This document shows, one piece after another, positions 1 to 64,000 of a DNA stretch of 64,000 nt. The DNA lies in contig NZ_DASWMD010000058.1 in the NCBI RefSeq assembly GCF_036399935.1, positions 1 to 64,000 of the forward strand. Direction: 5' to 3'. The notes under the pieces were generated by a model that was not told where the DNA came from, made no database searches, and saw only the letters and a program-made list of their open reading frames with translations. The stretch's first letter is position 1. The number at the start of each line of letters is the position of its first letter. Source of the DNA: Longimicrobium sp. (GTDB taxonomy: Bacteria > Gemmatimonadota > Gemmatimonadetes > Longimicrobiales > Longimicrobiaceae). Made by a program: the position numbers and the translations under genes.

Positions 1-449
1 CTTCCGTTCGGAATTTCACGTTCTTGTCCCGTGTTTTTTACTGTGGACGCGAAGGACGTGTTGCCCTCGACTGACACCACCACGGGGCGCTCGTTACAAA
101 AGCACTCCCAAGACCCAGGTTTTCAAAACATCGCGCGAGCCAATGGCCCGCTTCTCAATTCGCACCCGGCCAGTTTCACCCGGCCGCCGCGTTCAGTCCT
201 TCAATCTACCACCCTCGAACCTCTCGGTCAAGGGGTAGGCGGCGATGACTTTTCGTCTTTCGTCCGCCCGGATGTTCTTGCAACGCCTTGAATCTACTCG
301 ACTTCCGGCGCTTGGTCAAGGGAGATTTTTCCGAATTCCTTCCCCTCGGCCGACCCGACGCCGTTTCCGGCGACAGCCCTACAACATATCAGCCTCTCCA
401 ACCCCCGTCAACCCCGCTCCGAAGCCTTTCCGGCCGCTCGTGCTGACAG

Positions 450-1733
450 GTGGTTCCGAAGGGGGCGCCAAGTATAAACGGCCGTTCCCATCGAGTCAAC
501 CCCCTCGTTCGGCGGCTGTGCTGGACGGCGGCGGCGGGGGCGCGTACTGTCATCCGCGTGGACGGGCGGACAGCCGGGAGCATCCAGGCAACGGGGAGAA
601 TGACGGGAGACACGTATCCGGCGGCGCGCATCGTAGCCGGCGCGGTGGAGCAGTACTTCGCCCAGTGCCGGGCAGCGATGCCGGGATTCGCGGAGATTGC
701 GCCCGCGCCGGACCGGCAGACCATCGAGCAGATCGCCACGACCGGGTTCTGGGCCAGCCTGCGCCAGGAAGAAGGGCGCTCGCCCAAGATTTCGCTCGCG
801 TGGGTTCCCCCGGAGCAGGCGGGGCACCCGCTGCGGTTCGCGCGGCCGTTTCCGCTGGAGCCCGGCCTGCTGTCCAGGCTGGCGCCGGCGGTGGAGCGCC
901 CGGGCATTCACCTGGGTGTGTGGGAGCACGGCGGCGAGCTGTGCGTCTGGGGCACCACGCGGTCCATCCCCCCCGCCTGCTTCGTGCTGGAGGTGGTGCA
1001 GCCCGGGCTTCTCGTCATCAAGCGGCGCCGCGCCCGGGAAGATGGCAAGTTCGCCAACGTGGCCGTGCTGCACGGCGACCAGGTGAAGATGGTGGATGAG
1101 CGCGGGGGCGACCTGCCCGCGGGGATGCTCCACACGTCGCCGCTGCTGGCGTTCGCGTCCACGCGGTCGTGGACGGACTCGGTGAACGTGGTGGTGCAGC
1201 TGGCGCTCTCCATGCGCACGCACGGACACGGCGGGTCGCTGCTGATCGTGCCGCGAGATTCAGATGAGTGGCGCAGGTCCATCGTCCACCCGATCAACTA
1301 CCCGGCCGAGCCGGCGTTCACGGGGCTGTCGTCGCTGGCGGCGATGGAGCCGGACGAGGAGGACCGCGCGGAATGGATGGACGCGGTGCGCCGGGCGGTG
1401 GACCAGGTGGCCGGGCTTACCGCGGTGGACGGCGCCACCATCGTCGACGACCGCTACGAGCTGCTGGCGTTCGGTGCCAAGATCGCGCGGTCGCGGGGGA
1501 GCGCGCCCGTGGAGCGCGTGGTGGTGATGGAGCCGGTGGTGGGCGCGCGCCCGGCCGTGGTCGAGGTGTCGGAGCTGGGGGGAACGCGCCACCTGTCCGC
1601 GGCCCAGTTCGTCCGGGACCAGCCGGATGCCCTGGCCCTCGTGGCGTCGCAGGACGGCCGCTTCACGGTGTTCTACCGGCCGCCGGGGCAGGACACCGTC
1701 CACGCGCACCGGGTGGAGACCCTGCTTCTCTGA
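450..1733 (+). CDS. Hypothetical protein with DisA_N/DAC-like (DACNV-type) domain
   Basis: ORF is 427 aa with ordinary composition. It has a DGA-x-I motif (VDGATIVDD) and a GTRH motif like the diadenylate-cyclase RHR region. The start codon is uncertain. Confidence 0.4.
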   Translation: MVPKGAPSINGRSHRVNPLVRRLCWTAAAGARTVIRVDGRTAGSIQATGRMTGDTYPAARIVAGAVEQYFAQCRAAMPGFAEIAPAPDRQTIEQIATTGFWASLRQEEGRSPKISLAWVPPEQAGHPLRFARPFPLEPGLLSRLAPAVERPGIHLGVWEHGGELCVWGTTRSIPPACFVLEVVQPGLLVIKRRRAREDGKFANVAVLHGDQVKMVDERGGDLPAGMLHTSPLLAFASTRSWTDSVNVVVQLALSMRTHGHGGSLLIVPRDSDEWRRSIVHPINYPAEPAFTGLSSLAAMEPDEEDRAEWMDAVRRAVDQVAGLTAVDGATIVDDRYELLAFGAKIARSRGSAPVERVVVMEPVVGARPAVVEVSELGGTRHLSAAQFVRDQPDALALVASQDGRFTVFYRPPGQDTVHAHRVETLLL

Positions 1734-1745
1734 TTCCGGCAACGA

Positions 1746-1776
1746 AAGAGGGCCCGGGGATGATCCCTGGGCCCTC
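1746..1776. terminator. GC-rich hairpin between convergent genes (bidirectional terminator candidate)
   Basis: AGAGGGCCCGGGG-atgatc-CCCTGGGCCCTCT. It lies in the 60-bp gap between the 3' ends of the 450..1733 (+) and 1793..7183 (-) genes. Confidence 0.5.
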
Positions 1777-1792
1777 TCGAGTTCGTTCTGGG

Positions 1793-4700
1793 CTAGCTCT
1801 GCTTCTTTGGCAGCGGCCAGATCCGGAGCGGTTTTCCATCACCTACGATGGGCAGGTTCTGCAGCGCTTCCTCCATGCGCGACTCCTCGGCCGCCGTCGC
1901 GTCGCCCTGCTCACCCGCGGCCACGGGGACCGGCTCTGTGACAGCGGCCGGCTCGGCGGCGGGGACCGGGTCCTCGGCGGCGACGGTCGATGCCGCGGCG
2001 GCGACCGGCTGCACGACGGTGACCGGCTGCGCGCGGACGGCGGAGATCACCCGCAGCATGGCTTCGGCGGCCTGGCTCTGCTGCGCCTGGCCGACGCGGA
2101 TCACCTGCTGGCTGGCGTGGATCGCCTCGACCAGCGGCGCGATCGCGGCGCGGATCACGTCAGGGAGCTCGTCCGGCAGGCGGACCGGCTCCGGCGCGGG
2201 CGGCGGTTCCGCGGCGGGCGCCGGGGCTGACGCGGCTGCACCCAGCGCTTGCAATCCGCCCGCAATGTCGGCCAGCTGGGCGACCACGCGGCCGCCCACG
2301 TCGGCGTCGTCGCTTCCCATCGCCTTGTTGCGCAGGAAGTCGCGCTTGATCTGCTCCCAGCGCGCGGCTTCGTCCGGGGTGAGCACGCCGCGCAGCTCCT
2401 TGAGCTTCAGCAGGTTCTCTTCCGCACCCGTGGTGAGCAGCTGCGCCTCGCCCTGGTAGTGGTCGGAGATCAGCTGCTGCAGCTCGGCGTCGTTCATCAC
2501 CGGCGAAATCTTCTCCGCCAGCTTGTTCATGTTGCGGTAGCTGCCCTGCAGCTTGAACGCCGGCTCGGTGCGGTACCGGTCTGCCTGGGCGGCGCTGGCG
2601 ATGTACTGCTGGTTGACGCGGTACACCACGTCGCGCGCCTTCATGATGCGCTTGAGCGTTTCGACAATCTCGTTGATCTCCGCCGCGCCGTAGGCATGGC
2701 TGAGCCCGTTGGTGGAAACGTCGAGCCCCTTCGCGCGGTCGGCGAACAGGTACAGGTCCGCCATCTCGCGGGTGGCGAGCGGCGCCAGCACCGGGTTGGA
2801 GGTCAGCGAGTTCTCGATGTAGCTGAGCGTGAACGCGTCTTCCATCCCCCCGAGCACGTCGCCCAGGTTGTAGATGTCGGCGCGGTTGGCGAGCATGTCG
2901 GGGATCTTGAAGACTTCGCCCGACTCGGTGTACGGGTTGCCCGCCATCACCACGCAGAACTTCTTGCCGCGCAGGTCGTACGTCTTCGTCCCCCCCCGCC
3001 ACACGCCCTCGATGCGCCGCGTGCCGTCGCAGAGGGAGATGAACTTCTGCAGGAACTCGGGGTGCGTGTGCTGGATGTCGTCGACGTACAGCATCACGTT
3101 GTTCCCCATCTCCAGCGCCAGCCCCAGCTTTTCCAGCTCCTGCCGCGAGGTGGCGTCGGGCGCCTGCGCCGGGTCCAGCGAGCGCACCTCGTGGCCCAGC
3201 GCGGGGCCGTTCACCTTGACGAAGACCAGCCCCAGCCGGTGCGCCACGTACTCCATCAGCGTGGTCTTTCCGTACCCCGGGGGCGAGATCATCATCAGCA
3301 GGCCCATCAGGTCGCTGCGCTTGCCCTCACCCACCGTGCCGATCTGCTTGGCCAGGTTGTCGCCGATGATGGGCAGGTACGTGTCGTTGATGAGCTTGTT
3401 GCGCACGAACGACGTCAGCGGGCGTGCCCGCAGCTCGCCCAGGCGCAGCGCATCGCGCTCTCGCGTGGCGATCTCCTGGCGGATGGCCTGGTAGCGGCGG
3501 TAGCCCGGGAGAAAGCGGTCGCGATGGTCGCGCAGGCGGCCCAGGAACTCGTCAATCGCCAGCGTCAGCCGGCCCCCGTCGATGCGCGGATGCTCGCCCA
3601 GCAGCCCTTCGACCGTGGCCAGCGGCTGCGCGTGATTGGGCCGGCGCTGCAGCTGGTTGCGGGTAAGGATGAGCGCCGCCGCCTCCGGGACGTAGCGCGC
3701 GATCGGGGCGAGGGCGGCGTCGGTGCACAGCGCCTGCAGCCAGTGGATGACGTGCTCGTACCGAGCGGCCGGGCGGTCCTGCAGCTGCTCGAGCATCTGC
3801 CCGAAGGCCGTGCGGAGATCGGCTTCGCCCAGGCGCGACAGGAGCGCGTCCGTCAACTCGCGGGCGGGGAGCGAAAGGATCAGCCCCTCGTGCCCGCCGG
3901 CCAGCTCGTCGAACAGGTACGATGCGGAATCTGCGGCCACGGCGGCGCTGAACGGCAGGGCATTGGCCTCGGCGAAGGCGCGAAGGCGGTTCGCGATCTG
4001 GCCGCGGAGCGCGTCCGCGGCGGACCGGGTGCCGAACAGGCCCTGCATCGCCTTGGCGCTGGCGACGCCCGCCTTCCACTCCCGCGCATCCTCGTCTCCC
4101 TGCGCGGCCGCCCAGAAGAGCGCGGCGAGCGCGCGGGGCTCGGGGGCGTGCACCAGCTCGCCCGCGGCCTCCAGCTGGGCCAGGGCCGTGCGCAGGATCA
4201 GCGTGGCGTCGTGGTCGTGGATGCCGCGCTGGTAGCCGTCGCGGTAGCGTGGGGCGGCGAAATCGACCACCGTCTTGCCCAGCGCGTCGCCCTCCGCGGC
4301 GTGCTTGCGCAGCAGCTCCATCGAAAGCCCCTCCGCGCCGGCCTGGGCGGCGGCCAGCACCTCGCCGGCCAGGTACTCGCCGCGGTAGAGCGTGGGGGAT
4401 TCCGACTCCAGCGACACCTGCCAGTAGTCGCGGAGCGCCGCCAGCTCTTCGCTGTGGATGGGCTCCATGAAGTCGGTGCCCGTCAGGTGCACCGCCAGCT
4501 CGTCCCCACGCGGCAGGATGGTGAGATCCAGTGGCTGCGTGCTGACGCTGAAGCGGTGGCGGCCCAGCTTGATGACGTTGCCGCCGCCCTCGAACAGGTC
4601 GGTGCGGTCGCGCAGCGCGCGAACGGCGCCGTCGCGGGCGCTCTTGACGCGCGCCTCGACGTCGTCGGCCTTCACCGGGTCCTTCAGCGCGCGTAGCCGC

Positions 4701-7183
4701 TCGGCCAGCTCGCGCACCTTCAGGATCAGCGGGTCGCCCGCGAAGAAGGCGTTCAGCTCGTCGGGCGTGGCGAACTTCTCGGTGCGGCGACCCAGCCCCG
4801 CGACGATGCGGTTGGCCGCCTCGAGCACCGACTGCGCCTTGCGCTGGCGATCGTCCAGCAGCGCCTGGCGGTGCGCGTCGAAGGTCTCCAGCAGCTCCTC
4901 GCGCTTGGCCAGGATGTCGCCCAGGAACTGCTCGTGCTCGCCGAACTGGCTCTCGATCTCCTCCAGCTGCACCATCAGCCGCGAGAGCTGTTCGTCCGCC
5001 TTCTCGGGGTCCGTCGCCAGCCCCAGCGCGCTGGCCACGCTCTGTCCGAAGAGGGAGAACTGCGCGCCGAACTGGGCGACGGCCTCGGCCGAGCCCAGCG
5101 TCTTGCGGCGCTGGGCGGCGCGGGCGCGGGCCTGGTTGAGCCCCGCGTAGATGGTGGAGATGGCGTCGACCACCCGCGTGCGCTGCACGGCGTCGTCCAC
5201 CTTGAGCGTCGCCATCAGCTCCGACAGCATGTCGAGGTCGGCGGACATGCCTTCCAGCGCGGCCACCGCCTCGCCGATCCCCTTGGCCGTCTCGGCCTTC
5301 TGCGCATCGGCATCCAGCACCGCCAGGCGCTCGGAGAAGGGCGCCAGCGCCTTGTCGCCGGCCAGGAACTCGCCCGTGGCCGCGCCGACGCGCTCGTGCT
5401 GGGCCTGCAGCTCGGCGCCCATCGCATCGATGGCGGCCGTGTCGACGTAGCGCAGCTCGCGGATGGTGAGCAGGCGCCCGCGCTGGCGGGTGATCTCGTT
5501 CAGCGCGTCGACGAACTCCTGCACCTGCTTCCAGTCCTCCGGAACCAGCCGGGCGAGGAGGGCCGCGTGCTCGTCGCGCGCCTGCGCCATCGCCGCCTCG
5601 GACTGGCGGCGGATGCCCTCCACCTTTTCGAACTCGTCGAGCACCGACTCGCTGGTGGCGGCGATCTCGTGGAGCACGGCGCCCGCGCCCCGGCTGTCGG
5701 CGGCGTCCAGCCAGTGGTGCGCGTCGAACAGGCGGCGGGTGTTGCGGGTGAGCAGACGGTAGCGCTGCACCGACACTTCCGGGCTCTCGATCTCGCGCGC
5801 CAGCTCGAACAGGCTGGAGATGCCCCGCACCAGCTCGGCATTACCCAGGCGGCCCATGAAGGTGGCACCCGGGGGACGGGCGGCGGCGTGCTCGTCGGAG
5901 ACGAAGGGCGACTGCCAGATCTGCATGGGGTGCACGCGCGTGGGCTCTTCGCCCTCGGCGTGGAACAGCACCATGCGCCCGTCGCCCAGCACGGCATGGC
6001 CGTGGCCGAACAGCGGGTTCTGCAGCTTGCGCTGGATGAGGTTGTAGACGAAGAGCGCCGACTTGCCCGCCTCGTGCTCGTAGAAGACGTACATGACGTC
6101 TTCGCCGTTGGGCGAGCGGATGGCGCGCTGGAAGCGCATGCCGTCCATCCGCGCGTCGAACGCCTTGTGCTCGCCGTTCTGAAGGTAGTAGCCGCCCGGG
6201 AAGATGATCCCGTGGTCCTCGGGCAGCTGCACGCACGCCTGCACGATGGCGTCTACCCGGTCGATGCGCCCGCTGATGGTGTTGTAGACGAAGCCGCGCC
6301 ACGTGGTTTCGCGGTACGGCAGCACCTTCAGCAGCACCAGCGATCCCACGCGGGCGAAGTCGAAGGTGGCGTCGTCCAGCGACTGCGTCTTTTCATCCAC
6401 CAGCTCGCTGTGGATGCCCTGACCCGACTCGGTGTTGTTCTCGACCTTGATGGTCAGGTCGCCGCCCGTGGTTTCCACGAACAGCGTGTCGAGCACGTTC
6501 AGGTGGGGAAAGCGCCCGGTGACGGTGTGCTCGCGCCCCGCGCGCGTCCACTCGAAGTCGAACGGCGGCGGGAACGTGAGGTCGCGGTCGCCGCGGGCAT
6601 CCAGGTAGGTGACGTCGCCGCCGGGCGAGACGGCCCAGCGGAAGACGCGCACGTCGGTGCTGCGCTCGCCGATCTGGAACGCCGCCAGCAGCTTGCCGCC
6701 GGCCACGTCCAGCTGCAGCAGCCGCGCGTTCTTGTAGTAGGCGTACAGCTCGTCGAAGTCGCGGACGAAGGCCGGGTCGCCCAGGAAGCTGCCGGCCAGC
6801 GCCACGCCCTCCACGTCGAACCCGTCCGCGCCCTCCACCAGGCGGTAGAGGCCGAAGACGTCTTCCACGCGGGTGGTGGTCTTCAGCCCCAGGAAGACGT
6901 TGTAGCCGAACAGCAGCAGGCCGCCGACGGGAACGATGTCGCGGCCGATGCAGTTGTTTTCGGTGTGGATGCGAAGGCGTCCGATCACCTCCAGCCGGCT
7001 GTCGCCGAACTCGGCCAGCCGCTGCTCGTTGAGCGCGCCGGCGATGTCGCGCAGCCGGGTGCCCTGCTCGGTCAGCCGGCGGCGCAGCACCTCGTACGCG
7101 CCGCCCTCCGCGACCGCCTGGTCCACGGTGGTCTCGGCGGAGTCGGCGGCGGGCTCCCGCACGCCCGGGGACTGCTCGGACAT
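1793..7183 (-). CDS. Giant AAA+ ATPase-domain protein (1796 aa)
   Basis: Uninterrupted ORF with ATG start at 7183. Walker A is PPGYGKTT and Walker B-like is VMLYVDDIQ, placed about two-thirds of the way into the protein. Long coiled-coil/helical N-terminal region and Ala/Pro-rich C-terminal tail. Co-oriented downstream of the flotillin-NfeD pair. Confidence 0.7.
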   Translation of the reverse strand: MSEQSPGVREPAADSAETTVDQAVAEGGAYEVLRRRLTEQGTRLRDIAGALNEQRLAEFGDSRLEVIGRLRIHTENNCIGRDIVPVGGLLLFGYNVFLGLKTTTRVEDVFGLYRLVEGADGFDVEGVALAGSFLGDPAFVRDFDELYAYYKNARLLQLDVAGGKLLAAFQIGERSTDVRVFRWAVSPGGDVTYLDARGDRDLTFPPPFDFEWTRAGREHTVTGRFPHLNVLDTLFVETTGGDLTIKVENNTESGQGIHSELVDEKTQSLDDATFDFARVGSLVLLKVLPYRETTWRGFVYNTISGRIDRVDAIVQACVQLPEDHGIIFPGGYYLQNGEHKAFDARMDGMRFQRAIRSPNGEDVMYVFYEHEAGKSALFVYNLIQRKLQNPLFGHGHAVLGDGRMVLFHAEGEEPTRVHPMQIWQSPFVSDEHAAARPPGATFMGRLGNAELVRGISSLFELAREIESPEVSVQRYRLLTRNTRRLFDAHHWLDAADSRGAGAVLHEIAATSESVLDEFEKVEGIRRQSEAAMAQARDEHAALLARLVPEDWKQVQEFVDALNEITRQRGRLLTIRELRYVDTAAIDAMGAELQAQHERVGAATGEFLAGDKALAPFSERLAVLDADAQKAETAKGIGEAVAALEGMSADLDMLSELMATLKVDDAVQRTRVVDAISTIYAGLNQARARAAQRRKTLGSAEAVAQFGAQFSLFGQSVASALGLATDPEKADEQLSRLMVQLEEIESQFGEHEQFLGDILAKREELLETFDAHRQALLDDRQRKAQSVLEAANRIVAGLGRRTEKFATPDELNAFFAGDPLILKVRELAERLRALKDPVKADDVEARVKSARDGAVRALRDRTDLFEGGGNVIKLGRHRFSVSTQPLDLTILPRGDELAVHLTGTDFMEPIHSEELAALRDYWQVSLESESPTLYRGEYLAGEVLAAAQAGAEGLSMELLRKHAAEGDALGKTVVDFAAPRYRDGYQRGIHDHDATLILRTALAQLEAAGELVHAPEPRALAALFWAAAQGDEDAREWKAGVASAKAMQGLFGTRSAADALRGQIANRLRAFAEANALPFSAAVAADSASYLFDELAGGHEGLILSLPARELTDALLSRLGEADLRTAFGQMLEQLQDRPAARYEHVIHWLQALCTDAALAPIARYVPEAAALILTRNQLQRRPNHAQPLATVEGLLGEHPRIDGGRLTLAIDEFLGRLRDHRDRFLPGYRRYQAIRQEIATRERDALRLGELRARPLTSFVRNKLINDTYLPIIGDNLAKQIGTVGEGKRSDLMGLLMMISPPGYGKTTLMEYVAHRLGLVFVKVNGPALGHEVRSLDPAQAPDATSRQELEKLGLALEMGNNVMLYVDDIQHTHPEFLQKFISLCDGTRRIEGVWRGGTKTYDLRGKKFCVVMAGNPYTESGEVFKIPDMLANRADIYNLGDVLGGMEDAFTLSYIENSLTSNPVLAPLATREMADLYLFADRAKGLDVSTNGLSHAYGAAEINEIVETLKRIMKARDVVYRVNQQYIASAAQADRYRTEPAFKLQGSYRNMNKLAEKISPVMNDAELQQLISDHYQGEAQLLTTGAEENLLKLKELRGVLTPDEAARWEQIKRDFLRNKAMGSDDADVGGRVVAQLADIAGGLQALGAAASAPAPAAEPPPAPEPVRLPDELPDVIRAAIAPLVEAIHASQQVIRVGQAQQSQAAEAMLRVISAVRAQPVTVVQPVAAAASTVAAEDPVPAAEPAAVTEPVPVAAGEQGDATAAEESRMEEALQNLPIVGDGKPLRIWPLPKKQS

Positions 7184-7388
7184 CTGCGCTTACCTGGATG
7201 GCGACGTGGATACCCGGGGACCGATGCGTCCCCGGCACTTCCTGCTGAACAGCGGCCACACGGAAGCCTGGCGAGCGAGGAGGCGATTCGAGACCGGCCG
7301 TGCATGCCCCGGCTGCCCTCTCCCCCCGGCCCCCTCTCCCGCAAGCGGGAGAGGGGGAGAACTGCACCACGCTCGGTCGCGAGGCCTA

Positions 7389-9410
7389 TCAGCCTACGGG
7401 CTCGGCCTTGGGCGCCACCACCTGGTCGAACACCTCGGGGGTGATGGGCACGCTCAGCCGCTCGCGGGGCTCGGGGCGCGACACGCCCAGGAAGCGCTCC
7501 ATCAGGTCCTGCACGATGGGGCTCTTGCCCGCGAAGCCCTCGATGGACTTGCCCAGCGTCAGCGCCTTGGAGAGCGACTCGAACATGCCGCCGTCGCCGC
7601 CCACGAGGTCGATGTTGGCGTTGCGCAGCGCCGAGGCGATGACCTCCGCGTTCTCCTTGCTGACGTCCTTGCCCGCCGCGATGGCGGCCATGGCCTGGTC
7701 GAAGTGCGCTTCCAGCGTCATGCGGAACTCCTCGTGCGTGCGCGCACGGTCGCTCAGCCCGTCGATGGCCTCGAACTTCTTGGTCAGCCCCTCGGCTTCG
7801 GCGGTGAGCTTGCGGGCCGTGACCGTGGCCTCGGCCAGCCCCACCGACTCCACGGCGGACGCCCGGGCCTGCCCCAGCCGCGTCTCGCCGTCCGCCTCGG
7901 CGCCCATCCGCTCGCCCAGCACGCGCGCCTCGGCGGCGCCCTGCTTGTAGGACGCGTCGGCCTTGGCCTCCATCACCCGCGCCTCGGCGGAGCCCACCTT
8001 TTCGATCGCGGTCGCCTCGGCCTCGCGCACGGCGGCCTCGGCCAGGCCGGGGGCGGCCATCTCGACCTTGAGGGCCTCCGCCATCAGGCGCTTGGCGTCG
8101 GCGTCGCGCGACGCGGCGTCCAGCCGGGCCTGCGCCATGGTCGTCAGCTCCAGCGCGCGGTGGCGGGCGGCGGCCTCGGAGGCCTCGGCGTCCTTGACGG
8201 CGCGGACGGCGGCTTCCTGCGCGGCGGCCTCGGCGCCCAGCACGCGCGCCTGCTTGTCGCGCTCGGCCTCGGAAACCACGCGCACTTCCTTGATGCGCTC
8301 TTCCTCGACCGTCACCGTCTTGTCGATGGCGATGCGCTCGCGGGTGATGTTCGCGACGTCCTTCTTGCCCACCTCGACCACCTTGTCGCGCTCCACGCCC
8401 TGCAGCTGCACCTCGCGGTCGGTCGTCACCTCTTCCAGGGCGCGGGCCCGGGCCACGCGCTCCACCTCGATGGCGACGGCGCGCTGGCGGTTCTGCTCGG
8501 CGACTTCCACCTCGCGCTGCACGTTCTGCTCGCGGATGCGGATCTTTTCGTCGGACTCCAGCCGCGCCTGCTCGGCGATCAGGCGCTGTTCCTCGCGCAC
8601 GCGGGTGGTTTCGGCGGTCTCGCGCGCCTGGATCGTCTCGATCTCGCGCTTCTGGCGCGCCTCGGCCTCGGCCTGCTGGCGCTCCAGGGCCAGGGTGGCC
8701 TCGCGGGCCTCGACGTTCTTCTTGGTGATGGCGAGCTTTTCGTTCTGCTCCAGCTCGTTGGTCACCACGTTCTGCGTGGCGGTGCGCTCGGTGATCTTCC
8801 GGATGCCTTCGGCGTCCAGGATGTTGTTGTGGTCCAGCAGGTGCTTGGGCGTCTGCTCCAGGTAGTCGATGGCTACGTCCTCGAGCACGTAGCCGTTCAG
8901 GTCGTTGCCGATGACCTTGACGATGGCGTCGCGGAACTCCTGGCGCTTCTCGAACAGCTCGGTGAACTCGAACTTCTTGCCCACCGTCTTCAGCGCCTCG
9001 CTGAACTTGGCGTTGAACAGCTCGTCCACCGCCTCGCGGTCCGACGCGCGGCTGGCGCCGATGGCCTTGGCCACGCGCAGCACGTCGGCCTGCGTTTCGT
9101 TGACGCGCAGGTAGAAGGCGACGGTGATGTCGGCCCGCATGTTGTCCTTGCAGATCAGCCCTTCCTTGCCGCGCCGGTCCACCTGCAGGGTGATCAGGCT
9201 CACCCGCATCAGCTCGGCCTTGTACAGCACGGGAATGATCAGGCTGCCGGTGAAGCGCACCTTGGGCTGCGAGCTCATGTCGTTGATGATGAGCGCCGTT
9301 CCCTGTTCCACCTTCATGTAGAAGGCCTTGAACAGGGCGAAGGTGCCCAGCAGCATCAACAGCAGGATGCCGACGCCGAGGGCGAAGGGGAGAAGGAGGG
9401 ACGCGCTCAT
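7389..9410 (-). CDS. Flotillin / SPFH (band-7) family protein, YqiK-like
   Basis: N-terminal TM helix followed by an SPFH domain (GTALIINDMSSQPKVRF...), then a long Ala/Glu/Arg-rich coiled-coil typical of flotillins. ATG at 9410. Confidence 0.85.
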   Translation of the reverse strand: MSASLLLPFALGVGILLLMLLGTFALFKAFYMKVEQGTALIINDMSSQPKVRFTGSLIIPVLYKAELMRVSLITLQVDRRGKEGLICKDNMRADITVAFYLRVNETQADVLRVAKAIGASRASDREAVDELFNAKFSEALKTVGKKFEFTELFEKRQEFRDAIVKVIGNDLNGYVLEDVAIDYLEQTPKHLLDHNNILDAEGIRKITERTATQNVVTNELEQNEKLAITKKNVEAREATLALERQQAEAEARQKREIETIQARETAETTRVREEQRLIAEQARLESDEKIRIREQNVQREVEVAEQNRQRAVAIEVERVARARALEEVTTDREVQLQGVERDKVVEVGKKDVANITRERIAIDKTVTVEEERIKEVRVVSEAERDKQARVLGAEAAAQEAAVRAVKDAEASEAAARHRALELTTMAQARLDAASRDADAKRLMAEALKVEMAAPGLAEAAVREAEATAIEKVGSAEARVMEAKADASYKQGAAEARVLGERMGAEADGETRLGQARASAVESVGLAEATVTARKLTAEAEGLTKKFEAIDGLSDRARTHEEFRMTLEAHFDQAMAAIAAGKDVSKENAEVIASALRNANIDLVGGDGGMFESLSKALTLGKSIEGFAGKSPIVQDLMERFLGVSRPEPRERLSVPITPEVFDQVVAPKAEPVG

Positions 9411-9440
9411 CTGCTGGACCTTTCTGAAGGGTTGGATTGC

Positions 9441-10070
9441 TTACCGGCCAAGGAACTGCTGCTCCGATACCACGCGATAGGCGTTCTGCGACTCGATGTA
9501 CTCGATGAGCACGATGCGGTCGCCGCGCTGGAGCGGGTTGGGGCCGTCGTGGCGCACCTGCAGGATCAGCCCGGCGCCGCCGTCGTCCACCGACGCCTGC
9601 CCGTAGTCCGCGGACAGCGTGGGGGTGACGACCACCGCCGACGTCCCCACCAGCGAGCGTTCGACGGGGCGCATCTTCGCGAGCGCGCGGCGCACCGGGC
9701 GCAGCGCGAGGGAGGTCACGGCCACGGCGGGGACGAGCACGCCCACCATCGTGCCGATGCCGGCCAGCGTCCGCACGCCTTCCGGCAGGCCGCCCAGCAC
9801 CAGCAAGTGAACGAAGTACGCGCCCAGCCACGCGGTGAACACCAGCGTGGTGGCCACCACCGTGAAGGGCACGCCGCCCAGCCCCAGCTTCGAGAGCATC
9901 GCCGCCGCGGCGCCCGCGTCAGTCGCGTGTCCGTCGCCCACCAGCGCGTCGACGGAATCGCCGTCGGCCAGGCCGGTGACCGCGAGCACCCAGTACAGGG
10001 TGATGACGGCCAGCAGCATGCTGTAGACGATGGTGGGAAAGCCGAGGGCGGTCTGCAGGAACTCGTTCAC
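9441..10070 (-). CDS. NfeD-like (YqiJ-type) membrane protein, flotillin partner
   Basis: Multiple N-terminal TM helices and a C-terminal OB-like segment. Sits immediately upstream of flotillin, matching the yqiJ-yqiK arrangement. GTG start. Confidence 0.6.
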   Translation of the reverse strand: MNEFLQTALGFPTIVYSMLLAVITLYWVLAVTGLADGDSVDALVGDGHATDAGAAAAMLSKLGLGGVPFTVVATTLVFTAWLGAYFVHLLVLGGLPEGVRTLAGIGTMVGVLVPAVAVTSLALRPVRRALAKMRPVERSLVGTSAVVVTPTLSADYGQASVDDGGAGLILQVRHDGPNPLQRGDRIVLIEYIESQNAYRVVSEQQFLGR

Positions 10071-10418
10071 GGTGGTTGCGGTCCGCGTTCGTTCGGCGTT
10101 TGGCGAAGCCGCGTGGCGGCTTCCCCAAGTTCAACGGAGGAACGGGCTTCGGAGTTTCGAACGGGAGGGGCGGCCGCCCGGGAGGGCTGCAGATCGCCGC
10201 CGACGAGGCGGCGTGTCCGGCGACGGCACATCAGATGTTTGGAACCTAAACGTGCGGACCTGATTACGTCAACTCTCAGGCGGCGGGTTTCGGCGCCGGC
10301 GGCCGGGGTCGATGGCCCGAATTCCTTGCAGGAGACGGAGAGCATCGCCTACCTTCCGGCAGAAGCTCGCCCCGCCGCCGCACGCCAGCGCCCGTTCACC
10401 ATCAACCGCACCGCACGC

Positions 10419-10898
10419 ATGACTCGTTTCCGCTGGGCACTCGTCCTCGTCTTCGCCCTTGGTGCCGCGCCGCTCCACGCGCAGGATGCGGAAGAGGATG
10501 CGCCGGAACCGGCGCCACGCGGACGGACGGCGCAACTGGCCGCCCTCGGCCTTCGCTACGGGGCCCCGCTCGGCGCCTCCGCCTACACCGGTGTCATCAT
10601 CGCCCCGCGCGGCCCCGACTTCATCCAGGGGCCATCGATCATCGGCGAGGTGGGGCAGGATGGCATGCGGCTGTCCGTGGGCATGTCATCCGTAAGCCTC
10701 GGGGGGTCGTATCGTGCGCAGGCGAGCCTCATCCGCACGTGGGACCCTCACGCCGACATCGAGCCGGGCCAGACGTACCTCGGGCCGGAGGTCAGCGCGG
10801 GGCTGATCCTGGGAATCACCGTGGGCCACTACTGGCGGATCAGCGACGGCGGCGGGCCGGCACGGTTCTTCGCGATCGGCTCGTTCCTCGGAGTCTGA
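10419..10898 (+). CDS. Small secreted protein (signal peptide), unknown function
   Basis: The start is MTRFRWALVLVFALGAAPLHAQ. It is the only coding-like part of the spurious 1320-aa ORF 6936..10898. Confidence 0.4.
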   Translation: MTRFRWALVLVFALGAAPLHAQDAEEDAPEPAPRGRTAQLAALGLRYGAPLGASAYTGVIIAPRGPDFIQGPSIIGEVGQDGMRLSVGMSSVSLGGSYRAQASLIRTWDPHADIEPGQTYLGPEVSAGLILGITVGHYWRISDGGGPARFFAIGSFLGV

Positions 10899-10915
10899 CC
10901 CGCGGCTGCGATGGG

Positions 10916-11371
10916 TCATCCAGAGACCGAGCGCAATCCGTCATCCAGAGGCCCGGGCGCACTGAACTGGCCCGCAGCGCATACCATGCAGGGCCGTGGG
11001 ATCTTGCCGCGGGAGCGACTGTGCCCGGGCGCGGCAGCGACACGGAACCCTGGGCCTCGGTCCTGGTCCTCGCCTGGGGGTTCGGCCCAAGCCTCCCCGG
11101 GCGAATGAATTCGGAATTGTGTACTTGACGAAACCGGATATAGCCGGATCATCCGCCGCCCCGTCCACGGGGGCGGCTCCACACCCGACGAACGCACCGC
11201 GCGCCCGGCCCCGGAGCCTTTCAGGTACAGTGCGGCAAGCCGCATCCGGATACGCGGGTGCGGCATGGACCCGCGCAAGAAACTATGCAAGGTAGAGTGC
11301 TGCACCCCGGCCCGTTCAGCGACGGCGCGGATAGACTCAGCTTCGGCGCATTCCGCGAACCACTCCCGCAT
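10916..11371 (-). CDS. Small HTH-like protein, paralog of 35744..36112; C-terminus runs into the IS-end repeat
   Basis: SIRAVAERAGVQHSTLHSFLRGSMPHPRIRMRLAALYL aligns with SIRAVAQEIGVGHSTLYKFIGGSTPRARVRARLLAWYV. The ATG at 11371 is in frame. The 3' portion overlaps repeat 10996..11112, so the gene is probably truncated or altered. Confidence 0.4.
   Translation of the reverse strand: MREWFAECAEAESIRAVAERAGVQHSTLHSFLRGSMPHPRIRMRLAALYLKGSGAGRAVRSSGVEPPPWTGRRMIRLYPVSSSTQFRIHSPGEAWAEPPGEDQDRGPGFRVAAAPGHSRSRGKIPRPCMVCAAGQFSAPGPLDDGLRSVSG
10996..11112. repeat. Solo copy of a ~115-bp repeat identical to the 5' end region of the degraded IS1595-family element at 16046..16158
   Basis: Near-identical string cggcagcgacacggaaccctgggcctcggtcctggtcctcgcctggggg...gaattcg at both loci. 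No transposase is attached at this copy. Confidence 0.6.
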
Positions 11372-11412
11372 GTCCTCCACGCGGACGCCCTTCCACGCGT
11401 CCCGGTTTACGC

Positions 11413-11772
11413 TCACGGCGCCACCTCGCACCGCAGACCGGCCAACGCGGGCACCAGCACGTCCGCGAGCGCCTTCCTGACGCGCACCCGTTCCGCAAGC
11501 GGGAAGGTGTCGGCCAGCAGGTTCAAGGCTATGTCCACGGGTTCCATCTCTGGCGGCTCGCGTCCCTCCGCGTACCTGTGCCCCGCGTCCCACAGCGCCC
11601 CGCCCGGCTCCCCGCCACCCATGAACGCCGTCAAGTCGTCCACCGGCACGCCCAAGGTGCGCGCCAGCACAGGCGCGGGGACGGTCTGCAGTTCGGTGCG
11701 AAAGAGCGCACGCATCAGCGCGTACCCTATCGCATAGTCCATCGCGACAACCGCCTCTTTCGCGTTCATCAT
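11413..11772 (-). CDS. Hypothetical protein (119 aa)
   Basis: Ordinary amino-acid composition. Sits upstream of and co-oriented with the HTH-like gene. Confidence 0.35.
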   Translation of the reverse strand: MMNAKEAVVAMDYAIGYALMRALFRTELQTVPAPVLARTLGVPVDDLTAFMGGGEPGGALWDAGHRYAEGREPPEMEPVDIALNLLADTFPLAERVRVRKALADVLVPALAGLRCEVAP

Positions 11773-11886
11773 AGGCCGTGTTCCCCTTGCGGCGGGTGAG
11801 GTCTGGGCGTAGCCTGTCCAGTGTACCTCTAACCCATTCTCGCAATTCTCGCACCCGCTGGCGTGCGGGTGCGGGGCGGCGCTCGT

Positions 11887-12246
11887 ATGACGCCGCCTGA
11901 ACGCACTATGCCCGTCAACGCCATCCGCGACGCTGTGCGGCGGGCAGCGGCGGCTACGTCCGTGCGCTCAGTCGCGCGGGGCTCCGGCCTCAGTGACCAG
12001 GGGCTGAAATACTTCTTGGAAGGGGGCGAGCCGCGCGCGGGCACGCTTCGCAAGCTAACCGAGTGGTACGTGCGGGATGCGGCGAAGTTGGGCGAGTTGG
12101 ACGCGGAGACGGTGCAGGCGGCGCTATCCGTGCTGCTGGCCGACATGACCGAACCCCAGCTATCCGCAACCCGGCGTGCCGTGCTGGATGCGATCCGTGA
12201 GGGCTACAAGGCCATGGGGCGGGACGTGCCCGGCTGGCTCGGTTGA
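11887..12246 (+). CDS. Small HTH-like protein, second paralog of the same family
   Basis: SVRSVARGSGLSDQGLKYFLEGGEPRAGTLRKLTEWYV matches the family motif. Divergent from 11413..11772. The start could be 11863, 11887 or 11908. Confidence 0.5.
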   Translation: MTPPERTMPVNAIRDAVRRAAAATSVRSVARGSGLSDQGLKYFLEGGEPRAGTLRKLTEWYVRDAAKLGELDAETVQAALSVLLADMTEPQLSATRRAVLDAIREGYKAMGRDVPGWLG

Positions 12247-12494
12247 AACCTACGCGCGGCACCTGCGTATGGATGCGGGACGGAGGCACTTCCGCCGCCG
12301 CCAGGTGCACCCCATCAAGGAGGTGTGTGCTTGAAGCGTTTCTCATACTGACCGCCCGGACGGTTCATGGCTTGGACTCGAACCAATGGAACGGGGCGGT
12401 GCGGCGCGTGGGCAAACGATCCATACAACTAACGGTAAGCTGAGGTTGGGGATTCCTCCCAAAAGACTCCCCGCCGTCCAGAGCCCACGCAACA

Positions 12495-12532
12495 GAGCGG
12501 GCCGGGTCCACTAAGACCCGGCCCGCTCTCGT
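12495..12532 (+). terminator. Perfect 14-bp-stem hairpin followed by a T-rich tract
   Basis: GAGCGGGCCGGGTC-cactaa-GACCCGGCCCGCTC, followed by tcgtttgtgt. Confidence 0.5.
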
Positions 12533-12577
12533 TTGTGTCCCAGCAGTCTAGACGCACAAGTAAGCATCGGGAGGGGG

Positions 12578-12748
12578 CTACTTCCCCTTTGGGCTTCGCC
12601 GCTCGCGGATGCGGGGAGCGGGCAAGCCTTCCGGGGGCACGGGCGTAGGTACGAGCCGCCGGATCGCTTCCTCAAACGGTACGTCGATCTTCAGTACGTC
12701 CGGCGCGGCGCCTCGCGTCTTCGGGCTTGGTTCGGCTTTTTCTGCCAT
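12578..12748 (-). CDS. Small hypothetical protein (56 aa)
   Basis: MAEKAEPSPKTRGAAPDVLKIDVPFEEAIRRLVPTPVPPEGLPAPRIRERRSPKGK, with an ATG start. Lies in the low-GC islet. Weak evidence. Confidence 0.3.
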   Translation of the reverse strand: MAEKAEPSPKTRGAAPDVLKIDVPFEEAIRRLVPTPVPPEGLPAPRIRERRSPKGK

Positions 12749-13096
12749 GATGGCACACCTTCGCGGTGGGAGTCGGGCCTAACGATGTGCACTCGTGGCG
12801 ACAGAGTCAACAATTTTTGCGAAATCCCGGTCCTCATCCCAGGTGTCGAAGTGAGGAGAGTGTTCATAGCGTGTACTTTCAGCCGCGCCCAAAGTGCCAT
12901 ATATCACGTACTTACAACAAGTGCGCAGAGTAGCCGGAGAACACCCAAGTCAGCCACCGGAGAACCGAAGTCGGAAGTTTCATCGTCCGACCCGACAACC
13001 GGGTTGTGCGGCGGAGAGAGTGCGCTATCTTTGTAGGGTGCTGCATCCGGCTCGTGTCCGGCCGAAGACCCCCCACAAAGAGAGGACGGCCCCGCC

Positions 13097-13690
13097 GTGA
13101 CCGACTCCGATCTGCTCCGCAGGATGGAGGACGACCTTGAACGCGCACGCGTTCGCCTGGAAGCGGCACGGCGGGCGCTTGCTGAGGCGCAGCCCCAGGT
13201 GGACGAGTTGGAGATGTTGATCCGAGGCGTGCGGCGCTACGTCACACCCGATGCGCCGCCCCCCGCACCTGCGTCGGTCGCCCAACCGGAGCCCGAGCCA
13301 GCCGCAGAGCCGCAGGTCGAAAATGGGGCAGCGCGATGGGCGAAGGATACATCGATCCGTAGCGCCGCCATCCAGATTCTCGGCCGCACCCCCGACCGCG
13401 TGGTGTCGTCGGGTGACATCGCCGCGACACTGCTGAGTGAGGGCTATCCCTACACGGGTGACACCAGCGACCTAAAGAAGCGTCTCTCCAAACTGCGGGA
13501 AACCGTTTCCGCCGTGTTGAACCAGCACATCAAGGGCGGGCACAATCCGCCGTTGGCGAAGCCCGAGCCCGCGCGGTACGCGCTGCTGCAGACGGACGTG
13601 ATGGCTGAACAGGAAAATCTTTTGAACATGAACGACGAAACGGCCGAGGACCCGCGCGCCAACGCGGACTCGACCGTTTCGGAAAGCTAA
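13097..13690 (+). CDS. Hypothetical protein with N-terminal coiled-coil (197 aa)
   Basis: GTG start preceded by a purine-rich stretch. Ordinary composition. The C-terminal half is conserved-looking (SSGDIAATLLSEGYPYTGD). Confidence 0.5.
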   Translation: MTDSDLLRRMEDDLERARVRLEAARRALAEAQPQVDELEMLIRGVRRYVTPDAPPPAPASVAQPEPEPAAEPQVENGAARWAKDTSIRSAAIQILGRTPDRVVSSGDIAATLLSEGYPYTGDTSDLKKRLSKLRETVSAVLNQHIKGGHNPPLAKPEPARYALLQTDVMAEQENLLNMNDETAEDPRANADSTVSES

Positions 13691-13845
13691 AACCGGGGAA
13701 AACCAACTGGCGTCGGCCCTCCCGGTCTTGTGCCCAACACCGAAGGCGTGAGCACATAGGGACAGTAAGCACCCCTATGGTAACACCCTGAGGTTGCGGA
13801 ATCAAGTTTCGGCCGTGCGCCGCAACTCGCACCCTGAGGTGTATT

Positions 13846-14133
13846 GTGCCCATCCCGATCAAGCGGGCCAAGCCCGCGCTGTGCCGCTCCTGCGGCCATC
13901 CCCTCACCTTCCGCCCGTGGTTCCGGGACCGGAACGGTGTCATCCACTACGCCCGCACCTACGGCAAGCGCGTGTTTGTCTGGTGCGAGGTGTGCAGCCG
14001 TGGCGGGCCGTTCGGTGGCAAGCGGTCCACCGCGCCGCGTCGGCGCCCGCCTGCGGCTGGTGCTGGTGCCGCGGTGCGTAAGCCTCGCGTGAGTGCGTCG
14101 AAGCTCCGTGCCCGCCCCAAGCCGCGCACGTAA
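13846..14133 (+). CDS. Small zinc-ribbon-like protein (CxxC...CxxC)
   Basis: GTG start with a GAGGTG Shine-Dalgarno 7 nt upstream. Cysteines C13/C16 and C47/C50. Basic C-terminal tail. Confidence 0.45.
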   Translation: MPIPIKRAKPALCRSCGHPLTFRPWFRDRNGVIHYARTYGKRVFVWCEVCSRGGPFGGKRSTAPRRRPPAAGAGAAVRKPRVSASKLRARPKPRT

Positions 14134-14155
14134 ACCGACGGACGGCTGCTGGACA

Positions 14156-14186
14156 AGCGGGGCGACGTGAGTCGCCCCGCTTTTTG
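14156..14186 (+). terminator. Rho-independent terminator
   Basis: GCGGGGCGAC-gtga-GTCGCCCCGC followed by TTTTTG, 23 nt after the stop of 13846..14133. Confidence 0.65.
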
Positions 14187-14187
14187 C

Positions 14188-14217
14188 GGACCTATTTGCA
14201 ACGTGCAAATAGGTCCG
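14188..14217. repeat. Perfect 13-bp-arm palindrome
   Basis: GGACCTATTTGCA-acg-TGCAAATAGGTCC, immediately after the terminator. Confidence 0.5.
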
Positions 14218-14407
14218 ACCTGTTCGTCACTTCTAACACAACGGTTGCGGCGAAGGGCAGTCTCTGTTTAGATAATACGGGAAAGTAAAGAACGCGCGTG
14301 AGGTTGAATACAACTTGAAGTCTGGTGTATACAACTTAGGACTGCGCACCACTCTTGCGTACTCAGCGGTGGCGCGGCACATTATAGACCCCATCGGGGT
14401 AAGGTTG

Positions 14408-14445
14408 CGCCGACGGCGTACAATGATTGTACGCCGACGCAAGTT
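14408..14445. promoter_or_regulatory. Imperfect palindrome in an AT-rich region upstream of 14473 (operator candidate)
   Basis: CGGCGTACA-atgat-TGTACGCCG core with extended arms. Lies in the most AT-rich stretch of the window (14240-14470), which also has ATACAACTT direct repeats. Confidence 0.35.
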
Positions 14446-14472
14446 AGAGCCGAGAGACCGAGAGATAGAAAG

Positions 14473-14679
14473 ATGAGCACCAAAGAGCTTGAGATGGTGC
14501 CCGTTACCTCCGAAGAGGTCTCGCCGGAGGAGTATTTGCGGATCCATGAAAAGGATCGTGGGCTGATCCAATCGGTCGGAATTCGGGGGCCGTCGCTGGG
14601 GCGTCCGGGGTTCGGTCAGATTGTCGTTGAGTACAAAACGCCGATCTACCGATACCGGCTCGGGGGCAGACTCGGGTAA
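14473..14679 (+). CDS. Small hypothetical protein (68 aa)
   Basis: ATG preceded by agagatagaaag. Ordinary composition. Confidence 0.4.
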   Translation: MSTKELEMVPVTSEEVSPEEYLRIHEKDRGLIQSVGIRGPSLGRPGFGQIVVEYKTPIYRYRLGGRLG

Positions 14680-14686
14680 GTAAACG

Positions 14687-15145
14687 ATGGCTAGACCTAA
14701 GAACCTCCCCGCCCGCCCCAGCCCGCAGCCGAACCAAGACAACGACGCACTAACGCCGACGCAGCCGGTGCAGCTGTCGCCGGCGTTAGTGCAACAGCTG
14801 GTAGAGAACCAAGCGAAAGAACTCGCGATCCGAAGCGAGGAAATCGCACTCCGGGCTAAGGAAACCGACGCCGGACACCGCTTCGCAGAAAAGGCGTTAG
14901 ACGCTCAAGTTAAGGACCGCCACGAGATCCGCGAGGAGCAGAAGCGGGGGCGTCGTGACCGGCTGTACTTCTTGGGCTTCGCTGCTGCGGTGGTGATAAC
15001 GTTTCTCGTATACCTGCTGCACACGGGTAAGGACGCCTTCGCTCAAGAAGTCTTGAAGGCCCTGATCTTCCTTTTGAGTGGCGGGACGGGCGGCTATTTT
15101 GCCGGGAAGCACCAAGGCAGGAAGCAAGAGGCGGCAGGGGAGTAG
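14687..15145 (+). CDS. Hypothetical membrane-anchored protein (152 aa)
   Basis: Follows 14473..14679 with an 8-nt gap. Has one TM helix (FLGFAAAVVITFLVYLL). Confidence 0.45.
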   Translation: MARPKNLPARPSPQPNQDNDALTPTQPVQLSPALVQQLVENQAKELAIRSEEIALRAKETDAGHRFAEKALDAQVKDRHEIREEQKRGRRDRLYFLGFAAAVVITFLVYLLHTGKDAFAQEVLKALIFLLSGGTGGYFAGKHQGRKQEAAGE

Positions 15146-15218
15146 GGCCTGTACAAATTTATATCGCCGGGGCCGGGCCTTTGTAGAGGCCTGACCCCGG
15201 TTGCCGTTCTCCCCACGT

Positions 15219-16182
15219 TCAGACCATCCGGGGCACCACAGCCGCCTTGCGGGTGAGGCGCTTCCCCTCCATCCACCGGATCAATTCCGCCGTGCGCACG
15301 CCGTCCGTCATGTGCCGCTGGTTGTGCAGCCACTCCATGTGCGTGGCGTACCTGTGCAGGTGCGGGCGCGAGAGGCGGTGCCACACGCCGAAGATGCCGC
15401 GCTCGAATCGGGCAAAGAAGCTCTCCGCACGGTTGGTGGTCACTTCCCCACGCGCGAACTCCTTGGCGCTGTGGTTGACCGTCTCGTGCCCGCCGAAGGC
15501 GCGCGCCACCGCCTTGTACGCAATGTACTCGTTGTGCAGCGTGGCGTTACGGCACACCATCTCGCGGAGCGCGTCTTTTCAGGTTGGCGGCAGTCACGTC
15601 CGCGACAACCTGAGTGCGGGCGCGGCCAGTGCTGCGCTCCACCGCGACGAGAACGGGAACGTGGTGGTTACGGCTCCGGCCGCGCCGGGCGGGGAAGATC
15701 CTCACCACGGGCGATGATCGCCTCGCGGGCCTGCTTGCCCATCTTGCGCGGCTTGCCCCCGATGAAACTTTCGTCCACCTCCACAGTGCCGGAGAGCGGC
15801 TTGCCGCTGGTGTCCACCATGCCGGATACAGTGCATCATGAAGCGGGCCGTCTTGTAGCTCACCCCCGTCTGGCGCTCAATCAGCTTCGCCGCCACACCT
15901 TTCTTGTTGCTCGCGGCCTGCCACGTCACGAACGCCCACACGCGGAGCGGAATAGGGCTATCCTCCATAAATCGTGCCGGTCCGGACCGTGAACTGCTTC
16001 TTGCAGTCCCGGCACCGCCAGCGGAAGTTCTCCTGACGCTCGCCCGATCTTACCGCGGGAGCCACTTCGCCCGTGCGCGGCAGCGACACGGAACCCTGGG
16101 CCTCGGTCCTGGTCCTCGCCTGGGGGTCCGGCCCAAGCCTCTCCGGGGAATGAATTCGCTGCAATGACCACACGATGTCCAC
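15219..16182 (-). mobile_element. Degraded IS1595-family insertion sequence; the transposase is split into three frames (pseudogene)
   Basis: Three minus-strand ORF pieces. One is 15958..16182, an N-terminal zinc ribbon (RWRCRDCKKQFTVRTGTIYGG). One is 15702..15968 (GVSYKTARFMMHCIR). One is 15219..15560 (NRAESFFARFERGIFGVWHRLSRPHLHRY). This is the ISXO2-like/IS1595 transposase signature. Frameshifts separate the pieces. Confidence 0.7.
16046..16158. repeat. Second copy of the ~115-bp repeat (5' end region of the IS1595-family element)
   Basis: Matches 10996..11112. A shared GCAA(A)TCYGTCATCCAGAG motif lies near both loci, at 10940-10960 and 16290-16312. Confidence 0.6.
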
Positions 16183-16342
16183 CTTCGTGGACTCGCCTGC
16201 TGTCGTGTGGCTGCGATGATGGGGCGCACCCCGGCCTCTCGTCCCAGTCGAGTGCTGCTTTCTGGGTCGATCGCACCATGCTCAAGCCGAGTGCAAATCT
16301 GTCATCCAGAGCAACGGCCGAGGGTTGATCCGGGCCTTCGTG

Positions 16343-16372
16343 CGGGGGAGCAGGCCACGGGGCCTGCTCCCC
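16343..16372. terminator. Hairpin downstream of the metallo-beta-lactamase gene
   Basis: GGGGAGCAGGCC-acgg-GGCCTGCTCCCC. Confidence 0.4.
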
Positions 16373-16397
16373 GTCTTGCACGGTTCCCGGGCCGAGT

Positions 16398-17309
16398 TCA
16401 GCGCGATGTCCGCTCGGTTTGCAGCCGGCCCTGCAGCCGCTCGCGCCCCGCGGCCGCGTACCGCTTGCAGGCGTTCCGGTCCACCAGCGGCTGGCGTCCA
16501 TCGAGACGCTCGAACAGCGCGGAGCCGCTGGGATGCGGGGTGATGAGGATGTCGCACGAAAGCGCCTCCAGCGTGCGGAAGCCGCGCTCGAAGTCGGCCA
16601 CGGCGCCGGGATAGGCGGGGCTGTCCGTGAAGCGGAAGCCGTCCGCGGAGATCGGGGAATGGCTGTCGGCGTAGACCACGTCCACGCAGGCTGCGCCCTC
16701 GCACGACTTCCACGTCCACGTGGTGCCGCCCTGCGTGTGCCCTGGCGTCAGGTGCGCGGTAAGGGCGAGCGGCCCTACGCGGAGAGTTTCGCCATCCGCG
16801 AAGCGCCGTACGTTCCTCACGGGCGGAAAGTCCAGCAGCTCGCCGTGCTGGGGATCGCCCACCTCCGACGTGCCGTTTTCCAGGACGCCCGCGCTGGCGA
16901 CGCTCGCCGCCACCTGCGCACCCGACGCCGCCTGCAGCGCCGCCAGCCCGCCCGCGTGGTCGTAGTGCACGTGCGAGTTCAGGATGAGCCGCACGTCGCG
17001 AACGTCGAAGCCCAGCGCACGGATGTTGTCCAGGATCAGCGGCGCGGAGTTCGGGAGCGCCCCGTCGATGAGCACGTGGCCATCGGGTGAGGTCACCAGG
17101 ATGGCGGAGAGTCCGTTCGTGCCGACGTAGTAGGTGTTCCCGTGGATCTTCACCGGTGCGTGGGGCTCGTTCCACGCGGCGCAGGTGGGGCAGAGCGCCG
17201 CGGGATACGGTCGCGTGCGCGGATCACCGGCCTGCGCGCAGGCGCTGGTGCCGGAGAGCGCCAGGAGCGCCGCGCTCGCGGCGAGGGTGCGGACGGAGAC
17301 GGGTCTCAT
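16398..17309 (-). CDS. Subclass B3-like metallo-beta-lactamase fold hydrolase, secreted
   Basis: Signal peptide MRPVSVRTLAASAALLALSGTSACAQ. HVHYDHAGG (the HxHxDH motif). About 300 aa mature length. Confidence 0.8.
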   Translation of the reverse strand: MRPVSVRTLAASAALLALSGTSACAQAGDPRTRPYPAALCPTCAAWNEPHAPVKIHGNTYYVGTNGLSAILVTSPDGHVLIDGALPNSAPLILDNIRALGFDVRDVRLILNSHVHYDHAGGLAALQAASGAQVAASVASAGVLENGTSEVGDPQHGELLDFPPVRNVRRFADGETLRVGPLALTAHLTPGHTQGGTTWTWKSCEGAACVDVVYADSHSPISADGFRFTDSPAYPGAVADFERGFRTLEALSCDILITPHPSGSALFERLDGRQPLVDRNACKRYAAAGRERLQGRLQTERTSR

Positions 17310-17543
17310 GCTCGGGCCGTGACAGGAAGGTTCATCGAGTGCATCCGACCGGCCGGACGCACGTTGGATAATACTCTCGCGCGCGGCGAACGATTCGGCC
17401 AGTACGTCCGTCGCTGTAACTTTTCCCGGGCTCCCCCCGTACACCGAAACATGCTGGTGGACGGGGCGGCGCCGGGTGTTTAGTTTTGATCCCGTCCCAC
17501 CTCCCCTGACCACGCCCGCTCACACCTTTCCGCAGGAGCCCCG

Positions 17544-18110
17544 ATGCCGACCCTTACGCGTTCCTTCCGCCGCGTGTTTTCGCGCGTGCTGGCCGTCGCC
17601 GGCCTTTCGCTGGCCGCCGTGGCCGCCGACGTCTCGTCCGCCGCCGCGCAGTTCGAAAAGCTGTTCACCGAGGAAGTTTCCAACTACCGCCTGACGACGG
17701 CGGGGATGCAGAAGTTCGTCACGGCGACGCAGGCACTGCATGAGTTGGAGGATGAGGACCTCCAGATCGCCGAACGGTTCGAGAACCTGGACGAAGACGA
17801 CGTGGACCTCGATCAGATCGCCGCCGCCTTCGACAGCGAGCCGCGGGTGAAGAGCGCCATCAGCGGCGCCGGATTGACCAGCCGCGAGTACGTGACGTTC
17901 ATGTTCTCGATGATCCAGACGATGATCACGGCCGCGATGCTGGAGATGGGCGGCGAAAACGCGCTGGCGCAGATGGAGAACTCAGTGCTCAAGCAGAACG
18001 TCCAGTTCTACCGCGAGCACCAGGAGGAGTTCGAGGCCATGGGCGAGGCACTGGAAGAGATGGGCGAGGACGAGGGCGAAGAGAACGAAGAAGAGAACGA
18101 AGAAAGCTGA
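17544..18110 (+). CDS. Secreted hypothetical protein with acidic C-terminal tail
   Basis: Signal peptide. The C-terminus is EEMGEDEGEENEEENEES. Confidence 0.5.
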   Translation: MPTLTRSFRRVFSRVLAVAGLSLAAVAADVSSAAAQFEKLFTEEVSNYRLTTAGMQKFVTATQALHELEDEDLQIAERFENLDEDDVDLDQIAAAFDSEPRVKSAISGAGLTSREYVTFMFSMIQTMITAAMLEMGGENALAQMENSVLKQNVQFYREHQEEFEAMGEALEEMGEDEGEENEEENEES

Positions 18111-18146
18111 TCGCCTCCTCCGCGGGCAGCAAACGAGAGAGCGGCG

Positions 18147-18185
18147 GCGCGCCCAGGGCGTGCCGCCGCTTCTCTTCGGTGCCCG
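18147..18185 (+). terminator. Imperfect hairpin after 17544..18110
   Basis: AGAGCGGCGGC-gcgcccagggcgt-GCCGCCGCTTCT. Confidence 0.35.
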
Positions 18186-18386
18186 GATGCACCTGGAATC
18201 GCCGGACGACGCGCCGCGGACCCGCCGTCACCCTCCACGCGCTTCTCCCTTCCGCAGTGGCCTTCGTGCCCCCTGTGTGAGACCCCTCGTCAGCGTCGTA
18301 CGATGATTGCACAACGCCTCGCTCCCGCCGCCGGAACCACGGACGGAGGCGGCCCAGGTGCGTCCTATCGTACGAGGAGGAGCGGG

Positions 18387-19931
18387 ATGGAATCGACGGA
18401 ACAGTCGGTGTCGGTGTGGGAGGTCACGCGGGCGCAGCGCACGACCGCGCCCCTGCACGGCGACGCGGAAGCGGACGTGTGCGTGATCGGCGCGGGGATC
18501 GCGGGAATGACCACGGCCTACCTGCTGGCCAAGGCGGGGCGGCGGGTGATCGTGCTGGAGAAGGATGCCGTGGGCGCGGGCGAAACGGGGCAGACCACGG
18601 CCCACCTTTCCAGCGCCATGGACGACTACTTTCACGTGCTGGAAGGCGTGCACGGCGAGCAGGGCAGCCGCATCGCCTTCCAGAGCCACCAGGCCGCCAT
18701 CGAGCAGATCGGCGCCATCGTGGCCGCCGAGGGCATCGACTGCGACTACGAGCGCGTGGAAGGCTACTACTTCCTGGACCCCAGCAAGTCGGTGGACTTC
18801 TTCGAAAAGGAGCGCGACGCCGCCCGCCGCGCCGGCGCCGCGCCGGAGATCGTCGAGCGCATTCCCGGCGTGCCGTTCGACAGCGGCCCGGCGCTGAAAT
18901 TCCCCAACCTGGGCCAGTTCAACGCGCTGAAGTACCTGTCTGGCCTGGCCGACGCCACGGAGCGGCTGGGCGGGCGCATCCACACCGGCACCCACGTCAC
19001 CGGCGTGGAGGGCGGCGACCGCGTCACCGTGTCGGGCGCGGGGTTCAGCGTGACGGCGGGCGCGGCGGTGGTGTGCACCAACCCGCCGATCCACGACCGC
19101 TTTGCCCCGCACAGCAAGCAGGCGCCCTACCGCACCTACGTGGTGGCGGCCCGCGTGCCCGCCGGCTCCATCGCCCGCGGGCTGTACTGGGACACGCTGG
19201 AGGCCTACCACTACGTTCGCCTGGCACCGGCCGAGGGAGACCCGGCCCACGAGTGGCTGATCGTGGGCGGCGAAGACCACAAGCAGGCGCACGAGGACGA
19301 CACGCACGACGAGCACTGGGGCAACCTGGAGGCGTGGACGCGCGAGCGGTTCCCCATGGCGCAGTCGTTCGAGCTGCGGTGGAGCGGAATGGTGATGGAG
19401 CCGGCGGACTACATGGGCTTCATCGGGCGAGACCCGGGCGGGCGCCAGAACGTGTACATCACCACCGGCGACTCCGGCCAGGGGATGACGCACGGCACCG
19501 TGGGCGGAATGCTGAACGCCGATCTTGTCCTGGGCCGGCCCAACGCGTGGGAAACGCTGTACGATCCCAAGCGCAAGACGATCTCGAAGGACTCCGTGAT
19601 GGAGTTCGTGCACGAGAACGTGGACGTGGCGCTGCAGATGACCCGCCATGCCCCCGTCGGCGGCGACGCGAAGTCCGAGGCGGAGATCGCGCCCGGGCAG
19701 GGCGCCGTCATCCAGCGCGGGCTGCACAAGGTGGCGTGCTACCGCGATGAGCAGGGCGGTGTGCACGAGATGTCGGCCGTGTGCACGCACCTGGGCTGCA
19801 TCGTCCGCTGGAACGGCGCGGAAAGCAGCTGGGACTGTCCCTGCCATGGCTCGCGCTTCGCACCGCTGGGCGAGGTGCTGACGGGACCTGCCATCGGCCC
19901 GCTGAAAAAATTGGACGGAGACAAGGAATGA
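18387..19931 (+). CDS. FAD-dependent oxidoreductase with C-terminal Rieske [2Fe-2S] domain
   Basis: GAGGAGG Shine-Dalgarno. VCVIGAGIAGMTTAY dinucleotide fold. C-terminal CTHLGC...CPCHGS Rieske motif. Confidence 0.8.
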   Translation: MESTEQSVSVWEVTRAQRTTAPLHGDAEADVCVIGAGIAGMTTAYLLAKAGRRVIVLEKDAVGAGETGQTTAHLSSAMDDYFHVLEGVHGEQGSRIAFQSHQAAIEQIGAIVAAEGIDCDYERVEGYYFLDPSKSVDFFEKERDAARRAGAAPEIVERIPGVPFDSGPALKFPNLGQFNALKYLSGLADATERLGGRIHTGTHVTGVEGGDRVTVSGAGFSVTAGAAVVCTNPPIHDRFAPHSKQAPYRTYVVAARVPAGSIARGLYWDTLEAYHYVRLAPAEGDPAHEWLIVGGEDHKQAHEDDTHDEHWGNLEAWTRERFPMAQSFELRWSGMVMEPADYMGFIGRDPGGRQNVYITTGDSGQGMTHGTVGGMLNADLVLGRPNAWETLYDPKRKTISKDSVMEFVHENVDVALQMTRHAPVGGDAKSEAEIAPGQGAVIQRGLHKVACYRDEQGGVHEMSAVCTHLGCIVRWNGAESSWDCPCHGSRFAPLGEVLTGPAIGPLKKLDGDKE

Positions 19932-20590
19932 AGCCTCGCGCGGCCCTGCTGGACGTGGACGGCACCCTGATCGACAGCAACGACGCACACGCGCAGGCGT
20001 GGGTGGACGTCTGCGCCGAGTTCGGCTACGAGGTGGAGTTCGGCCGCGTGCGCCGAATGATCGGCATGGGGGGCGACAAGGTGCTGCCGGAGCTCACCGG
20101 GCTTTCGGACGAGGAGGGGACGGGGGCGGAGATCAAGGAGCGGCGCGGCGAGCTCTTCCGCGAGCGCTTTCTCCCCACGCTCAAGCCGTTTCCGCAGGCC
20201 AGGGAGCTGATCCAGCGGATGCGCGACGCGGGGCTGACCATCGTCGTGGCCACCTCGGCCAGCAAGAAGGACATGGGCGGGCTGCTGAAGCAGGCGGGGA
20301 TTGCGGACCTGATCGAGGAAAAGACCTCGTCCAGCGACGCGGAGCACTCTAAGCCCGATCCCGACATCATCGAGGCGGCCGTGGAAGCCGCCGGGTGCCC
20401 GCCCGGCGAAGCGGTGATGCTGGGCGACACGCCGTACGACGTGACCGCGGCCAAGCGGGCCGGCGTGCGCTGCGTGGCGCTTACCTGCGGCGGATGGAGC
20501 GCCGAAGAGCTGCACGAGGCGGTCGCCGTCTACGCCGACCCGGCCGACCTCCTGGCCCGCTTCGACGAGTCGCCGTTCGCCCGCGGCTGA
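19928..20590 (+). CDS. HAD-superfamily hydrolase (phosphatase-like)
   Basis: LLDVDGTLIDS (the DxDGT motif). ATGA start/stop overlap with the upstream gene. Confidence 0.8.
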   Translation: MKPRAALLDVDGTLIDSNDAHAQAWVDVCAEFGYEVEFGRVRRMIGMGGDKVLPELTGLSDEEGTGAEIKERRGELFRERFLPTLKPFPQARELIQRMRDAGLTIVVATSASKKDMGGLLKQAGIADLIEEKTSSSDAEHSKPDPDIIEAAVEAAGCPPGEAVMLGDTPYDVTAAKRAGVRCVALTCGGWSAEELHEAVAVYADPADLLARFDESPFARG

Positions 20591-20610
20591 CGCGAACCGT
20601 CGATCGACGA

Positions 20611-20642
20611 CGAACGGCCCCGGTGCAAGCCGGGGCCGTTCA
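20611..20642. terminator. Bidirectional terminator hairpin between convergent genes
   Basis: GAACGGCCCCGG-tgcaa-CCGGGGCCGTTC. Confidence 0.6.
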
Positions 20643-20659
20643 TCGTTCCCTCCCCTGAC

Positions 20660-21439
20660 TCAGCCTCGGCTGATCGACCCGCGCAGCCACTCCTCCCAGG
20701 TCACCGTCCCCCGCTCGCCATCCACCAGCGTTCCCTTCCCCGCCCGGATGGACGCGGCCAGGGCGCCTGGGAGCGGCAGGTGAACGGTGGGCTTGCTGAC
20801 CCCGCGCGCCGCCTTCCACGCTGGCGCCATCTCGCCGAACGTCTGCACGCGCGGCCCGCCGAAGTCCGGCAGCCGCCCGCGGGGCCCATCCCGCAACGCG
20901 CGCACGAGCCGGTCCGCCGTCTCGCCCGTATCCACGCTCTGCACGTGGAACGTCGTGGGCACGGGCATCACCAGCGGCACGCGCGCCATGCCGGCCAGCA
21001 TGCCGTCGATCAGCGAGTGGAACTGCGTGGCGCGGAGGATGGAGTACGGCACGCCACCATCAACGACCATCCGCTCCGCCTGCAGCTTGGAGCGATAGTA
21101 GGCGAACGGCATCTGGTCGATGCCCACGATGGACACGTAGACGAAGTGGCCGGTCCCCGCCTCGCGCGCGGCCTCGACCAGCCGGCGGGTGCCCTCCACG
21201 TCCACCGCCACGTGGCGCTTGGGATCGCTCGCGGCGTGGATGACGACGTTTGCCGCGACCAGCGCCTCCCGCAGGCCTTCGCCCGACTCCATGTCCATGC
21301 GCGCCCACTCGCGCCCGGCGGGCAGGTCCGCGGGACGCGCGCCGCGGCTGCCGACGCGCACCGTGTGCCCGGCCGCCTCCGCCGCGCGCACGACCTCGCG
21401 CCCCAGCCCGCCCGTGCCGCCGGTCAGCAGGATCTTCAT
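20660..21439 (-). CDS. NAD(P)H-binding NmrA-like / atypical SDR protein
   Basis: MKILLTGGTGGLGREVV Rossmann motif. 259 aa. Confidence 0.8.
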   Translation of the reverse strand: MKILLTGGTGGLGREVVRAAEAAGHTVRVGSRGARPADLPAGREWARMDMESGEGLREALVAANVVIHAASDPKRHVAVDVEGTRRLVEAAREAGTGHFVYVSIVGIDQMPFAYYRSKLQAERMVVDGGVPYSILRATQFHSLIDGMLAGMARVPLVMPVPTTFHVQSVDTGETADRLVRALRDGPRGRLPDFGGPRVQTFGEMAPAWKAARGVSKPTVHLPLPGALAASIRAGKGTLVDGERGTVTWEEWLRGSISRG

Positions 21440-21454
21440 CCGCGGCTCCTCATC

Positions 21455-21721
21455 TCAGACCTCGACCGGCACGCGGTCGACGAAGCACCACGACCAGTCC
21501 TCGCCCGGCTCGGCGGAGGTGACGATGGGGTGCTGCGTTTCGTGGAAGTGCCTGGTGGCGTGGCGGTTGGGCGACGAGTCGCAGCAGCCCACGTGTCCGC
21601 AGGTGCGGCACAGGCGCAGGTGAACCCATCCCGAGCCGGACTGCAGGCACTCCTCGCAGCCGCCCGGCGTCCGCGGCTTTACGTCCTGCACGGCGTTCAG
21701 GTGCGTGCACGTATCCTCCAT
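21455..21721 (-). CDS. UBP-type zinc-finger domain protein
   Basis: CEECLQSGSGWVHLRLCRTCGHVGCCDSS...H..H, the ZnF-UBP pattern. Confidence 0.75.
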   Translation of the reverse strand: MEDTCTHLNAVQDVKPRTPGGCEECLQSGSGWVHLRLCRTCGHVGCCDSSPNRHATRHFHETQHPIVTSAEPGEDWSWCFVDRVPVEV

Positions 21722-21751
21722 CAGGGTCTCCCTCGCTGAATGTCGGTTTCG

Positions 21752-23407
21752 TCAGACGGCCGCGCCGATGTGGGCGTGCACGAAGCTGATGGCCATGGAG
21801 CCCTCGCCCACGGCCGAGGCCACGCGCTTGACCGATCCGGCGCGGACGTCGCCCGCGGCGAACACGCCGGGCAGGCTGGTTTCCAGGAAGTACGGGGCGC
21901 GCGCGGCCTCCTTCCAAGCATCCGCGGACAGGCCGTCGCGCTTCGTCTCTTCGCCGGTGAGCACGAAGCCGTTGCGGTCCAGCTCCACGCACCCGCTCAG
22001 CCACGCCGTGCGCGGCTGCGCGCCGATGAACAGGAACAGGGCGCGGGTGGGGATCACCTTTTCCTCATCCACCCCGGCGTAGCGAAGGCGAACCTCTCGC
22101 AGCGCGCCGTCGCCGTCCACGGCGGAAACCTGGCAGGCCTGGTGGACGGTGATGTTGGGCGTGCGCTCCACCCGGTCTACCAGGTAGCGCGACATGCCCT
22201 TGCCCAGGTCGTCGCCCCGGATGACCACGTTCACCCGGGCGGCGTGCCGCGACAGGTACATGGCCGCCTGCCCCGCGGAGTTGCCGCCCCCCACGATGAC
22301 CACTTCTTCGCCCCCGCACAGCCGCGCCTCCATCTCCGTGGCCGCGTAGTACACGCCCGCGCCCTCCAGCTGGCGCAGGTTGGGGATGCCCAGCGTGCGG
22401 TACTCGGCGCCGCTGGCCACCAGCACGCAGCGGGTGACCAGCCGCGAGCCGTCGTCCAGCGTCACCAGGCGCAGGCCGCCCTGCCTGCCCAGCCGCACGG
22501 CCGATTGGGGGACGGAAATGCGGGCGCCGAACTTCTGCGCCTGCAGCAGCGCATTGCGGGCCAGCTCGGGGCCGGAGATGCCCGCGGGAAAGCCCAGGTA
22601 GTTCTCGATGCGCGAACTGGTGCCGGCCTGCCCGCCCACCCCCTCGCCCTCCACCGTCAGCACGCGCAGCCCCTCGGAGGCGGCGTACACGGCGGCCGCC
22701 AGCCCGGCGGGCCCGGCGCCGACCACGAGCAGGTCGAACACCTCGCCCTCGGCCACGTGCGCCTCGAGCCCCATGTAGTGCGCCAGCTCCGGGATGCTGG
22801 GGTTGGCCAGCAGCTCGCCGCCCCGCCCCACCACGATGGGCGTCTGCTCCGGCAGCACGTGAAAGCGGCAGAGCAGCTCCTCGGCGAGCGGGTCCTGCTC
22901 CACGTCTACCCAGGTGAACGGGATGTTGTTGCGGCTGCAGAACTCGCGGATGGCGTGCGCCTGGGGGGAGAAGCGCGAGCCGATGATCTGCATCCCCCGG
23001 TAGCCGTCGCTCAGCAGCAGCTGCCGGCGCATGAGGAAGGCGCGAAGCAGCACCTCGCTGATTTCGGGGATCTCGCGGATCACCCGGCGCAGCCCGTCGG
23101 AATCGAGCTCCAGCACCTGGCCCGGCCCCAGCATCTGCGCGCGCACCAGGCTGCTGCGGCCGGAAAGCATGTCGACGTCGCCGCTGAACTCGCCGGGGCG
23201 GTGCACGGTGATGCGGCGCACCTCGTCGCCCGAGGGGTCCACGATCTCCATCTCGCCCTCGAGCACCACGAAGAACGCCATCCCGCGCGCACCCTCTTCC
23301 CACAGCGTTTCTCCGGCGCTGACGTACCGCAGCGTTCCGCGGGGCCGCAGCGCATCGATCTGCGCCGCGGTGAGCGTGGGAAAGGCGATGTCGTGATCGG
23401 TGATCAT
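21752..23407 (-). CDS. cNMP-binding domain fused to a thioredoxin-reductase-like FAD/NAD(P) oxidoreductase
   Basis: N-terminal cyclic-nucleotide-binding-like domain. Two GxGxxG/A motifs (LLVVGAGPAGLAAAVYA and VVIVGGGNSAGQAAMYLS). Real ATG at 23407. Confidence 0.8.
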   Translation of the reverse strand: MITDHDIAFPTLTAAQIDALRPRGTLRYVSAGETLWEEGARGMAFFVVLEGEMEIVDPSGDEVRRITVHRPGEFSGDVDMLSGRSSLVRAQMLGPGQVLELDSDGLRRVIREIPEISEVLLRAFLMRRQLLLSDGYRGMQIIGSRFSPQAHAIREFCSRNNIPFTWVDVEQDPLAEELLCRFHVLPEQTPIVVGRGGELLANPSIPELAHYMGLEAHVAEGEVFDLLVVGAGPAGLAAAVYAASEGLRVLTVEGEGVGGQAGTSSRIENYLGFPAGISGPELARNALLQAQKFGARISVPQSAVRLGRQGGLRLVTLDDGSRLVTRCVLVASGAEYRTLGIPNLRQLEGAGVYYAATEMEARLCGGEEVVIVGGGNSAGQAAMYLSRHAARVNVVIRGDDLGKGMSRYLVDRVERTPNITVHQACQVSAVDGDGALREVRLRYAGVDEEKVIPTRALFLFIGAQPRTAWLSGCVELDRNGFVLTGEETKRDGLSADAWKEAARAPYFLETSLPGVFAAGDVRAGSVKRVASAVGEGSMAISFVHAHIGAAV

Positions 23408-23577
23408 GGCGGTGCCGAACGGGATGGGACGCAAGGCTGACGCGATGAGAATACATCGTGCGGAGGGCGCTGTACAACGGGGCTGGCGCCGCGGGCACCG
23501 GGAGCGCAACCTTTCCGCCGGCGCCGGAGTCAGTGATAGGAACTCCAGGCCCACGTCCACCCGCACCCCGCTAGCCC

Positions 23578-24108
23578 ATGCGACCGATCCGCCTGCTGCT
23601 GCCCCTGCTGCTCGTCCTCGCCGCGACGGAGGTCCGCGCGCAGGCGGCGCCGCCGAACTTTCGCGACGAGTTCCTTCGCCAGTTCAACAACTCGATGATC
23701 AAGTTCATCGAGCTGGCCGAGGCCATGCCGGAGGACCGCTACGCGTGGAGCCCGGCGGAGGGTGTGATGCCGGTGGCCCGCGTGTACGCGCACGTGGGCC
23801 ACTACAACTACTACTATCCCGCGTCGTCGATGGGCGTGGCCGCGCCGCGCGGGCTGGACGCCGACAGCGTGGAGAACCGCGCGCGCAAGGCCGAGGTGCT
23901 GGACCTGCTGCGCGGCTCGCACGAACACGTGCGGCAGGTGGTGCGCGGGATCAGCGACGAGCAGCTGGCGGCGACTACAAAGCTGTACGGCCGCGACGTG
24001 CCGCAGTGGTCGGTGCTGCTGCAGCTGCTGGCGCACATGAACGAGCACCTGGGCCAGTCCATCGCCTACGCGCGGATGAACGGCGTGGTGCCGCCCTGGT
24101 CGCAGTAA
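23578..24108 (+). CDS. DinB/YfiT-like (DinB_2) family protein, secreted
   Basis: Signal peptide. His-rich motifs YAHVGHY and HMNEHLGQ. Confidence 0.65.
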   Translation: MRPIRLLLPLLLVLAATEVRAQAAPPNFRDEFLRQFNNSMIKFIELAEAMPEDRYAWSPAEGVMPVARVYAHVGHYNYYYPASSMGVAAPRGLDADSVENRARKAEVLDLLRGSHEHVRQVVRGISDEQLAATTKLYGRDVPQWSVLLQLLAHMNEHLGQSIAYARMNGVVPPWSQ

Positions 24109-24192
24109 CGGCGTATCGAGCGGAACCGTCGATCTCGCGGGGGGCGACCGACACTCTGTCCACGTTCCATCGTCCGTCGCTACATTGGGCGG

Positions 24193-25269
24193 ATGAAACT
24201 GAACGAGCTGAGCCTTGCCGTCGAGCCCCCCGCCCCCGTGCTCCAGCTGCGGGACGCGTGCGGCGCCGAGTGGCCGAACATCACGGCTTCACGCGAGCGC
24301 TCGGCGGCCAAGCTCAAGGCCTTGAGGGTCCACCTCACCGCGACCGTCCCCCACGATACGACGCTGGTCGTGTTCGGCTCGCTCGCGCGCAACGAGTTCA
24401 CAGCGGAAAGCGACGTCGACTGGACCCTCCTGGTGGACGGCGCCGCCAATCCGGAGCACTGGGACACCACGCAGCGAATCCGGGCAAAGCTCGGTTCGCT
24501 CGGCATCAATCCTCCGACGGCCGGCGGCGCGTTCGGAAGCCTTACCTTCAGCCACGACCTGATTCACAAGATCGGGGGTGACGACGACACGAACCAGAAC
24601 ACCACGCAGCGCCTGCTCCTTCTGCTGGAGTCGGCGTGCATCGGGCCCGGCCGGGCGTACGAGCACGTGGTGGAGAGCATCCTCACGCGGTACATCGAAG
24701 AAGATCTGCTGAGCCCCAACGACACCCCGTTCCGCGTTCCGCGATTCCTTCTGAACGACTTCGCGCGGTACTGGTGGACCATGGCCGTGGACTTCGCCCA
24801 CAAGCGCCGCGTGCGCCAGGCCGACAAGTGGGCGCTCCGCACGACGAAGCTGCGCCTGTCGCGAAAGCTGCTGTACAGCGCCGGGCTGCTGAGCTGCTAT
24901 TTATGTGGTGAACACTTCCGCGGCGCTCGCCGCAGCAACCCGTATCACGACGCGCGGCAGGTGACGCAGTTTCTCGCGCACCTCGTGAGAACGACGCCGC
25001 TGGACATCGTGGCGCGCGTCGTGCTAGATTCCTTCGGGGAAAGTTCGGTTGCGGGGCGGGCCATCTTCGACACGTACGACGAGTTCCTAGGCGTGATGAA
25101 CGATTCGGGAAAGCGCGAAACGCTGGAGCGGCTGCGGCCAGAGGAGGCAGCGTCCAACGCGGTGTACCAGGAGGCACGCCAGTTGGGAACCAAGTTCCAC
25201 GGTGCGGTGACGCGGCTGCTCTTTCAGGAGCCGCTGCGGGAGTTCACCATCCACTACGGGGTATTCTGA
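24193..25269 (+). CDS. Pol-beta-type nucleotidyltransferase domain protein (358 aa)
   Basis: VVFGSLARNEF...ESDVDWTLLVDG (GS-x9-13-DxD). Helical C-terminal domain of unknown function. Confidence 0.6.
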   Translation: MKLNELSLAVEPPAPVLQLRDACGAEWPNITASRERSAAKLKALRVHLTATVPHDTTLVVFGSLARNEFTAESDVDWTLLVDGAANPEHWDTTQRIRAKLGSLGINPPTAGGAFGSLTFSHDLIHKIGGDDDTNQNTTQRLLLLLESACIGPGRAYEHVVESILTRYIEEDLLSPNDTPFRVPRFLLNDFARYWWTMAVDFAHKRRVRQADKWALRTTKLRLSRKLLYSAGLLSCYLCGEHFRGARRSNPYHDARQVTQFLAHLVRTTPLDIVARVVLDSFGESSVAGRAIFDTYDEFLGVMNDSGKRETLERLRPEEAASNAVYQEARQLGTKFHGAVTRLLFQEPLREFTIHYGVF

Positions 25270-25973
25270 TGGAGTGCATCGGCTTCTCTACCGGATCCAT
25301 CGCGTGGTCGGATGCCCGTGCGGCGCTTGCCCTGCTGTTTGTTCATCAGACGGACGCCATCGAGCTCTCGGCGTTGCGCATCCATGAACTCGGTCCCCTG
25401 GTCGCCGACCTCCCCACGCTGCCGCTCGGCGGATACCACTACATATCCGTTCATGCCCCCAGCGCCTTTCCGCGTGCTCAGGAACGCGTCGTCGCACGGG
25501 CGCTCCGCCCTGTCGCCGAGCGCGGCTGGCAGGTGGTGGTTCACCCCGACACGCTGCACGACGCCGGGGTGTGGGCGGAGTTCGGAAGTACGCTTTGCGT
25601 GGAGAACATGGACCGCCGGAAGCCCATCGGACGGACGGCGGCGGAGATGCGCGCCGTGTTCGACCGGCTCCCCGAGGCGTCGTTCTGCCTGGACCTGGCC
25701 CACGCGCGCCAGTGCGACCCGTCCATGGGCGAGGCCGTTCGAATGGTGCGCGAGTTCGGCGAGCGGATCACGCAGGTTCACCTGAGCGAGCTGAACGAGC
25801 ATAGCCGGCACGTGCGCCTGAGCGAGGCGGCAGCCGACGACTTCGAGCGCGTTGCGCCGCTCATCCCGCCCCACGTGCCCGTCATCATCGAATCGCCCGT
25901 ACAGTCGTTCGAGATCAGCGCGGAACTCGAGATTTGCCTCCGCGCGATGGGGCGCTTGCCCGCGTACGCGTAA
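25269..25973 (+). CDS. Sugar-phosphate isomerase/epimerase-like (xylose isomerase-like TIM barrel) protein
   Basis: TGATG overlap with the NTase gene. TIM-barrel-like pattern with conserved His/Glu/Asp positions. This is a weak call. Confidence 0.5.
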   Translation: MECIGFSTGSIAWSDARAALALLFVHQTDAIELSALRIHELGPLVADLPTLPLGGYHYISVHAPSAFPRAQERVVARALRPVAERGWQVVVHPDTLHDAGVWAEFGSTLCVENMDRRKPIGRTAAEMRAVFDRLPEASFCLDLAHARQCDPSMGEAVRMVREFGERITQVHLSELNEHSRHVRLSEAAADDFERVAPLIPPHVPVIIESPVQSFEISAELEICLRAMGRLPAYA

Positions 25974-26018
25974 CCGCCGGCGACGGGCCGCTTCTCGCGG
26001 CGCATTCCACACGCGACA

Positions 26019-26051
26019 CGGGCGCGGAGACCAGCCGGTCTCCGCGCCCGT
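26019..26051 (+). terminator. Hairpin after the TIM-barrel gene; one of two near-identical copies (REP-like)
   Basis: GGGCGCGGAGACC-agcc-GGTCTCCGCGCCC. A near-identical hairpin is at 29568..29600. Confidence 0.5.
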
Positions 26052-26197
26052 TCGCAGTTCCGTACCGCCAAAAGTTTCCGCTGATGAGCAGAACGGCTCA
26101 TGATCGGCCATCGCGGCGCCGCTAGCTTCCCCGCACACCGAACATCTCCGGATGCGCGCCGTGGCGGCTGCCGGAAACGCGTCCGAATTGCGGCATC

Positions 26198-26617
26198 ATG
26201 CAGCCCCTTTCCGTGTCCCCCGTCCGCGGCGAAGCGCTTCGCCCCGCCGCGATGGTGCTGGTGGTGGACGACAACGCCGCCGACCGCGATCTGCACTGCC
26301 TGGTGCTGCGCGCGATGGGGCTGAACGCCGTCGCGGCGGGGAGCGGGTGGGAGGGGCTGGTGTGCGCGCGCACCCTGCTTCCCGCCCTGGTGCTCACCGA
26401 CATTCGCATGCCGGGGCTGGACGGCTGGGGGCTGGTGGAGCGGCTGCGCGCCGACCCGCGCACGGCGGCCATCCCCGTAGTGGTGGTGACCGGCGATACG
26501 GGCGAGACGCCACGCGCGCGGCTGGCGCTGGTCGCAGCGCTGCTGCAAAAGCCGCTGGATCGGGCGAGGTTCTGCGCCGCGGTGGATGCGGCGCTGCCCC
26601 CCCTGCCCGAGGGGTGA
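26198..26617 (+). CDS. Single-domain response regulator (CheY-like receiver)
   Basis: VLVVDDN, LTDIRMPGLDG, VVVTGD and the KP motif. Confidence 0.75.
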   Translation: MQPLSVSPVRGEALRPAAMVLVVDDNAADRDLHCLVLRAMGLNAVAAGSGWEGLVCARTLLPALVLTDIRMPGLDGWGLVERLRADPRTAAIPVVVVTGDTGETPRARLALVAALLQKPLDRARFCAAVDAALPPLPEG

Positions 26618-26826
26618 TCCTCCCGGCGGGATCGCGAAGGATGCGGACCAGATCGTCCGCCGGGCGAAGCGAGGGCGGAGGCGCGGAGATCCTTTCTCCA
26701 CGCCCCCACCCTTTCTTCGTGCCGCGGTTCCACCGATCGCCTGTTCCCTATGCGTACTCTCTGTTCTCGCTGCGCCCTCTGCGTGAAATGCAGTTCTGGT
26801 TACTCGGCGGATGCGCGGGCTCTTGC

Positions 26827-28023
26827 TCAGTTCGCGGTCGTCGCCTGCACGGCGGGGTCGATGACCGCCTGGTTTCGCGTGTACCAGGCGACGTTCGCAC
26901 GGCGGCGGTCGCCAGCGGCGTTCGATCCCGCGGCGGCATCCAACGCCGCCGGGTTCGCGGCGAACATGTCGTCCGTGGCGGCCTCCCAGATCATCGTGAC
27001 CACCTGGTTCCACTCCTCCGCCGTCAGCCCCGCCTGGCGCAGCGCGGAGGGAAGGCGCTCCGTGGTGGACTGCACGGCCGCGGCGCCGGCTTGGTTCACC
27101 CGCACCCCCAGCTCGCCACCCTCGCGCTGCGCCTCCACCTGCATGATCATCACGGCGCCGTCCAGGTCCGCGCAGGGGATGTAGGCATCGTACCCGGGCC
27201 TGCGGCCCTCGCGGGCGTCCCTGCCGATCTTGACCACCGCCGCGGGCCCGAAGCCGCGCGGATCGTTCATCATGATCAGCAGGCGGCCGTCGGGCGAGCG
27301 GACCTGGTATCCCAGGTCCCACTGCCCCGTCCAGCTCCAGCCCCGGCCGACGTAGAACGCGCGCGCCTCCTCCACCGACGTGCCCGTGAACACCGCGCTC
27401 ACCATCAACCCGCCCATCGCCTCGGTCAGCCCCGCGCTGCACCCGGCCTGGTAGCGGGCGGACGCGGGCACCGCCGCCTGGGCCGAGAACGCGCGCACCT
27501 CGTCCATCGCGTGCACCTGGCCGGAGCGGATGCGCGCCACCCGCGCCTCCCCCGCTTCCGGCGAGGCGACGCTCCGAATGACGTCGATCTCCGCGCCCAG
27601 TTGACTAGTGCCGCGGCGCATGTCGGCCGCCTGCGCGCTGAGCAGGGGAAGGATCCACGCGAGGTCGGCGTCCACGAACGGCGTGGTGAGCGCCGCGCGG
27701 CGAGCCGGGCGAACGGGCAGGCTATCGGCTGCCGCCGCGTGCGATGCGGATTGCGATGCGCGGGCCGGCGCCCCCGGAGCTGGCGATGGCGCAGTGGCGG
27801 GCACGGGCTGCGCGGGATCGGCGGCAGCTGGGGACGAGCCCGGCCCGCGGATGCGACTCTCCACCGCGTTCGCGGCCTGGTCGACCACGCGGTCGGCCGC
27901 GTGCTCTACCTGCTGGCGGACGCGGGCACGGACGTGGGCCAGCAGCTGGGCCCGGGCAGGGGCCGCGTCGGCCCCGAGCGCGGCGGCGGCCGCCGCACCG
28001 ATGAGAATATGCCTGATGTGCAT
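26827..28023 (-). CDS. Secreted hypothetical protein
   Basis: ATG at 28023, signal peptide, Ala-rich N-terminal region, globular C-terminal domain. Confidence 0.5.
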   Translation of the reverse strand: MHIRHILIGAAAAAALGADAAPARAQLLAHVRARVRQQVEHAADRVVDQAANAVESRIRGPGSSPAAADPAQPVPATAPSPAPGAPARASQSASHAAAADSLPVRPARRAALTTPFVDADLAWILPLLSAQAADMRRGTSQLGAEIDVIRSVASPEAGEARVARIRSGQVHAMDEVRAFSAQAAVPASARYQAGCSAGLTEAMGGLMVSAVFTGTSVEEARAFYVGRGWSWTGQWDLGYQVRSPDGRLLIMMNDPRGFGPAAVVKIGRDAREGRRPGYDAYIPCADLDGAVMIMQVEAQREGGELGVRVNQAGAAAVQSTTERLPSALRQAGLTAEEWNQVVTMIWEAATDDMFAANPAALDAAAGSNAAGDRRRANVAWYTRNQAVIDPAVQATTAN

Positions 28024-28124
28024 GGGAATCTCGCCTCAATGGATGGCAGTCCGCCCCGGGAGCGGGGCGGACGGCGGGGATCGGTGGAGTGGCGCGGGCG
28101 ACGGTCGCGCGCGCGTGGACTCGT

Positions 28125-29315
28125 CTACAGCCGCACCAGCTCCACGCGGCGGTTCTGCTGGCGCCCCTCGGGGGTGGTGTTGGGCACGGCCGGCTTCGTC
28201 TCGCCCAGGCCCTGGCTTTCCAGGCGCGCCGCGTCGATGCCGAAGCGTTCCACCAGGTACTGCCGCACCGCGGCGGCGCGGCGGGTGGAAAGCGACAGGT
28301 TCGCATCGTCGGCGCCCACGTCGTCGGTGTGCCCCTCCACCTTCAGGCGCAGATCGGCGTGGCCGCGCAGCATGTCGCCGATGCGCTGCAGCACGGGTGC
28401 GCTCTCGGGGCGGATGCGGTCGCTGCCCGTGTCGAACAGGATTCCCTGCACCGCCACGCGCCCATCCGCCGACAGCGCGTCGTACAGGTCGCGCCCGCCG
28501 GCCGCCACGCGGATGCTGGCGATGTACGCGCCCTCGTTGCCCGCCACCCCGCTGCCGGGGATGTTCACCACGATCTGCCGGCCGCGTCCCACGTCGAAGT
28601 TGGGTGCGTTGGCCACGCGCGTGCCCAGCACGTACATCTTGGTGTAGCGCCCGTCGCCCATCAGCCGCACGAAGAAGGGCACGTTGGGCTGGTAGCCCTG
28701 GAACCCGCCCTGAGTGGAGCGGCTGTCCTGCGTGTTCAGCCCCGCCACCGTGCGGAAGTTGGTGCCCACGTGAAAGGTGGCGCGCGCCTTTCCGTCGCGG
28801 TCGTAGCCGTGCTCGCCTTCGGCCAGGTAGATCTCGGCCAGGCTGGCTTCGGCGGCCATGTACTCGATCTCCAGCGTGAACCGCTCGGGGAGCGCCTCGC
28901 TGAGCGGGATGGCGAACTTCAGGTCTTCGGCGGCGCGCAGGTAGCGGCGCCCGCCCACCTCGGCCACTTCGCCGTTGCCTTCCAGCAGCTCCAGCCGGCG
29001 GGGAAAGTCGCCCACGTTGTCGCGGGTGAAGTCTTCGGCGAAGAGCACCCGCTCGCCCGGCACGAAGTCGAAGTTCACGAACGCCACGGGCGCACCCTGC
29101 GCGGCCGGTGCATCCGCCTGGTCGGCGCCGGCTTCCTGGCCTTGGGCCTGCGCGGGCGCGGCCTGCCCGCCTCCGCCAACCGCCCCGCGCACCTGGTCTG
29201 CGCCCTGCCGCACGCGGTCGCGAAGGCGTCCGAGCTGCGCGTGGGCCTGGTCTACGGGGAGCACGGCCCCGAGCGCTGCGAGGGCGAAGATGGCCGCCCG
29301 AAACCGATGGTTCAT
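28125..29315 (-). CDS. OmpA-family protein (OmpA/MotB C-terminal peptidoglycan-binding domain)
   Basis: Signal peptide MNHRFRAAIFALAALGAVLP. C-terminal GHTDDVGADDANLSLSTRRAAAVRQYL...NRRVEL. Confidence 0.8.
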   Translation of the reverse strand: MNHRFRAAIFALAALGAVLPVDQAHAQLGRLRDRVRQGADQVRGAVGGGGQAAPAQAQGQEAGADQADAPAAQGAPVAFVNFDFVPGERVLFAEDFTRDNVGDFPRRLELLEGNGEVAEVGGRRYLRAAEDLKFAIPLSEALPERFTLEIEYMAAEASLAEIYLAEGEHGYDRDGKARATFHVGTNFRTVAGLNTQDSRSTQGGFQGYQPNVPFFVRLMGDGRYTKMYVLGTRVANAPNFDVGRGRQIVVNIPGSGVAGNEGAYIASIRVAAGGRDLYDALSADGRVAVQGILFDTGSDRIRPESAPVLQRIGDMLRGHADLRLKVEGHTDDVGADDANLSLSTRRAAAVRQYLVERFGIDAARLESQGLGETKPAVPNTTPEGRQQNRRVELVRL

Positions 29316-29567
29316 GGGTTCTCCTGGATGGATGTCGTTCCGGTCCTGTGAGCTTGCGGCGCGCGGAAATCCGTCCGCGCCGGGCTGCCACAATGCTACC
29401 GGATGCCAGGCGTACCAGCGTGAGCAGTTCTGCTCATCTTCACGGCCGCGCGGAACGAGCAGCCGACCCTCGCGGCCCTCGCGCACGTGGTTTACGCCTG
29501 CGCAGGTGGACGGCGTGCCGGTGAGCGTGCGGGTGGATGTGACGAGGGCCGGGGTGCGTGGATGAGA

Positions 29568-29600
29568 CGAGGGCGCGGAGATCAGCCGATCTCCGCGCCC
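29568..29600. repeat. Second copy of the GGGCGCGGAGAYCAGCCGRTCTCCGCGCCC palindromic element
   Basis: Two substitutions relative to the 26019 copy. Intergenic. Confidence 0.5.
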
Positions 29601-29871
29601 TCCGTTTGATGACAGGCCCCGTCGCTGCTCCGGCACTGGATGCGCCGCGCCCAATCCTGGTGTGTACCCCCTCTCCCACGCTGGTTGTGGGAGAGGGTCG
29701 CACGCGTGTCAGCGCGGCGGGGTGAGGGCCCCACGGCAGCCCAGGCCCCGGCTACGGTGAACGCTGCCGCGCCCTGAGTTGTACGCGGCCGCGGCTAGAT
29801 CCTTCGGCCCGCGCAGGGTGTGCTGCGGGCGGATGCGGTGCGCCTGGGCCTCTCAGGATGACAGGCTGGCG

Positions 29872-30435
29872 CTACTCGGTCGGCTCCGGCGCGCGGTCCG
29901 GGGCCTCGCCGCCCAGCGCGCGGACGATCTCGTCCAGCTCCGGGTTGCCGTCGATGACGAACACCACGCCCGGCGTGTCGATCACGTCCGGCAGCGGCGT
30001 GCCGGGCACGGGCTCGCCCTGCAGCGTCATCAGCCCGGCGTGGTCGGTGCCCAGCTCCAGCTCGTCGGCAGAGCCCAGCATTCCCTCCGAAACCTCGCCG
30101 CGCAGCTTGCCGCGCGTGATCTTGGTGCCGTTGGGCAGCCGTACGCCGCTGCGGATGACGGGGTAGTACGCGCCCGCCGCCACGTTGTCGGCGCCGGTGA
30201 CGATCTGCAGCCTCTGCTCGGTACCGTCGTTCACCACGCACACCTTCAGCCGGTCGGCGCTGGAGTGCTGGGTGACGGACTCCACGTGCGCCACTACCAC
30301 GGGGCGCAGCAGCTCCGCCAGCGGCACCACGCGCTGCACCTCGTAGCCGGCGCCGCGAAGCAGCGCGGCGACCTCCTCCGGGTCGGCGGGCAGGTTGGGG
30401 ATGCGGGAGTTCAACAAGGTCTGGCTGACGTTCAC
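29872..30435 (-). CDS. tRNA-binding (Myf/CsaA/YtpR-like) domain protein
   Basis: ADRLKVCVVNDGTEQRLQIVTGADNVAAG...LRGEVSEGMLGSADELELG resembles the PheT N-terminal/CsaA tRNA-binding domain. GTG start at 30435 is likely; the upstream part of the ORF looks spurious. Confidence 0.55.
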   Translation of the reverse strand: MNVSQTLLNSRIPNLPADPEEVAALLRGAGYEVQRVVPLAELLRPVVVAHVESVTQHSSADRLKVCVVNDGTEQRLQIVTGADNVAAGAYYPVIRSGVRLPNGTKITRGKLRGEVSEGMLGSADELELGTDHAGLMTLQGEPVPGTPLPDVIDTPGVVFVIDGNPELDEIVRALGGEAPDRAPEPTE

Positions 30436-30600
30436 GCGCGCGCTCCATCCATCGTTGGCGATTCGACCGGGAGCCCCAAACGTACCGCCTCGCGGGCCGT
30501 CGCGGGAGCCCACGCGGCAAGCTCCATCGGCCATCCCTGCGCCACATGCTCCCGCCGACGATCCGGCCGGGAGCAATGTAAACACAGGGTCCGTTGGGTC

Positions 30601-31059
30601 CTACTGTGCCTTGCGCCGGATCTCGACCAACCGGTGAACGGCGACCGGGTAGTCGATGTAGCGGTCTCCCGGCCAGTTCGGCACTACCCCGGTCGCCGCG
30701 CCACCGAGGTAGAGGCCCTGGTAATCCGTCGAAACGACGAGGGTGTCGCCGACCGCAAGGTTCAGTGACTCGATGGAGGCAGTCAAATCACCGGTTTCTC
30801 CCAGAATAATCCGGTTCACATCATGAAAGGCGCCCGCGTCCAGGTAGCGAACGCGATCCAGGTAAATCCGCCGCAGCCGTCCCGCTTCCTCGGTGCCAGC
30901 CGGGTCACGCTGAAAGGACCGGATGATCACGGCTTCACTAACGACGTTTTCTTTCGCGGGCCTCTTCCCGTCGTACTCGCCGGCCAACCGGTCGATCAAC
31001 TCGCACGCGGCCAGGGCAGGGATCGCCAGGAAGAGTGCAAACATGCGTAGTCGTTTCAC
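30601..31059 (-). CDS. Lipoprotein, unknown function
   Basis: MKRLRMFALFLAIPALAAC lipobox. Confidence 0.6.
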   Translation of the reverse strand: MKRLRMFALFLAIPALAACELIDRLAGEYDGKRPAKENVVSEAVIIRSFQRDPAGTEEAGRLRRIYLDRVRYLDAGAFHDVNRIILGETGDLTASIESLNLAVGDTLVVSTDYQGLYLGGAATGVVPNWPGDRYIDYPVAVHRLVEIRRKAQ

Positions 31060-31068
31060 GATACTCTC

Positions 31069-32295
31069 CTACTGATCGGGTACGATGAAGATGTATTTGG
31101 CCGAGGGCACCGGATCCGCAATCGCACGTGCCTGCGTTTCGGTGAGGGTTGTCGATTGAAGTGCCGAGAGGAACGTGCCGTTCTGCGGGTCGTCTATGTA
31201 GCAGCGAACCTTATGGCCCCACACGCCCCAGCTCCAGCGATCCCACAGCCAGTGTCCCCGAAAATGCTTGTACTTGACCTCACGACCGAGATCATTGTTG
31301 TGGTAGTCCATCACCCGCGCACCCCACACCCCGTTCCCCCATTCATTGGCATTCATGATCGCCTGGGCAACGGGACCGGAGCAGTACCTCCGCAGCATCA
31401 CGTTGACATACACGTGACGGAACGCGTCCCGGCGGGTATCGCCCGGGATCAGGTTCGGGTAGTAGCTTTGCGACGCGCTCTCGGCACGCAGCTTGGAGAA
31501 CAGGACCCGGGGGCCCAAGAACGCCGCCACGCCCAGCGGGATCGTGATCACCGGGCCCCAGACTTGGGCGGTTACCTCGCCGGGCCGTGAACCGGCCGCG
31601 GCCATGCGAATCAGCTCGTCCCGAGAATACTTTCCGCTGGTAGCGGCGATCTGGTACCCGCTTTCACCACGTGCAAGATCCTCGTAGTAGTACAGGAGAT
31701 CGTTCTCGGCAGAGGTAGCCTGGAGGCTGTCCGCCTCCTCCTGGACCGTCGGGATGTACGTCTCATCCACGACGAACTCCTGCTGGGCGGTCCAACTCTG
31801 GTCGTCGTCGTAAACCACCGGTGTGCCGCCCCCGCCAGTACCACATTCGGGATCTTCGATGACCTGATACTCTTGCCCGGAGCACGGTTCCGTGCTCATC
31901 ACACCCACGCCAGACTCGATCTCGTATTCACGCCAAGCACGGCGATACTGCTCCATCTCTACCACGGCCTCGCGCATCATGCCCGCGTATCCTCGCTGGG
32001 GATACAGTTCCCGCAGGCGCTTTTCCATGTACCGCTGGTACTTGGGGTTGTCGTCGTCGAGGCGGCGGATTCCGGCGTTCTGGTTCACGTACTCACGGAA
32101 GACGATGTACACCGCGATCGCCGGGTACGTAGGCGTCTTCATCACCAGACGGGGCGTCTGGACCGCTTCGTCGCGCGCGAGCGAGACGGTGCCCCTGCCG
32201 CTTGCCGTAGGCGCATCGGAGCACGCGCCAACGGCGAGCGGAACGAGCAGAGCCGCGGTCTTGCACAGGTCAACCCAGCAAGCCTTTGAATGCAT
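31069..32295 (-). CDS. Lipoprotein, unknown function (408 aa, Trp-rich C-terminus)
   Basis: MHSKACWVDLCKTAALLVPLAVGAC. Forms an operon with 30601..31059. Confidence 0.6.
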   Translation of the reverse strand: MHSKACWVDLCKTAALLVPLAVGACSDAPTASGRGTVSLARDEAVQTPRLVMKTPTYPAIAVYIVFREYVNQNAGIRRLDDDNPKYQRYMEKRLRELYPQRGYAGMMREAVVEMEQYRRAWREYEIESGVGVMSTEPCSGQEYQVIEDPECGTGGGGTPVVYDDDQSWTAQQEFVVDETYIPTVQEEADSLQATSAENDLLYYYEDLARGESGYQIAATSGKYSRDELIRMAAAGSRPGEVTAQVWGPVITIPLGVAAFLGPRVLFSKLRAESASQSYYPNLIPGDTRRDAFRHVYVNVMLRRYCSGPVAQAIMNANEWGNGVWGARVMDYHNNDLGREVKYKHFRGHWLWDRWSWGVWGHKVRCYIDDPQNGTFLSALQSTTLTETQARAIADPVPSAKYIFIVPDQ

Positions 32296-32553
32296 TGTTC
32301 GATCGGATAAAGGAAAAACCACGTAACGTACCGTCCCGAAAGTAGCGCTTGGTTTACTTTACGTCAATATGCATGCGGAACGATTCCCGAACGCACCCGG
32401 GTGGAAAAGGATTTCGGGGCATGGGGACCGGCGCCAAAGTTGCTCCTGCCACGGAGCTTACGCCGCAACGGGAATCCGCTCCCCCGTATCTCGTCGTACG
32501 GATGGGTGGGGCGCCGCGCGGCGGTCCTTTCGCGCGCACGAACGCCGGCCGAC

Positions 32554-33786
32554 ATGAGCACTACCGTAGTCGATATCATCCAGAACCCGGAGCGGCTTGC
32601 GCGCCTGCGGGCCACCGGGCTGCTGGACGCACCCACCGACGCGGCGTTCGACCGGCTGACGCGCCTGGCCAGCCGGCTGCTGAATGCGCCGCTGGCCACG
32701 GTGACGCTGGTGGACAGCGACCGGCAGTTCTACATGAGCTGCGCAGGCATGCCGGAACCCCTCGCCACCGAACGCGCCACGCCGCTGGAGTTCTCGTTCT
32801 GCAAGCACACCGTCGTGCTCGGAAAGCCGCTGATCGTTCCCGACACGCGAGAGCACCCCATCGTGGGCCAGAACCCCGCCATCGCGCAGTTCGGGGTCGC
32901 CGCGTACGCCGGCATCCCGCTGCTCACGGCCGACGGGCACGCCATCGGAACGCTGTGCGTGATGGACTACGTGGTGCGGCACTGGACGGAGGACGACGTG
33001 CTGAACCTTACCGACCTGGCGGCGTCGGTGAGCACGGAGATCGAGCTGCGGATGGACCTGGCCGAGCGGGCCCGGGTGGAGGTGGAGCTGCAGCACACCG
33101 TGGGGATGCGCGACGAGGTGCTGGCCATCGTGTCGCACGACCTTCGCAACCCGGTGCACACCATTCAGCTCAGCGCGCAGTTCCTGCTGGACGAGCTTCC
33201 CGCGGACGACGGCCCCGTGCCGGTGCGCCGGCAGCTGGCCATCGTGCGGCGCGCCGCCCAGCAGATGGACCGCATGATCGGCGACCTGCTGGACGCGGCG
33301 AGCATCGCGGCCGGGCACCTGTCGATGGAGCCGCGCGCCGTCCAGGCCTCCGACATCCTGCGCGGCGCCTGCGAGGTGCTGCGGCCCATCGTGGAGGAAA
33401 AGGGGATCCGCTTTGCCTTCAGCGATGCGGGCGAGGGCGCCGTGCTGCGCGCCGACCCCGACCGGGTGCTGCAGGTGCTGGGGAACCTGGCGGGCAACGC
33501 GGTGAAGTTCACCGCCGCGGACGGCTGCATCACCCTGGGGCTCCGGGTAGAGGAGGGGAGCGCGGTGTTTTCCGTCGGCGACACGGGCCAGGGCATTTCA
33601 CCCGAGCAGCTTCCGCACGTGTTCGAGCAGTTCTGGCAGGCGCGCCGGGCGGGGCGCCAGGGCACCGGGCTGGGGCTGACCATCGCGCACGGCATCGTGG
33701 CCGCGCACGGCGGTGGGATCGCCGTGGAAAGCACGCCGGGCGAGGGCAGCATCTTCTGGTTCACCCTGCCGCTCGCGGCGGCGTAG
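32554..33786 (+). CDS. GAF-domain sensor histidine kinase
   Basis: GAF-like N-terminal domain. H-box IVSHDLRNPVHTI. HATPase_c GNAVKFT...GLGLTIAHGIV. Confidence 0.8.
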   Translation: MSTTVVDIIQNPERLARLRATGLLDAPTDAAFDRLTRLASRLLNAPLATVTLVDSDRQFYMSCAGMPEPLATERATPLEFSFCKHTVVLGKPLIVPDTREHPIVGQNPAIAQFGVAAYAGIPLLTADGHAIGTLCVMDYVVRHWTEDDVLNLTDLAASVSTEIELRMDLAERARVEVELQHTVGMRDEVLAIVSHDLRNPVHTIQLSAQFLLDELPADDGPVPVRRQLAIVRRAAQQMDRMIGDLLDAASIAAGHLSMEPRAVQASDILRGACEVLRPIVEEKGIRFAFSDAGEGAVLRADPDRVLQVLGNLAGNAVKFTAADGCITLGLRVEEGSAVFSVGDTGQGISPEQLPHVFEQFWQARRAGRQGTGLGLTIAHGIVAAHGGGIAVESTPGEGSIFWFTLPLAAA

Positions 33787-33942
33787 TCCGGCGTGTGTCC
33801 CTGGGGGTCAGTCGATCCCGTGAATCCTGTTCGCCCACCCCGCGCGCCTCGGGAGAAGCGTGGCCCGGACACCGGCTGGCCGGCTACCTGAGGCACCTGT
33901 CCCGCCATCAATGGCCCAGGCCCGTGCGGCACCCCGTCCCTT

Positions 33943-35304
33943 TTGTCTGGTTACGTGCTAGCCGGGCCGACAGCGTGCGCGTATGCTGTCCGGAATGGGT
34001 GGACGACAGGGGACACGCAAGGGCCATTCATGGGCGAGCGGCACGCAATTCCGCAGCATCCCGGCTGGCGCCGCGCCGAGGCGCAGATCTTCGACGAGGT
34101 GCCCGAGGCGCTGGCGCTGGTGCTGTGGCAGGGACTTCGGCACCTGCGGGCATGGCTGCAGACGCCCGCGCCGCGTCGGGCGGATCTGTTTCACCCGTTC
34201 CCCCGGCTTGCGGCCGAATCGCGGCTGCGGGATGCGCGCGCGGCGGCGCCGGAGCTACGCGCGGCGCTCGACGGGCTGCTGGCCATCACGCGCTCGCCCC
34301 TCACGGCCGCCGAGCGCGACGTGGCGGCGGCGTGCGCTCAGATCGCGCGCTGGGCCGAGCGGAACGGGCATGCGCAGACGGCCATCCTGTTCGCCGAGGC
34401 CGCCGCGGTGCTCGACGGCTCCGACCCTGCGTTCGCCAACCACGCCGGGCGCCTGACGCGCAACGCCGGCGAGTTCGCGCGCGCCGACCTCTGGTTCCAG
34501 CGCGCCATCGGGCTGGCGCGGGGCGCGGACGCCAGCGTGGAGTACACGCGGGCGCAGTTGGGCTACGGCAGGTTGTGGCACACGCTTGGGGACGTGGAGC
34601 GTGCCCGCAAGCACTACAACCGCGGCTCGGTCGCGGCCATGCGCCAGGGCCTGGAATGGCTCGCCGCCGAGGCGCAGCACGATCTGATGGCGTTCTTGAC
34701 AGAGTACGGGTTGTTCGAAGCGGCGGAGCTTCACGCGCGTCGAGCTCTGGCTTGGTATCCGAAACGGCATCACCGATTCCCGCTGTTCGTAGCGGACCTC
34801 GTGTACCTTTTCCTTCGTGAATCGCACTATGAAGCCGCCTCGCGGCTCGCCCGCGCCGCATTCCGGACGGCCCGGCACCCGGGACAGCGGCTTGTGATCG
34901 CAGCGCAATACCTACGCGCCAAAGTGGGCTCGGGTGACGCTCAGTCCCTCAACACGTCTCGCAGGCGAATCCTACGAATACTCGAGGAACATCCGGAGTA
35001 CGAAATCGTCGTCCGCATCCATTTAGCCGAGGCCAATTCCCACGCCAGATTGTGGGACGCAGCGGAAGATGATGCCCGCATAGCACTGGACCGAGCCATA
35101 CGCGACGATGATGACCTACCCGCTTCGCTAGCTCGCGAACTATTGCAGAGAATCGCCGGCCGCATCCCGCCACCCGGCAACCAAGCTCGAACTGACCACG
35201 CGTTCGCGATGTTCGTCGACGCAGTCAGCGAGCGCATTGGGAATTGGCGGCCCGCCCCAACAATCGAGTCGCGATCTTCCGTCCGGAGAGGCTGGGTCGC
35301 GTAG
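33943..35304 (+). CDS. Hypothetical helical (TPR-like?) protein
   Basis: Long ORF with an Ala/Arg-rich helical pattern. Start is uncertain; MGERHAIP at about 34030 is a candidate. Confidence 0.35.
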   Translation: MSGYVLAGPTACAYAVRNGWTTGDTQGPFMGERHAIPQHPGWRRAEAQIFDEVPEALALVLWQGLRHLRAWLQTPAPRRADLFHPFPRLAAESRLRDARAAAPELRAALDGLLAITRSPLTAAERDVAAACAQIARWAERNGHAQTAILFAEAAAVLDGSDPAFANHAGRLTRNAGEFARADLWFQRAIGLARGADASVEYTRAQLGYGRLWHTLGDVERARKHYNRGSVAAMRQGLEWLAAEAQHDLMAFLTEYGLFEAAELHARRALAWYPKRHHRFPLFVADLVYLFLRESHYEAASRLARAAFRTARHPGQRLVIAAQYLRAKVGSGDAQSLNTSRRRILRILEEHPEYEIVVRIHLAEANSHARLWDAAEDDARIALDRAIRDDDDLPASLARELLQRIAGRIPPPGNQARTDHAFAMFVDAVSERIGNWRPAPTIESRSSVRRGWVA

Positions 35305-35306
35305 GA

Positions 35307-35534
35307 TCAGTTCCCCGACCCGAATGTCATCCCGCCTGATGCCTCGCTGCTGGCGGTCCCAGATTCGGTGGTTGAAGTCGTGTCCTGCCCAGCGTCGCGG
35401 TTTCCCGATCCAAAGAGGAACCCGGTGTTTTCACTCGCCTGACCGGGTTCGATCCCGGCGGGTGAATCGGAGGTGCAGGCGGCCAGGGCGGCGCAGAGCA
35501 GCGCCGCCGGGATGAGCGCGCGAGTGATCTTCAT
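35307..35534 (-). CDS. Small lipoprotein (75 aa), Ser/Thr/Gly-rich
   Basis: MKITRALIPAALLCAALAAC lipobox. Confidence 0.45.
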   Translation of the reverse strand: MKITRALIPAALLCAALAACTSDSPAGIEPGQASENTGFLFGSGNRDAGQDTTSTTESGTASSEASGGMTFGSGN

Positions 35535-35743
35535 GAGAACTCCGTTCGCGTGGGGACGACGCCAGGAGGGCGCGCGCGAACGATAACCGGACCATACTTG
35601 AGCCGCCAGCATCGACGGGGAACGCCGCCATCCCGCCGTCACCCCGGCGCTGATGGCGGACCGCGAGTTCTCCGTATCCGCCAGAACGCGATACACTCGT
35701 AGCCAGGTTCGACGATCCGCACGTCCCCGGCAGACGAGAGCAC

Positions 35744-36112
35744 ATGAGCGAGGGCCCCGAAGAGATCTCCGTGGATGCGCTGCGCGCCTACGTGCGCGAG
35801 CGGTCGGCCAGCACGTCCATCCGCGCGGTCGCCCAGGAGATTGGGGTAGGGCACAGCACCCTGTACAAATTCATCGGAGGAAGCACGCCGCGGGCTCGCG
35901 TGCGTGCGCGGCTGCTTGCGTGGTACGTGCGCGAGCGTCGCGGGCGGGAGCCGTCGCAGGTGGCCGCGGCCCGCGAGCTGTTGTCGGACCTTCCCCGCCT
36001 GGAGAAGACGCGGGCCGTCGCCGTGCTGGCCGACTCGCTGGAGTACATCTACGCCACCGCGCGCCAGCCCGCGCCCTGCTGGCTGGCGCTGGTGCGCAAG
36101 CACCCGTGGTGA
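35744..36112 (+). CDS. Small HTH-like protein (122 aa), reference member of a 4-copy family in this window
   Basis: SIRAVAQEIGVGHSTLYKFIGG...LLAWYVRERRG. A 3' fragment is duplicated at 53277..53468. Confidence 0.55.
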   Translation: MSEGPEEISVDALRAYVRERSASTSIRAVAQEIGVGHSTLYKFIGGSTPRARVRARLLAWYVRERRGREPSQVAAARELLSDLPRLEKTRAVAVLADSLEYIYATARQPAPCWLALVRKHPW

Positions 36113-36255
36113 GCCGAGCCGAGCGCGCAGCGCTGTACAAGGCTCACCAACTACCCACCCGCTCCACCCGCGTCGGCGTGAAGTCTCGGACCACGTAGCC
36201 GCGCCCTTCGGTGCCATCCCCAAAGTACCGCAGGAGTCCCGAGGTTCGCGCTCCC

Positions 36256-38964
36256 TCACCTTCCGATCCAGTAGCTGGCTTTCACCTGGAAGACGTTCAC
36301 CGGCCGGTCGCGGAAGAGCGCGGAGCGCTCGCGGCTGAAATCGAAGTCGCCGAATGGGTCCGAGCCGGAGCGCTGCTGCGTCCACACGAAGAAGAGCGTC
36401 GAGCCCGGACGATACTCCCACCGCACCACCGCCGTTCCGCGCAACGAGCGGACGTTGAAGTTGGGGTTGGCGACCTCGAACCCCGCCGCGGGGCCGGTGC
36501 CGTCGGGGTCCACGAGGTACCGCGTGACCCGGCCCGTGGTGTCGCGGACCTCGCTCATCGTTCCCACGTCCCTCCCGTAGACCAGCGCGTCGGTGGTGCG
36601 CGGTGCCCGGTACTCGTTCAGGTCGCTGTAGCTGCCGCTCGCGAGGAGCGGCTGGGCGAACAGCTCGAGCGTCAGGTTGGGGGTGAAGGTCGCGTTGATG
36701 CGCGCGTTCATCGACAGGTTGTGCTGTTCGAGCCGCCCGAACACGCTCCGCACCCCGCCGAACTGCTTCGCCGTGGAATCCGCGATGTTGGTGACGAACG
36801 CCCGCGGGTCCACGTCCCACAGATACGACGGGCCCAGGCTGATGCGGATGTTCTCGGCCGGCTTGAGCACCAGGCTGGCGTTCCCCGTGACGAACCCGCC
36901 GTCGTCGGAGATGTTGGGGCCACCCTGCCCGCCCACCGTCCAGCTCACCCGCTTGCGGGTGTCGCCGCTCACCGTCGTCGAGAAGAGGTGGTACCCGGCG
37001 CTGCGGACGATCACCCCGCCACGGGTGCGGTACGGGTCGTACGTCGGCGGGTGGGTGATCACCAGGCCTCGTGCCTGGACGTAGTTGCGGAAGGTGATCT
37101 CCCCCGCGATCCCCCCCTGCAGGTCGGTGCGGTCGCCGTCGTAGTTGAGCTGCTGCTGCGCGGAGACGGTCAACGCCGCCCCGCGGTACCAGCGGGTGGG
37201 GTTCGTCCAGCTCCGCAGGACGCTGGCCTGCATCCACCGGAAGTCGGTGCGGGTGAGCGCGGCCAGGTCGTTCACCTCGAAGCCCGGGCTCCGCCAGTTC
37301 TGCGCGGTCTCCCACCGCCAGTTCCCGCTCTCCTTGGCGATCCGGGCGTACACCCCGTAGCCGCGCAGCGAGGTGCGGGCAGGATCGTAGCGGATGTCGA
37401 AGAGCCCGTCGCTGGTGGCCTTGCGGTCCGGGCGCTGAAAGTAGTGGGCGCTGGTGCGCTGGGTGCGCCGGAGCGCGCCGCTGTCTCCGGCCACGTTCGA
37501 GAACGCCACCTGTCCCGTGAACGAGTAGCCGCGCCCGCCCCAGTAGTGCTGGATGTCGGCGCCGGCGGCCTCGGCCCGGTGATGAAGCCGGCTGGTCAGC
37601 GCCGGGTCGCTCATGAACCGGCGGGTCATCGTGGTGATGAAGCCGATCCGCGTGTCGCCGTTCCGCAGGTCCTGCCGCACCCGGCCCACCAGGTAGTTGG
37701 TCATGGGCTCGATCTCGCGGCTGGCCGGTTCGTCCGTCGGCGTGGCCTGGGGAACGTAGCGCGCCGTGACCCCGTCCGTGAGCGCCTCGAGCACGGCGAC
37801 GGAGAGCCCGCCCCTGGTGCGGCCCGTGATCTTTGCGGCCCCCAGGATGGTCGCCGCGTCCGCGAAGTCGGCGTAGTTCCCCGGCTGCACCAGACCGGCG
37901 AGCTGCGGCGCCCGTCCGATCCGGCGCGTGTAGAACAGGTTGAGGCCCGACGCGTTGCTGCAGAGGTAGCAGCTCACCCCTCCGAACGAGAATCCCCCGG
38001 CGTTGGCCACGAAGAAGGGCCGCTTCTCCTGGAAGGTCGTCTCGAAGGCCGACAGGTTCACCACGGCCGGGTCCACCTCCACCTGCCCGAAGTCGGGATT
38101 CACCGTGGCATCCAGCGTAAAGCTGGAGCTCAGGCTGTAGCTGAGGTCGCCGCCGGCGCGCGTGCCCAGCTCCCGCCGGCTGCGGAACGGATTGCCGGCG
38201 GGCGGCTCCGCAAAGGTGCCCTTCTGCACCAGGTACGGCAGCAGCTCCAGGCGCCGCGGCTGCGCCGCCAGGGCCAGGCCGGTCACCGTGCCGAAGTATC
38301 CGGGTCCCCCCGGCTCGTTCCTCCGCCAGAACGCCCACATGCTCGACTCGTTGCGCCGCGCCAGCGTCCGCCACACCTGCAATCCCCAGCTCTGCAGCGA
38401 ATCGCGGGGAAAGCGGAGCTGGGAGAGGGGAATCTTGAACTCGGCGGTCCACCCCAGGGAATCGACGCGCGACGCACCCTCCCATACGGGATCGTAGGAG
38501 GCATCCGAGTTCAGCCGGTCGCCCTTTACGCCCAGCGGGTTCAGCTCGAACCAGACGCTCGTCTGGCGGTCGCGGTAGGGATCGAGCACCACCGCGATCT
38601 TGTCGGAGGCGTTGTCGTTGAGCAGCTGGTCGCGCCGCACCAGCAGCTTGCGCACCCCCGAGGGCCCCGCGGAGTCGAACATCCGGGCGCCGACGTACAC
38701 CGCGCTCGCGTCGTACAGCAGGCGGATCTCCGTGCGCTCGGTGGGCGCCGCTCCTTCGTCCGGCTGCTGCTGGCGGAAGTCGCCGGCCACCTCCGCCGCC
38801 ATCCACGCGGCATCGTCGAGCCGCCCGTCGATGACGATCGCGGAACTCCGGGCAACGGCGCGGACGGCGGGCCGGGGGTCGTTCTGCGACCCGGGCACCG
38901 GGGCCTGTGACACGAGCGGGGCGGAGACGAGGAGCGCGACGGCCGCGAGGGTTCCAGCATGCAT
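36256..38964 (-). CDS. Secreted carbohydrate-binding family 9 (CBM9)/DUF5916-family protein (about 900 aa)
   Basis: Signal peptide MHAGTLAAVALLVSAPLVSQA. N-terminal IVIDGRLDDAAW...TEIRLLYDASAVYVGARMFD (CBM9/DOMON-like). Long beta-rich body. Confidence 0.7.
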   Translation of the reverse strand: MHAGTLAAVALLVSAPLVSQAPVPGSQNDPRPAVRAVARSSAIVIDGRLDDAAWMAAEVAGDFRQQQPDEGAAPTERTEIRLLYDASAVYVGARMFDSAGPSGVRKLLVRRDQLLNDNASDKIAVVLDPYRDRQTSVWFELNPLGVKGDRLNSDASYDPVWEGASRVDSLGWTAEFKIPLSQLRFPRDSLQSWGLQVWRTLARRNESSMWAFWRRNEPGGPGYFGTVTGLALAAQPRRLELLPYLVQKGTFAEPPAGNPFRSRRELGTRAGGDLSYSLSSSFTLDATVNPDFGQVEVDPAVVNLSAFETTFQEKRPFFVANAGGFSFGGVSCYLCSNASGLNLFYTRRIGRAPQLAGLVQPGNYADFADAATILGAAKITGRTRGGLSVAVLEALTDGVTARYVPQATPTDEPASREIEPMTNYLVGRVRQDLRNGDTRIGFITTMTRRFMSDPALTSRLHHRAEAAGADIQHYWGGRGYSFTGQVAFSNVAGDSGALRRTQRTSAHYFQRPDRKATSDGLFDIRYDPARTSLRGYGVYARIAKESGNWRWETAQNWRSPGFEVNDLAALTRTDFRWMQASVLRSWTNPTRWYRGAALTVSAQQQLNYDGDRTDLQGGIAGEITFRNYVQARGLVITHPPTYDPYRTRGGVIVRSAGYHLFSTTVSGDTRKRVSWTVGGQGGPNISDDGGFVTGNASLVLKPAENIRISLGPSYLWDVDPRAFVTNIADSTAKQFGGVRSVFGRLEQHNLSMNARINATFTPNLTLELFAQPLLASGSYSDLNEYRAPRTTDALVYGRDVGTMSEVRDTTGRVTRYLVDPDGTGPAAGFEVANPNFNVRSLRGTAVVRWEYRPGSTLFFVWTQQRSGSDPFGDFDFSRERSALFRDRPVNVFQVKASYWIGR

Positions 38965-39140
38965 GGCAGCGGGGGATTCGGGACGTCCAGGCGGGCGAAG
39001 GAAGGGCCGCGGGTTCGGCCGCGCCGGGAGTATGGGTCCGGCCCGAATCCATCGCAACCGAGCCACGGCGGCGGGGGGGTGTCGGCGGCGTGGGGGAGGC
39101 GTATTGTTAGCCATCCTTTTCCCCGCCGCCCCGAGCGCCG

Positions 39141-40376
39141 ATGAAAACCTTCGCTCCCGTCCTCCTGCTCCTCGCCGCCTGCCAGGCTCCGGCTCCTGCT
39201 CCGGCCGCCGCCACCTCCCCCGCCGCGGCGACGGGGGTGCGCCCCGGCATCGAGACCTTCCTGGCGAACCTGCCGGCGGCGGTGCGGGGGAAGCGCGTGG
39301 GTCTCATCACCAACCACACCGGGATCGACCGGGCGCGGACGCCTGACATCGACCTGATCGCCCAGCACCCCGATCTGAACCTGGTGGCGCTCCTGGCTCC
39401 CGAGCACGGCATCCGGGGGAACGTGATGGACGGGGAGCACATCCAGGACGAGGTCGATGCGAAGACGGGGGTGCCGGTCTACTCCCTGTACCTGTCCGAG
39501 GACCGTGCCCCCACGCCGGCGATGCTCCAGGAGGTGGACGTGCTGGTGTACGACCTCCAGGAAGTCGGCGGGCGCACCTGGACGTACGTCTCCACCATGG
39601 CGCTCGCCATGCAGGCCGCCAAGGCAAAGGGGATCCCGTTCGTGGTGCTCGACCGGCCCAATCCCATCGGGGGCGAGATCGTGGAAGGCGCCCTTCTCGA
39701 TCCCCGGTTCGCGTCGTTCGTGGGGATGTACCCGATCCCGGCGCGCCACGGGATGACGGTGGGCGAGCTCGCCACCCTCTTCAACCAGAAGCACGGAATC
39801 GGCGCGAACCTCATCGTGGCGCGGGTGGCGGGCTGGCGGCGCTCGCAATGGCAGGACGAGACCGGGCTCCCCTGGGTGAACCCGTCTCCCAACCTGCGCT
39901 CCCTCGCGGCGCTGACGAGCTACCCCGGAACGGTGTACTTCGAGGGCACCACCGTCGCCGAGGGCCGGGGCACGGACCGCCCGTTCGAGCAGGTGGGGGC
40001 CTCGTGGCTCGACGCCCCGAGGGTCGCGGCCATCATGAACGCCAAGCAGCTCCCGGGGATCCGCTTCGAGGCGGTCACCCTGCCGATGGAGCCCACGGCG
40101 CGGAAGTTCCCGGGCCAGGCCATCCCCGGAATCCGCTTCGTCGTCACCGACCGGCAGGCGTACCGACCCGTGCGCACGGCGCTCCTGCTCATCGACGAGA
40201 TCCGCCGGCAGCACCCCGCCGACTTCGCGTGGACGCGGACCATCGACCGCCTCACCGGCTCCGACAGGGTGAGGCTCGCCATCGAAGGAGGCCGGCTCCT
40301 CCCCCTCCTGGACGAGTGGGACCGCGAGGCCGAGGAGTTCCGCGAGGCCCGCAAGCCCTACCTGCTCTACCCGTAG
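39141..40376 (+). CDS. namZ: DUF1343 / exo-beta-N-acetylmuramidase NamZ-like lipoprotein
   Basis: Lipobox LLLLAAC. GLITNHTGIDRARTP...PEHGIRG pattern of DUF1343 (GH171). Confidence 0.75.
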   Translation: MKTFAPVLLLLAACQAPAPAPAAATSPAAATGVRPGIETFLANLPAAVRGKRVGLITNHTGIDRARTPDIDLIAQHPDLNLVALLAPEHGIRGNVMDGEHIQDEVDAKTGVPVYSLYLSEDRAPTPAMLQEVDVLVYDLQEVGGRTWTYVSTMALAMQAAKAKGIPFVVLDRPNPIGGEIVEGALLDPRFASFVGMYPIPARHGMTVGELATLFNQKHGIGANLIVARVAGWRRSQWQDETGLPWVNPSPNLRSLAALTSYPGTVYFEGTTVAEGRGTDRPFEQVGASWLDAPRVAAIMNAKQLPGIRFEAVTLPMEPTARKFPGQAIPGIRFVVTDRQAYRPVRTALLLIDEIRRQHPADFAWTRTIDRLTGSDRVRLAIEGGRLLPLLDEWDREAEEFREARKPYLLYP

Positions 40377-40586
40377 CCTCGCCGGGGCTCACAGCCAGTT
40401 CCTGATCGTCGGCTGGCTCACTTCGGCAGGAACTCCGACCGGTGATGCAGTGGCTCGTGGTGCATCATTGGGGTTGCCATCTCAACAACGAAGGTCTCTG
40501 TCCCCGGAAGGTGGCATCCATCAGCTCCGCGCGTGATCGTACCGCGTGCCGACCTGATCGATGCCACCGAGCGAGAAAGGGCCCAG

Positions 40587-41933
40587 ATGACCGCCATCCT
40601 CCAGCGATTCACGCACGTCCGCCGGGACGAGGTCGGGCCGGTGCTCGCATCGGCGCTCTCCTTCTTCTTCATCCTCACCGCGCTGATGGTGCTGCGGCCC
40701 GCCCGGGAGGCGCTGGGGATGCAGCGGGGGATCGAGGCCATCCGCTGGCTCTTCGTGGGGACGGCGGTGGTCACCCTCGCGGTGAACCCGGTGTTCGGGC
40801 TACTGGTGAGCCGCACCCGCCGCCTCGTCTTCATCAGCGCCACCTACCTGTTCTTCGCCGCCAGCCTGCTGGTCTTCTACGCCCTGCTGGTGATGGCGCC
40901 GGCGGCCGTCGGCGAGACCAGCGGAATGGTCTTCTTCGTCTGGTTCAGCGTCTTCAACCTGTTCGCCACCATGGTGTTCTGGGGCCTGATGGCCGACCGC
41001 TTCTCGCTGGAGCAGGGCAAGCGGCTCTTCGGGGTGATCGCGGTGGGAGGCACGCTGGGCGCCATCGCCGGCCCCTGGCTGGCGTCGCGGCTGGCGGAGC
41101 CGCTGGGGACCGCCGGGCTCCTGCTGGTGGCGGCGGGTTCGCTGGGGCTGGCGGTGCTCTCGGTGCGGGCGGTGGCGCACCTGCAGCCGGAGCGTGCCCG
41201 CCCCGCGGCCCTGGACGACGCCGGGGCGCCCCCCGCGGTGGAGGAGCGCGCGGTGATCGGCGGGAGCGCGTGGGACGGGCTGCGGGCGGTGTTCCGCTCC
41301 CCGTACCTGCTCGGCATTGCGGCGTTCGTGCTGATCATGGCGGTGATCGCCACCTTCCTCTACTTCACCCGCCTGCAGATGGTGGCCGCGCTGGGCGAGG
41401 GCCTGGACATGCGCACCACGGTCTTCGCGCGGATGGACCTCTACGTGCAGCTCACCACCCTGGTGCTGCAGGCGCTGGTGGCGGGGAAGCTGATGAAGCA
41501 TCTCGGCGTCCCGGTGACGCTGGCGCTGCTGCCGATCACCGCGGCGCTGGGCTTCCTGGGGCTGGTGCTGGTGGCCTCGCTGGCGACGCTGGTGGTCTTC
41601 CAGGCGGCGTTCAACGCGGTGGACCGCGCCCTCATGCGCCCCGCGCGCGAAACGCTCTTCACCGTGGTGAGCCGCGCCGACAAGTACAAGTCCAAGGCCT
41701 TCATCGACACCTTCGTCTACCGCGGCGGCGACGTGGTGGGCGCGCAGGTGGAGGGGGTGCTGGGGCGCCTGGGGACGGGGCTCGCGGCGCTGGTCTCGGT
41801 CTCGGTGCCGCTTGCCGTCGCCTGGGCCGCCCTCGGCATCTGGCTCGGCCGGCGGCAGGAGCGGCAGGCGGAGCACCGCCCCGCGGCGGCCCCGGTGGAG
41901 ACCCCCGCGCACGCCGGGGCGGTCGCGCTCTAG
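40587..41933 (+). CDS. TLC/NTT-like MFS transporter (Npt1/Npt2-type)
   Basis: Pattern FFFILTALMVLRPAREALG and VFWGLMADRFSLEQGKRLFGVIAVGGTLGAIAGPWL, characteristic of ATP:ADP antiporter-like MFS proteins. Start is 40533 (GTG) or 40587 (ATG). Confidence 0.65.
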   Translation: MTAILQRFTHVRRDEVGPVLASALSFFFILTALMVLRPAREALGMQRGIEAIRWLFVGTAVVTLAVNPVFGLLVSRTRRLVFISATYLFFAASLLVFYALLVMAPAAVGETSGMVFFVWFSVFNLFATMVFWGLMADRFSLEQGKRLFGVIAVGGTLGAIAGPWLASRLAEPLGTAGLLLVAAGSLGLAVLSVRAVAHLQPERARPAALDDAGAPPAVEERAVIGGSAWDGLRAVFRSPYLLGIAAFVLIMAVIATFLYFTRLQMVAALGEGLDMRTTVFARMDLYVQLTTLVLQALVAGKLMKHLGVPVTLALLPITAALGFLGLVLVASLATLVVFQAAFNAVDRALMRPARETLFTVVSRADKYKSKAFIDTFVYRGGDVVGAQVEGVLGRLGTGLAALVSVSVPLAVAWAALGIWLGRRQERQAEHRPAAAPVETPAHAGAVAL

Positions 41934-42053
41934 CCCGTTCGATCCCCATCCCTCACTCCCTGCGCGCTCCCATTGACTCGGTCCGAAGGAGGGTCGCAGG
42001 ATGTCAGCTATCCTTTTCGCCCAACGTTGGGCACGCCAGCACCACGGGACCGA

Positions 42054-42851
42054 ATGGAGATCCGGGTTCTGATCGTCGATGACGAGGCCCTCGCACGCGA
42101 GCGAATCCGCTCGCTGCTGGATCCGGAGACGGGCTTCCGTGTCGTGGGAGAGGCGGAGAACGGCTCCGCGGCGGCGGCCGCGGTCCGGGAGCTGTCGCCC
42201 GACCTCGTCTTCCTCGACATCCAGATGCCTGGCCTGGACGGCTTCGGGGTCGTAGAGGAGGTCGGCGTGAGGAACATGCCGCTGACCGTGTTCGTGACCG
42301 CCTTCGATCAGCATGCCCTACGAGCCTTCGACGTCCACGCGCTGGACTATCTCCTGAAGCCGTTCGACCGCGAACGCTTCCTCGAAACCCTGGGCCGCGT
42401 TCGCGATCAGCTTTCCCAACGCAACCAGGCGCTGATCACCGACAGGCTCGAGCAGGTCCTGCAGACGCTGAACCGGGGTTCCTCGTTCGTGGACCAGTTC
42501 ACGATCCGGACCGGAGTGCGGCACACGATCGTACACGTGGAGGACGTCAACCTCATCACGTCCGAGGGGAACTACCTGCGGCTCCACACCGCCGGGAAGT
42601 CGTACCTGCTTCGCGAGCAGATGGGCCGCATCGAGGAGCAGCTCGATCCGGGCGAGTTCGTGCGGATCCACCGCTCGACGATCGTACGCACCTCCCTGAT
42701 CACCGAAGTCGAATCCGTCTTCCAGGGGGAGTACGTCGTGATCTTGCGGGACGGAACGAGGTTGGGTTCCAGCCGGGGCTGCCGGGAGAAGCTCGAGAGA
42801 GCCGTGCGCATCGTCCCCGGCCGGGACGTGCCGTCCACCCCCTCCCCGTGA
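42054..42851 (+). CDS. LytTR-family response regulator
   Basis: Receiver domain (VLIVDDE, FLDIQMPGLDG) plus a C-terminal LytTR DNA-binding domain (IRTGVRHTIVHVEDVNLITSEGNYLRLHT). Confidence 0.85.
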   Translation: MEIRVLIVDDEALARERIRSLLDPETGFRVVGEAENGSAAAAAVRELSPDLVFLDIQMPGLDGFGVVEEVGVRNMPLTVFVTAFDQHALRAFDVHALDYLLKPFDRERFLETLGRVRDQLSQRNQALITDRLEQVLQTLNRGSSFVDQFTIRTGVRHTIVHVEDVNLITSEGNYLRLHTAGKSYLLREQMGRIEEQLDPGEFVRIHRSTIVRTSLITEVESVFQGEYVVILRDGTRLGSSRGCREKLERAVRIVPGRDVPSTPSP

Positions 42852-43939
42852 TGATGAAGCGGCCCGCGGACGAGCACCGCACCGTGCGATCGTCCCTGTA
42901 TTGGCCCGCGGCGGCCTTTGCGGGATGGTCGCTTCTCGGGCTCATCACGAGCCTGATGACGCTGATCAGTTTCCGGATTACCGGTGAGCCCCGATCTGCC
43001 GCGGATGCCTTCGCGATGGGGATGACCGACATGTACATGTGGGGCCTGCTCGGCGCGGCGGCCCTTTTCCTGTCCCGCGGGATCAGCTTCGAGAGGTTCG
43101 GCTGGACGTCCGTGGTCCTGTTGAACCTGGCTGCCGGGATCACTCTCCTGCTGGCCCGCTATCCCGTCGAGCGCCAGATCCTGGGCTGGGCGGGGATTCG
43201 GAGCGGACCACTCGTCCAGGCCGTTACCCGTAGCTTCCCCCCCAGGCTGCTGACCTATCTGGGCCTGCTCCTGGCAAGCTACGGGTGGGTCTACATCATC
43301 AAGCACCGCGAGCGCGAGGTGCGGGAGGTCCAGCTGCGCGAGGAGCTGGTCCGGGCACAGCTCGGCAGGCTCAAGGCGCAGCTGGAGCCACACTTCCTCT
43401 TCAACGCGCTGCATTCCATATCGACGCTGCTGCACCGCGACCCCGAGGCTGCCGACCGGATGCTCAGCCGGCTCGCGGAGCACCTGCGGACATCGATACG
43501 AGGCACCGACACCCACCTCGTCGAGCTCGAGCAGGAGGTTGCGGAGCTGCAGCCCTATCTCGAAATCGAAGCGATCCGGTTCGGCCAGCGGCTGAGGCTC
43601 ACGATCGAGGTCAGGTGCTCGAGCCGTCTTCTCGTTCCGCACATGACCCTGCAGCCCCTGGTGGAGAACGCGATCCGGCACGGCATCGCCCCATCCGTGC
43701 AGGGCGGGCACGTGCAGATCCGGGCGGAGCAGCTCGATGATCGCGTGGTGATCACCGTCGAGGATGATGGTGTGGGGATCGCGGCGAAGCGCGGTACCTC
43801 CGGGCACGGGGTCGGGTTGGCGAACCTGCGGGCCCGGCTCCAGCACCTCTACGGGCCGGATCAGAGTCTCGACGTGTCGCCGCGCGTCGGCGCAGGCACG
43901 GCGGTACGCGTGACGCTCCCGGCCCGGACGGCCGAGTGA
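42848..43939 (+). CDS. LytS/YehU-type sensor histidine kinase
   Basis: ATGA overlap with the regulator. N-terminal TM helices. His_kinase motif LEPHFLFNALHSISTLL. HATPase_c NAIRHGI...DDGVGI. Confidence 0.8.
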   Translation: MMMKRPADEHRTVRSSLYWPAAAFAGWSLLGLITSLMTLISFRITGEPRSAADAFAMGMTDMYMWGLLGAAALFLSRGISFERFGWTSVVLLNLAAGITLLLARYPVERQILGWAGIRSGPLVQAVTRSFPPRLLTYLGLLLASYGWVYIIKHREREVREVQLREELVRAQLGRLKAQLEPHFLFNALHSISTLLHRDPEAADRMLSRLAEHLRTSIRGTDTHLVELEQEVAELQPYLEIEAIRFGQRLRLTIEVRCSSRLLVPHMTLQPLVENAIRHGIAPSVQGGHVQIRAEQLDDRVVITVEDDGVGIAAKRGTSGHGVGLANLRARLQHLYGPDQSLDVSPRVGAGTAVRVTLPARTAE

Positions 43940-43994
43940 TCCCCGGCCCGGCTGGTGTCCCTCCCGGAGCCGCCGCACGCCGCTCGGGGTTCGA

Positions 43995-44654
43995 TCAGCG
44001 CTGCGGCCGGAGACGGGCCAGCAGCTGCTGGAAGCCGGAGCCCATCACCTGCGTCACCCCCGCCTCATCGACCACGAACTCCGTCACCAGCGATGTGTTG
44101 CCCACGCGGAACCGGGTCTCCGAGAGGGGCGTGAGGACGGCTTCCTGCCCCATCCTCCGGATCAGTGTGTCTCCCTCGAGGCGGACCTCGACGGTGAGAT
44201 CGTTTCGGCCCATCTGCCCCGGGATGAATTCGTAGGTGCCCACGTAGCGCTCGAGCACCGGCCTGGGAACACGCACCGTGGCGGCCGGCGGCGGCGGCGG
44301 CGCCGCGGGAGAGCCCTTGCGGGGGAGCCGAAACTCCATGTCCACGCCGTCGCTGACGACCTGCGTCATCCCGCCCGCCTGGTCGGCTACGAACTCCGCC
44401 GTGAACACGGCGCCGATCCTGAACAGGGTCTCGGAGATCGGCACGAAGGCAAACCACTGTCCCTGTGCCTCCCGGACGAGGGTGTCTCCCTGGAGGAGGA
44501 CCTTGATGGTGTTCCCGTTCTGATCGTACTCGCCCACGTACCGCTCGAGCACCGCCCTGGGAACGCGCACGGGTGCCTGCGCCTGCATGGGCCCGGGCGC
44601 GATCGCGAGCGCGAGCACACCTGCCGCGATCGCGGCGTATCGACGGTTGATCAT
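43995..44654 (-). CDS. Secreted protein with two tandem DUF3471-like repeats
   Basis: Signal peptide MINRRYAAIAAGVLALAIAPGPMQAQA. Two VLERYVG(E/T)Y... modules. The long N-terminal extension of the ORF is spurious. Confidence 0.55.
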   Translation of the reverse strand: MINRRYAAIAAGVLALAIAPGPMQAQAPVRVPRAVLERYVGEYDQNGNTIKVLLQGDTLVREAQGQWFAFVPISETLFRIGAVFTAEFVADQAGGMTQVVSDGVDMEFRLPRKGSPAAPPPPPAATVRVPRPVLERYVGTYEFIPGQMGRNDLTVEVRLEGDTLIRRMGQEAVLTPLSETRFRVGNTSLVTEFVVDEAGVTQVMGSGFQQLLARLRPQR

Positions 44655-44671
44655 TTCGATCCTTCCTCTTC

Positions 44672-45946
44672 TCAGCGGATGCGTGATGCCTGGGCCTTCT
44701 GGCTGCCCTGCTCGTAGATGAGACCGGTGGCCCTTCCGGTGCTGTCGAGCTGGAACTCGACGAAATTGGGGCCCAGCTGGAAGCGGGTTTCCGAGCGCCC
44801 GTAGACGACGGTGTCCGGATTGGAACCCACCTTCGCCACCAGCATCGTCCCGTAGCGGCGGAAGTTCAGGATGACGCCGCCCGAGGTCCTGTACTCGCCC
44901 ACGTAGCGGTCGAGGACGGCCGCCGGCAGCACGAGCGAACCCGGGGGACCGTGGCCCGCCTGCGGCGGAGCCGCGAGCGTAGCCGGCGGAAACGAGTCGA
45001 TCAGCTCCGCCATGCGCCGGCGCGTCGCCTCGTCGGGCAGGCGCCCGATGCCGCCGCCGATGTTGTCGAGCATGTGCGTGGCCTTGGTCGTTCCCACACG
45101 GGCCACGGTGACGGCCGGGTGGCTGATCACGTACTTGATGAAGAACTGCGCCCAGGTCCGGGCGTCGAACTCGGCGGCCCACTCCGGAAGGGGGCGGTTG
45201 GCGACGCGCGTAAAGAGGCTGGTGCCGCTGGGGGTGCAGCTGACTCCCCCCGCGTTGCCGAAGGGGAAGAACGCCATCACGCCGATCTTCCGCTCCAGGG
45301 CGAGCGGCAGGATGGTGTCCTCGACGCGCGCGCGATTGCCCACGTCGTAGTCGACGCCGATGAAGTCGATCGGCTCGCTGCGCATGACCGACTCGAGCTG
45401 GGGATACACGGGGTCGCCGATCACCTGCACGCCGATGTACCGGACGCGCCCGGCCGCCTTCTCCGCCTTCAGGGCGGCGAGGTGCATCGGGTCGCCCTGG
45501 GGGGGCAGCATGACCAGGTCCAGCCTGGGCACCTTGAGCCGCGCCAGCAGCGTCTCGACGTGGGTCTTCACGGAGTCGGGGCCGAGCTGCGCCGGGCCGG
45601 GGGGCGTACCGCGCGTGGACCAGAAGAGCCTGTTCCGGATCCCGAGCTCGTTCGCAAACGCGGCGTGCAGCTGCTCCGCGGCCGCGTTGCCATGCTGCGC
45701 GTCGTAGACGGTGCCGCCGTTGTCGGCAAACGTCTTGAGGACCTCCTTGAGCGCGGCGGGATCCGCGCACCCCGCGTGGTTCGAGAACGAGAGTCCAACG
45801 ACCGGCAGCATCTCGCCGGAGGACGGAATGGCGCGCTGGAGGAGCGTTCCGCCCGCCTGCCGGACCGCGCGGAGCAGCTCCGGCGTGAGCGACAGCGTAG
45901 CGCCGGCGCCGAGGGCGATTCCGAAAAACTCGCGACGGTTGACCAT
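44672..45946 (-). CDS. Tat-secreted aldo/keto reductase with C-terminal DUF3471-like domain
   Basis: Twin-arginine-like N-terminus MVNRREFFGIALGAGA. AKR core. C-terminal VLDRYVGEY module. Confidence 0.7.
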   Translation of the reverse strand: MVNRREFFGIALGAGATLSLTPELLRAVRQAGGTLLQRAIPSSGEMLPVVGLSFSNHAGCADPAALKEVLKTFADNGGTVYDAQHGNAAAEQLHAAFANELGIRNRLFWSTRGTPPGPAQLGPDSVKTHVETLLARLKVPRLDLVMLPPQGDPMHLAALKAEKAAGRVRYIGVQVIGDPVYPQLESVMRSEPIDFIGVDYDVGNRARVEDTILPLALERKIGVMAFFPFGNAGGVSCTPSGTSLFTRVANRPLPEWAAEFDARTWAQFFIKYVISHPAVTVARVGTTKATHMLDNIGGGIGRLPDEATRRRMAELIDSFPPATLAAPPQAGHGPPGSLVLPAAVLDRYVGEYRTSGGVILNFRRYGTMLVAKVGSNPDTVVYGRSETRFQLGPNFVEFQLDSTGRATGLIYEQGSQKAQASRIR

Positions 45947-46292
45947 GGGGGCCTCAGGTTGGGGTTCTCGGGACTGCGCATGGGCCGCGGCGGCCGGTGA
46001 GCCTCCCCGGGTGCCGCGCATCCGTGCTTGCCTCGGGCCGACGCGCGACGCGGGAATACGCCCGGCGGCATGGAACAGGGATAGCTGCACCGGGCGTCCA
46101 CGCCAACCCCGCGGGGATGGACCTCCTTGTTTTCGGGATCGATCTCCTCCATCCGCACGCTTCTTCACATCCACCGGCATCGGCCCGGCCACGATGCCCC
46201 GTCTCGCCTCGCGTGCGCGGCGCCTGCGCGCCGAGCCGGGCCGGCGCCGGATCCGGCGCATCGGCAGCCTACCCGGTCCGAAGAGCAGAGGG

Positions 46293-46375
46293 TCCCCGGC
46301 ACGCCGGAGACCCTCCTCATCCACATCCCCCCTCGCGCCCGCCGGGCCCTGGCCGACCTCGCCAGCCCGGGCCCG
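46293..46375. repeat. About 80-bp intergenic repeat, copy 1
   Basis: ccggcacgccggagaccctcc...gacctcgccagcccg is shared with 49577..49660. Confidence 0.55.
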
Positions 46376-46378
46376 CCG

Positions 46379-46480
46379 CTATCCCACCCTCGGGCCGCAC
46401 TCGCAGTAGCCGCAGGCCTGGCACTTCTTGCAGCCTCCGGCGAACTCCAGTTGGCGGCTCCAGCCGGGGCAGGAGAGCAT
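46379..46480 (-). CDS. Cys-rich mini-ORF (33 aa), candidate small peptide
   Basis: MLSCPGWSRQLEFAGGCKKCQACGYCECGPRVG has six Cys. 30 of 33 codons end in G or C, consistent with coding in this genome. No clear Shine-Dalgarno. Lies between the AKR and M1 peptidase genes. Confidence 0.3.
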   Translation of the reverse strand: MLSCPGWSRQLEFAGGCKKCQACGYCECGPRVG

Positions 46481-46497
46481 GAAGGGGCCGCGCAGCT

Positions 46498-48534
46498 TCA
46501 CGGCACGCCAGCTGGCCGGAATGCCGGGAAGGTGCGGCCGATGTACGACGCCACTCCCGTCGTGCGTTCGGCCGCAGCATCCGCGCTCAGCGCAGCGGCG
46601 AGCGCGCGGCGCATCCCGGGCTCATCCCCTTCGCCTTGCGCGATGTGCGCAAGCCGCACGTACAGCCAGGGGAGCGAATCGTCGCTCCGCGTGGGACTTG
46701 CCAGCGCCTGCGCGAACTGCTGCCTCGCCGTGGCCGCGTCCTGACCGAAAAACGCGAGCGTGCCAAGCAGGTAATGCGCTCCGAAACGGGTGGCGTACAG
46801 GTCCGGCTCTGGAACGTCGTGGAGCATTCGCTCGAGTTCCGCCTTCGCGGATGCCACGTCCTGGCGGAACATCGCAAAAACGTAGGCCCGCATGCCGCCG
46901 GCATTCGCGCGTGCCTCGCCCAGCAGCGCCGGGTCCCAGCGCGGAACCAGGCTTTCGGGATCCAACTCCACGGACAGCACCGGCGCCGGCACCCTGATGC
47001 GGAAGGGCGTCGACTCTCCTCGAATGCGGATGTTTCGTGTGACCGCTCCACCCTCGAACGTCACCTGGACAGGAAGCTCCAGGTCGTACGCCGGGCCCTC
47101 CTGACGTATCGTGCCCTGCACCGACCGGCCCGCTCGCCTCCATTCCAGCGTCGGCTGCGGAAGCCCGGAGCGCTCGTACCACTGTGTCCAGAAGGTGCCC
47201 AGATCCCGTCCCGCGCCACGTTCCACCGCAGCCTTCCACTGCGGCCAGGTGACCTGCTCACCCGCGTGATCGCGGACGAACCGCTGGAGCACCGCGCGAA
47301 ACCTCTCCCGCCCGACCGCGCGCGCCAGCACCTCGTGGGCGAGAAAGCCCTTTCCATCGGCTATATCGTGCGAAACGTGGGCAAGGAACCCGGTGTCCGG
47401 CAACGCGTCGAGGGGAAAGTCGAACCCGGATTGGGCCAGGTAGGCGTAGCCGCGCAGCCCATGCGTGAACGACATCCCCGGGTAGCCCAGCCTCCGGAAC
47501 GACCGGGCGGCCGCGGGGCCCTCCATCACCTCCACGACGCGCAGAGCGCCGTACTGGGCCATGGCCTCGTCCAGAAGATAGCTGCCGCGCTCGCCGCGGT
47601 GCCGCACGGCAATCCCCCACCACTGGTGCCCCACTTCGTGCGCAAAGAAGCCCATGTTGAACGGCTCTTCCAGGTAGGTCTCGGTGGAGAGGATGAATCC
47701 GTCCAGGCTCGCGCCGTCGAATCCGGCGGCCCCCGCCTGTGCGGCCGGCGCCTCCGCGAGCGAAAACGCACCCCCCGGCAACGGGCCGAACTCCTCCACC
47801 AGCGCGTCGACCACCTCGCCCAGCCGCTGGGCGAGCGCGTTCACGTTGGTCCGCCGCTTCAGCGAGTATACCGTGATCGGCCGCGCACCGCCTGCGTGAT
47901 CGACGTAGTACCGCGCCGCCGCGAAGGCGAACTCGGCGGGGCGGTCCACCACGAACGAAAAGACCCCTGCTCGGCCCTCGTCCGCTCCGCCGGCCCTGCG
48001 GCCAGTGGACACGACCGTGACGCCCCCGGGCACCTGGAAGCGCAGGGTGCCGGTGCCGGTTCCATCACCCCACTTCGGATACCACGTGGCGCCGGCGAAC
48101 GAGCCCTCTTCACCCAGATACAGCAGGAACCCGGGCGTTTCGCCCCCCGCGTACGAAAACCGCAGCCGCACCGGCTCGTCGGGCGGAAACGGCGCCCGCG
48201 GCGCGACGATCCACGTCGGGGGCTTTCCATCGGCCACCCGGCGCGTCAGCGTGGCCGGGCCCGCGCTCCGGTCGGGGGAGAGCACCTCCACCTGCAGGCT
48301 GTCGAACTCCGCCCGCAGGCGAAGCTCGACGGTGTCGCGGGATGCCGCTGCCGCGGGGAGGCGAAGGATCCCCCGGGCCTGAAGCCGGTGCGCGGCCGGA
48401 TCCAGTGCCACCTCCAATTCGTAATGGGGAGACGCCGCCGGGGCGCCGGCCGCCTCCTGCGCATGGCCGCCACCCGCAAGAACCCCGGATAGCAGCGTGG
48501 CTGCGAGGTAGGCGGCTGGTCGCGGGTCGTACAT
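46498..48534 (-). CDS. M1-family zinc metallopeptidase (aminopeptidase N-like), secreted
   Basis: Signal peptide MYDPRPAAYLAATLLSGVLAGG. HEVGHQWWG zinc motif plus the downstream LLDEAMAQYG Glu. Helical/TPR-like C-terminus. Confidence 0.85.
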   Translation of the reverse strand: MYDPRPAAYLAATLLSGVLAGGGHAQEAAGAPAASPHYELEVALDPAAHRLQARGILRLPAAAASRDTVELRLRAEFDSLQVEVLSPDRSAGPATLTRRVADGKPPTWIVAPRAPFPPDEPVRLRFSYAGGETPGFLLYLGEEGSFAGATWYPKWGDGTGTGTLRFQVPGGVTVVSTGRRAGGADEGRAGVFSFVVDRPAEFAFAAARYYVDHAGGARPITVYSLKRRTNVNALAQRLGEVVDALVEEFGPLPGGAFSLAEAPAAQAGAAGFDGASLDGFILSTETYLEEPFNMGFFAHEVGHQWWGIAVRHRGERGSYLLDEAMAQYGALRVVEVMEGPAAARSFRRLGYPGMSFTHGLRGYAYLAQSGFDFPLDALPDTGFLAHVSHDIADGKGFLAHEVLARAVGRERFRAVLQRFVRDHAGEQVTWPQWKAAVERGAGRDLGTFWTQWYERSGLPQPTLEWRRAGRSVQGTIRQEGPAYDLELPVQVTFEGGAVTRNIRIRGESTPFRIRVPAPVLSVELDPESLVPRWDPALLGEARANAGGMRAYVFAMFRQDVASAKAELERMLHDVPEPDLYATRFGAHYLLGTLAFFGQDAATARQQFAQALASPTRSDDSLPWLYVRLAHIAQGEGDEPGMRRALAAALSADAAAERTTGVASYIGRTFPAFRPAGVP

Positions 48535-48666
48535 TCGTGAGCCTGGGTGCGGGAGGGTAGAGGCCGAAGGTCGCGGAATCATACGCAGCCGAACGGCCTC
48601 GTGTATTGAACGGATCTGCGTTACGTTGAACGATCCGCAGGTTCTCGCTCCCTCGTAGCGTTTCTC

Positions 48667-49473
48667 ATGAGCATCTGCCTCGAGCCCGGGCGCTTCTACG
48701 GCAGCAGCGCCGCCTCCAACAGCCCCGCGGGCCTGATCCTGACGGAGACGGCGTACGCCGGGGGGGCGGCGATTCCGCGGCATTCGCACGCGGCACCTTA
48801 TCTTTGCCTGGTGGTTAGCGGGTTCTACGAGGAGAGCTGCGGAACGCGCACTGAGTCGTGCTCCCCTGGCGCGCTGATCTTCCATCCCTCGGATTCGGCA
48901 CACTCCGATCGGTTCCACGGCTCGGGCGGAATCTGCTTCAACATCCAGTTCGGCCCGGACTGGACCGACCGGCTCAAAGATTCGGGGTTGCGCGCGATGT
49001 CGTGGGGACCGGTGCCCGGCGCGGCCGCCTCGCTCGCCGGGAGGGTGCGGCGCGAAGCCTGGAATTCGGATGCGCTTTCCGGGATCGCGATTGAGAGTCT
49101 GGTGCTCTCCATCCTGGTGGATGTCGGGCGGCGAAGAGAGCCCCCGCGTCCCTCCCTGCAGCCGGTGTGGATCCGGCGGGCACGGGAACGCCTCACGGAC
49201 GAGTTCCGCGCCCCACCGTCGGTGTCGGCTCTCGCCGAGGAGGCGGGCGTGCATCCGGGGCACTTCACGCGTGCGTTTCGCGCCCACACGGGACTCACCC
49301 CCGGCGAGTACGCCCGCGCCATACGGGTAGACCGCGCGAAGCTGCTGCTGGCGGGCGATCAATCGCTCTGCGCGATCGCCCTGGAGCTGGGGTACGCGGA
49401 CCAGGCCCACTTCACGCGTCAGTTCCGCTCCGTGGTCGGCACCCCGCCCGGCGCGTACCGCCGTTCGCTTTGA
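48667..49473 (+). CDS. AraC-family transcriptional regulator (cupin + HTH_18)
   Basis: C-terminal LAEEAGVHPGHFTRAFRAHTGLTPGEYAR...AIALELGYADQAHFTRQFRSVVGTPP. Confidence 0.8.
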   Translation: MSICLEPGRFYGSSAASNSPAGLILTETAYAGGAAIPRHSHAAPYLCLVVSGFYEESCGTRTESCSPGALIFHPSDSAHSDRFHGSGGICFNIQFGPDWTDRLKDSGLRAMSWGPVPGAAASLAGRVRREAWNSDALSGIAIESLVLSILVDVGRRREPPRPSLQPVWIRRARERLTDEFRAPPSVSALAEEAGVHPGHFTRAFRAHTGLTPGEYARAIRVDRAKLLLAGDQSLCAIALELGYADQAHFTRQFRSVVGTPPGAYRRSL

Positions 49474-49576
49474 CCGCGGGAGAGGCGGGTAAGCAGCGCG
49501 GTGCCGGGCTCTCATCGACCCCCGTACGCCACGCCAGCATCGATACGACGTTGAGATGCGACAACGAAAAGAGAGC

Positions 49577-49660
49577 CCCCGGCACGCCGGAGACCCTCCC
49601 TGTCCATCCGTCACCCCGCCCGCAGCCCGCCCGGGCTGACCTCGCCAGCCCGCACCCGGC
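49577..49660. repeat. About 80-bp intergenic repeat, copy 2
   Basis: See 46293..46375. Confidence 0.55.
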
Positions 49661-49676
49661 GCAGCTCGCCCCTGAG

Positions 49677-49982
49677 GTGAGAGAGCAGCTGGCGCGGCAA
49701 TTCGACGTCGATGCGCTGGAGGAACTCCTCGGCACCATGCCGGTGGAGGAGCGAACCCGGGTACTTGAATCGTTCGGAGTGGTTCCCGACGCCGGTCCGC
49801 ACATTGAGACGAAACAGGTCTCGATCATGGTGGGGTCGTCGGACCCGGCCCGGCAGGCGCTGCTCGACCGTATTTGGGCGCCGTTCTGGGACACGCTGCC
49901 GCCCGAGTCCCTGGACAGTGCCGACCTTCCCTACCCCGGGCGAGAGCTGGCCCGGCTCTGGCGCTCGAGACAATCGCCCTGA
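49677..49982 (+). CDS. Hypothetical small protein (about 100 aa)
   Basis: About 80% G/C at codon third positions in this frame. GTG start overlapping a GAGG. Follows repeat copy 2. Weak evidence. Confidence 0.3.
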   Translation: MREQLARQFDVDALEELLGTMPVEERTRVLESFGVVPDAGPHIETKQVSIMVGSSDPARQALLDRIWAPFWDTLPPESLDSADLPYPGRELARLWRSRQSP

Positions 49983-50017
49983 GCCGGCCGAATGGCGGAT
50001 CTTGGATGCGGCATGGG

Positions 50018-51202
50018 TCAACGGCTGCACTCGACGGCGTAGACGGCTTTGTAGCCCACGAAGTACACCCGCGCGCCATGTGAGAGCAGCCGCGAAACGA
50101 CGAATGCATCCGGCTGAACATAGCCCCACTCGTCAAGGAACAGGGCCGCCTCCTGCTTGCCGCTCGACCGGTTGAACATGTGCAGCGAGCCCGCCGCCGC
50201 GAACATGTAGTTGCCGCACACCGCCGAAGAATTGGCGCTGGCCCGCATGTCGTGCTTCCAGTGGATTTGCCCGGTTTCGGGATCGAAGGCGTACGCGTAC
50301 GTGTCGTTGGATGCCAGGTACGCAATCCCGTCCACCACCTTGAACACGTCCCACGCCCCCAGGCGGTTCGCCGGCCCGACCCGACGCCACACCTCCTTGG
50401 CGGTGAACCGGTCCAATCCAAAGAAGGCGCCCCCGTTGAGATCGTTCACCAGGAGCATGCGGCCGGCGACGGCGTGCCGGCCTGCATCGTGAGGCTCGCC
50501 GCTCCGCTCGTTCACGTAGCGCCACAGGACCGTGCCGTCATTGCGGTCCACCGCGACGATCCACCCGCGCTTCAGATGACCCGTAGGAGACGTCTCCTCC
50601 ACGAGCGAGACATACAGCGAATCGCCATGAGCGACGATGCCGGTAACGACGGTGCGGTACGGCCCGCCGGGCAGCACCTCCACCGACCACCGCGGCTGCC
50701 CCGTGGCAACATCGAGGGCGTATACCCGTCGAGAATCGGTGCCGATGTAAAAAGCCCGCTCATCGACCGCGCTTACCGCCGTTGCCGAGGTGTCGGGGGT
50801 GAATGTCCACAGTTCGGCACCCGTAGCCGCGTTCAATGCGCGTGCGACGTGCGAGGATGTGAAAACCCGCCCGTCCCGGGCGACCACGTTGAACGGCGCG
50901 AGACCCAGCCCGGGCGGAGCCGCAGCTCCAGGCGTGTGCCAGATCTTCGCGCCGGTGCCAAGATGGAAGGCCGCGACTCCCTTCGATACCACGTACAAGC
51001 GCTCCCCGTCGGCGGCAATCCCGTGCAGTGCGGGGGTTCCGCCGCTCTCCGTGTCCAGCGGGGTGCGCCACGCCACGGGAATGCTGTCGCTGACAACGGG
51101 ACGAGCGGGGTCGGCGACGCAGCCAGGTCCCACGAACAGAGCCGCAACCAGCAGGCTGCACGGTGCGAGTAGCTTGATGTTCATCGAGGCCTTCACGTTC
51201 AT
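50018..51202 (-). CDS. PQQ-like beta-propeller repeat lipoprotein (BamB-like fold)
   Basis: Signal peptide MNIKLLAPCSLLVAALFVGPGC. Repeated TG(A/Q)xxW motifs (TGAELWTF, TGQPRWSV, DGTVLWRY, TGQIHWKH). Confidence 0.75.
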   Translation of the reverse strand: MNVKASMNIKLLAPCSLLVAALFVGPGCVADPARPVVSDSIPVAWRTPLDTESGGTPALHGIAADGERLYVVSKGVAAFHLGTGAKIWHTPGAAAPPGLGLAPFNVVARDGRVFTSSHVARALNAATGAELWTFTPDTSATAVSAVDERAFYIGTDSRRVYALDVATGQPRWSVEVLPGGPYRTVVTGIVAHGDSLYVSLVEETSPTGHLKRGWIVAVDRNDGTVLWRYVNERSGEPHDAGRHAVAGRMLLVNDLNGGAFFGLDRFTAKEVWRRVGPANRLGAWDVFKVVDGIAYLASNDTYAYAFDPETGQIHWKHDMRASANSSAVCGNYMFAAAGSLHMFNRSSGKQEAALFLDEWGYVQPDAFVVSRLLSHGARVYFVGYKAVYAVECSR

Positions 51203-53100
51203 TGGCGGATCGGAACAGCGAAGAGGTCGGAAGCGCCGAGCGCAGCTTCCAATTCCCTCCAGACGAAATCGCTGCGGGTGGTGCCAACGTGGGAATCGCC
51301 ATTCTGGATCAGCCGGTTGCGCATGGCGCGGGGATACACCTGCCCCGAGCCGTGGATGAACCCGTCGCTGGGGATGCGGCCCGGCGCCGTGAACGCGTGC
51401 CACGTGGCGTCGGCGCCGTTCATCGCCAGAATCGCCGCGAGGGCGGGTACCAACTGCCATGGCCGGTACCAGAACTGCGCATAATGCCGGTGGCGATCGT
51501 ACGCCTCCTGGATCCGGCGCGCTACGGCCCGCTCGCCACACGACGATTCCGGTGGGCAGTCGCTTGGGGTCCAGAAGATCCGCCACGCGACCCAGCGCTT
51601 GGGCGTATGCGTCTGAATACCCACGCGCGTGAAGCTCTCGTTGAAGCCGTTCGTGCGATTGAGAAACGGGCTGTACGGCACGTCGTCCTCGTAGAACGGA
51701 TGCCACAAGAGCAGGTCGGGGACCATCCCGATGTTGAAAAGGGCAACTTCCAGCACCTGGACGTTGATGGCCACGATCGCACCCTGGTTGGGGCTGTCCA
51801 GCGTCACCACGCCCCGGACACTCCCCGGCCGGTTCACCTCCGCCCACTGGGCGAGCGAGCGCAAGACCAGACCGCCGTTGCTGTGCCCGATGAGGATCGT
51901 CTGATTGCCCGTGGTGGGCAGGTAGGGCAGGACTTCCTCCCGCTGCGACGGGATCGAAGGGCGCCAATTGATGCTAGGCCGAATGTGCGCGTTCGTCTGG
52001 AACCCGCAGCGGACCCACCCATCCATTCTCAACCACGCATCGCCACTACTCCGGATTCCGTGCTGAAAGAGCACGTTCACCCCGGAAGCCGCCGGCGGGC
52101 AGGGATCCGCGGGGGGCGCTGGCGGCGGCTCCTCCTCCGGCCCGCAGGGCGAGCCGTCATCCGGGCAGATTTCGAACGACAGCGGCGTAATGGTATTGCG
52201 CGCGGGCCGCGAGCCGCGCTTCTCCCGCCGTTCACGATCCTTTTGCGGGTTCTCGTGAAAGCGCAGCATGCGAAGCCGGTTCACCTGCCGCTGCCGCACC
52301 CGGCCGGCAGGCGAGTTGTGGCTGGTGGTGACCTCTACCTGCTCGAGGACGTACCTGGGCCCACGCCGGCGAAACGTGCGCACCACTTCCCCGTGCTGCT
52401 GCACCTGCTCGGCATTTTTGGCCGGGCGGCCCAGCCCGATCTCCTCTGGAGCAAGTCCGTTGGTGATCTGGATCTCGTCGGGCCGGGGCCGCTTGATCAC
52501 GGCTCGTGGGCCCGCCGCGGCGGCAAGCGGCTCCGCGGCCGGAGAGAGCGCGTCCAGCGTGTCGATGGCGGCCGCCTCCAGCACCAATCCGTCCGTGATC
52601 TGCTCGTGCGACGGGCCCGCGCCCACCGCCTGCATCGCCTGCAGTTCGTTCGACACCGGCTGGCGGTACGCGTCGTACCGCGTGAGGTAATCCCCTACGC
52701 TTCGCGTGCGTCGCGTCAGGTTCACCGGGGTGGTGAGCGGATCCTCCAGCGGATCCGTCTGGTCCAGCACCTGGATGATCCTTCCATAGGCGTCGTAGCC
52801 ACCCTCGATGCGCTGCGTTTCCGGGACGTGATACGCCACGAGCTGGTTGGATACCGCACCGGTGACCGGGTCGGTGATGGGCCGCTCCGAATCGATGGTG
52901 GTGCTGCCCTCCTGGTACAGTTCGGCCAGGTAGTACGTGTCGGCCTGGTCGATGTCGGGGTCGGGCTGAATCGTCGCCGATGGACGGGTGTTCTCCGGCC
53001 CGATCAGGGCACCATCGCCGGGGCCGTCGTTGCATGCGGCGGCGAGGATGCCTGCGAGCGCGAGCAGCCGGGCTGCGCGCCTCCGATGAAGACTTCGCAT
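51199..53100 (-). CDS. Lipoprotein with C-terminal alpha/beta-hydrolase (lipase/esterase-like) domain
   Basis: Lipobox LLALAGILAAAC. ILIGHSNGGLVLRSL (GHSxG nucleophile elbow). ATGA overlap with the downstream propeller gene. Confidence 0.7.
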   Translation of the reverse strand: MRSLHRRRAARLLALAGILAAACNDGPGDGALIGPENTRPSATIQPDPDIDQADTYYLAELYQEGSTTIDSERPITDPVTGAVSNQLVAYHVPETQRIEGGYDAYGRIIQVLDQTDPLEDPLTTPVNLTRRTRSVGDYLTRYDAYRQPVSNELQAMQAVGAGPSHEQITDGLVLEAAAIDTLDALSPAAEPLAAAAGPRAVIKRPRPDEIQITNGLAPEEIGLGRPAKNAEQVQQHGEVVRTFRRRGPRYVLEQVEVTTSHNSPAGRVRQRQVNRLRMLRFHENPQKDRERREKRGSRPARNTITPLSFEICPDDGSPCGPEEEPPPAPPADPCPPAASGVNVLFQHGIRSSGDAWLRMDGWVRCGFQTNAHIRPSINWRPSIPSQREEVLPYLPTTGNQTILIGHSNGGLVLRSLAQWAEVNRPGSVRGVVTLDSPNQGAIVAINVQVLEVALFNIGMVPDLLLWHPFYEDDVPYSPFLNRTNGFNESFTRVGIQTHTPKRWVAWRIFWTPSDCPPESSCGERAVARRIQEAYDRHRHYAQFWYRPWQLVPALAAILAMNGADATWHAFTAPGRIPSDGFIHGSGQVYPRAMRNRLIQNGDSHVGTTRSDFVWRELEAALGASDLFAVPIRQ

Positions 53101-53276
53101 TGTGGGGTGCTCCGGGCCAAAGCGAGGGAGAGATAAAAGCGGAAGGCGGGCGTATGTTTCGCGCCGGAAACAAGAGTAGCACCCTTTGCCCGGACCAACA
53201 AGAACTTCGAAGGACGCTCGGTACGGCGTTCCTCGTGGACCGTCTCAGCCCGGTATCCGTCGCACCTGTGCCTTAG

Positions 53277-53468
53277 CTACGTGCGCGAGCGTCGCGGGTG
53301 GGAGCCGGCGCAGGTGGCCGCGGCCCGCGCCCTGCTGTCCGACCTTCCCCGATCGAAGAAGACGCGGGCCTCGCCGTGCGGGCCGACTCGCTGGAATTTA
53401 TCTACCCCACTGCGCGCCAGCCCCCGCCCGGCCGGCTGGCGCTGGTCCCCAGGCACCCGTGGCAAGCC
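53277..53468 (+). pseudogene. Frameshifted 3' fragment of the small HTH-family gene (copy of 35923..36112)
   Basis: About 85% nucleotide identity to the 3' half of 35744..36112. The reading frame is broken after ...KTRA. There is no 5' half. Confidence 0.6.
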
Positions 53469-53594
53469 GGCCCAGGCCTGTAGCCTCGCCCCTTTTCACG
53501 AGAAGCTTGCAACACGATGGTAGCAGCTTTATCATGCGGATGCGGCACCCACAAACCGCCGCAAAATGTACACACTTCTACTGCGAGGTGAACA

Positions 53595-53765
53595 ATGGAG
53601 TGCCTGAACTTCCTGCAGGGGCCGCTGGCCAGCCAACACCTGGAAGGCACGCGCGGCGCCGTCGCCCACCTGGGGTTCGTGGCCCAGGCGATGGCCACGC
53701 AGTCCAAGTGCCCCAACTGCTGCGTCTCGAACTCGGGGGGATGCACCGCCCCGTGTGGCGAGTAG
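53595..53765 (+). CDS. Candidate lanthipeptide precursor (56 aa)
   Basis: GAGGTG Shine-Dalgarno 6 nt upstream of the ATG. Sequence MECLNFLQGPLASQHLEGTRGAVAHLGFVAQAMA-TQSKCPNCCVSNSGGCTAPCGE. The C-terminal 22 residues hold 5 Cys and 5 Ser/Thr. A modification kinase and a LanC-like gene follow directly. Confidence 0.6.
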   Translation: MECLNFLQGPLASQHLEGTRGAVAHLGFVAQAMATQSKCPNCCVSNSGGCTAPCGE

Positions 53766-53774
53766 CAGTCCCGG

Positions 53775-53804
53775 CGAGCGGCCCGGCATCCGCCGGGCCG
53801 CTCG
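53775..53804 (+). terminator. Perfect 13-bp-stem hairpin between precursor and kinase genes (attenuator candidate)
   Basis: CGAGCGGCCCGGC-atcc-GCCGGGCCGCTCG, 10 nt after the precursor stop. No U-tract follows. Confidence 0.5.
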
Positions 53805-53877
53805 TGATCCCATGCCCCCTCGGCGCCCCCCTGCCCAACGCCGTCTCAGGACGCGAAGTCCATACGAGGTCCCGCGC

Positions 53878-54969
53878 ATGCTGCTGTCCAGCTCGCAGGT
53901 GGTTACCTACCTCCTGGAACACCGCTTTCTTTCCCCCGCGCAGGTGGTGGAGGGCGGGGTGCTCGTGGAGGACGTCTCGCGCCGCAACCGCAACTTCCGC
54001 GTGGTACCCGCCGAAGGGACGGCCTTTCTCGTGAAGCAGGCGGCGTACGCCGAAACCGCGGGCTCGGTGGCGCGCGAGGCGCAGGTCTACCGCATGCTGG
54101 CCGGGCTTCCACGCGGCCGCACGCTGGGTCGCAGCCTTCCCCGCTGCTTCGGGTACGACGACGGCGCCGGAGTGCTGGTGCTGGAACTCCTTCCCGGAGT
54201 GCAGGACCTGCGGCAGTACCACGTGCTCCGCCGCCACTTCCCCGTACGCGTAGCGCGGGCCGTGGGAAAGGCCCTGGGAACCCTGCACCGCACCACCCGC
54301 GGGCTCGCCGGGCCGGCGGAGGACAGCCGCCCCGGCTGGGCGCTCTCGCTGCACCTTCCCGGTCCACGCTTCCTGCAGACCGCCAGCGCCGCCAACGCGC
54401 AGCTGGTGCGGATCATCCAGCAGTACGGCGAGTTCACCGCGCTCCTGGACGAGGCGCGCGCCGGGTGGCGGCCCGAGGCGCTGATCCACCACGACATCAA
54501 GTGGGACAACCTGCTGGTGCGTGCCCCGGGCGGCGGCGCGCTCAAGATGATCGACTGGGAGCTGGCCCGGTACGGAGACCCCTGCTGGGACGTGGGATCG
54601 GCGTTCAACGACTACCTGACGTTCTGGCTGCACTCGGTACCCATCACCGGCGAAATTCCGCCCGAGCGCTTTCTGGAGCTCACCTGGTGCCCGCTGGAGC
54701 GCATGCACCCCGCGTTGCGCGCCCTGTGGGATGCCTACCTGCGCGAGACCGGCGCCGACGCGGCACAGGCGGCCGAGTGGCTTCCGCGCGCGGTGCGCTA
54801 CACCGGGGTGCGCCTGGTGCAGACCGCCTACGAGCAGATGCAGTCGTCGCTGGCGCTCACCGGCAACGTGGTGTGCATGCTCCAGCTGGCATGGAACCTC
54901 CTCCGCCGCCCGGCCGAGGCGGCCGGGACCCTCCTGGGGCTGGGCCTCCGCGAAAGGCTGGCCGCATGA
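53878..54969 (+). CDS. Stand-alone APH/protein-kinase-fold kinase (lanthipeptide LanK-like)
   Basis: GAGG Shine-Dalgarno. Catalytic loop IHHDIKWDNLLV (HxDxxxxN). IDWELARYGDPCWDVGS (the APH-family DFG-equivalent). 363 aa. ATGA-coupled to the next gene. Confidence 0.75.
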   Translation: MLLSSSQVVTYLLEHRFLSPAQVVEGGVLVEDVSRRNRNFRVVPAEGTAFLVKQAAYAETAGSVAREAQVYRMLAGLPRGRTLGRSLPRCFGYDDGAGVLVLELLPGVQDLRQYHVLRRHFPVRVARAVGKALGTLHRTTRGLAGPAEDSRPGWALSLHLPGPRFLQTASAANAQLVRIIQQYGEFTALLDEARAGWRPEALIHHDIKWDNLLVRAPGGGALKMIDWELARYGDPCWDVGSAFNDYLTFWLHSVPITGEIPPERFLELTWCPLERMHPALRALWDAYLRETGADAAQAAEWLPRAVRYTGVRLVQTAYEQMQSSLALTGNVVCMLQLAWNLLRRPAEAAGTLLGLGLRERLAA

Positions 54970-57272
54970 CCCCCTACCTGCACCAGGTGGACGCCGCCGT
55001 GCGGCACGGGGCGATCCTTTCGCCCACCCGCTTCGCCTGGCTCGGCCGCCCCTCCCCGCCCCTTCCGCGCGCCACGCTGCGTGCCCTGACCCCCGCCACG
55101 GCGCGTGCGTACCTTCGCCACCGCATCCAGCAGGCGTTGTACACCGGCCTCTACACCCGCGGCGATGCCATGGCGCCTCCCTCGGAGCCCGGTCAGGCCG
55201 ACGTGGGCACCACCTCCTTCATCGCCGCGCTCTCGGCCGCCAACACGGGAAAGGGGGCGCTTCAGGACGGATGGGTGGTGGAGGCGGTGGATGGGAGCGC
55301 CGTGCAGGTGCGGCGGGGCGGCCTGGCGCTGCGGGTGCCGCGCCGGATGCTGCCCCGAGGCCGGACGCCCGCGCCCGGCACGACCGTGCGGATGCGGGGC
55401 GAACGGCAGCTGCTGAGCTACTCGCCAGGGTACTACGTGGCCATGGGCGACGTGGGATTGGGCGCCGCGGGCGAGCCCCTGGTGCGCGTCTACTGGCACC
55501 TGGAGCCGGCCGGTGCCGCGCCGGTGATGCATGCGCTCACGGGTGCGCTCAACCGCGCGCGGCTCCCCTTTCACTTCAAGGTCCTCAACGCGCCGGAGCG
55601 CTTCGACCGCTGCGACGCGGGGGTGCTCTACTTTCCGCAGGCGCGAGGGCGCGAGGTGCTGGCGCGGGTGGCGCGGGTCCATCCACGGGCGGCGGCGCAC
55701 CTGCGGCCCCGCGTGCCGGCGTTCACGCTGGAACTTGCGCCCGGGCTGGGGCTGGCGGAGGACCCCAGGGCGGGCGAGAGCTTTGGCCTGCACCGGTGCG
55801 GGCTCCTTGCCGACGCCCTCATCGAGGCGCACGAGGCGGGAGTCCGCGGGCAGGCGGAGCGGCGCGCGCGGTGCGTAGCGCACTTTCGCGCCCACGGAGT
55901 CGATCCCGATGCGCCGTACCTGAACCCCGGGAGCAGCAACGACTATCGGTTGCCGCCGCGCGCCGCGCGCCCGGCTGGCCGTCCAGTCCGCACGCCCGCC
56001 CCGGGCGTACCCGCGGAGGCGCAGTCCGCGGCGCCGCCGCGCGAGGTTTCGCTGCGGATCGCGACGGAGCTTGGGGCACGGCTGGCCGAGGCCGCGGTGT
56101 GGCACGGCGATCGGTGCAACTGGGTGGGCATGATCCCCGACGGGAGCAGCCGGTCGTACTCGTCGCTGGAGCCGGACGTGTACGCGGGGACGGCCGGGGT
56201 GGGCCTGTTCGCGGCGGAGCTGGCGCGGGCCACCGGCGACGGCGGGCTGCACCGGCTGGCGATCGGAGCGGTGCGCCAGTCGCTGCACCGGGTGGAGACG
56301 CACTTTCCCCCCTACCCGTGGGGCCTGTACGCCGGCGTGGCGGGCATCGCCTTCGCGGCGGCGCGCGTGGGCGTCCTGCTCGGCGAGGCAGAGCTGGCGG
56401 AGCGCGCGCGGGCCCTGGTGGACCGGGCGCGGGTGGAGAGCGATCCCGGCGAATTCGACCTGATGTTCGGCCTCGCGGGCGGCGTGCTCGCGCTGCTGGC
56501 GATGGAGCAGACGCTGGGCGACCCCTCGCTGCGGCCGCAAGCGGCGCGGCTGGGCGAGGAGCTCCTGGCGCTGGGCATGCCGATGCACGGGGGAACCGCG
56601 TGGCGCTCGATGCAGGCCACGGGCGAGCGGCCGCTCACCGGGCTTTCGCACGGCGCGGCGGGCGCGGGCCTCGCCTTTCTGGAACTGTTCCGTGCCACCG
56701 GCGACGCACGCTTCCGGGACGGGGCGGAGGGCGCGTTCGCCTTCGAACGACACTGGTTCGACGCCCGGCAGGGCAACTGGGCCGACCTGCGCAAGGAGCG
56801 GGCGCGCGGCCGGGGCCCGGTGCCGGTCGATACGCAGTGGTGCCACGGCTCGGCGGGGATCGCGCTCTCGCGGCTGCGCGCCTGCGAGCTGCTGAAGGAC
56901 GAGGTGTACCGCCGCGAGGCCCGGGCCGCCCTGGAAGCCACCCGCAGGGCCGCCGCCGATGAGCTGGCGGGCACCGGCAACTTCTCCTTTTGCCACGGGC
57001 TTGCGGGGGCGGCGGAAGTCATCCGCGAGGGTGTCGCCTGCTTTGGCGGGGACGTGGATCCCGAGGGAGTGGCGGCCCGCATCGCCGCGGAGGGGGCCGC
57101 CAGCCACGCCCGCGGCATCCCGTGGCGGTGCGGAGTTTCCAGCAGCGACTCGCCCTCGCTCCTGCTCGGCCTGGCGGGGATCGGGCGTTTCTACCTGCGG
57201 CTGTTCGATCCCTCGCTTCCCTCCCTCCTGCTGGTGACCCCCGGGGCGTTCGCCCCCTCGCCAGCCGCCTGA
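54966..57272 (+). CDS. Fusion protein: about 380-aa N-terminal domain of unknown type (putative phospho-Ser/Thr lyase, HopA1-like?) plus C-terminal LanC-like cyclase
   Basis: C-terminal half has LanC motifs GLSHGAAG (SHG), WCHGSAG (WCxG) and FCHGLAG (CHG), so the Zn ligands are intact. The N-terminal half has no motif I can assign. 768 aa. Confidence 0.75.
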   Translation: MTPYLHQVDAAVRHGAILSPTRFAWLGRPSPPLPRATLRALTPATARAYLRHRIQQALYTGLYTRGDAMAPPSEPGQADVGTTSFIAALSAANTGKGALQDGWVVEAVDGSAVQVRRGGLALRVPRRMLPRGRTPAPGTTVRMRGERQLLSYSPGYYVAMGDVGLGAAGEPLVRVYWHLEPAGAAPVMHALTGALNRARLPFHFKVLNAPERFDRCDAGVLYFPQARGREVLARVARVHPRAAAHLRPRVPAFTLELAPGLGLAEDPRAGESFGLHRCGLLADALIEAHEAGVRGQAERRARCVAHFRAHGVDPDAPYLNPGSSNDYRLPPRAARPAGRPVRTPAPGVPAEAQSAAPPREVSLRIATELGARLAEAAVWHGDRCNWVGMIPDGSSRSYSSLEPDVYAGTAGVGLFAAELARATGDGGLHRLAIGAVRQSLHRVETHFPPYPWGLYAGVAGIAFAAARVGVLLGEAELAERARALVDRARVESDPGEFDLMFGLAGGVLALLAMEQTLGDPSLRPQAARLGEELLALGMPMHGGTAWRSMQATGERPLTGLSHGAAGAGLAFLELFRATGDARFRDGAEGAFAFERHWFDARQGNWADLRKERARGRGPVPVDTQWCHGSAGIALSRLRACELLKDEVYRREARAALEATRRAAADELAGTGNFSFCHGLAGAAEVIREGVACFGGDVDPEGVAARIAAEGAASHARGIPWRCGVSSSDSPSLLLGLAGIGRFYLRLFDPSLPSLLLVTPGAFAPSPAA

Positions 57273-60013
57273 GGCACGCCTCCGGATCGGCGCGGGGGAC
57301 GTGGGTCGGCTGGTGCCGCCGAAAGCCGCGGCCCCGGCGAATCCCCATCGGCAGGCACATCCGGCTGGGCCGCCGCTCCCGGATCGGGGGTGACATCGAT
57401 GATCAACGTGTCGGCGCGGCCACCGAACGACGCGACGAGGGTGTGCCGCCCCGGCGATTCGAACGCAACGTGCCGCAGGGCGGACGCCGGCACGATGCGT
57501 ACGTACGGACCCCCGGTGATCTCTACGCGGATCGGCGCTCCGGCGATCACACGCCCGCGTGCATCGTACGCCTGTGCGCGGAGTTCCAGCGGCTGGCCCA
57601 CCTGCGCGCGGGCCGTGCGCGGCGAAAGGCGCACCCGCGCGACCGGCGCCGTCACCACGACCTGCACCTGGACCTCACGGGCAACCGGCTCCCCGCTGGG
57701 CAGGGTATCTCCCGAGCCGCTGAGCCCATGCACCCGCACCGTCGTCCGTCCGATGCGACGCGCAACGACCCAGACGGCGGGCTCCCCGCGGAGGTGGGGG
57801 CTCGGGCGCGCGAAGGGGCGCAGGCGTACGACGGAGCTGTCGCCCACCGCCCAGCCGGATGCGCTGAGCGTCGCGTACCCGCCGCTGCACACGTCGGAAT
57901 GGCAGCGCTGTTCCTCGACGGAGAACGGGACGGAGTCGCCGACCGCCATCCAGACCTCGTCGCCCGTGCTCCCGGGCGCACTGACGAACCTGCTGATCGA
58001 GTTGACGGAGGCCTCGTAGCGCCGGCGCGCCGCCGCGGCTTCCAGGCGCAGGGCGGAATCGGGCTCGGGCACCTGCGGATCTACGTACTCGATCCGCACA
58101 CTGTCGCGCCGGTAGACCACGGGAACCTCCGGCCGCATCTGCCAGACCGAGGCCCACGCCGGCCGCAGCCCCACCAGCCTCGCGATCGTTGCGCTGTCGC
58201 GCAGCGTCAGCACCACGGCCCCGTTCTCCACGAGAGCCCCGGCATCGGCGGGGGGGCAGCTCGCGATCATCCCGGGCAGGCAGTACCGCGCATCCGCGGC
58301 GGCAACCAGCTCGGAGAGCGTGGCGAAGCGGCGGGCGCCCTCCCCGTGTCCGCGGCTGATCGAAAGTGAAAGCGAGCGCGGGCCATCGATGCCGTCGATG
58401 CCGATGCTCCATTGGTACGCCGGCTGGTATTGCGGGTCCTGGAGTTCCGACCAGCCCCAGCCGGCCGCCGTGTCTCGCGGAAAGATCACCCGTATCTCGC
58501 GCCGGCTCGCCAGCACCCGCGTGGTCCGGGTGCCAAGCGAGTCCTGGCCAGGATCCTGGGCCGGCCGCGCGTAAGGAGGTGCGGGCAGTGCGAAACGGGG
58601 GAGCCCCGCAACGGGGATGGGGGCGGGCTGGCATGGCTCGTCCTTCCACTGGGCGCTGCGGTTCTCGCAGGGTACGACCTTCGGATTGCGGCCCAGCGCA
58701 GGGCCTGCCTTCCCCCAGCAATGAACCCTGCCGTAGTCTGCCAGCGCACAGGCGTGCTCCGTGCCGACGGCCAGCGCGTACCACCTGCGCCCGGGAGCGA
58801 CCTCCACCGCGGCGGGCGAGCACCGGCCGCCGAGAAAGCAGAGGTCATCGTAGGCGGCTCCCGCGTCGGCGGCGCCTCGGTAATCCGGCGGGCCGCCGTC
58901 CGGTCCCGCGTTGGCGGTGGTGAGCGACCCCAGCTGGCCGTTCCTGTTTTCTCCCCAGCAGAAGACCCTCGCGTCCGCCGTCCGCGCGCACGCGAACTGG
59001 GAGCCCGCATGCACCTCGACCGCACGGCCCGGGAGCGGAACGTACTGCGCGCGGGGGGAGTTGGGCATGCGGCACCTCCCCAGCACGCACCGGTAGTTGT
59101 CACCCCAGCAGAACACCCGGCCGTCGGCGGCGACGGCGCAGGCCAGCACGTCGCCCGCGCCGACCTGGAGGAATTCTACACGGGAGGGATCGTCGTGGGA
59201 GCCGGGAACGCTGTCCGGCAGGATTCGCCGCGGGGTGGCGGTGCTGCACGGCCGGCTGGAGTACGGGAGCGGCTCGCTCGCGCAGCGGATCGCGGCGGAG
59301 TCGCCGGTCTGGCCACTCTGCCCGTACCCCCAGCAGTACACGCCGCGGTTGTGGGATGCCACGCCGCAGGTGAGCCGCCCCCGTGCGCTCAACTGGGAGA
59401 ACCGCAGGCCGCCCGTAACGGCGCCAGGCGCCCGGCTGAACGGCCCGCCGTCGCCCACCGAGTCGGGCGCCCAGGTGCCGTTGCCGAGCTCGCCCATCTC
59501 GTTCTTGCCCCAGCAGAAGGCCGCGCCATCGTGCGCCAGCGCACATGCGTGGGACCAGCCTGCCGCCACCGCTCGCACGTACCGCGGCGGCAGCTCCCCC
59601 TCCAACGGCAGCGGAAACACGCACGCCCCGTATCCGCACTCCCCGGGGACCGCCATCCTGGTTCCCGCCGAGTCGGTCCACCCGCCCGTCGCGCGAGGAT
59701 TGCACCACGCCTCCCAGGCGATCGTCACTGCGCAGACACCCGACTGCGACGGCGCGATGGATCGTACCCGCGCAGCCTGCCCATCCGCCGAGAGGACGCG
59801 GACAGGCGCCCCCTCTCGCTCGCCGATCCCACCCCAGCAGTACGCCGCCGCCGAAGTCGTCGTGATGCAGGTGACATCATCCGCGGCTGTCAGCGCGGCG
59901 AGCGTGTCGACGCCCACTGCCTGGACCCTGTCCGGCGACGGCGCGGGCCGGGGTGCGGCGCATCCGGCCAACGACACCGCGGCAAGAAGGAGTACGTTGG
60001 CGGTCCGGGGCAT
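57191..60013 (-). CDS. RCC1-repeat lipoprotein with C-terminal Big_2 (bacterial Ig-like) domain
   Basis: Lipobox LLLAAVSLAGC. Repeated CWGxNxxGQLG motifs. C-terminal Ig-like module. The 3' end overlaps the LanC-like gene convergently by about 80 bp. Confidence 0.7.
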   Translation of the reverse strand: MPRTANVLLLAAVSLAGCAAPRPAPSPDRVQAVGVDTLAALTAADDVTCITTTSAAAYCWGGIGEREGAPVRVLSADGQAARVRSIAPSQSGVCAVTIAWEAWCNPRATGGWTDSAGTRMAVPGECGYGACVFPLPLEGELPPRYVRAVAAGWSHACALAHDGAAFCWGKNEMGELGNGTWAPDSVGDGGPFSRAPGAVTGGLRFSQLSARGRLTCGVASHNRGVYCWGYGQSGQTGDSAAIRCASEPLPYSSRPCSTATPRRILPDSVPGSHDDPSRVEFLQVGAGDVLACAVAADGRVFCWGDNYRCVLGRCRMPNSPRAQYVPLPGRAVEVHAGSQFACARTADARVFCWGENRNGQLGSLTTANAGPDGGPPDYRGAADAGAAYDDLCFLGGRCSPAAVEVAPGRRWYALAVGTEHACALADYGRVHCWGKAGPALGRNPKVVPCENRSAQWKDEPCQPAPIPVAGLPRFALPAPPYARPAQDPGQDSLGTRTTRVLASRREIRVIFPRDTAAGWGWSELQDPQYQPAYQWSIGIDGIDGPRSLSLSISRGHGEGARRFATLSELVAAADARYCLPGMIASCPPADAGALVENGAVVLTLRDSATIARLVGLRPAWASVWQMRPEVPVVYRRDSVRIEYVDPQVPEPDSALRLEAAAARRRYEASVNSISRFVSAPGSTGDEVWMAVGDSVPFSVEEQRCHSDVCSGGYATLSASGWAVGDSSVVRLRPFARPSPHLRGEPAVWVVARRIGRTTVRVHGLSGSGDTLPSGEPVAREVQVQVVVTAPVARVRLSPRTARAQVGQPLELRAQAYDARGRVIAGAPIRVEITGGPYVRIVPASALRHVAFESPGRHTLVASFGGRADTLIIDVTPDPGAAAQPDVPADGDSPGPRLSAAPADPRPPRRSGGVPQAAGEGANAPGVTSRREGSEGSNSRR

Positions 60014-60279
60014 TGGGGGGAGCGGTCCGTGTGAAGGCGGTGGGAGTGGCGGCCGATCCATCAAGGCACCGCTACGACGCCAACGAGCCTGATCGAGTCA
60101 ATCCTACCCCGGCAGCAACGTGCGCGCGATGTCACGCCGAAGCGCCACCCGCGCCTCCAGCTCGTCCGCGTGCTTCTCCGCCAAGTCCGCCACCACGGAC
60201 TCGCACCCCTTCGGCGCCGAGCGCGCGTTGCGCCCGCTCATCCGCGCGCGGCGAATTGCGTGAAGCCCGTGGCGGTGAG

Positions 60280-60651
60280 TCATGCCCGCGCGAGGAGCTG
60301 GTCGCGCCACCTCCACTGCAGCCCCGCCAACCCGCCGACGAAAATCGCCTCGCCAACCAGGTGCCCGATGCCGAACACGGTCGCCGACGCCGCGAAGACC
60401 GCAACCAGGCACAGGCACACGACCGCCCAGGAGAGATTGGCGAATACCAGCACCTCGATCAACGGCCGCGGCCGTCTGGCCCGCACGGCGAGGCTAAAGG
60501 AGAACGATGCGTAGAGCAGGTTCACCGCGCCGTTCAGCAGCAGGAGCTCTCGGGGCAGCGCGTGAAGACCGCTGAGCCACTTGCTGAACATCAGCACCAG
60601 CACTCCCGCGAGCGCGCCGGCAACGCAGTCCACCCAGAGCAGATTCCTCAT
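60280..60651 (-). CDS. Small membrane protein (123 aa, 4 TM helices)
   Basis: MRNLLWVDCVAGALAGVLVLMF..., hydrophobic throughout. ATG at 60651. Confidence 0.5.
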   Translation of the reverse strand: MRNLLWVDCVAGALAGVLVLMFSKWLSGLHALPRELLLLNGAVNLLYASFSFSLAVRARRPRPLIEVLVFANLSWAVVCLCLVAVFAASATVFGIGHLVGEAIFVGGLAGLQWRWRDQLLARA

Positions 60652-60716
60652 CACGTGCCTTGAGCCCACCACGGCGGTGGAAGCGAGCTCCGGGACCGCG
60701 CCACGCCTGCCGGATG

Positions 60717-62096
60717 TCACTGGATGTTCAGCGCGCTCATCGGCACGACGTAGAAGTCGCTCGCACGCAACGTGGGGGAGAAGATGGTGCGCGCGAAGTA
60801 CAGGTGCCGCCCGTCCCGTGAGATGGTGGGGTGAAACTCGTCGTCGGCGGTGTTCACCGGCGGGCCCAGGTTGCGCGCCGGGGTCCAATCCCCGCCGCGA
60901 AGGTGGCTGATGTACAGATCACCGTACCCGTGGCCGCCGGGACGAAGGGAGGTGAAGATGAGGGTGCGCCCGTCCGCGGAGATCTCCGGGTTGAACTCCC
61001 AGTCGGCCGTAGGATTGGCGGGGTCGTACGCCGCGTCCGTGTTGATGGCGCCGCTCAGCATCTCCCGCGGGGAAAACCCCTCACCCCTGCGCTCGGCGCG
61101 AAAGATGTTCCAGTCGGCGGTGGGCGCAGGCCCGGCCGGCCCACTGGCGAAATAGAGGGTTCCGTCCGCCGCAGCCGAGGCGTAGAGCTCGTCCGCAGGC
61201 GAATTGACCTCCGCGCCCAGGTGCACCGGTTCGCTCCACCCGGTGCGCGTGCGCTCCATCATCCAGATGTCCAGGTCGGTGCGTGGTGCCCCTCTGACCG
61301 GGCGGATCGAGGCGAAGTAGAGCCGCCGTCCATCCGGGGTGATGAACGGATCGATGTCCGTGTACGTTCCCGAGAAGGGCGCCGTCTGGGGCGAGCTCCA
61401 AACGCCGCCTCGAAGGTGCGAAACCAGGATGGTGGAGCGGCGGATCCGGGGAAAGAAGCTGTCCGCGGCGGTGTAGTAGGCGGTTCTCCCGTCGGGCGTA
61501 AAGGTGATTCGATACTGCCAGCGGGCGTCGGAGATCACGCCCGGCGAAAAGATCTGCACTCGCGTTGCCGACGGCGCCGCAGCTTCGGGCGACCCGCTCC
61601 CTGCCGCCCCGCCTGGGCACGCAACGCGGGCCATCGGGAATTCGATCGCCTGTGGGTGCCCCGCATCGAAGCCTTCGACCCGCGCGACGAGCGAGTCCGA
61701 TCCGGCACGCCGATACCGGATCGTCTGCGGGAAATCGTGCTCCGGGTTGGTGAATACCACTTCCGTGGCCGAGATGGCGGCACTGCTGAACGCCGCGGCG
61801 GGCTGGCCCGATGGGTGCGCCGTAAACACCAGGCGCTCGCCCCGTTCGGAAATCCGCATCAGCTCGTAACTCACCGTCGAGTCGCCACGCGTCGTTCGGC
61901 TCATGCCGAGCATGGTTCCGCCGCGGGGCTCCATCCAGTGTTCCTCGGTCCACGCTCGCTCGGACCCGCCCTCCCAACACCCCGCCAGCCAGCGGACTTC
62001 CTCGATCGGCGAAAGGTCCATGTACGCCGACGCTCCCGGCGGAACGGCGACGAGCGATGCGATCAGCAGTCGGCGAGTGAGCCGGTGAGCATTCAT
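60717..62096 (-). CDS. Secreted protein: N-terminal domain of unknown function plus TolB-like WD40-type beta-propeller
   Basis: Signal peptide. Repeated DG(R)xLYFAS modules (DGRTAYYTA, DGRRLYFASIR, DGTLYFASG, DGRTLIFTS, DGRHLYFAR). Confidence 0.7.
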   Translation of the reverse strand: MNAHRLTRRLLIASLVAVPPGASAYMDLSPIEEVRWLAGCWEGGSERAWTEEHWMEPRGGTMLGMSRTTRGDSTVSYELMRISERGERLVFTAHPSGQPAAAFSSAAISATEVVFTNPEHDFPQTIRYRRAGSDSLVARVEGFDAGHPQAIEFPMARVACPGGAAGSGSPEAAAPSATRVQIFSPGVISDARWQYRITFTPDGRTAYYTAADSFFPRIRRSTILVSHLRGGVWSSPQTAPFSGTYTDIDPFITPDGRRLYFASIRPVRGAPRTDLDIWMMERTRTGWSEPVHLGAEVNSPADELYASAAADGTLYFASGPAGPAPTADWNIFRAERRGEGFSPREMLSGAINTDAAYDPANPTADWEFNPEISADGRTLIFTSLRPGGHGYGDLYISHLRGGDWTPARNLGPPVNTADDEFHPTISRDGRHLYFARTIFSPTLRASDFYVVPMSALNIQ

Positions 62097-62280
62097 GCAA
62101 CGGTTCTCTGTGCGGGTGGGATCGTGCTCGGAGCCATCAGATCGGACGTGCGGCTGATTCGCTCAATTCCGCAGGATGTGCACGAGCTGCTGAAGGGCCT
62201 TGTCGCGCCGCTCCAACTCGTCCGCGTGCTTCTCGGCCAGGTCCGCCACCACCGCCTCCACCCCTTCGGCGCCGAGAGAA

Positions 62281-62529
62281 TCAGCGCTCTGCAAGCTCCC
62301 ATGGAAGCGTTCGGCTTTCATCCACGGGCTTGAGGAGGCCACGGTTCCGCAGCTTCTGAGCGGCCCAGCGAATATCATACTGCCACGTATAGAAGAGATC
62401 ACCACGCTGCCGAAGGTCGGCTTCGTGGTGATCCCAGATGTATTTGGCAACACCAAGCACGTTGCTCGCACCACCGCGAGCGCGAAGTGCTTCCAGGACC
62501 CAATCGACGAGAATATCGCGTGAAGCCAT
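62281..62529 (-). CDS. Hypothetical protein (82 aa), co-operonic with the HTH gene
   Basis: ATG at 62529, 6 nt after the HTH gene stop. Ordinary, Trp/Tyr-containing composition. Confidence 0.4.
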   Translation of the reverse strand: MASRDILVDWVLEALRARGGASNVLGVAKYIWDHHEADLRQRGDLFYTWQYDIRWAAQKLRNRGLLKPVDESRTLPWELAER

Positions 62530-62535
62530 GATCGA

Positions 62536-62808
62536 TCATGCCTTGTGGGAAGTGGAGCCTGAAGAGCGATCGCGCAAGGTGGAAGCAAGTCGACGAAGCT
62601 CGTCGGCATGTTCCTCGAGTCGATCGGCTTGGCGGTTAGCCAATTCGGCGATAACTCGCGGCCAATCAGGCGGCGGGGAACGCCGATTTTCAGTATCAAT
62701 GCGCGCCCGTGCGATCGTGGCCAATTGGACGCCAAACCGCTCCGCTATCCTTGCCAGCGTGACGGTTGGTGAGTTGGTGAGAATGTCGGTCGCTGTCTTG
62801 AAATCCAC
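62536..62808 (-). CDS. Small HTH DNA-binding protein (90 aa)
   Basis: TVTLARIAERFGVQLATIARA helix-turn-helix. GTG start. A palindrome lies immediately upstream. The region is lower in GC. Confidence 0.45.
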   Translation of the reverse strand: MDFKTATDILTNSPTVTLARIAERFGVQLATIARARIDTENRRSPPPDWPRVIAELANRQADRLEEHADELRRLASTLRDRSSGSTSHKA

Positions 62809-62813
62809 TTGGT

Positions 62814-62858
62814 AGTCTGGTAGTTACCTATTGACTACTCCGCAGCCGGTAACTAGAT
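62814..62858. promoter_or_regulatory. Inverted repeat upstream of the HTH gene (operator candidate)
   Basis: TAGTTACC-tattgactactccgcagcc-GGTAACTA, with an extra GTTACC half-site downstream. Confidence 0.35.
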
Positions 62859-62999
62859 TGTTACCAACGCAGGGCAAAAGCAAGGCTGGCCGCTCTCCCG
62901 CCAAGAAGAATCGACCAGCCTCACGAGAACGACCCGAAGGCCGCCCGCCGACAACGGTAGCCCTGCCGGGCGGCACGGGTCAAGAGGATTGGAGCCACC

Positions 63000-63179
63000 A
63001 TGGTTGTGGAGCACACGGTCCCGCGGAGGTCCACGCTGGAGCAGCAGGCCGGCTACTCGATCCAGAAGCAGGACAAGAGCCGCTTCTGGGAGGTGCGAGA
63101 TGCGGCCGGCGAACTCGTTTGCCTGACGGTGTACAGGCGCGGTGCACGGGAGGTGGTGCGGAGGTTGGTACGCAGTTGA
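63000..63179 (+). CDS. Small hypothetical protein (59 aa), divergent from the HTH gene
   Basis: MVVEHTVPRRSTLEQQAGYSIQKQDKSRFWEVRDAAGELVCLTVYRRGAREVVRRLVRS. A GGAG lies 8 nt upstream. Confidence 0.3.
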   Translation: MVVEHTVPRRSTLEQQAGYSIQKQDKSRFWEVRDAAGELVCLTVYRRGAREVVRRLVRS

Positions 63180-63260
63180 TCTTCCATCTGAACGTGAGAG
63201 TAAGAGGGCGGCCGATGCTGATTCGGCCGCCCCTCGTCGTACCAGCAGACGCGCTGAAAA

Positions 63261-64000
63261 TTATATGGTGAGTATCCGTCCGCGCGCGTCCACATGCCCT
63301 GCCGCCGTGAGGGCGTCGTTCAGGCTATCCCGGTACACAGAGAACGGAGATGAGTTTGATCGTCGGTCCCATGTAAACCCGAACACCCACGTGACCATCG
63401 AAGCAAAGCCACTATGGCCCCCATAACGGAGATTGTACGGCGTTCTAAGACGCCAGCCTTCTGCATGCACAAGCTGAGTGATCTTCTTAGGAACAAATAC
63501 CATGAGTAACTTTTGCTTCTCGTCAGCTGAAAGTCCAGATAAATCGTCCGCCCCGCACGCCAGAATAGCCGCGTATAGTGACCCACCAAGCACCTGCTGT
63601 GCTGCTAGGCCAAACCGGGGTTCACGGTTGAAGTTCTCAGCCAGAAATTCTTGCATTGGCTTCCAAACCTCCGGCGGCCAATTAAGGTCCCCATTCAATG
63701 TCAGGCAGAGGCACCAATCCAGCCGAGGTGATTCACTATGGATCTCGCAAAGCTTCCGGATCCACGTTAAAACCGGGAAGGATATCCGCCCATCTGACGA
63801 GAGGTCCGCATCAAGTGGTGTAGTCAAATCCAGGTTGATGATGGACGCGCGGAGCATTGCGCGGAGTTTTTTCTCCGGAAAGCTCATCATACCTGTACCA
63901 CGGATCAGGCTATGGAATGACTCACCATACGTGCGTAAACCAGGGAATTTCCGGCGAAGAGCCAACTCAGCACCAGGACTACTCTCAACAGCAACCACGA
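63261..64000 (-). CDS. Hypothetical protein, 5' end probably beyond the window
   Basis: Ordinary composition in lower-GC DNA. The ORF reaches the window edge. Confidence 0.45.
   Translation of the reverse strand, partial: VVAVESSPGAELALRRKFPGLRTYGESFHSLIRGTGMMSFPEKKLRAMLRASIINLDLTTPLDADLSSDGRISFPVLTWIRKLCEIHSESPRLDWCLCLTLNGDLNWPPEVWKPMQEFLAENFNREPRFGLAAQQVLGGSLYAAILACGADDLSGLSADEKQKLLMVFVPKKITQLVHAEGWRLRTPYNLRYGGHSGFASMVTWVFGFTWDRRSNSSPFSVYRDSLNDALTAAGHVDARGRILTI

What the first reader, a model, noticed from the sequence alone, without database searches (positions are those of the whole stretch)
1793..10070. Flotillin and NfeD-like pair co-oriented with a 1796-aa AAA+ ATPase
The NfeD(YqiJ)-flotillin(YqiK) pair is a conserved membrane-microdomain module. 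Here it is followed on the same strand, across a 206-bp gap, by a giant single-chain ATPase. That protein has Walker A/B motifs, a long coiled-coil N-terminal region and an Ala/Pro-rich tail. A convergent terminator closes the unit at 1746-1776. The linkage suggests a membrane-raft-anchored mechanoenzyme or scaffold. I do not recognise a characterised function for the large protein.
Basis: partly seen in the sequence, partly recalled or inferred. Interest (0 to 1): 0.6.

Follow-up and report, generated by a model that had tools for sequence, protein, structure and literature searches.

The report
Flotillin–NfeD–giant AAA+ ATPase membrane-stress operon
This is a real, tightly conserved three-gene unit: a membrane anchor protein, a flotillin-type scaffold and a 1796-residue ATPase. 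It is the short form of an envelope-stress operon already described by comparative genomics and partly studied in Pseudomonas aeruginosa, so it is a genuine system but not a new one.

Summary
Three co-directional minus-strand genes encode a YqiJ/NfeD-like membrane protein (9441-10070), a YqiK-type flotillin (7389-9410) and a 1796-aa soluble ATPase (1793-7183), closed by a strong hairpin (1746-1778).

The ATPase has an N-terminal beta-propeller (DUF3686), a helical region (DUF7902), a helical domain without PDB neighbours, one MoxR-like AAA+ module and an Ala/Pro-rich tail.

The linkage is not incidental:
- The triad is intact, in the same order and strand, in 71 of 71 testable genomes.
- It is also intact in 6 of 6 distant relatives (27-34% identity; those named are Actinomycetota, Bacillota and Bacteroidota) and on megaplasmids.
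- Many loci add DUF2170-PspA upstream and rhomboid, PLD or TelA downstream.

This arrangement is already published. Ravi et al. 2024 describe the full and the "abbreviated" operon. In P. aeruginosa it is bacABCDEF, shown by RT-PCR to be co-transcribed across the flotillin-ATPase junction.

The "DNA repair ATPase" label has no support in the domains or the neighbourhood.

The most likely function is an ATP-driven remodeller acting at the flotillin/NfeD membrane assembly. This mechanism is inferred, not shown.

Verdict: new member of a known kind, moderate-low interest.

The parts
10113..10166 (-). Upstream block conserved with another Longimicrobium locus (L003). Candidate promoter, operator or 5' UTR of the unit.
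   Evidence: blastn homology to L003 extends to 10165. The pairwise alignment shows a conserved CCGTTCGAAAC...TCCGTTGAA.TTG.GGA.GCCGCC block. No sigma-70 consensus and no sigma-54 motif here. Function not shown.
9441..10070 (-). YqiJ/NfeD-like small membrane protein (209 aa). It has about 3 hydrophobic segments (aa ~5-126; 9693-10058) and a C-terminal OB-like region (aa ~140-205; 9456-9653).
   Evidence: ORF. Hydropathy. hhalign of family alignment A3 against E. coli YqiJ gives probability 90.9%, E 1e-6. Orthologues lie directly upstream of the flotillin gene in 71/71 loci and in the distant loci (E 1e-16 to 1e-47). No Pfam hit.
7389..9410 (-). YqiK-type flotillin (673 aa). Parts: N-terminal membrane anchor aa 3-21 (9348-9404); SPFH region aa ~30-200 (8811-9323); Ala/Glu/Arg-rich helical region aa 201-560 (7731-8810); conserved C-terminal region aa 561-673.
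   Evidence: ORF. hhalign of A2 against E. coli YqiK gives 99.9%, E 4e-34. hmmsearch against YqiK gives 1e-56. Sources name close homologues YqiK or flotillin family. Hydropathy and composition. The Pfam Flot domain is not detected and the C-terminal hhalign is not significant.
7184..7388 (-). 205-nt spacer between the flotillin and ATPase genes. It holds a 12-bp G+C hairpin (7330-7357) with no U-tract.
   Evidence: Sequence and fold; the fold is not more stable than shuffles (z -0.72 and -0.29). The hairpin is unique in the window. No Rfam family. The spacer does not align by blastn between Longimicrobium loci. A spacer of variable length is usual across loci (median ~210 nt between tblastn ends) and sometimes carries inserted genes.
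1793..7183 (-). BacE-type giant AAA+ ATPase (1796 aa), annotated 'DNA repair ATPase'. It is soluble, with no transmembrane segment.
   Evidence: ORF and translation. Pfam DUF3686, DUF7902 and AAA_5. 100% identical to a Longimicrobium sp. MAG protein, with more than 5500 homologues. No hydrophobic segment.
5714..7054 (-). DUF3686 domain (aa 44-490): a beta-propeller-like fold, preceded by a helical hairpin (aa 13-59).
4574..5713 (-). Region aa 491-870 that includes DUF7902 (aa 611-694; 5102-5353). Probably helical or coiled-coil.
   Evidence: Pfam DUF7902 E 1.1e-25. Composition rich in A, L, E, R, D. Helices from aa ~430 to 493 in the model. Not modelled beyond aa 500.
3434..4573 (-). Small beta element followed by an all-helical middle domain (aa ~871-1250) with no recognisable relative.
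2264..3433 (-). Single AAA+ module (aa ~1251-1640). Motifs: Walker A SPPGYGKTT (3260-3286); Walker B hhhhDDIQH (3068-3097); MAGNPYT and IPDMLANRAD (2876-2947).
1796..2263 (-). Ala/Pro-rich, poorly conserved C-terminal tail (aa 1641-1796).
   Evidence: Composition A 24%, P 13%. Little conservation in alignment A1. Many family members are 100-150 aa shorter, which may reflect a shorter tail; not checked.
1746..1778 (.). Strong hairpin in the 59-nt convergent intergenic region: a probable bidirectional terminator that closes the unit.
   Evidence: dG -33.3 kcal/mol, z -4.25, 0/200 shuffles fold as well; followed by UUUCGUU on the minus strand. The convergent neighbour 450-1733(+) is a real gene (DACNV domain, E 2.8e-30).

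Best explanation
The locus is the minimal ('abbreviated') form of the PspA-associated flotillin operon. Its P. aeruginosa counterpart is bacC-bacD-bacE of bacABCDEF.

Shown here:
- The three genes are a co-inherited unit found across several bacterial phyla.
- The two small proteins are membrane-embedded YqiJ/NfeD-like and YqiK-type flotillin proteins.
- The large protein is a soluble protein with a beta-propeller, helical regions and a single AAA+ module.
- Its nucleotide-binding and hydrolysis motifs are under strict conservation.

Inferred mechanism:
- By analogy with solved SPFH assemblies, the flotillin oligomerises with its NfeD partner into a cage or dome on the cytoplasmic face of the inner membrane.
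- The ATPase is recruited to this assembly through its propeller and helical regions.
- As an AAA+ oligomer it uses ATP to remodel the flotillin assembly, its clients, or PspA polymers where these are encoded alongside. Remodelling here means assembling, opening or recycling.
- The overall role is membrane and envelope stress maintenance.
- The unit looks as if it moved horizontally between Lysobacter-like Xanthomonadales and Longimicrobiaceae.
For: Linkage:
- In 71/71 loci with at least 3 kb of upstream DNA the order is NfeD-like, flotillin-like, ATPase on one strand.
- Identities to the window proteins co-vary across loci (r = 0.85).
- 6/6 distant relatives at 27-34% identity, the named ones from Actinomycetota, Bacillota and Bacteroidota, keep the triad.
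- Starting from the flotillin, 2/2 look-ups show the ATPase next door.
- The triad also sits on pQBR103, and a flotillin-ATPase pair with a shorter upstream gene on a Streptomyces plasmid. Deinococcus megaplasmids carry the ATPase (neighbours not examined).

Neighbourhood. All accessory genes are membrane or envelope-stress genes:
- DUF2170-PspA upstream in 49 loci.
- Rhomboid in 19 loci, with its start overlapping the ATPase stop codon.
- PLD-like in 22 loci.
- TelA in 20 loci.

Protein identities.

ATPase: AAA+ motifs are invariant in 117 diverse members, and the AAA region is the most conserved part. It is MoxR-like by Pfam and by fold. It has no transmembrane segment.

Literature:
- PMC11237479 describes this operon and its abbreviated form and proposes roles in membrane-associated assembly and dynamics.
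- PMC10948618 shows co-transcription of bacA-F. It also shows co-accumulation of BacB-F (6-13 fold) in a bacA mutant.

Horizontal transfer: the proteins are 73-80% identical to Lysobacter proteins across phyla. The flanks are not syntenic among Longimicrobium MAGs.
Against: - No physical interaction, localisation or ATPase activity has been measured for any family member. The mechanism rests on gene context and analogy.
- Walker B is DD rather than DE, which may mean slow, switch-like hydrolysis rather than a processive motor.
- Canonical MoxR ATPases work with VWA partners, and none is present here.
- In P. aeruginosa, deleting the flotillin (paFlo3 = PA14_16180) gave only about 20% less biofilm and no other phenotype (PMC13086221).
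- The window lacks PspA, DUF2170, rhomboid, PLD and TelA, so any PspA-related role would need partners encoded elsewhere.
- A few loci carry unrelated genes inserted between the flotillin and the ATPase, so co-transcription is not universal.
Confidence: 0.6

Rival explanations
1. Membrane-protein quality control. The flotillin/NfeD cage confines clients, and the AAA+ ATPase extracts or unfolds them for proteolysis. The analogies are HflK/C-FtsH and rhomboid/Derlin-p97. On this view the ATPase does not remodel the cage itself.
For: A rhomboid intramembrane protease gene is translationally coupled to the ATPase in 19 loci and is present in the pQBR103 cluster. From established knowledge, SPFH cages recurrently partner AAA+ proteases (HflK/C-FtsH, prohibitin with the m-AAA protease; discussed in PMC13220708 and PMC13086221).
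Against: The ATPase has no protease domain and no membrane anchor. The window and most loci lack the rhomboid. MoxR-like AAA+ proteins are not known threading unfoldases. No substrate is known.
Confidence: 0.2
2. Anti-phage or abortive-infection defence module that acts through the membrane.
For: The distribution is patchy and shaped by horizontal transfer, with megaplasmid carriage. It is associated with PspA, TelA and TerD-type genes that have historical links to phage and colicin resistance. An IS1595 fragment lies about 5 kb away.
Against: No PADLOC model hits any of the three proteins. No phage homologues were found. In Xanthomonadales the unit sits among housekeeping genes (trpAB, accD, truA, asd), not in a defence island. 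No nuclease or other typical effector is in the core triad.
Confidence: 0.08
3. MoxR-type maturation chaperone. The ATPase inserts a cofactor into, or activates, a specific membrane complex, with the flotillin as its platform.
For: The best fold and Pfam matches are the MoxR-family proteins NorQ and CbbQ and the AAA_5 family. The MAGNPYT...IPDMLANRAD motifs resemble the MoxR sensor-1/DRF region (from memory).
Confidence: 0.07
4. The database label is correct: an SMC/RecN-like DNA repair ATPase, with only incidental linkage to flotillin.
For: Only the names: the Pfam DUF3686 description 'ATPase involved in DNA repair' and the NCBI name 'DNA repair ATPase', and the PA14_16190 annotation quoted in PMC8855297.
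Against: There is no ABC/SMC head, nuclease or DNA-binding domain. The only weak DNA-related match is a generic P-loop similarity to RuvB, far below cut-off (17 bits against 282). Linkage to membrane proteins is universal. No paper in the library links DUF3686 or PF12458 to DNA repair.
Confidence: 0.03

Closest known systems
P. aeruginosa bacABCDEF operon (PA14_16140-16200 / PA3732-PA3727): BacC (short NfeD), BacD (PaFlo3 flotillin), BacE (PA14_16190 ATPase)
   Same: The order NfeD-like, flotillin, giant 'DNA repair' ATPase is the same. Pseudomonas loci (L014-L016 and others) carry the same triad at 62-64% identity, with DUF2170-PspA upstream and a PLD-like gene downstream. The operon status is shown by RT-PCR (PMC10948618).
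   Different: The window lacks bacA (DUF2170), bacB (PspA) and bacF. No sigma-54 motif lies upstream. Orthology to PA14 itself was inferred through P. paraeruginosa and published annotations, not by direct alignment.
PSP-associated CesT/Tir-PspA + Band-7/flotillin + YqiJ/YuaF + AAA+ (coiled-coil, beta-propeller) operon, and its 'abbreviated' form (Ravi et al. 2024, PMC11237479)
   Same: The component list and architectures match exactly. The window is the abbreviated form, with only flotillin, YqiJ-like protein and ATPase.
   Different: None in kind. That paper says the ATPase is present only 'in some cases' next to flotillin/YqiJ pairs. Here the converse is quantified: the ATPase was never found without the pair.
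E. coli YqiJ-YqiK and B. subtilis YuaF(NfeD2)-FloT pairs
   Same: An NfeD-like membrane protein is encoded directly upstream of a flotillin. The homology was detected by hhalign.
   Different: Those pairs have no ATPase (E. coli context). The window's flotillin belongs to a separate subfamily. Distant triad orthologues score 252-760 bits against its profile, against 182 bits for YqiK. Pfam Band_7, Flot and YqiJ models do not reach it.
HflK/C-FtsH and other SPFH cage + AAA+ machine pairs
   Same: An SPFH scaffold is genetically coupled to an AAA+ ATPase at the inner membrane.
   Different: The ATPase here has no protease domain, no transmembrane anchor, and an unrelated N-terminal architecture.
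MoxR-family AAA+ ATPases (NorQ, CbbQ, RavA)
   Same: Nearest fold and Pfam neighbours of the AAA+ module.
   Different: No VWA partner. A roughly 1250-residue N-terminal extension. An invariant DD Walker B.
Vps4-ESCRT-III
   Same: An AAA+ ATPase is genomically coupled, in most lineages, to an ESCRT-III-superfamily protein (PspA) and acts at membranes. This is a functional analogy only.
   Different: It is not homologous to Vps4: there is no MIT domain and the AAA+ clade differs. PspA is absent from the window. A 2025 review states that a Vps4-like ATPase appears absent in bacteria (PMC7619361).

Membership tests
SPFH / flotillin (YqiK type) | SPFH (Band 7) domain | tested here: met
   hhalign of A2 against E. 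coli YqiK gives 99.9%, E 4e-34, covering YqiK residues 16-434, which include its Pfam Band_7 region 39-192. The Natronoglycomyces orthologue hits PF01145. Pfam itself gives no hit on the window protein, even at E = 10.
SPFH / flotillin (YqiK type) | N-terminal membrane anchor | tested here: met
   A single hydrophobic segment at aa 3-21, mean Kyte-Doolittle value 2.53.
SPFH / flotillin (YqiK type) | Long Ala/Glu-rich helical (coiled-coil) region after the SPFH domain | tested here: met
   aa 201-560 is A 20%, E 17%, R 12% and aligns with the YqiK helical region. No structure was predicted.
SPFH / flotillin (YqiK type) | C-terminal 'Flot' domain (PF15975) | tested here: inconclusive
   No Pfam hit. 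hhalign of the C-terminal 206 columns against YqiK 400-553 gives probability 1.7%, E 0.03, although the alignment is colinear.
NfeD / YqiJ (DUF1449) | Multi-pass N-terminal membrane region plus C-terminal OB-fold domain | tested here: inconclusive
   About 3 hydrophobic segments. hhalign of A3 against YqiJ gives 90.9%, E 1e-6 over 139 columns. There is no Pfam YqiJ_N, YqiJ_OB or NfeD hit, no hmmsearch hit on YqiJ and no PDB hit.
NfeD / YqiJ (DUF1449) | Encoded directly upstream of, and co-directional with, an SPFH gene | tested here: met
   A 30-nt gap in the window. The same arrangement holds in 71/71 loci.
AAA+ ATPase (MoxR / AAA_5-like) | Walker A, Walker B, sensor-1 and arginine-finger motifs | tested here: met
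   SPPGYGKTT, hhhhDDIQH, MAGNPYT and IPDMLANRAD are invariant in 116-117 of 117 members. Walker B is DD rather than DE. Assigning R1434 as the arginine finger is inference.
AAA+ ATPase (MoxR / AAA_5-like) | Pfam or fold match to the family | tested here: met
AAA+ ATPase (MoxR / AAA_5-like) | Partner protein with a VWA domain (canonical MoxR systems) | tested here: not met
   No VWA-domain gene appears in any examined neighbourhood.
Bac / PSP-associated flotillin-AAA+ operon (PMC11237479, PMC10948618) | [quoted passage not shown] | tested here: met
   The architecture matches the published description.
Bac / PSP-associated flotillin-AAA+ operon (PMC11237479, PMC10948618) | CesT/Tir (DUF2170)-PspA dyad upstream (full form only) | tested here: not met
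   No tblastn hit for DUF2170, PspA, rhomboid, PLD or TelA representatives anywhere in the 64-kb window. This fits the published 'abbreviated' form.
Bac / PSP-associated flotillin-AAA+ operon (PMC11237479, PMC10948618) | Co-transcription as one operon | not testable with these tools
   Shown by RT-PCR only for P. aeruginosa (PMC10948618). In the window the spacer hairpin has no U-tract, and the strong hairpin comes after the ATPase.
DUF3686 'DNA repair ATPase' | PF12458 domain | tested here: met
   E 1.1e-190, full-length match.
DUF3686 'DNA repair ATPase' | A role in DNA repair | not testable with these tools
   No DNA-related domain or neighbour was found. No paper in the library mentions DUF3686 or PF12458. 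The name appears to be inherited annotation.

The most novel reading that the evidence does not exclude
The BacE-type ATPase is an obligate flotillin-dependent AAA+ remodeller. It would be the missing ATP-driven partner that assembles, opens or recycles bacterial flotillin cages and, where PspA is co-encoded, ESCRT-III-like polymers. That makes it a functional analogue of Vps4 that arose independently from a MoxR-like AAA+ module. Its strict one-way dependence on the flotillin pair would reflect direct docking of the propeller and helical regions on the cage. Its invariant DD Walker B would reflect switch-like, regulated hydrolysis.
Probability: 0.25. Interest if true: 0.7.

Novelty: new member of a known kind. 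Interest (0 to 1): 0.33.

Why it matters
Bacterial flotillins and PspA/Vipp1 polymers are known membrane organisers and repair factors. No ATP-driven machine that remodels them has been identified, and a 2025 review states that a Vps4-like ATPase appears absent in bacteria (PMC7619361).

This family counts at least 581 species in the genome scan and about 450 clusters at 50% identity with E below 1e-30. It is the most consistent genomic candidate for such a machine.

The survey here adds three points to the literature:
- The ATPase was never found without its flotillin/NfeD pair, across several bacterial phyla.
- Its catalytic motifs, including an unusual DD Walker B, are invariant.
- The 'DNA repair' name has no support in domains or neighbourhood and is probably misleading.

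For this window in particular, the locus is an ordinary, probably horizontally acquired copy of that system.

Tried and rejected
Searches that found nothing:
- Pfam, NCBIfam and PADLOC scans of the two small proteins gave nothing, even at E = 10.
- PDB sequence searches, single-sequence and profile, gave nothing for the flotillin-like and NfeD-like families. For the ATPase they gave only generic P-loop hits.
- hhalign of the flotillin C-terminus against the YqiK Flot region was not significant.
- Rfam on 1-13000 gave no family.
- The sigma-70 scan gave no promoter, and the terminator scan missed the real hairpin because of its weak U-tract.
- A sigma-54 motif search found nothing near the operon start, and fewer matches in the window than in shuffles.
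- The spacer hairpin is not a repeated element in the window.
- The phage collection has no homologue.
- Papers mentioning DUF3686, PF12458, or 'DNA repair ATPase' together with flotillin: none.
- The Anantharaman/Aravind 2012 Ter paper is not held.

Ideas considered and rejected:
- SMC-like DNA repair protein: no such domains.
- Defence system: no PADLOC hit, and a housekeeping context in Xanthomonadales.
- Dynein-like multi-AAA protein: there is only one AAA+ module.
- ORF 10067-10345(-), which overlaps the operon start, as a gene: no homologues, Arg-rich translation, and conservation with L003 stops at 10165.

Limits:
- The middle helical domain has no PDB neighbour, so nothing could be inferred from it.


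Full report
OBSERVATION

The three ORFs exist as described, all on the minus strand: 9441-10070 (209 aa, GTG start), 7389-9410 (673 aa) and 1793-7183 (1796 aa).
- 30 nt separate the first two genes and 205 nt separate the second and third.
- The window matches a Longimicrobium sp. (Gemmatimonadota) metagenome-assembled genome, where the large protein is 100% identical to a record named 'DNA repair ATPase'.
- Downstream, a convergent gene (450-1733, +; DACNV sensor domain) leaves a 59-nt gap. This gap holds a strong hairpin at 1746-1778 (dG -33.3 kcal/mol, z -4.25 against shuffles) followed by UUUCGUU.
- The consensus scanner missed the hairpin because of its weak U-tract.

THE LARGE PROTEIN

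Pfam finds DUF3686 (aa 44-490, E 1e-190), DUF7902 (aa 611-694) and AAA_5 above its cut-off (aa 1296-1423). NCBIfam and PADLOC add nothing.

N-terminal 500 residues (AlphaFold2 model, pLDDT 84, pTM 0.82):
- A helical hairpin is followed by about 28 beta strands.

Residues 860-1660 (AlphaFold2 model, pLDDT 75):
- It contains a very confident all-helical domain (aa ~885-1245) with no PDB neighbour.

Other features:
- There is a single AAA+ module.
- The protein has no hydrophobic segment.
- It ends in a poorly conserved tail of 24% Ala and 13% Pro.
- Across 117 diverse full-length relatives (down to about 27% identity), five motifs are essentially invariant: SPPGYGKTT, hhhhDDIQH, MAGNPYT, IPDMLANRAD and LQGSYRN. 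The AAA+ region is the best conserved part.
- The Asp-Asp Walker B is a family hallmark. From memory it recalls DnaA; this was not tested.

THE TWO SMALL PROTEINS

Pfam, NCBIfam and PDB searches, including profile searches, do not recognise either protein. Even so, sources name close homologues YqiK or flotillin family.

Flotillin-like protein:
- I built family alignments from related loci (A2, A3) and compared them with E. coli YqiK and YqiJ.
- The flotillin-like family matches YqiK with probability 99.9%, E 4e-34, over 401 columns that include the SPFH domain. hmmsearch gives 1e-56.
- An actinobacterial orthologue hits Pfam Band_7.
- The C-terminal Pfam 'Flot' domain could not be confirmed.

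NfeD-like protein:
- It matches YqiJ at 90.9% probability, E 1e-6.
- It has about three hydrophobic segments; the flotillin has one N-terminal anchor.

The evidence is stronger for the flotillin than for the NfeD-like protein.

IS THE LINKAGE REAL?

Genome scan:
- A scan of one genome per species with an ATPase alignment matched at least 581 species. The best 80 loci (50-84% identity) were fetched.
- In all 71 loci with at least 3 kb of upstream DNA, the NfeD-like and flotillin-like genes lie directly upstream, in the same order and on the same strand.
- The ten remaining loci are cut by contig ends, and what remains of them is consistent.
- Identities of the three proteins to the window co-vary across loci (r = 0.85).

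Distant relatives:
- I took a 27%-identical representative and looked up the contexts of its relatives.
- Five were examined. Three are named: Natronoglycomyces (Actinomycetota), a Lachnospiraceae MAG (Bacillota) and Flavobacterium tegetincola (Bacteroidota). Two are unnamed contigs.
- All carry a ~200-aa gene, a ~660-aa gene and then the ATPase. The two upstream proteins are true orthologues of the window's pair (E 1e-16 to 1e-231).

Other checks:
- Starting from the flotillin, two look-ups (a Deinococcus genome and an unnamed 2.2-Mb contig) also show the ATPase next door.
- The triad is on the P. fluorescens megaplasmid pQBR103, and a flotillin-ATPase pair with a shorter (144-aa) upstream gene is on a Streptomyces linear plasmid. 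Deinococcus megaplasmids also carry the ATPase (neighbours not examined there). It is absent from phage genomes.
- E. coli has the YqiJ-YqiK pair without any ATPase.

The dependence is therefore one-way. The pair can exist alone, but the ATPase was never seen without it.

WIDER NEIGHBOURHOOD

Clustering of flanking ORFs, followed by Pfam scans, shows recurrent accessory genes:
- A DUF2170 (YjfI-like) gene and a PspA/IM30 gene directly upstream, in 49 loci.
- A rhomboid protease whose start overlaps the ATPase stop codon, in 19 loci.
- A PLD/HKD hydrolase, in 22 loci.
- A helical protein plus TelA, in about 20 Xanthomonadales loci.

pQBR103 joins the triad to PspA, a rhomboid and YjfKLMC-like genes. 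None of these accessories is present anywhere in the 64-kb window. All of them point to membrane and envelope stress, and none to DNA metabolism.

WHAT IS ALREADY KNOWN

Ravi et al. 2024 (PMC11237479) describe this operon:
[quoted passage not shown] That is the window's arrangement.

In P. aeruginosa the operon is bacABCDEF (PA14_16140-16200):
- RT-PCR shows transcripts across every junction, including bacD-PA14_16190.
- BacB-F rise 6-13 fold in a bacA mutant, and a sigma-54 promoter is proposed (PMC10948618).
- PA14_16190 is the 'ATPase involved in DNA repair' and is RsmA-regulated (PMC8855297).
- PA14_16160 and PA14_16180 are the short NfeD and PaFlo3. Deleting paFlo3 gave only about 20% less biofilm (PMC13086221).
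- No paper in the library gives a biochemical function for the ATPase.

THE SPACER AND TRANSCRIPTION
- The 205-nt spacer contains a 12-bp G+C hairpin (7330-7357) with no U-tract.
- Its folding is no better than that of shuffled sequence, and it matches no Rfam family.
- It does not align by blastn between Longimicrobium loci.
- A spacer of variable length is typical across loci. A few genomes carry unrelated cargo there, for example a NYN protein plus an MNT/HepT pair in Lampropedia.
- Read-through is therefore plausible, and is shown in P. aeruginosa, but it is not proven here and is probably not universal.
- Upstream of the first gene, a ~55-nt block (10113-10166) is shared with another Longimicrobium locus. 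No sigma-54 motif is present.

ORIGIN
- The Longimicrobium proteins are 73-80% identical to Lysobacter proteins, which is closer than Pseudomonas proteins are (62-64%).
- Homology between Longimicrobium MAGs is confined to the triad itself (window 10165-1840).
- G+C content matches the surroundings, and both groups are high-GC soil bacteria.
- I infer relatively recent horizontal transfer of the triad as a self-contained unit.

MECHANISM

Shown:
- A co-inherited unit made of a membrane-anchored flotillin, its NfeD-like partner and a soluble AAA+ protein with strictly conserved catalytic motifs.
- A consistent association with envelope-stress genes.

Inferred:
- The flotillin/NfeD pair forms a membrane cage, as solved SPFH complexes do.
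- The ATPase docks on this cage through its propeller and helical regions.
- It uses ATP to remodel the cage, its clients or PspA polymers.

Rivals:
- Client extraction for proteolysis, supported by the rhomboid coupling.
- A defence module.
- A MoxR-style maturation chaperone.
- The literal DNA-repair label.

The last has only its name in its favour.

VERDICT

The system is a new member of a known kind.

Its residual interest is that the family is the best genomic candidate for an ATP-driven remodeller of bacterial flotillin or PspA assemblies, which a 2025 review regards as missing (PMC7619361).

Noticed in passing
window 15219-15560 (-); window 12001-16000: A C-terminal fragment of an IS1595/ISXO2-like transposase (PF12762, E 2.6e-15) lies inside a 4-kb stretch of lower G+C (0.63 against about 0.69-0.71). 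This stretch also holds small ORFs with no family match, about 5 kb upstream of the operon.
   Followed up: partly
window 450-1733 (+): The convergent neighbour encodes a 427-aa protein with a DACNV sensor domain (E 2.8e-30) and a faint DisA-type diadenylate cyclase match (E 0.17). It may be a c-di-AMP-related protein. It shares the hairpin at 1746-1778.
   Followed up: no
window 3068-3097 (ATPase aa 1363-1372): Walker B reads hhhhDDIQH, with Asp in place of the usual catalytic Glu. This is invariant in 116-117 of 117 diverse family members. It may indicate slow or regulated hydrolysis.
   Followed up: partly
L036 6898-9989; L044 7514-9929: In a few genomes the flotillin-ATPase spacer has acquired unrelated genes. 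Lampropedia hyalina has an unknown 254-aa protein, a NYN-domain protein and an MNT/HepT toxin-antitoxin pair. A Lysobacteraceae strain has META, DUF389 and DUF417 proteins. The spacer is evidently a tolerated insertion site.
   Followed up: partly
L014 15241-15807 and 18 other loci: A rhomboid intramembrane protease gene starts 3 nt before the ATPase stop codon, which suggests translational coupling. Other lineages instead have a PLD/HKD hydrolase (22 loci) or a helical protein plus TelA (about 20 Xanthomonadales loci).
   Followed up: partly
L004 9501-9827 and about 4 other loci: A conserved ORF of about 90-108 aa sits between the flotillin and the ATPase in some Lysobacter and Pseudomonas loci. 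It has no significant Pfam match; to my eye the sequence looks TerB-like, but this is unverified.
   Followed up: no
L088 (pQBR103, NC_009444.1 85395-104287): The P. fluorescens SBW25 megaplasmid fuses two PspA-operon types into one co-directional cluster: PspA, rhomboid, DUF2491, DUF350, DUF1190 and a glutathionylspermidine-synthase-like gene, followed by the NfeD-like/SPFH/ATPase triad.
   Followed up: no
L087 3188-8818: One distant family member (1876 aa) carries ankyrin repeats in addition to the family's usual domains. The L086 contig is rich in ankyrin-repeat genes. This may be a host-associated lineage.
   Followed up: no
window 10165-1840 compared with L002 and L003: Nucleotide homology among Longimicrobium MAGs is confined to the triad and the flanks differ. 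Protein identity to Lysobacter is 73-80%. Together these suggest cross-phylum horizontal transfer of the unit.
   Followed up: partly

What the first reader, a model, noticed from the sequence alone, without database searches (positions are those of the whole stretch)
10996..16312. Solo IS-end repeat and a decayed IS1595-family transposase bracket a lower-GC islet of about 4 kb
An identical 115-bp segment occurs at 10996..11112 without a transposase, and at 16046..16158 as the upstream part of a three-way frameshifted IS1595/ISXO2-type transposase. Both loci share a GCAA(A)TCYGTCATCCAGAG motif, likely the terminal inverted repeat. Between them the DNA drops in GC from about 12.25 to 15.2 kb. 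That stretch carries small orphan ORFs (a CxxC...CxxC zinc ribbon, 56-aa, 68-aa and 152-aa proteins), two terminators and two palindromes.
Basis: seen in the sequence. Interest (0 to 1): 0.55.

Follow-up and report, generated by a model that had tools for sequence, protein, structure and literature searches.

The report
Decayed cargo-carrying IS1595 transposon in host repeat

Summary
The repeat, the motif, the GC dip and the decayed IS1595 transposase are all real. The reading of them is only half right.

**The repeat.** It is 113/114 nt at 11000-11113 and 16046-16158. It is direct and 93% identical, not identical.

**What the islet is.** The islet at 11112-16045 is one element, a "transporter IS" of the IS1595 family. 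Its true 23-bp terminal inverted repeat, CGGAATTGTGTACTTGACGAAAC, lies at 11112-11134.
- Intact relatives share this repeat, show 8-bp target duplications and have the order transposase, cargo, regulator genes. One of them shares the window's regulator genes and their order.
- A syntenic relative has only about 540 nt at this site.

**State of the window copy.** It is dead. It has lost the transposase-proximal inverted repeat and about 57 codons. It carries four frameshifts and lacks a catalytic Asp.

**What the repeats are.** The 113-nt repeat and the GTCATCCAGAG motif are host intergenic repeats, not IS ends.
- The element inserted into the AATGAATT box of a REP-like repeat found in at least 120 metagenome loci.
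- GTCATCCAGAG is the head of a second dispersed host repeat.

**What remains inferred.** How the second copy of the flank came to replace the lost end is inferred. The cargo function is unknown.

**Verdict.** New member of a known kind, of modest interest.

The parts
10915..10950 (+). Two tandem GTCATCCAGAG heads of a host dispersed repeat (family 2).
   Evidence: exact matches. GTCATCCTGAGG...CCGAAGGATCT is a dispersed repeat, with 17 exact 12-mers in 0.9 Mb of Longimicrobiaceae loci, and the window copy aligns to it.
11000..11113 (+). Left copy (X) of the 113/114-nt direct repeat, made of host intergenic DNA. It starts in the GGATCT tail of the family-2 repeat and ends in the first 16 nt of the REP-like repeat, including the target octamer AATGAATT (11104-11111).
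   Evidence: X-like sequence is present once in the syntenic relative L128 and at about 29700-29865(-) in the window. The last 17 nt match the REP-like family.
11112..11134 (-). Distal terminal inverted repeat (IRR) of the transporter IS: CGGAATTGTGTACTTGACGAAAC. A subterminal palindrome, CCGGATATAGCCGG, follows it.
   Evidence: Unique in the window (0.00 expected). The same 23-mer, with 0-3 mismatches, bounds the elements in L003, L132 and L004 on both sides and sits at the one end seen in L002 and L133. Window 11101-11148 is 96% identical to the right end of L003.
11112..16045 (-). Remnant of the IS1595-family transporter IS (4,934 bp). It runs from the IRR to the break inside the transposase gene and has GC 0.641, against 0.69 for the window.
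   Evidence: Gene order and DNA similarity to L003. GC values. Absent from the syntenic locus L128.
11225..11416 (-). Remnant of the third HTH-like paralog. Its C-terminal half is deleted and its stop codon is lost.
   Evidence: Matches only residues 8-59 of the 118-aa L003 protein. Weak Pfam HTH_31 and HTH_IclR hits.
11413..11772 (-). 119-aa helical HTH-like passenger protein, apparently intact.
   Evidence: 78% identical to the L003 homolog. The family is rare: 15 clusters in 1.84 billion representatives. AlphaFold2 pLDDT 93.8, all-helical. No significant PDB match.
11863..12246 (+). 127-aa (JGI call: 112 aa, 11908-12246) HTH-like passenger protein. It is divergent from the 119-aa gene and a paralog of it.
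   Evidence: 72% identical to the L003 homolog. hhalign probability 91.5% to the 119-aa family. BLASTP E 3e-14 to the L003 118-aa protein.
12578..12748 (-). 56-aa ORF conserved in related elements.
   Evidence: tblastn to L003 (E 1.5e-07) and L002 (E 1.6e-06).
13097..15145 (+). Variable cargo slot with four ORFs: 197 aa (13097-13690), 95-aa CxxC...CxxC zinc ribbon (13846-14133), 68 aa (14473-14679) and a 152-aa membrane protein (14687-15145). This is the lowest-GC part.
   Evidence: ORFs, agreeing with the JGI and ENA gene calls. PHROG 2711 (E 4e-09) and PHROG 2720 (E 2e-19), both of unknown function. No PADLOC, NCBIfam or meaningful Pfam hits.
15219..16043 (-). IS1595-family transposase pseudogene. 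It lacks codons 1 to about 57 (the first CxxC of the zinc ribbon), has four frameshifts, and the second catalytic Asp is lost (HTDE becomes H-NE).
   Evidence: Pfam PF12762, E 3.7e-29. 62-66% identical to the intact P0001/P0002. Frame map.
16046..16158 (+). Right copy (X') of the direct repeat, joined directly to the truncated transposase gene.
   Evidence: No homology to the corresponding part of the intact relatives.
16145..16216 (+). Intact unit of the REP-like host repeat (family 1), with an unoccupied AATGAATT octamer at 16149-16156 and the hairpin GTCCAC-CTTC-GTGGAC.
   Evidence: Metagenome scan: at least 120 loci. Consensus and extent. Hairpin with compensatory variants. The flanks of the L003 and L002 elements match this sequence.
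16287..16311 (+). It lies next to the terminator hairpin of the beta-lactamase gene (16346-16373).
   Evidence: Window 16311-16340 is conserved in L128.

Best explanation
Window 11112-16045 is the immobilised remnant of a single transporter IS of the IS1595 family. This is a DDE transposon whose 23-bp terminal inverted repeats enclose the transposase together with passenger genes.

**How the family moves.** This rests on intact relatives and on established knowledge of the family. The Zn-ribbon/DDE transposase binds the two CGGAATT(A/G)TGTACTTGACGAAAC ends. It inserts the whole unit, about 4.2-5.8 kb, at an AT-rich octamer and duplicates 8 bp.

**Where it landed.** In this Longimicrobium-like genome the element landed in the AATGAATT box of a REP-like host repeat. 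That repeat lies in the intergenic region between an outer-membrane-like gene and a B3 metallo-beta-lactamase gene.

**What it carries.**
- A conserved block of three paralogous small HTH-like proteins plus a 56-aa ORF, next to the distal end.
- A variable slot next to the transposase. Here the slot holds four small ORFs of unknown function.

**How it decayed.**
- It lost about 290 bp at the transposase end: the proximal inverted repeat, the 5' UTR and codons 1-57.
- The rest of the gene picked up four frameshifts and lost a catalytic Asp.
- One regulator lost its C-terminal half.

**The 113-nt repeat.** It is not part of the element. It is the host flank: a composite of host repeat modules that ends in the start of the REP-like unit. 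It is present twice.

Most probably two similar composite repeat units lay side by side, and a deletion joined the transposase gene to the second one. This step is inferred. It leaves an unoccupied-looking target on the right.

**The GTCATCCAGAG motif.** It is the head of a second host repeat family.
For: **Family membership**
- The reconstructed protein hits DDE_Tnp_IS1595 (E 3.7e-29).
- It is 62-66% identical to intact 331-332-aa proteins that carry both PF12760 and PF12762.

**Ends**
- The 23-mer at 11112-11134 is unique in the window.
- With 0-3 mismatches it bounds homologous elements in inverted orientation: L003 29-4242, L132 433-4934 and L004 2986-7231. L134 1557-7357 carries it with 3-4 mismatches.

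**Target duplications**
- AATGAATT in L003 and AAAAATTT in L132 are both perfect 8-bp duplications.

**Same architecture**
- L003 has the order transposase, cargo, 59 aa, 119 aa (reverse), 120 aa, 118 aa, IRR.
- It is 80% identical in DNA over 827 nt to window 11416-12240.

**Same target**
- The flanks of L003 (both sides) and of L002 (opposite orientation) match window 16130-16176 across the junction.

**Insertion polymorphism**
- L128 has flanks 88-90% identical. It has about 540 nt between the same two genes, with no element and no REP-like unit.

- The REP-like unit occurs in at least 120 metagenome loci, with unrelated sequence upstream. Its hairpin shows compensatory changes.
- The GTCATCCTGAGG family is described.
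- X-like copies occur at about 29.8 kb in the window and in L128.

**Decay**.

**Lower GC is a property of the element family**.

**Not an assembly artefact**: two assemblies are identical to the window over 20.9 kb.

**Literature**
- The IS1595 family has 8-bp duplications and an N-terminal zinc finger (PMC8101967).
- Transporter IS with transcription-regulator passengers exist in this family, for example ISNha5 (PMC11891212).
Against: - Only one inverted repeat survives in the window, so no duplication pair can be shown for this copy.
- How the second flank copy arose is not shown.
  - X and X' differ at 8 of 114 positions but are identical over the central 53 nt. That pattern is uneven for simple neutral divergence.
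  - No relative with two tandem composite units was found.
  - In L128 the X-like piece is inverted relative to the flanks, so the history of the intergenic region is complex.
- The HTH-like gene block also occurs without these inverted repeats (L135, L136). It is therefore not exclusive to the element.
- L134 shows no target duplication, and the one in L004 is imperfect.
- Assignment to the ISNha5 subgroup rests on my memory of its ends (CGGnnTT) and could not be checked.
- Transposition of this clade has never been observed.
Confidence: 0.85

Rival explanations
1. An IS1595 element whose terminal inverted repeat is GCAA(A)TCYGTCATCCAGAG sits at the right. A solo IS end (113-nt repeat plus motif) sits at the left. 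The two together bracket a separate 4-kb islet, like a degenerate composite transposon.
For: The repeat and the motif do occur on both sides of the islet. The right copy abuts the transposase pseudogene.
Against: - Both repeats are direct, not inverted.
- Intact relatives of the transposase have neither sequence.
- The motif belongs to a dispersed host repeat.
- X-like sequence is present at the orthologous site in L128, which has no element, and at about 29.8 kb.
- The true inverted repeat lies at 11112-11134, so the 'islet' genes are inside the element.
Confidence: 0.03
2. An integrative island or prophage remnant that integrated by site-specific recombination. The 113-nt direct repeats (53-nt identical core) would be attL and attR. 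The transposase would be an unrelated later passenger.
For: - Direct repeats flank the foreign DNA exactly.
- Two cargo ORFs hit phage protein families.
- GC is lower.
- The divergent small HTH genes resemble a repressor switch and also occur in other small-ORF contexts.
Against: - There is no integrase or recombinase in the island.
- The left boundary is exactly the IRR of a transposon whose relatives have TIRs plus 8-bp duplications and the same gene order.
- The right boundary cuts through the transposase reading frame at codon ~58.
- No tRNA or tmRNA is nearby.
- The 152-aa protein has no match in 50,697 phage records.
Confidence: 0.05
3. Same transporter IS, but the second flank copy arose by break repair rather than by deletion between two pre-existing units. 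A break at or near the transposase-proximal end (for example a failed excision) was resected into the gene. It was then repaired by copying about 113 nt of X from an unoccupied allele (incoming DNA of a related strain), followed by end joining.
For: - The right junction X'-REP is exactly the sequence of an unoccupied site.
- The relative L128 has only one X-like piece at this locus.
- The 7% divergence of X' could reflect a foreign allele. With L128 as outgroup, the one alignable difference maps to X'.
Against: - It needs a diverged donor allele and an illegitimate join.
- The region is visibly a nest of repeated modules in which tandem composite units are plausible.
- The motif CCGAG.GCAA.TC.GTCATCCAGAG is also duplicated outside X. 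This fits a tandem unit better.
Confidence: 0.25
4. Assembly artefact: the duplicated 113-nt segment and the truncated transposase result from mis-joining metagenome reads at a repeat.
For: The window comes from a metagenome assembly. A third-party unitig (L007) breaks inside the identical core of the repeat.
Against: - JGI and ENA (MEGAHIT) assemblies are base-for-base identical with the window over 20.9 kb spanning the whole element.
- The identical core is only 53 nt, shorter than typical reads.
- The two copies differ at 8 positions, so they are distinct loci.
- A unitig break at a repeat longer than 31 nt is expected.
Confidence: 0.03

Closest known systems
IS1595 family transporter IS (tIS), e.g. 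ISNha5 of Nitrobacter hamburgensis (Siguier et al. 2009, as cited in PMC11891212 and PMC8101967)
   Same: - Zn-ribbon plus DDE_Tnp_IS1595 transposase.
- Terminal inverted repeats and 8-bp target duplications.
- Passenger genes inside the inverted repeats, including small putative transcription regulators.
- Total size 4-6 kb.
- Ends begin CGGAATT, which fits my recollection of the ISNha5-group end consensus CGGnnTT.
   Different: - It was found in Gemmatimonadota (Longimicrobiaceae) metagenomes.
- The transposase is below 40% identical to annotated plasmid-borne IS1595 transposases.
- Cargo is mosaic, with a variable slot.
- Three of the closest copies sit in the same box of a REP-like repeat.
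- The window copy is dead.
- No direct comparison with ISNha5 was possible.
REP-targeting insertion sequences (IS1397, ISKpn1, ISPpu9, ISPpu10, ISPsy8, ISPa11, ISRm22; Tobes and Pareja 2006, PMC1525189)
   Same: A mobile element inserts repeatedly, in both orientations, at one position of a dispersed extragenic palindromic host repeat.
   Different: - To my knowledge those elements belong to families such as IS3 and IS110 and recognise the REP itself.
- Relatives of this element also sit in unrelated AT-rich octamers (AAAAATTT, TAGTTTTT).
- The REP box may therefore simply be one of the few AT-rich octamers in a 69% GC genome. Only 83 of 63,993 positions have at least 7 A/T.
REP / REPIN elements (Bertels and Rainey 2011, PMC3116915; Nunvar 2010, PMC2817692)
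   Same: - The target repeat is intergenic and high-copy in related genomes.
- It has a conserved 7-bp hairpin with compensatory changes.
- A GTAG-like tetranucleotide lies next to the hairpin on the complementary strand.
- About 13% of copies form convergent pairs.
   Different: - The conserved unit is about 75 nt, longer than a classical REP.
- It carries an AT-rich palindromic box, GCGAAT-GA-ATTCGC.
- No associated RAYT transposase was looked for.
- There is only one copy in this 64-kb window.
Cargo-carrying transposons that shuttle defence systems (e.g. Tn7-like elements; from my own knowledge)
   Same: Related copies carry candidate defence genes in a variable slot next to the transposase. 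These are PDC-M24A/B, RmrA-like M78 peptidase plus DUF4411, and a 907-aa N6-methyltransferase plus Fic.
   Different: - The machinery is much simpler: one DDE transposase and no targeting proteins.
- The cargo in the window has no hit to any known or candidate defence family.

Membership tests
IS1595 family (insertion sequences) | DDE_Tnp_IS1595 catalytic domain | tested here: met
   Pfam PF12762, E 3.7e-29, profile positions 1-151 of 153, on the frame-corrected translation. 62-66% identical to intact members. The second catalytic Asp is lost in this copy, so the domain is present but inactive.
IS1595 family (insertion sequences) | N-terminal Zn-ribbon (Zn_Tnp_IS1595, PF12760) | tested here: inconclusive
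   Only the second knuckle (CRDCKKQFTV) survives; the first CxxC and everything upstream are deleted. All of the closest intact homologs carry PF12760.
IS1595 family (insertion sequences) | Terminal inverted repeats at both ends | tested here: inconclusive
   The window keeps only the distal repeat (11112-11134); none is found at the transposase end even with 3 mismatches. Both repeats are present in the homologous elements L003, L132, L004 and L134.
IS1595 family (insertion sequences) | 8-bp target site duplication | tested here: inconclusive
   It cannot be shown for the window copy because one end is lost. Perfect 8-bp duplications occur in L003 (AATGAATT) and L132 (AAAAATTT); L004 is imperfect and L134 has none. 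In the window the octamer AATGAATT abuts the IRR.
Transporter IS (tIS) / ISNha5 subgroup of IS1595 | Passenger genes not involved in transposition lie inside the inverted repeats | tested here: met
   Seven non-transposase ORFs plus a gene remnant lie between the IRR and the transposase. The same holds for L003, L132, L004 and L134.
Transporter IS (tIS) / ISNha5 subgroup of IS1595 | Passengers include transcription regulators (PMC11891212) | tested here: inconclusive
   - Three paralogous small helical proteins share a conserved 'LAxxLGVxxxxLxxFxxGGxP' segment.
- Pfam HTH_31 and HTH_IclR hits are weak, E about 0.004.
- The AlphaFold2 model is confident (pLDDT 93.8), but Foldseek against PDB gives nothing significant; the weak top hits are Xre/HigA-type.
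- L132 carries bona fide HTH_3 genes.
Transporter IS (tIS) / ISNha5 subgroup of IS1595 | Subgroup-specific ends (CGGnnTT, recalled from ISfinder) and transposase clustering with ISNha5 | not testable with these tools
   The ends read CGGAATT. The consensus is from memory: a literature search for it found nothing, ISfinder is not available, and no Nitrobacter record appeared among the listed plasmid hits.
REP / REPIN-type host repeat (for the insertion target) | Short intergenic palindromic unit, highly repeated, with the hairpin maintained by compensatory changes | tested here: met
The conserved core is about 75 nt with unrelated upstream flanks. The 7-bp stem is 81-99% paired, with double changes at three pairs.
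REP / REPIN-type host repeat (for the insertion target) | Association with a RAYT (Y1) transposase | not tested
   No search for a RAYT gene was made. None is evident in the window ORFs that were examined.
   The repeats are direct and of host origin. Only one transposase gene and one genuine IS end are present.
Integrative island with att sites | Site-specific recombinase gene plus flanking direct repeats, often at a tRNA gene | tested here: not met
   Direct repeats are present. There is no recombinase domain in any island ORF and no tRNA or tmRNA in the window.

The most novel reading that the evidence does not exclude
The window copy would be one dead member of an undescribed clade of IS1595-family transporter IS in Gemmatimonadota, with three properties:
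- It has a fixed regulatory block and a swappable cargo slot that shuttles anti-phage or toxin-type modules. Relatives carry PDC-M24A/B, RmrA-like plus DUF4411, and methyltransferase plus Fic.
- It homes to the palindromic AT box (GCG-AATGAATT-CGC) of a REP-like repeat abundant in Longimicrobiaceae, in either orientation.
- In the window it carries an uncharacterised four-gene module: a 197-aa protein, a zinc-ribbon protein, a PHROG 2711 protein and a PHROG 2720 membrane protein. This module could be a new exclusion or defence system.
Probability: 0.3. Interest if true: 0.55.

Novelty: new member of a known kind. Interest (0 to 1): 0.3.

Why it matters
- For annotating this genome, it turns a puzzling "solo IS end plus islet" into one defined object with exact borders. 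It also shows that the flanking repeats are host repeats that should be masked rather than read as IS ends.
- It documents IS1595-family transporter IS in Gemmatimonadota. They have a conserved 23-bp inverted repeat, 8-bp duplications, mosaic cargo and repeated use of one box of a REP-like repeat.
- If the cargo slot really shuttles defence modules, these small one-transposase elements would be a simple vehicle for defence-gene exchange in soil bacteria. The REP box would be a predictable landing site.
- The window copy itself is inactive and has no evident consequence for the neighbouring genes.

Tried and rejected
- **Structured RNA in the 113-nt repeat or the target region.** Rfam found nothing at gathering threshold over the whole window. 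With permissive E-values around both copies it gave only chance-level hits. Folding energies are no better than shuffled sequence on either strand.
- **The 113-nt segment as a MITE inserted into the zinc ribbon.** I considered this because removing 113 nt links two reading frames. I rejected it once intact relatives showed that about 57 codons, the UTR and the inverted repeat are missing rather than interrupted.
- **tRNA-linked integration.** There are no tRNA genes in the window.
- **Genome-collection scan with the inverted repeat.** It gave one hit, a Gemmatimonadetes MAG. The viral collection gave none.
- **Function of the window's passenger proteins.** PADLOC, NCBIfam and Pfam gave nothing useful. 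The 152-aa protein has no match in the phage collection.
- **Fold of the 119-aa protein.** Foldseek against PDB found no significant match.
- **Checking the ISNha5 subgroup.** The literature search and the plasmid records did not settle it.
- **Closer relatives for the empty-site test.** The contig of the closest beta-lactamase homolog (93% identical, L129) ends 51 nt past the gene. The 80% relative is not syntenic.
- **Reconstructing the rearrangement between L128 and the window.** The homology is too patchy.

Full report
**Observation**

- A direct repeat lies at 11000-11113 (114 nt) and 16046-16158 (113 nt). The copies differ by 7 substitutions and 1 indel; the central 53 nt are identical. 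The 49-nt core occurs exactly twice in 64 kb, against 0.00 expected.
- The motif CCGAG(C/T)GCAA(A)TC(C/T)GTCATCCAGAG is at 10926-10950 and 16287-16311, with an extra GTCATCCAGAG at 10915. Both the repeat and the motif are direct, not inverted.
- GC falls from about 0.69-0.70 to 0.56-0.64 between about 12.25 and 15.2 kb.
- The small ORFs agree with independent JGI and ENA gene calls.
- The two terminator hairpins and the two palindromes are there.
- JGI and ENA assemblies are identical to the window over 20.9 kb across the region, so this is not a mis-assembly.

**The transposase**

The minus-strand gene at 15219-16043 belongs to the IS1595 family.
- The frame-corrected translation matches DDE_Tnp_IS1595 (PF12762) at E 3.7e-29.
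- It is 62-66% identical to intact 331-332-aa proteins that have both the Zn-ribbon and the DDE domain.
- Homology starts only at residue ~58 of those proteins (ERQENFRWRCRDC...).
- There are four frameshifts, and the HTDE motif that holds the second catalytic Asp reads H-NE.

The 113 nt to the right of the break have no counterpart in the intact genes or their 5' regions. The right repeat copy therefore replaces the start of the gene rather than forming its upstream part.

**What bounds the element**

The contigs that encode the closest intact transposases gave the key.
- L003 is a 4,270-nt unitig that reads: flank ...GGGCG AATGAATT | CGGAATTATGTACTTGACGAAAC ... transposase, DUF6978, 267 aa, 59 aa, 119 aa (reverse), 120 aa, 118 aa ... 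GTTTCGTCAAGTACACAATTCCG | AATGAATT CGCTGCAAC... It is a complete element with 23-bp terminal inverted repeats and a perfect 8-bp duplication.
- The window has the same 23-mer, with one mismatch, once only, at 11112-11134.
- Inside it the window has the same genes in the same order:
  - a remnant of the third paralog (11225-11416);
  - the 119-aa gene, 78% identical;
  - the divergent 127-aa gene, 72% identical;
  - the 56-aa ORF.
- DNA identity is 80% over 827 nt.
- The same inverted repeat bounds elements in L132 (433-4934, duplication AAAAATTT), in L004, a Gemmatimonadetes MAG (2986-7231), and in L134 (1557-7357). It also sits at the visible end of L002 and L133.

The islet is therefore not bracketed by an IS. 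It is a single cargo-carrying IS, of which 11112-16045 (4,934 bp) survives.

This matches what the literature calls a transporter IS. The IS1595 family has 8-bp duplications and an N-terminal zinc finger (PMC8101967). It includes ISNha5, whose passengers are transcription regulators (PMC11891212). The ends CGGAATT fit my memory of the ISNha5-group consensus CGGnnTT, but I could not verify that.

**The islet is an insertion**

L128 comes from another metagenome. Its beta-lactamase is 89% identical in protein, and its flanks are 88-90% identical in DNA on both sides. It is syntenic across at least ten genes. It has only about 540 nt between the beta-lactamase gene and the outer-membrane-like gene. 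There is no element and no REP-like unit there. Lower GC is typical of the element family: L003 0.637, L132 0.621, and L004 0.587 against 0.679 in its flanks.

The flanks of L003 (both sides) and of L002 (opposite orientation) match the window sequence across 16130-16176. The window's right copy thus looks like an unoccupied target.

*The REP-like repeat (family 1).*
Several loci came from single assemblies.
- Aligned, they share about 75 nt: GGGC GAATGAATTCGCTGCAAC(A/G)AC(C/G/T)ACACGAAGTCCGCCTTCGCGGACTACCGGC..GGTGC.GCCG. The sequence upstream of GGGC is unrelated between loci.
- The 7-bp hairpin is kept through compensatory changes, and about 13% of copies have a convergent partner.
- This is a REP-like host repeat. 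The element sits in its AT box, and the duplicated octamer is the centre of the palindrome GCG-AATGAATT-CGC.
- Only the last 17 nt of the 113-nt repeat belong to this unit.

*The second host repeat (family 2).*
- GTCATCCAGAG is the head of a repeat of the form GTCATCCTGAGG...CCGAAGGATCT. There are 17 exact 12-mers in 0.9 Mb of the fetched loci, which were selected for the REP-like repeat.
- X begins in the GGATCT tail of such a unit.
- X-like sequence recurs at about 29700-29865 (minus strand) in the window and once, inverted, at the orthologous site in L128.
- The 3' part of X resembles the sequence upstream of REP-like units in L105, L080 and L003.

No RNA family or unusual fold is associated with them.

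**How the present structure arose (inferred)**

The element inserted at AATGAATT of a REP-like unit preceded by X. About 290 bp at the transposase end are now missing: the proximal inverted repeat, the UTR and 57 codons. The gene is joined at 16045/16046 to a second X-REP unit.

I favour a deletion between the gene and a neighbouring second composite unit. Three observations point that way:
- the region is a nest of such modules;
- the outer motif is duplicated too;
- the two copies have diverged by 7%.

Repair of a break from an unoccupied allele is a serious alternative. The right junction is exactly an empty site, and L128 has only one X-like piece. I cannot decide between them with the data at hand.

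The identity of the central 53 nt, against 8 differences in the outer 61 nt, is unexplained. Gene conversion or functional constraint are possible causes.

**Target choice**

Three of the closest copies (window, L003, L002) use the same REP box, in both orientations. More distant relatives sit in AAAAATTT and TAGTTTTT. Octamers with at least 7 A/T occupy only 83 of 63,993 positions in this window. A preference for AT-rich octamers would by itself funnel insertions into the REP box. True REP recognition, as known for other IS families (PMC1525189), is possible but not shown.

**Passenger genes**
- The 119-, 127- and (in L003) 118-aa proteins are paralogs.
- The 119-aa family is rare: 15 clusters among 1.84 billion representatives.
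- Its model is confidently all-helical with an HTH-like pair, but it has no significant PDB neighbour.
- The block also occurs outside these inverted repeats (L135, L136), so it is a mobile regulatory module rather than a dedicated transposition function.
- The variable slot in relatives holds PDC-M24A/B (L003, and by Pfam DUF6978 in L132 and DUF6978 plus DUF1828 in L004), an RmrA-like M78 peptidase with DUF4411 (L002), and a 907-aa N6-methyltransferase and Fic (L134).
- The window's slot holds four ORFs. Only PHROG families of unknown function match the 68- and 152-aa proteins. Nothing turned up in PADLOC, NCBIfam, Pfam or the phage records.

**Verdict**

The object is a decayed, immobilised IS1595-family transporter IS inserted in a REP-like host repeat. 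It is a new member of a known kind.

Its modest interest lies in the clade, not in this dead copy. The clade combines Gemmatimonadota hosts, mosaic and partly defence-like cargo, and repeated use of one REP box.

Noticed in passing
window 16145-16216; loci L008-L127: A REP-like repeat of about 75 nt (GGGCGAATGAATTCGCTGCAAC.AC.ACACGAAGTCCGCCTTCGCGGACTACCGGC...) is very abundant in Longimicrobiaceae-type metagenome contigs. The scan returned at least 120 loci and was capped, and several assemblies have many copies. The hairpin shows compensatory changes and about 13% of copies form convergent pairs. The 64-kb window has only one copy.
   Followed up: partly
window 10915-11004, 16301-16340, about 29700-29865 (-); L128 9204-9325: A second dispersed host repeat has the head GTCATCCTGAGG, an internal long-range stem and the tail CCGAAGGATCT. 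It is often extended by an X-like segment (..GCCGCGG..GGGCGCGGCAGCG..GGGCCTCGG). It recalls the 'GTCATCCTGAGCGAAGCGAAGGATC' type of repeat that I remember from other soil bacteria.
   Followed up: partly
L003 1244-2529; L132 1720-2954; L004 4269-5650; L002 1208-2832; L134 2744-5467 and 7275-8132: Related transporter IS carry candidate defence or toxin modules in the slot next to the transposase. L003 hits PDC-M24A/B in PADLOC. L132 (DUF6978) and L004 (DUF6978 plus DUF1828) carry the same Pfam families but were not scanned against PADLOC. L002 carries an RmrA-like M78 peptidase plus DUF4411. L134 carries a 907-aa N6-methyltransferase and a Fic protein. L004 also carries an SDH-type ClpP-like protease.
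   Followed up: partly
L135 1126-2689; L136 7642-8843: The divergent block of paralogous HTH-like genes (up to 96% protein identity to the window's 119-aa protein) also occurs in contigs full of small ORFs, without the 23-bp inverted repeats. In L136 it lies next to a more distant IS1595 transposase in a different orientation.
   Followed up: partly
window 11000-11113 vs 16046-16158: Divergence between the two repeat copies is uneven. There are 8 differences in the outer 61 nt and none in the central 53 nt. Under a uniform rate the chance of this is about 1% by my rough estimate. It suggests gene conversion or constraint on the centre.
   Followed up: no
L128 8912-9464 vs window 10899-11113 and 16159-16398: The orthologous intergenic region of the relative is rearranged. 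The X-like piece is inverted relative to the flanking genes. The conserved 30-mer CGA(A/C)GGCCCGGATCAACCCTCGGC(C/G)GTTGC lies on the opposite side of it.
   Followed up: partly
window 11135-11148; L003 4188-4219: Subterminal palindromes CCGG(A/C)TATA(G/T)CCGG lie just inside the distal inverted repeat, one in the window and two in L003. They could be protein-binding sites.
   Followed up: no
window 16398-17309 (-): The neighbouring gene is a subclass B3 metallo-beta-lactamase. Its homologs are named Longimicrobium, which places the window in Longimicrobiaceae. The precomputed Pfam list also shows a faint Anti-Pycsar Apyc1 hit.
   Followed up: no
window 6936-10898 (+) and other long ORFs: Very long spurious ORFs on non-coding strands (for example 1,320 aa) are a side effect of the 69% GC content. 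The real genes there are a flotillin-like 673-aa protein, a 209-aa protein and a gene for an outer-membrane-like protein of about 155 aa.
   Followed up: no

Follow-up and report, generated by a model that had tools for sequence, protein, structure and literature searches.

A predicted class V-type lanthipeptide cassette with a fused lyase-cyclase and a short precursor gene in a Longimicrobium genome

This study provided evidence that a Longimicrobium locus probably carries a self-contained class V-type lanthipeptide cassette, lanA-lanK-lanYC, whose mechanism is proposed by homology to LxmKY/CaoKY and to NisC-type cyclases. The window, namely the whole 64-kb stretch of DNA analysed, belongs to a MAG of Longimicrobium sp. 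in the phylum Gemmatimonadota. Three same-strand genes within 53595-57272 encode a 56-aa peptide, a 363-aa APH-fold kinase, and a 768-aa protein, and the kinase stop and the start of the last gene share the sequence ATGA (54966-54969). The preliminary description of a compact lanthipeptide-type RiPP cassette on class V logic, with three packed co-directional genes and an ATGA overlap, agrees with the Pfam/NCBIfam, PDB sequence, and Foldseek matches, and all of these elements were located. The reading builds on what is directly observed, namely the gene order, the domain identities, the intact catalytic residues, the coding signals, and the conservation of the cassette and its leader motif across phyla.

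The second gene (53878..54969, + strand) encodes a predicted LanK-type Ser/Thr kinase of the APH fold. The mechanically called ORF begins at a GTG (53755) and spans 404 aa; the true start is likely the ATG at 53878, which gives 363 aa and agrees with the public gene call. The protein matches Pfam APH (E=1.2e-20) and contains the motifs H204-x-D206-xxxx-N211, I-D226-W-E, and G-D234-P, as first noticed from the sequence, with at least 90% conservation in 67 orthologues. The key residues are K53, E67, the H204/D206/N211 catalytic loop, the metal ligand D226, and G233-D234-P. The top NCBIfam model was lant_syn_V_LxmK (104.6 bits, E 5e-30, against an equivalog cut-off of 315 bits), and the best PDB sequence match was 9dk1_A, the kinase of the lexapeptide dehydratase LxmKY (1.3e-9).

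The third gene (54966-57272, + strand) encodes the 768-aa fusion protein, for which the AlphaFold2 model (mean pLDDT 87) contains two well-folded domains with a disordered linker between them. The preliminary description had left the N-terminal 380 aa or so unassigned and suggested a putative lyase, and the profile and structure comparisons point to the same function: aa 1-332 (54966..55961) are predicted to form a LanY (HopA1-family) phospho-Ser/Thr lyase domain. Pfam HopA1 matches aa 153-319 (E=4e-38), and LxmY (9dk1_B) is the closest structure both by sequence (2.6e-17) and as the top Foldseek match (E 3.6e-15, TM 0.75 on target), with approximately 27% identity over the structural alignment. 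The catalytic residues R174, K205, R215, and Y222 are spaced 31/10/7, compared with 32/10/7 for R187/K219/R229/Y236 of CaoY, and across 26 fusion proteins each is either invariant or conserved to at least 90%.

The linker (aa 333-353; 55962..56024, + strand) has a pLDDT below 50, and in alignment A1 it varies in length and is unconserved. It is followed by a predicted LanC-type zinc-dependent lanthionine cyclase domain (aa 354-768; 56025..57272, + strand), in which Pfam LANC_like covers aa 400-755 (E=1.4e-48). As previously described, the SHG (H562), WCHG (C626), and CHG (C676, H677) motifs are all intact, where C626, C676, and H677 are the zinc ligands and H562 is the acid/base His. The top NCBIfam match of this half was the LanM C-terminal region (226 bits), and the Foldseek matches of the domain include LicM2, CuvL, LanCL1, MadC, and NisC. 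All 26 fusion sequences have C676 and H627, at least 90% of them have C626 and H677, and 23 have H562. As the acid/base His is missing from three homologues, the cyclase chemistry is not uniformly conserved across the family, although the residue is present in the Longimicrobium copy.

The first gene (53595..53765, + strand), annotated publicly as a hypothetical protein, is a LanA-like candidate precursor of 56 aa. It would consist of a short leader, MECLNFLQGPLASQHLEGTRGAVAHLGFVAQAMA, with an F-L-x-G motif at residues 6-9, and a putative core, TQSKCPNCCVSNSGGCTAPCGE, with Thr35, Ser37, Ser45, Ser47, and Thr51 together with Cys39, 42, 43, 50, and 54, the position of the boundary between them being inferred. 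The final 22 residues hold five Cys and five Ser/Thr, and of the 585 stop-to-stop segments in the window that span 40-150 aa, only 3 are equally rich in Cys/Ser/Thr. The ORF has a GC3 of 0.93, kept across both the leader and the core half, while the two enzyme genes reach 0.90 and flanking intergenic DNA read in the same frames 0.65-0.76. A Shine-Dalgarno sequence (GAGGTGA) lies 6 nt 5' of the ATG, and a stop codon stands directly 5' of it.

The sole promoter-like match in 53000-57600 (0.1 expected from shuffles) is a sigma-70-like candidate, TTGCAA-17-TATCAT (53507..53535, + strand), detected by consensus match only and situated approximately 60 nt 5' of the peptide start codon; the three genes probably form a single operon with its promoter just upstream of the peptide gene. 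The gap between the peptide and kinase genes contains a perfect G+C-rich hairpin of 13-14 bp (53774..53805, + strand), which lies 9 nt 3' of the peptide stop codon and has fully complementary arms (53775-53787/53792-53804); the fold of 53760-53880 reaches -53.8 kcal/mol (z=-2.7). Strong hairpins of this kind also occur 3' of the precursor gene in approximately 18 related loci, including the Longimicrobiaceae loci L032, L047, and L067. Since the hairpin has no T-tract, it is likely a processing/stability or attenuation element that would favour the precursor over the enzyme transcript. The coding bias, promoter, Shine-Dalgarno sequence, and downstream hairpin support the 56-aa ORF as a real gene.

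At least 486 species-representative genomes, spread over more than 10 phyla and including many Gram-negative lineages, encode fusion relatives, and HopA1-LanC fusions were flagged in 2021 (PMC8153245); the uniqueness implied by the preliminary description was therefore overstated. Of 82 loci drawn from more than 10 phyla, approximately 70 have the kinase gene directly 5' of the fusion gene. The start/stop overlap between the two is conserved, and apart from the precursor, kinase, and fusion genes nothing recurs in these neighbourhoods. In 50 related loci, including L032, L047, and L067, the substrate gene, located like the 56-aa gene directly 5' of the kinase gene, opens with a conserved, unannotated domain of approximately 105 aa that ends in the F-L-x-G motif and is followed by Cys-rich tails of up to 770 aa, with substrates reaching 816 aa. 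Two columns are invariant in 38 sequences, one of them being the glycine of FLxG, and the motif is the most conserved element of the family leader. It is kept by the 56-aa peptide, in which NFLQGPLASQHL matches the final 12 positions of the leader-domain profile and FLQGPL is identical to that of locus L049. The Longimicrobium peptide retains only this FLQGPL motif and its 22-aa core, and is atypical for the substrates of its enzyme family, a point that the earlier description overlooked. As the leader domain of the 50 related loci is missing, the peptide could be a poor or dead substrate.

Three other explanations have to be weighed. It is unlikely, in our estimate, that the locus is a decaying remnant in which the precursor gene lost a 5' part of at least approximately 300 nt, leaving the 56-aa ORF as an unprocessed leftover beside enzymes that are intact owing to a recent loss. 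The leader domain of the 50 related loci is undetectable in the window even at E<10, the stop codon directly precedes the ATG, and no homologue of the peptide was found among 5.8 billion database proteins, all of which fit such a loss. However, a strong Shine-Dalgarno sequence, an ATG, a promoter-like site, and a hairpin all belong to the short ORF; its high GC3 extends over both halves; and none of the reading frames across the preceding 1.6 kb shows a detectable trace of the leader domain. Moreover, four unrelated loci (L015, L039, L041, and L064) independently have a Met 11-22 residues before the motif with no domain, and both enzymes keep every catalytic residue and are free of frameshifts. 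Somewhat less probable again is that the small ORF is incidental and that the enzymes act on the product of another locus, which would be a long leader-domain protein or, in a LanCL-like repair or thiol-addition role, cellular proteins. The usual substrates of the family are indeed long proteins, export and processing genes are absent, and the LanC domain also resembles LanCL1/2 of eukaryotes, enzymes that couple glutathione to dehydroamino acids. Nevertheless, the ORF combines the family-specific FLxG junction with a Cys/Ser/Thr-rich tail at the exact syntenic position, its coding signal equals that of the enzyme genes, and the 64-kb window contains no leader-domain gene.

The kinase might also be an aminoglycoside/antibiotic-resistance APH or a small-molecule kinase placed by chance beside a LanC-family protein, given its general Pfam APH match and weak NCBIfam matches to thiamine, homoserine, and methylthioribose kinases (E 1e-4 to 1e-5). 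We consider this very improbable, and synteny effectively refutes it: the start/stop overlap and the adjacency in most loci are conserved, and 96% of HopA1 proteins have a phosphotransferase partner (PMC8153245). In addition, the LxmK model lies 25 orders of magnitude ahead of any small-molecule kinase, and the closest solved relative is LxmK; the NCBIfam, PDB, and Foldseek matches all indicate an LxmK-like protein. Against the favoured reading of a working lanA-lanK-lanYC cassette stand the orphan peptide, the absent leader domain, the kinase score of 104.6 versus 315 bits, the acid/base His missing in 3 of 26 homologues, and the lack of protease, transporter, and immunity genes. No ABC transporter, protease, or immunity gene was found within ±10 kb, in line with the preliminary description, with one partial exception, a faint Peptidase_M1 match approximately 5 kb upstream on the opposite strand.

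Several characterised systems can be compared with the cassette. In class V naming, LxmY/LanY is the HopA1 lyase, whereas LxmX/LanX is a second kinase-fold protein that forms the AviCys cyclase with LanD (PMC9486802, PMC12291118). A fusion of LxmX to LxmY, as first proposed, was rejected on this basis: the fusion corresponds to LanY::LanC, and no counterpart of LanX or LanD lies within ±10 kb. The suggested likeness to three-component class V (LxmK/LxmX/LxmY) holds for the class V logic and the LxmK-like kinase but not for the mapping of the components. Among proteins with solved structures and biochemical studies, the kinase and the N-terminal domain are most closely related to the class Va proteins LxmK/LxmY of lexapeptide (PDB 9dk1-9dk3) and CaoK/CaoY of cacaoidin, which share the Arg/Lys/Arg/Tyr set at nearly the same spacing. 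Class Va, however, has the flavin Cys decarboxylase LanD and the kinase-fold AviCys cyclase LanX and no LanC, in place of which the Longimicrobium cassette has a fused LanC. The closest characterised logic is that of subgroup Vb, with LanK, LanY, and a stand-alone LanC, exemplified by SmoK/SmoY/SmoC for massatide A (Pei et al. 2022 JACS, as cited in PMC12291118, PMC11186320, and PMC12328550). As Vb is portrayed in those citing papers, both have an APH-fold kinase, a HopA1-fold lyase, and a zinc LanC cyclase without LanD or LanX; they differ in that the lyase and cyclase here are a single polypeptide, the host is a member of Gemmatimonadota rather than Streptomyces, and the FLxG leader motif belongs to a different, unannotated precursor family.

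Eyles et al. 2021 (Chem Sci, PMC8153245) proposed HopA1-LanC fusions as a new uncharacterised lanthionine synthetase. Their clusters likewise place HopA1 and LANC_like in one protein beside a phosphotransferase and a small peptide gene, and their Family 11 peptides show GF[LI]KG/PFLQG motifs comparable with FLQG here. Working with a short-peptide detection tool (RiPPER), the survey recovered actinobacterial peptide families of approximately 100 aa; it describes neither the leader domain of 105 aa, nor the very long substrates rich in Cys, nor Gemmatimonadota members, and it determined no product. The reaction order of kinase, phospho-Ser/Thr lyase, and cyclase would resemble that of class IV LanL and class III LanKC, LanL also having a zinc LanC-type cyclase domain, and the whole-model Foldseek matches include CuvL, ThurKC, and SalKC. 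Those enzymes, however, are single lyase-kinase-cyclase chains with an OspF-type lyase and a Pkinase-fold (PF00069) kinase, whereas here the APH-fold kinase is separate and the lyase is HopA1-type, as the preliminary description held for the gene order; only the cyclase region matched the NCBIfam LanL (104 versus a cut-off of 650 bits) and LanKC (73 versus 575 bits) models. The C-terminal half matches LanM positions 542-932, and LicM2 is its best LanC-type structural match, but there is no LanM dehydratase domain (PF13575), and the 226 bits fall below the 304-bit LanM cut-off.

Based on the chemistry of CaoK/CaoY (PMC9486802) and of classes Va and Vb (PMC12291118, PMC11186320), the enzymes are presumed active and paired in vivo with the 56-aa peptide. 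LanK and the LanY domain would pair as a 1:1 complex, which the ATGA translational coupling fits, and bind the short leader via the F-L-Q-G motif. LanK would phosphorylate Thr35, Ser37, Ser45, Ser47, and Thr51 with ATP, and the LanY domain (R174, K205, R215, Y222) would eliminate the phosphates to give dehydrobutyrine and dehydroalanine. The tethered LanC domain, through its zinc site (C626/C676/H677), would then add the five core cysteines to the dehydro residues, in a ring pattern of up to five (methyl)lanthionines. The cassette has no genes for leader removal and export; cleavage at a putative site and export would need host functions, or the product may stay intracellular. In the searchable literature, we found no product of any LanY::LanC fusion, nor one for the Longimicrobium locus.

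The Longimicrobium cassette is best described, from its sequence, as LanA-LanK-LanY::LanC, in which class V dehydration chemistry would be combined with a class I/II/IV-type cyclase, and it is predicted to yield a thioether-bridged peptide. The layout itself is already known and widespread, and the short peptide gene is the unusual trait of the Longimicrobium copy.

The three genes of the cassette, namely a peptide gene (53595-53765), a kinase gene (53878-54969) and a fusion gene (54966-57272), all on the plus strand, were found where the preliminary description had placed them, including the ATGA at 54966-54969 that is shared by the kinase stop codon and the start codon of the 768-aa gene. 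The Pfam search of the 768-aa protein matched both HopA1 (PF17914; aa 153-319, 4e-38) and LANC_like (aa 400-755, 1.4e-48), so that its LanC-like C-terminal half was confirmed. The HopA1 match indicates that the N-terminal half is a phospho-Ser/Thr lyase, called LanY in class V naming; therefore, the earlier suggestion of a putative lyase holds, whereas this half can no longer be regarded as unassigned.

Structure prediction, which had been proposed as a check of the N-terminal domain, agreed with this assignment. The AlphaFold2 model of the fusion protein (mean pLDDT 87) consists of two folded domains and a disordered 21-residue linker (333-353), and its top Foldseek match was the lexapeptide lyase LxmY (E 3.6e-15, TM 0.75 on target), followed by LanC-fold proteins, namely the LicM2 and CuvL cyclase domains, LanCL1, MadC and NisC. 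By sequence, the best solved relative of the N-terminal half was chain B of PDB entry 9dk1, which Foldseek names as the lexapeptide dehydratase complex LxmKY. Mutagenesis of the cacaoidin lyase CaoY has identified Arg187, Lys219, Arg229 and Tyr236 as lyase residues (PMC9486802). In the fusion protein, R174, K205, R215 and Y222 show the corresponding spacing and are invariant or at least 90% conserved across 26 fusion homologues. The residues C626, C676, H677 and H562, which are the counterparts of the NisC zinc ligands Cys284, Cys330 and His331 and the acid/base His212, are all present, and the zinc ligands are thus intact as first described. At its 3' end, the fusion gene shares 82 nt (57191-57272) with the 3' end of a convergent minus-strand gene encoding a 908-aa RCC1-repeat protein, and conservation among homologues does not extend to the last ~11 residues of the fusion protein.

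The kinase, encoded by a stand-alone gene, matched the Pfam APH family (PF01636) at 1.2e-20, and the Pkinase match was insignificant (E 0.04). Its top NCBIfam model was LxmK (NF038156; 5e-30), with 104.6 bits against an equivalog cut-off of 315 bits, while small-molecule kinase models were 25 orders of magnitude worse; its best PDB sequence match was also LxmK (9dk1_A). The residues K53, E67, H204-x-D206-xxxx-N211, D226 and G-D234-P are present, each at least 90% conserved among 67 orthologues. Judged by these comparisons, the window kinase is a distant relative of actinobacterial LxmK and not an equivalog. Its start is most likely the ATG at 53878 (363 aa), matching the public gene call, rather than an upstream GTG. 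Since homologue alignment and public gene calls favor the ATG starts, the GTG-initiated long ORFs (404 aa from 53755; 935 aa from 54465) were rejected as high-G+C artefacts. The proteins of the cassette are found, with identical sequence, in records from a Longimicrobium sp. MAG of the phylum Gemmatimonadota.

Concerning the class assignment, class V dehydration is performed by a stand-alone LanK (PF01636) and LanY (PF17914) (PMC12291118; PMC11186320). The window encodes such a pair, with the APH-kinase motifs and the HopA1 R/K/R/Y residues in place, although its kinase scores below the LxmK equivalog level. The class V-type reading was thus largely right in proposing an LxmK-like kinase and a lyase, but its mapping of the components as "X and Y fused" needs correcting: LxmY is the lyase and LxmX a second kinase-fold protein, and the window fusion joins LanY to LanC. 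Subgroup Va (lexapeptide, cacaoidin) uses LanD and the kinase-fold cyclase LanX without LanC, whereas in subgroup Vb the cyclase is LanC (PMC12291118; PMC11186320). No gene for a LanD flavoprotein (PF02441) or a second APH protein (LanX) was found within ±10 kb of the cassette, and therefore the window follows a Vb-like logic with LanY and LanC fused. The window further departs from class Va with respect to the C-terminal AviMeCys, the peptide ending in CGE with no terminal Cys. As for massatide (class Vb), a zinc LanC is encoded together with LanK and LanY; as later papers describe it, the massatide cyclase is a separate polypeptide, whereas here LanC is fused to LanY in a 768-aa ORF.

The single-chain classes fit less well. 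Class IV LanL and class III LanKC combine lyase, kinase and cyclase, in this order, in one chain, with an OspF-type lyase and a Pkinase-fold kinase, whereas the window has a separate APH-fold kinase; the LanL (104 bits, cut-off 650) and LanKC (73 bits, cut-off 575) models remained far below cut-off and aligned to the cyclase region only, in agreement with the earlier statement that the arrangement is not that of class III/IV. The N-terminal dehydratase domain of class II LanM (PF13575/DUF4135) is missing in the window protein, which matched only positions 542-932 of the LanM model (226 bits vs the 304-bit cut-off).

The LanY::LanC architecture is not new. In a survey of 1,340 HopA1 proteins by Eyles et al. 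in 2021, 96% adjoined a phosphotransferase and 20% were near or fused to LanC (PMC8153245). Like the HopA1-LanC clusters of that survey, the window encodes a protein with both HopA1 and LANC_like next to a phosphotransferase, and its operon begins with a small peptide gene. Full-text literature searches turned up no experimental characterization of a LanY::LanC fusion, nor any that followed Eyles et al. 2021, and a 2025 review knows class V members from actinobacteria only. The architecture is a widespread class V variant that had already been flagged bioinformatically.

Its spread is considerable: the two-domain architecture occurs in ~40 protein-collection clusters with 36-47% identity, and a scan of one genome per species yielded at least 486 relatives, of which the 80 best loci belong to Chloroflexota, Acidobacteriota, Planctomycetota, Verrucomicrobiota, Bacteroidota, Pseudomonadota, Myxococcota, Actinomycetota, Cyanobacteriota and Gemmatimonadota, plus one Nitrososphaeraceae MAG. 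The 5-kb contig of the locus L004 (CAYTQD010000085.1) carries a complete kinase and lyase-cyclase pair; its assignment to a Nitrososphaeraceae archaeon could reflect either a binning error or transfer into archaea. The kinase gene is immediately 5' of the fusion gene in ~70 of 82 loci, and start/stop overlaps of the two genes were seen in the related loci inspected. All-against-all clustering of 828 neighbor ORFs from 84 loci recovered three recurrent genes: the fusion gene in 82 loci, the kinase gene in 66 and a precursor family in 50; no conserved transporter, protease, immunity or tailoring gene was present in more than 7 loci. A metagenome-contig scan with the window fusion protein returned no close relatives, although an identical protein is on record from a JGI metagenome contig (290,821 bp); evidently, the scanned collection lacks that sample or the pattern step missed the protein.

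Several neighborhoods carry additional genes. In two of the closest relatives (L085:7511-10248 and the P0011 contig), the fusion gene is directly followed by genes for a histidine kinase (HisKA_3) and a response regulator of the GerE type, and in L084 a sigma-70-like gene lies 5' of the precursor; the window has no sigma-70-like, HisKA_3 or GerE genes. Several Longimicrobium/Longimicrobiaceae contigs that matched by the LanC part only (L056:5905-7722 and L061:687-1688, and also L044, L066 and L068) contain genes of class I type, encoding a LanB C-terminal domain and an ABC transporter; other lanthipeptide systems therefore also exist in the lineage.

The 56-aa ORF at 53595-53765 (MECLNFLQGPLASQHLEGTRGAVAHLGFVAQAMATQSKCPNCCVSNSGGCTAPCGE) carries NFLQGPL at residues 5-11, followed by a core with five Cys and five Ser/Thr, and lies directly upstream of the kinase gene. 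The G+C content at third positions was 0.93 in this ORF and 0.90 in the two enzyme genes, compared with 0.65-0.76 in the flanking intergenic DNA read in the same frames. At least five Cys and at least five Ser/Thr within the last 22 residues occurred in only 3 of 585 comparable stop-to-stop segments of the window. A Shine-Dalgarno site (GAGGTGA) is located 6 nt 5' of the ATG, a candidate sigma-70-like promoter at 53507-53535 was the single match across 53000-57600, and a perfect 13-14 bp G+C hairpin starts 9 nt past the stop codon. Together, these features place the ORF beyond chance expectation in a genome of 70% G+C. Neither Pfam nor NCBIfam, including the known leader families such as NHLP and Nif11, gave a match for the peptide, and it had no homologue in a collection of 5.8 billion proteins.

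In the 50 loci with the precursor family (among the related loci L003-L085; for example, L011:4255-4785, L058:3471-4664, L031:1852-4653, L042:2092-4482 and L032:2159-4477), the gene upstream of the kinase opens with a ~105-aa conserved domain (consensus LEEDDLVEKLVPDPANPPDLVLLTGFLGKSAEEGYTRLYLDAELSSYVEIPEEDILHSEKLEKEQSPLGGSVVWVKRDAEL...AQASFLQGDI, with the features LVPDP...GF.G.S...RLY...GG..VWV). This domain, four long precursors included, had no Pfam, NCBIfam or solved-structure match, and its proteins are publicly named "hypothetical protein" only. A profile search of 1.84 billion representatives returned 2,931 clusters (50% identity) at E<=1e-3; in nearly all of the best 150, the domain is N-terminal, in proteins of 114-816 aa. 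The tails that follow are rich in Cys/Thr/Ser/Pro and 26 to ~770 residues long, often with tandem repeats, up to 82 cysteines and the recurrent C-terminal motif CPSAVDACP[ST]. The products may be very large poly-thioether proteins. A strong hairpin 3' of the precursor gene is common in the family.

Other precursor forms were also observed. Repeat-type precursors without a detectable leader domain (L045:2641-3168, L051:4117-4719, L060:3617-4228, L073:3900-4196, L020:3138-4616 and L062:3282-4367) contain units such as TSTQVCCPAQ, TAKTCKPTRNPCC, PATQTTCPQQTCGG and PTVPVVSCVTCTGISPIC, which suggests multi-core substrates. In L001:6111-6260 and 6705-6932 (MAAKRSSKPTKADKKRSKR...) and in L064:3396-3689 (...MAATKKKKPAKKKPARAKPTKR...), a Lys-rich stretch is followed by a small tail that contains Cys; in L001, a further, stand-alone LANC_like gene lies upstream. 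In Kordia spp. (P0067, P0072, P0081, P0085, P0091, P0094; L071, L074), the leader-domain precursors share a nearly invariant end, ...P[VI]CGCGKCG(Q), with very few Ser/Thr nearby, which is odd for a lanthionine substrate.

The window shares with this family the F-[LF]-x-G junction and a Cys/Ser/Thr-rich tail upstream of the kinase, but not the ~105-aa domain, which the profile found nowhere in the 64 kb. Of the profile, only the final 12 positions aligned to the peptide (NFLQGPLASQHL). The idea that the same frame upstream (53298-53594) hides a leader domain, frameshifted or degraded, was rejected, as the profile, run at maximum sensitivity against the six frames of 52001-53800, matched the FLQGPL stretch only. 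It is in the substrate gene that the window differs from the related loci, the main unusual trait of this intact copy being the stripped-down leader.

The 56-aa peptide could, less probably, be a truncated, dead substrate, since no close relative of the window locus was found against which to weigh this reading. The part retained, however small, is the most conserved of the domain, the G of F-L-x-G being one of two invariant columns among 38 sequences. A comparable short form, in which a Met stands 11-22 residues ahead of the motif, the domain is absent and the tail is rich in Cys, occurs in L015, L039, L041 and L064, and the core of L064, from another Gemmatimonadota genome (...CKVSNGCPR), resembles the window CCVSNSGGC. 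Similar motifs, GF[LI]KG and PFLQG, have been reported in actinobacterial Family 11 peptides by Eyles et al. (PMC8153245). Taking the evidence together, we regard the 56-aa ORF as a minimal but genuine precursor and not as debris.

By analogy with characterized pairs, whose complex formation is established, we infer the following mechanism. The operon would be transcribed from the candidate promoter at 53507-53535, with the hairpin 3' of lanA probably raising the precursor transcript over the enzyme transcript, and translational coupling would favor 1:1 synthesis of LanK and the fusion protein. LanK and the LanY domain would form a complex, as do CaoK/CaoY and LxmK/LxmY (PMC9486802; PDB 9dk1), with the FLQG leader motif as the likely docking element, expected to bind LanK in the way that the CaoA leader binds CaoK. 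LanK would then phosphorylate Thr35, Ser37, Ser45, Ser47 and Thr51, the LanY domain would eliminate the phosphate, and up to five (methyl)lanthionine rings would arise as the tethered LanC joins Cys39, 42, 43, 50 and 54 with the dehydro residues. The leader is possibly cleaved after ...AQAMA; no leader cleavage or export genes were seen within ±10 kb. A 678-aa gene with a faint Peptidase_M1 match lies ~5 kb upstream of the cassette (~46498-48534, minus strand). In some class III lanthipeptides, the leader is trimmed by M1-family aminopeptidases; the present gene lies on the opposite strand and is not conserved beside the cassette elsewhere, and no link is claimed.

To our knowledge, all characterized class V lanthipeptides come from actinomycetes and are made by separate enzymes, and ring closure in the class is debated, with spontaneous reaction, LanX and LanC all considered. 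The 3.7-kb cassette, with a natural LanY::LanC fusion, a separate LanK, a 22-residue core and a one-motif leader, is a convenient test system that could probe the coupling of dehydration to zinc-dependent cyclization, the minimal leader and the products that Gram-negative soil phyla obtain by such chemistry. It is our tentative view, held at rather less than even confidence, that the cassette is a naturally minimized member of a large cross-phylum lanthionine-forming system, whose usual substrates, rather than being small peptides, combine the ~105-aa leader domain with Cys/Thr/Ser/Pro-rich repeat tails (up to ~770 aa and 82 Cys) and would be poly-lanthionine "lanthiproteins". Processing of the 56-aa peptide would mean that LanK/LanYC needs no more than the F-L-x-G motif to recognize a substrate, and would make the three-gene locus the simplest handle on substrate recognition and cross-linking across the family. 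As one ordinary-looking member of an architecture flagged in 2021, the window cassette is individually of moderate surprise, and the family-level picture is more noteworthy than the locus itself: RiPP mining tools restricted to short peptides could have a sizeable blind spot for these unannotated precursors, some of which have the potential for dozens of thioether rings.
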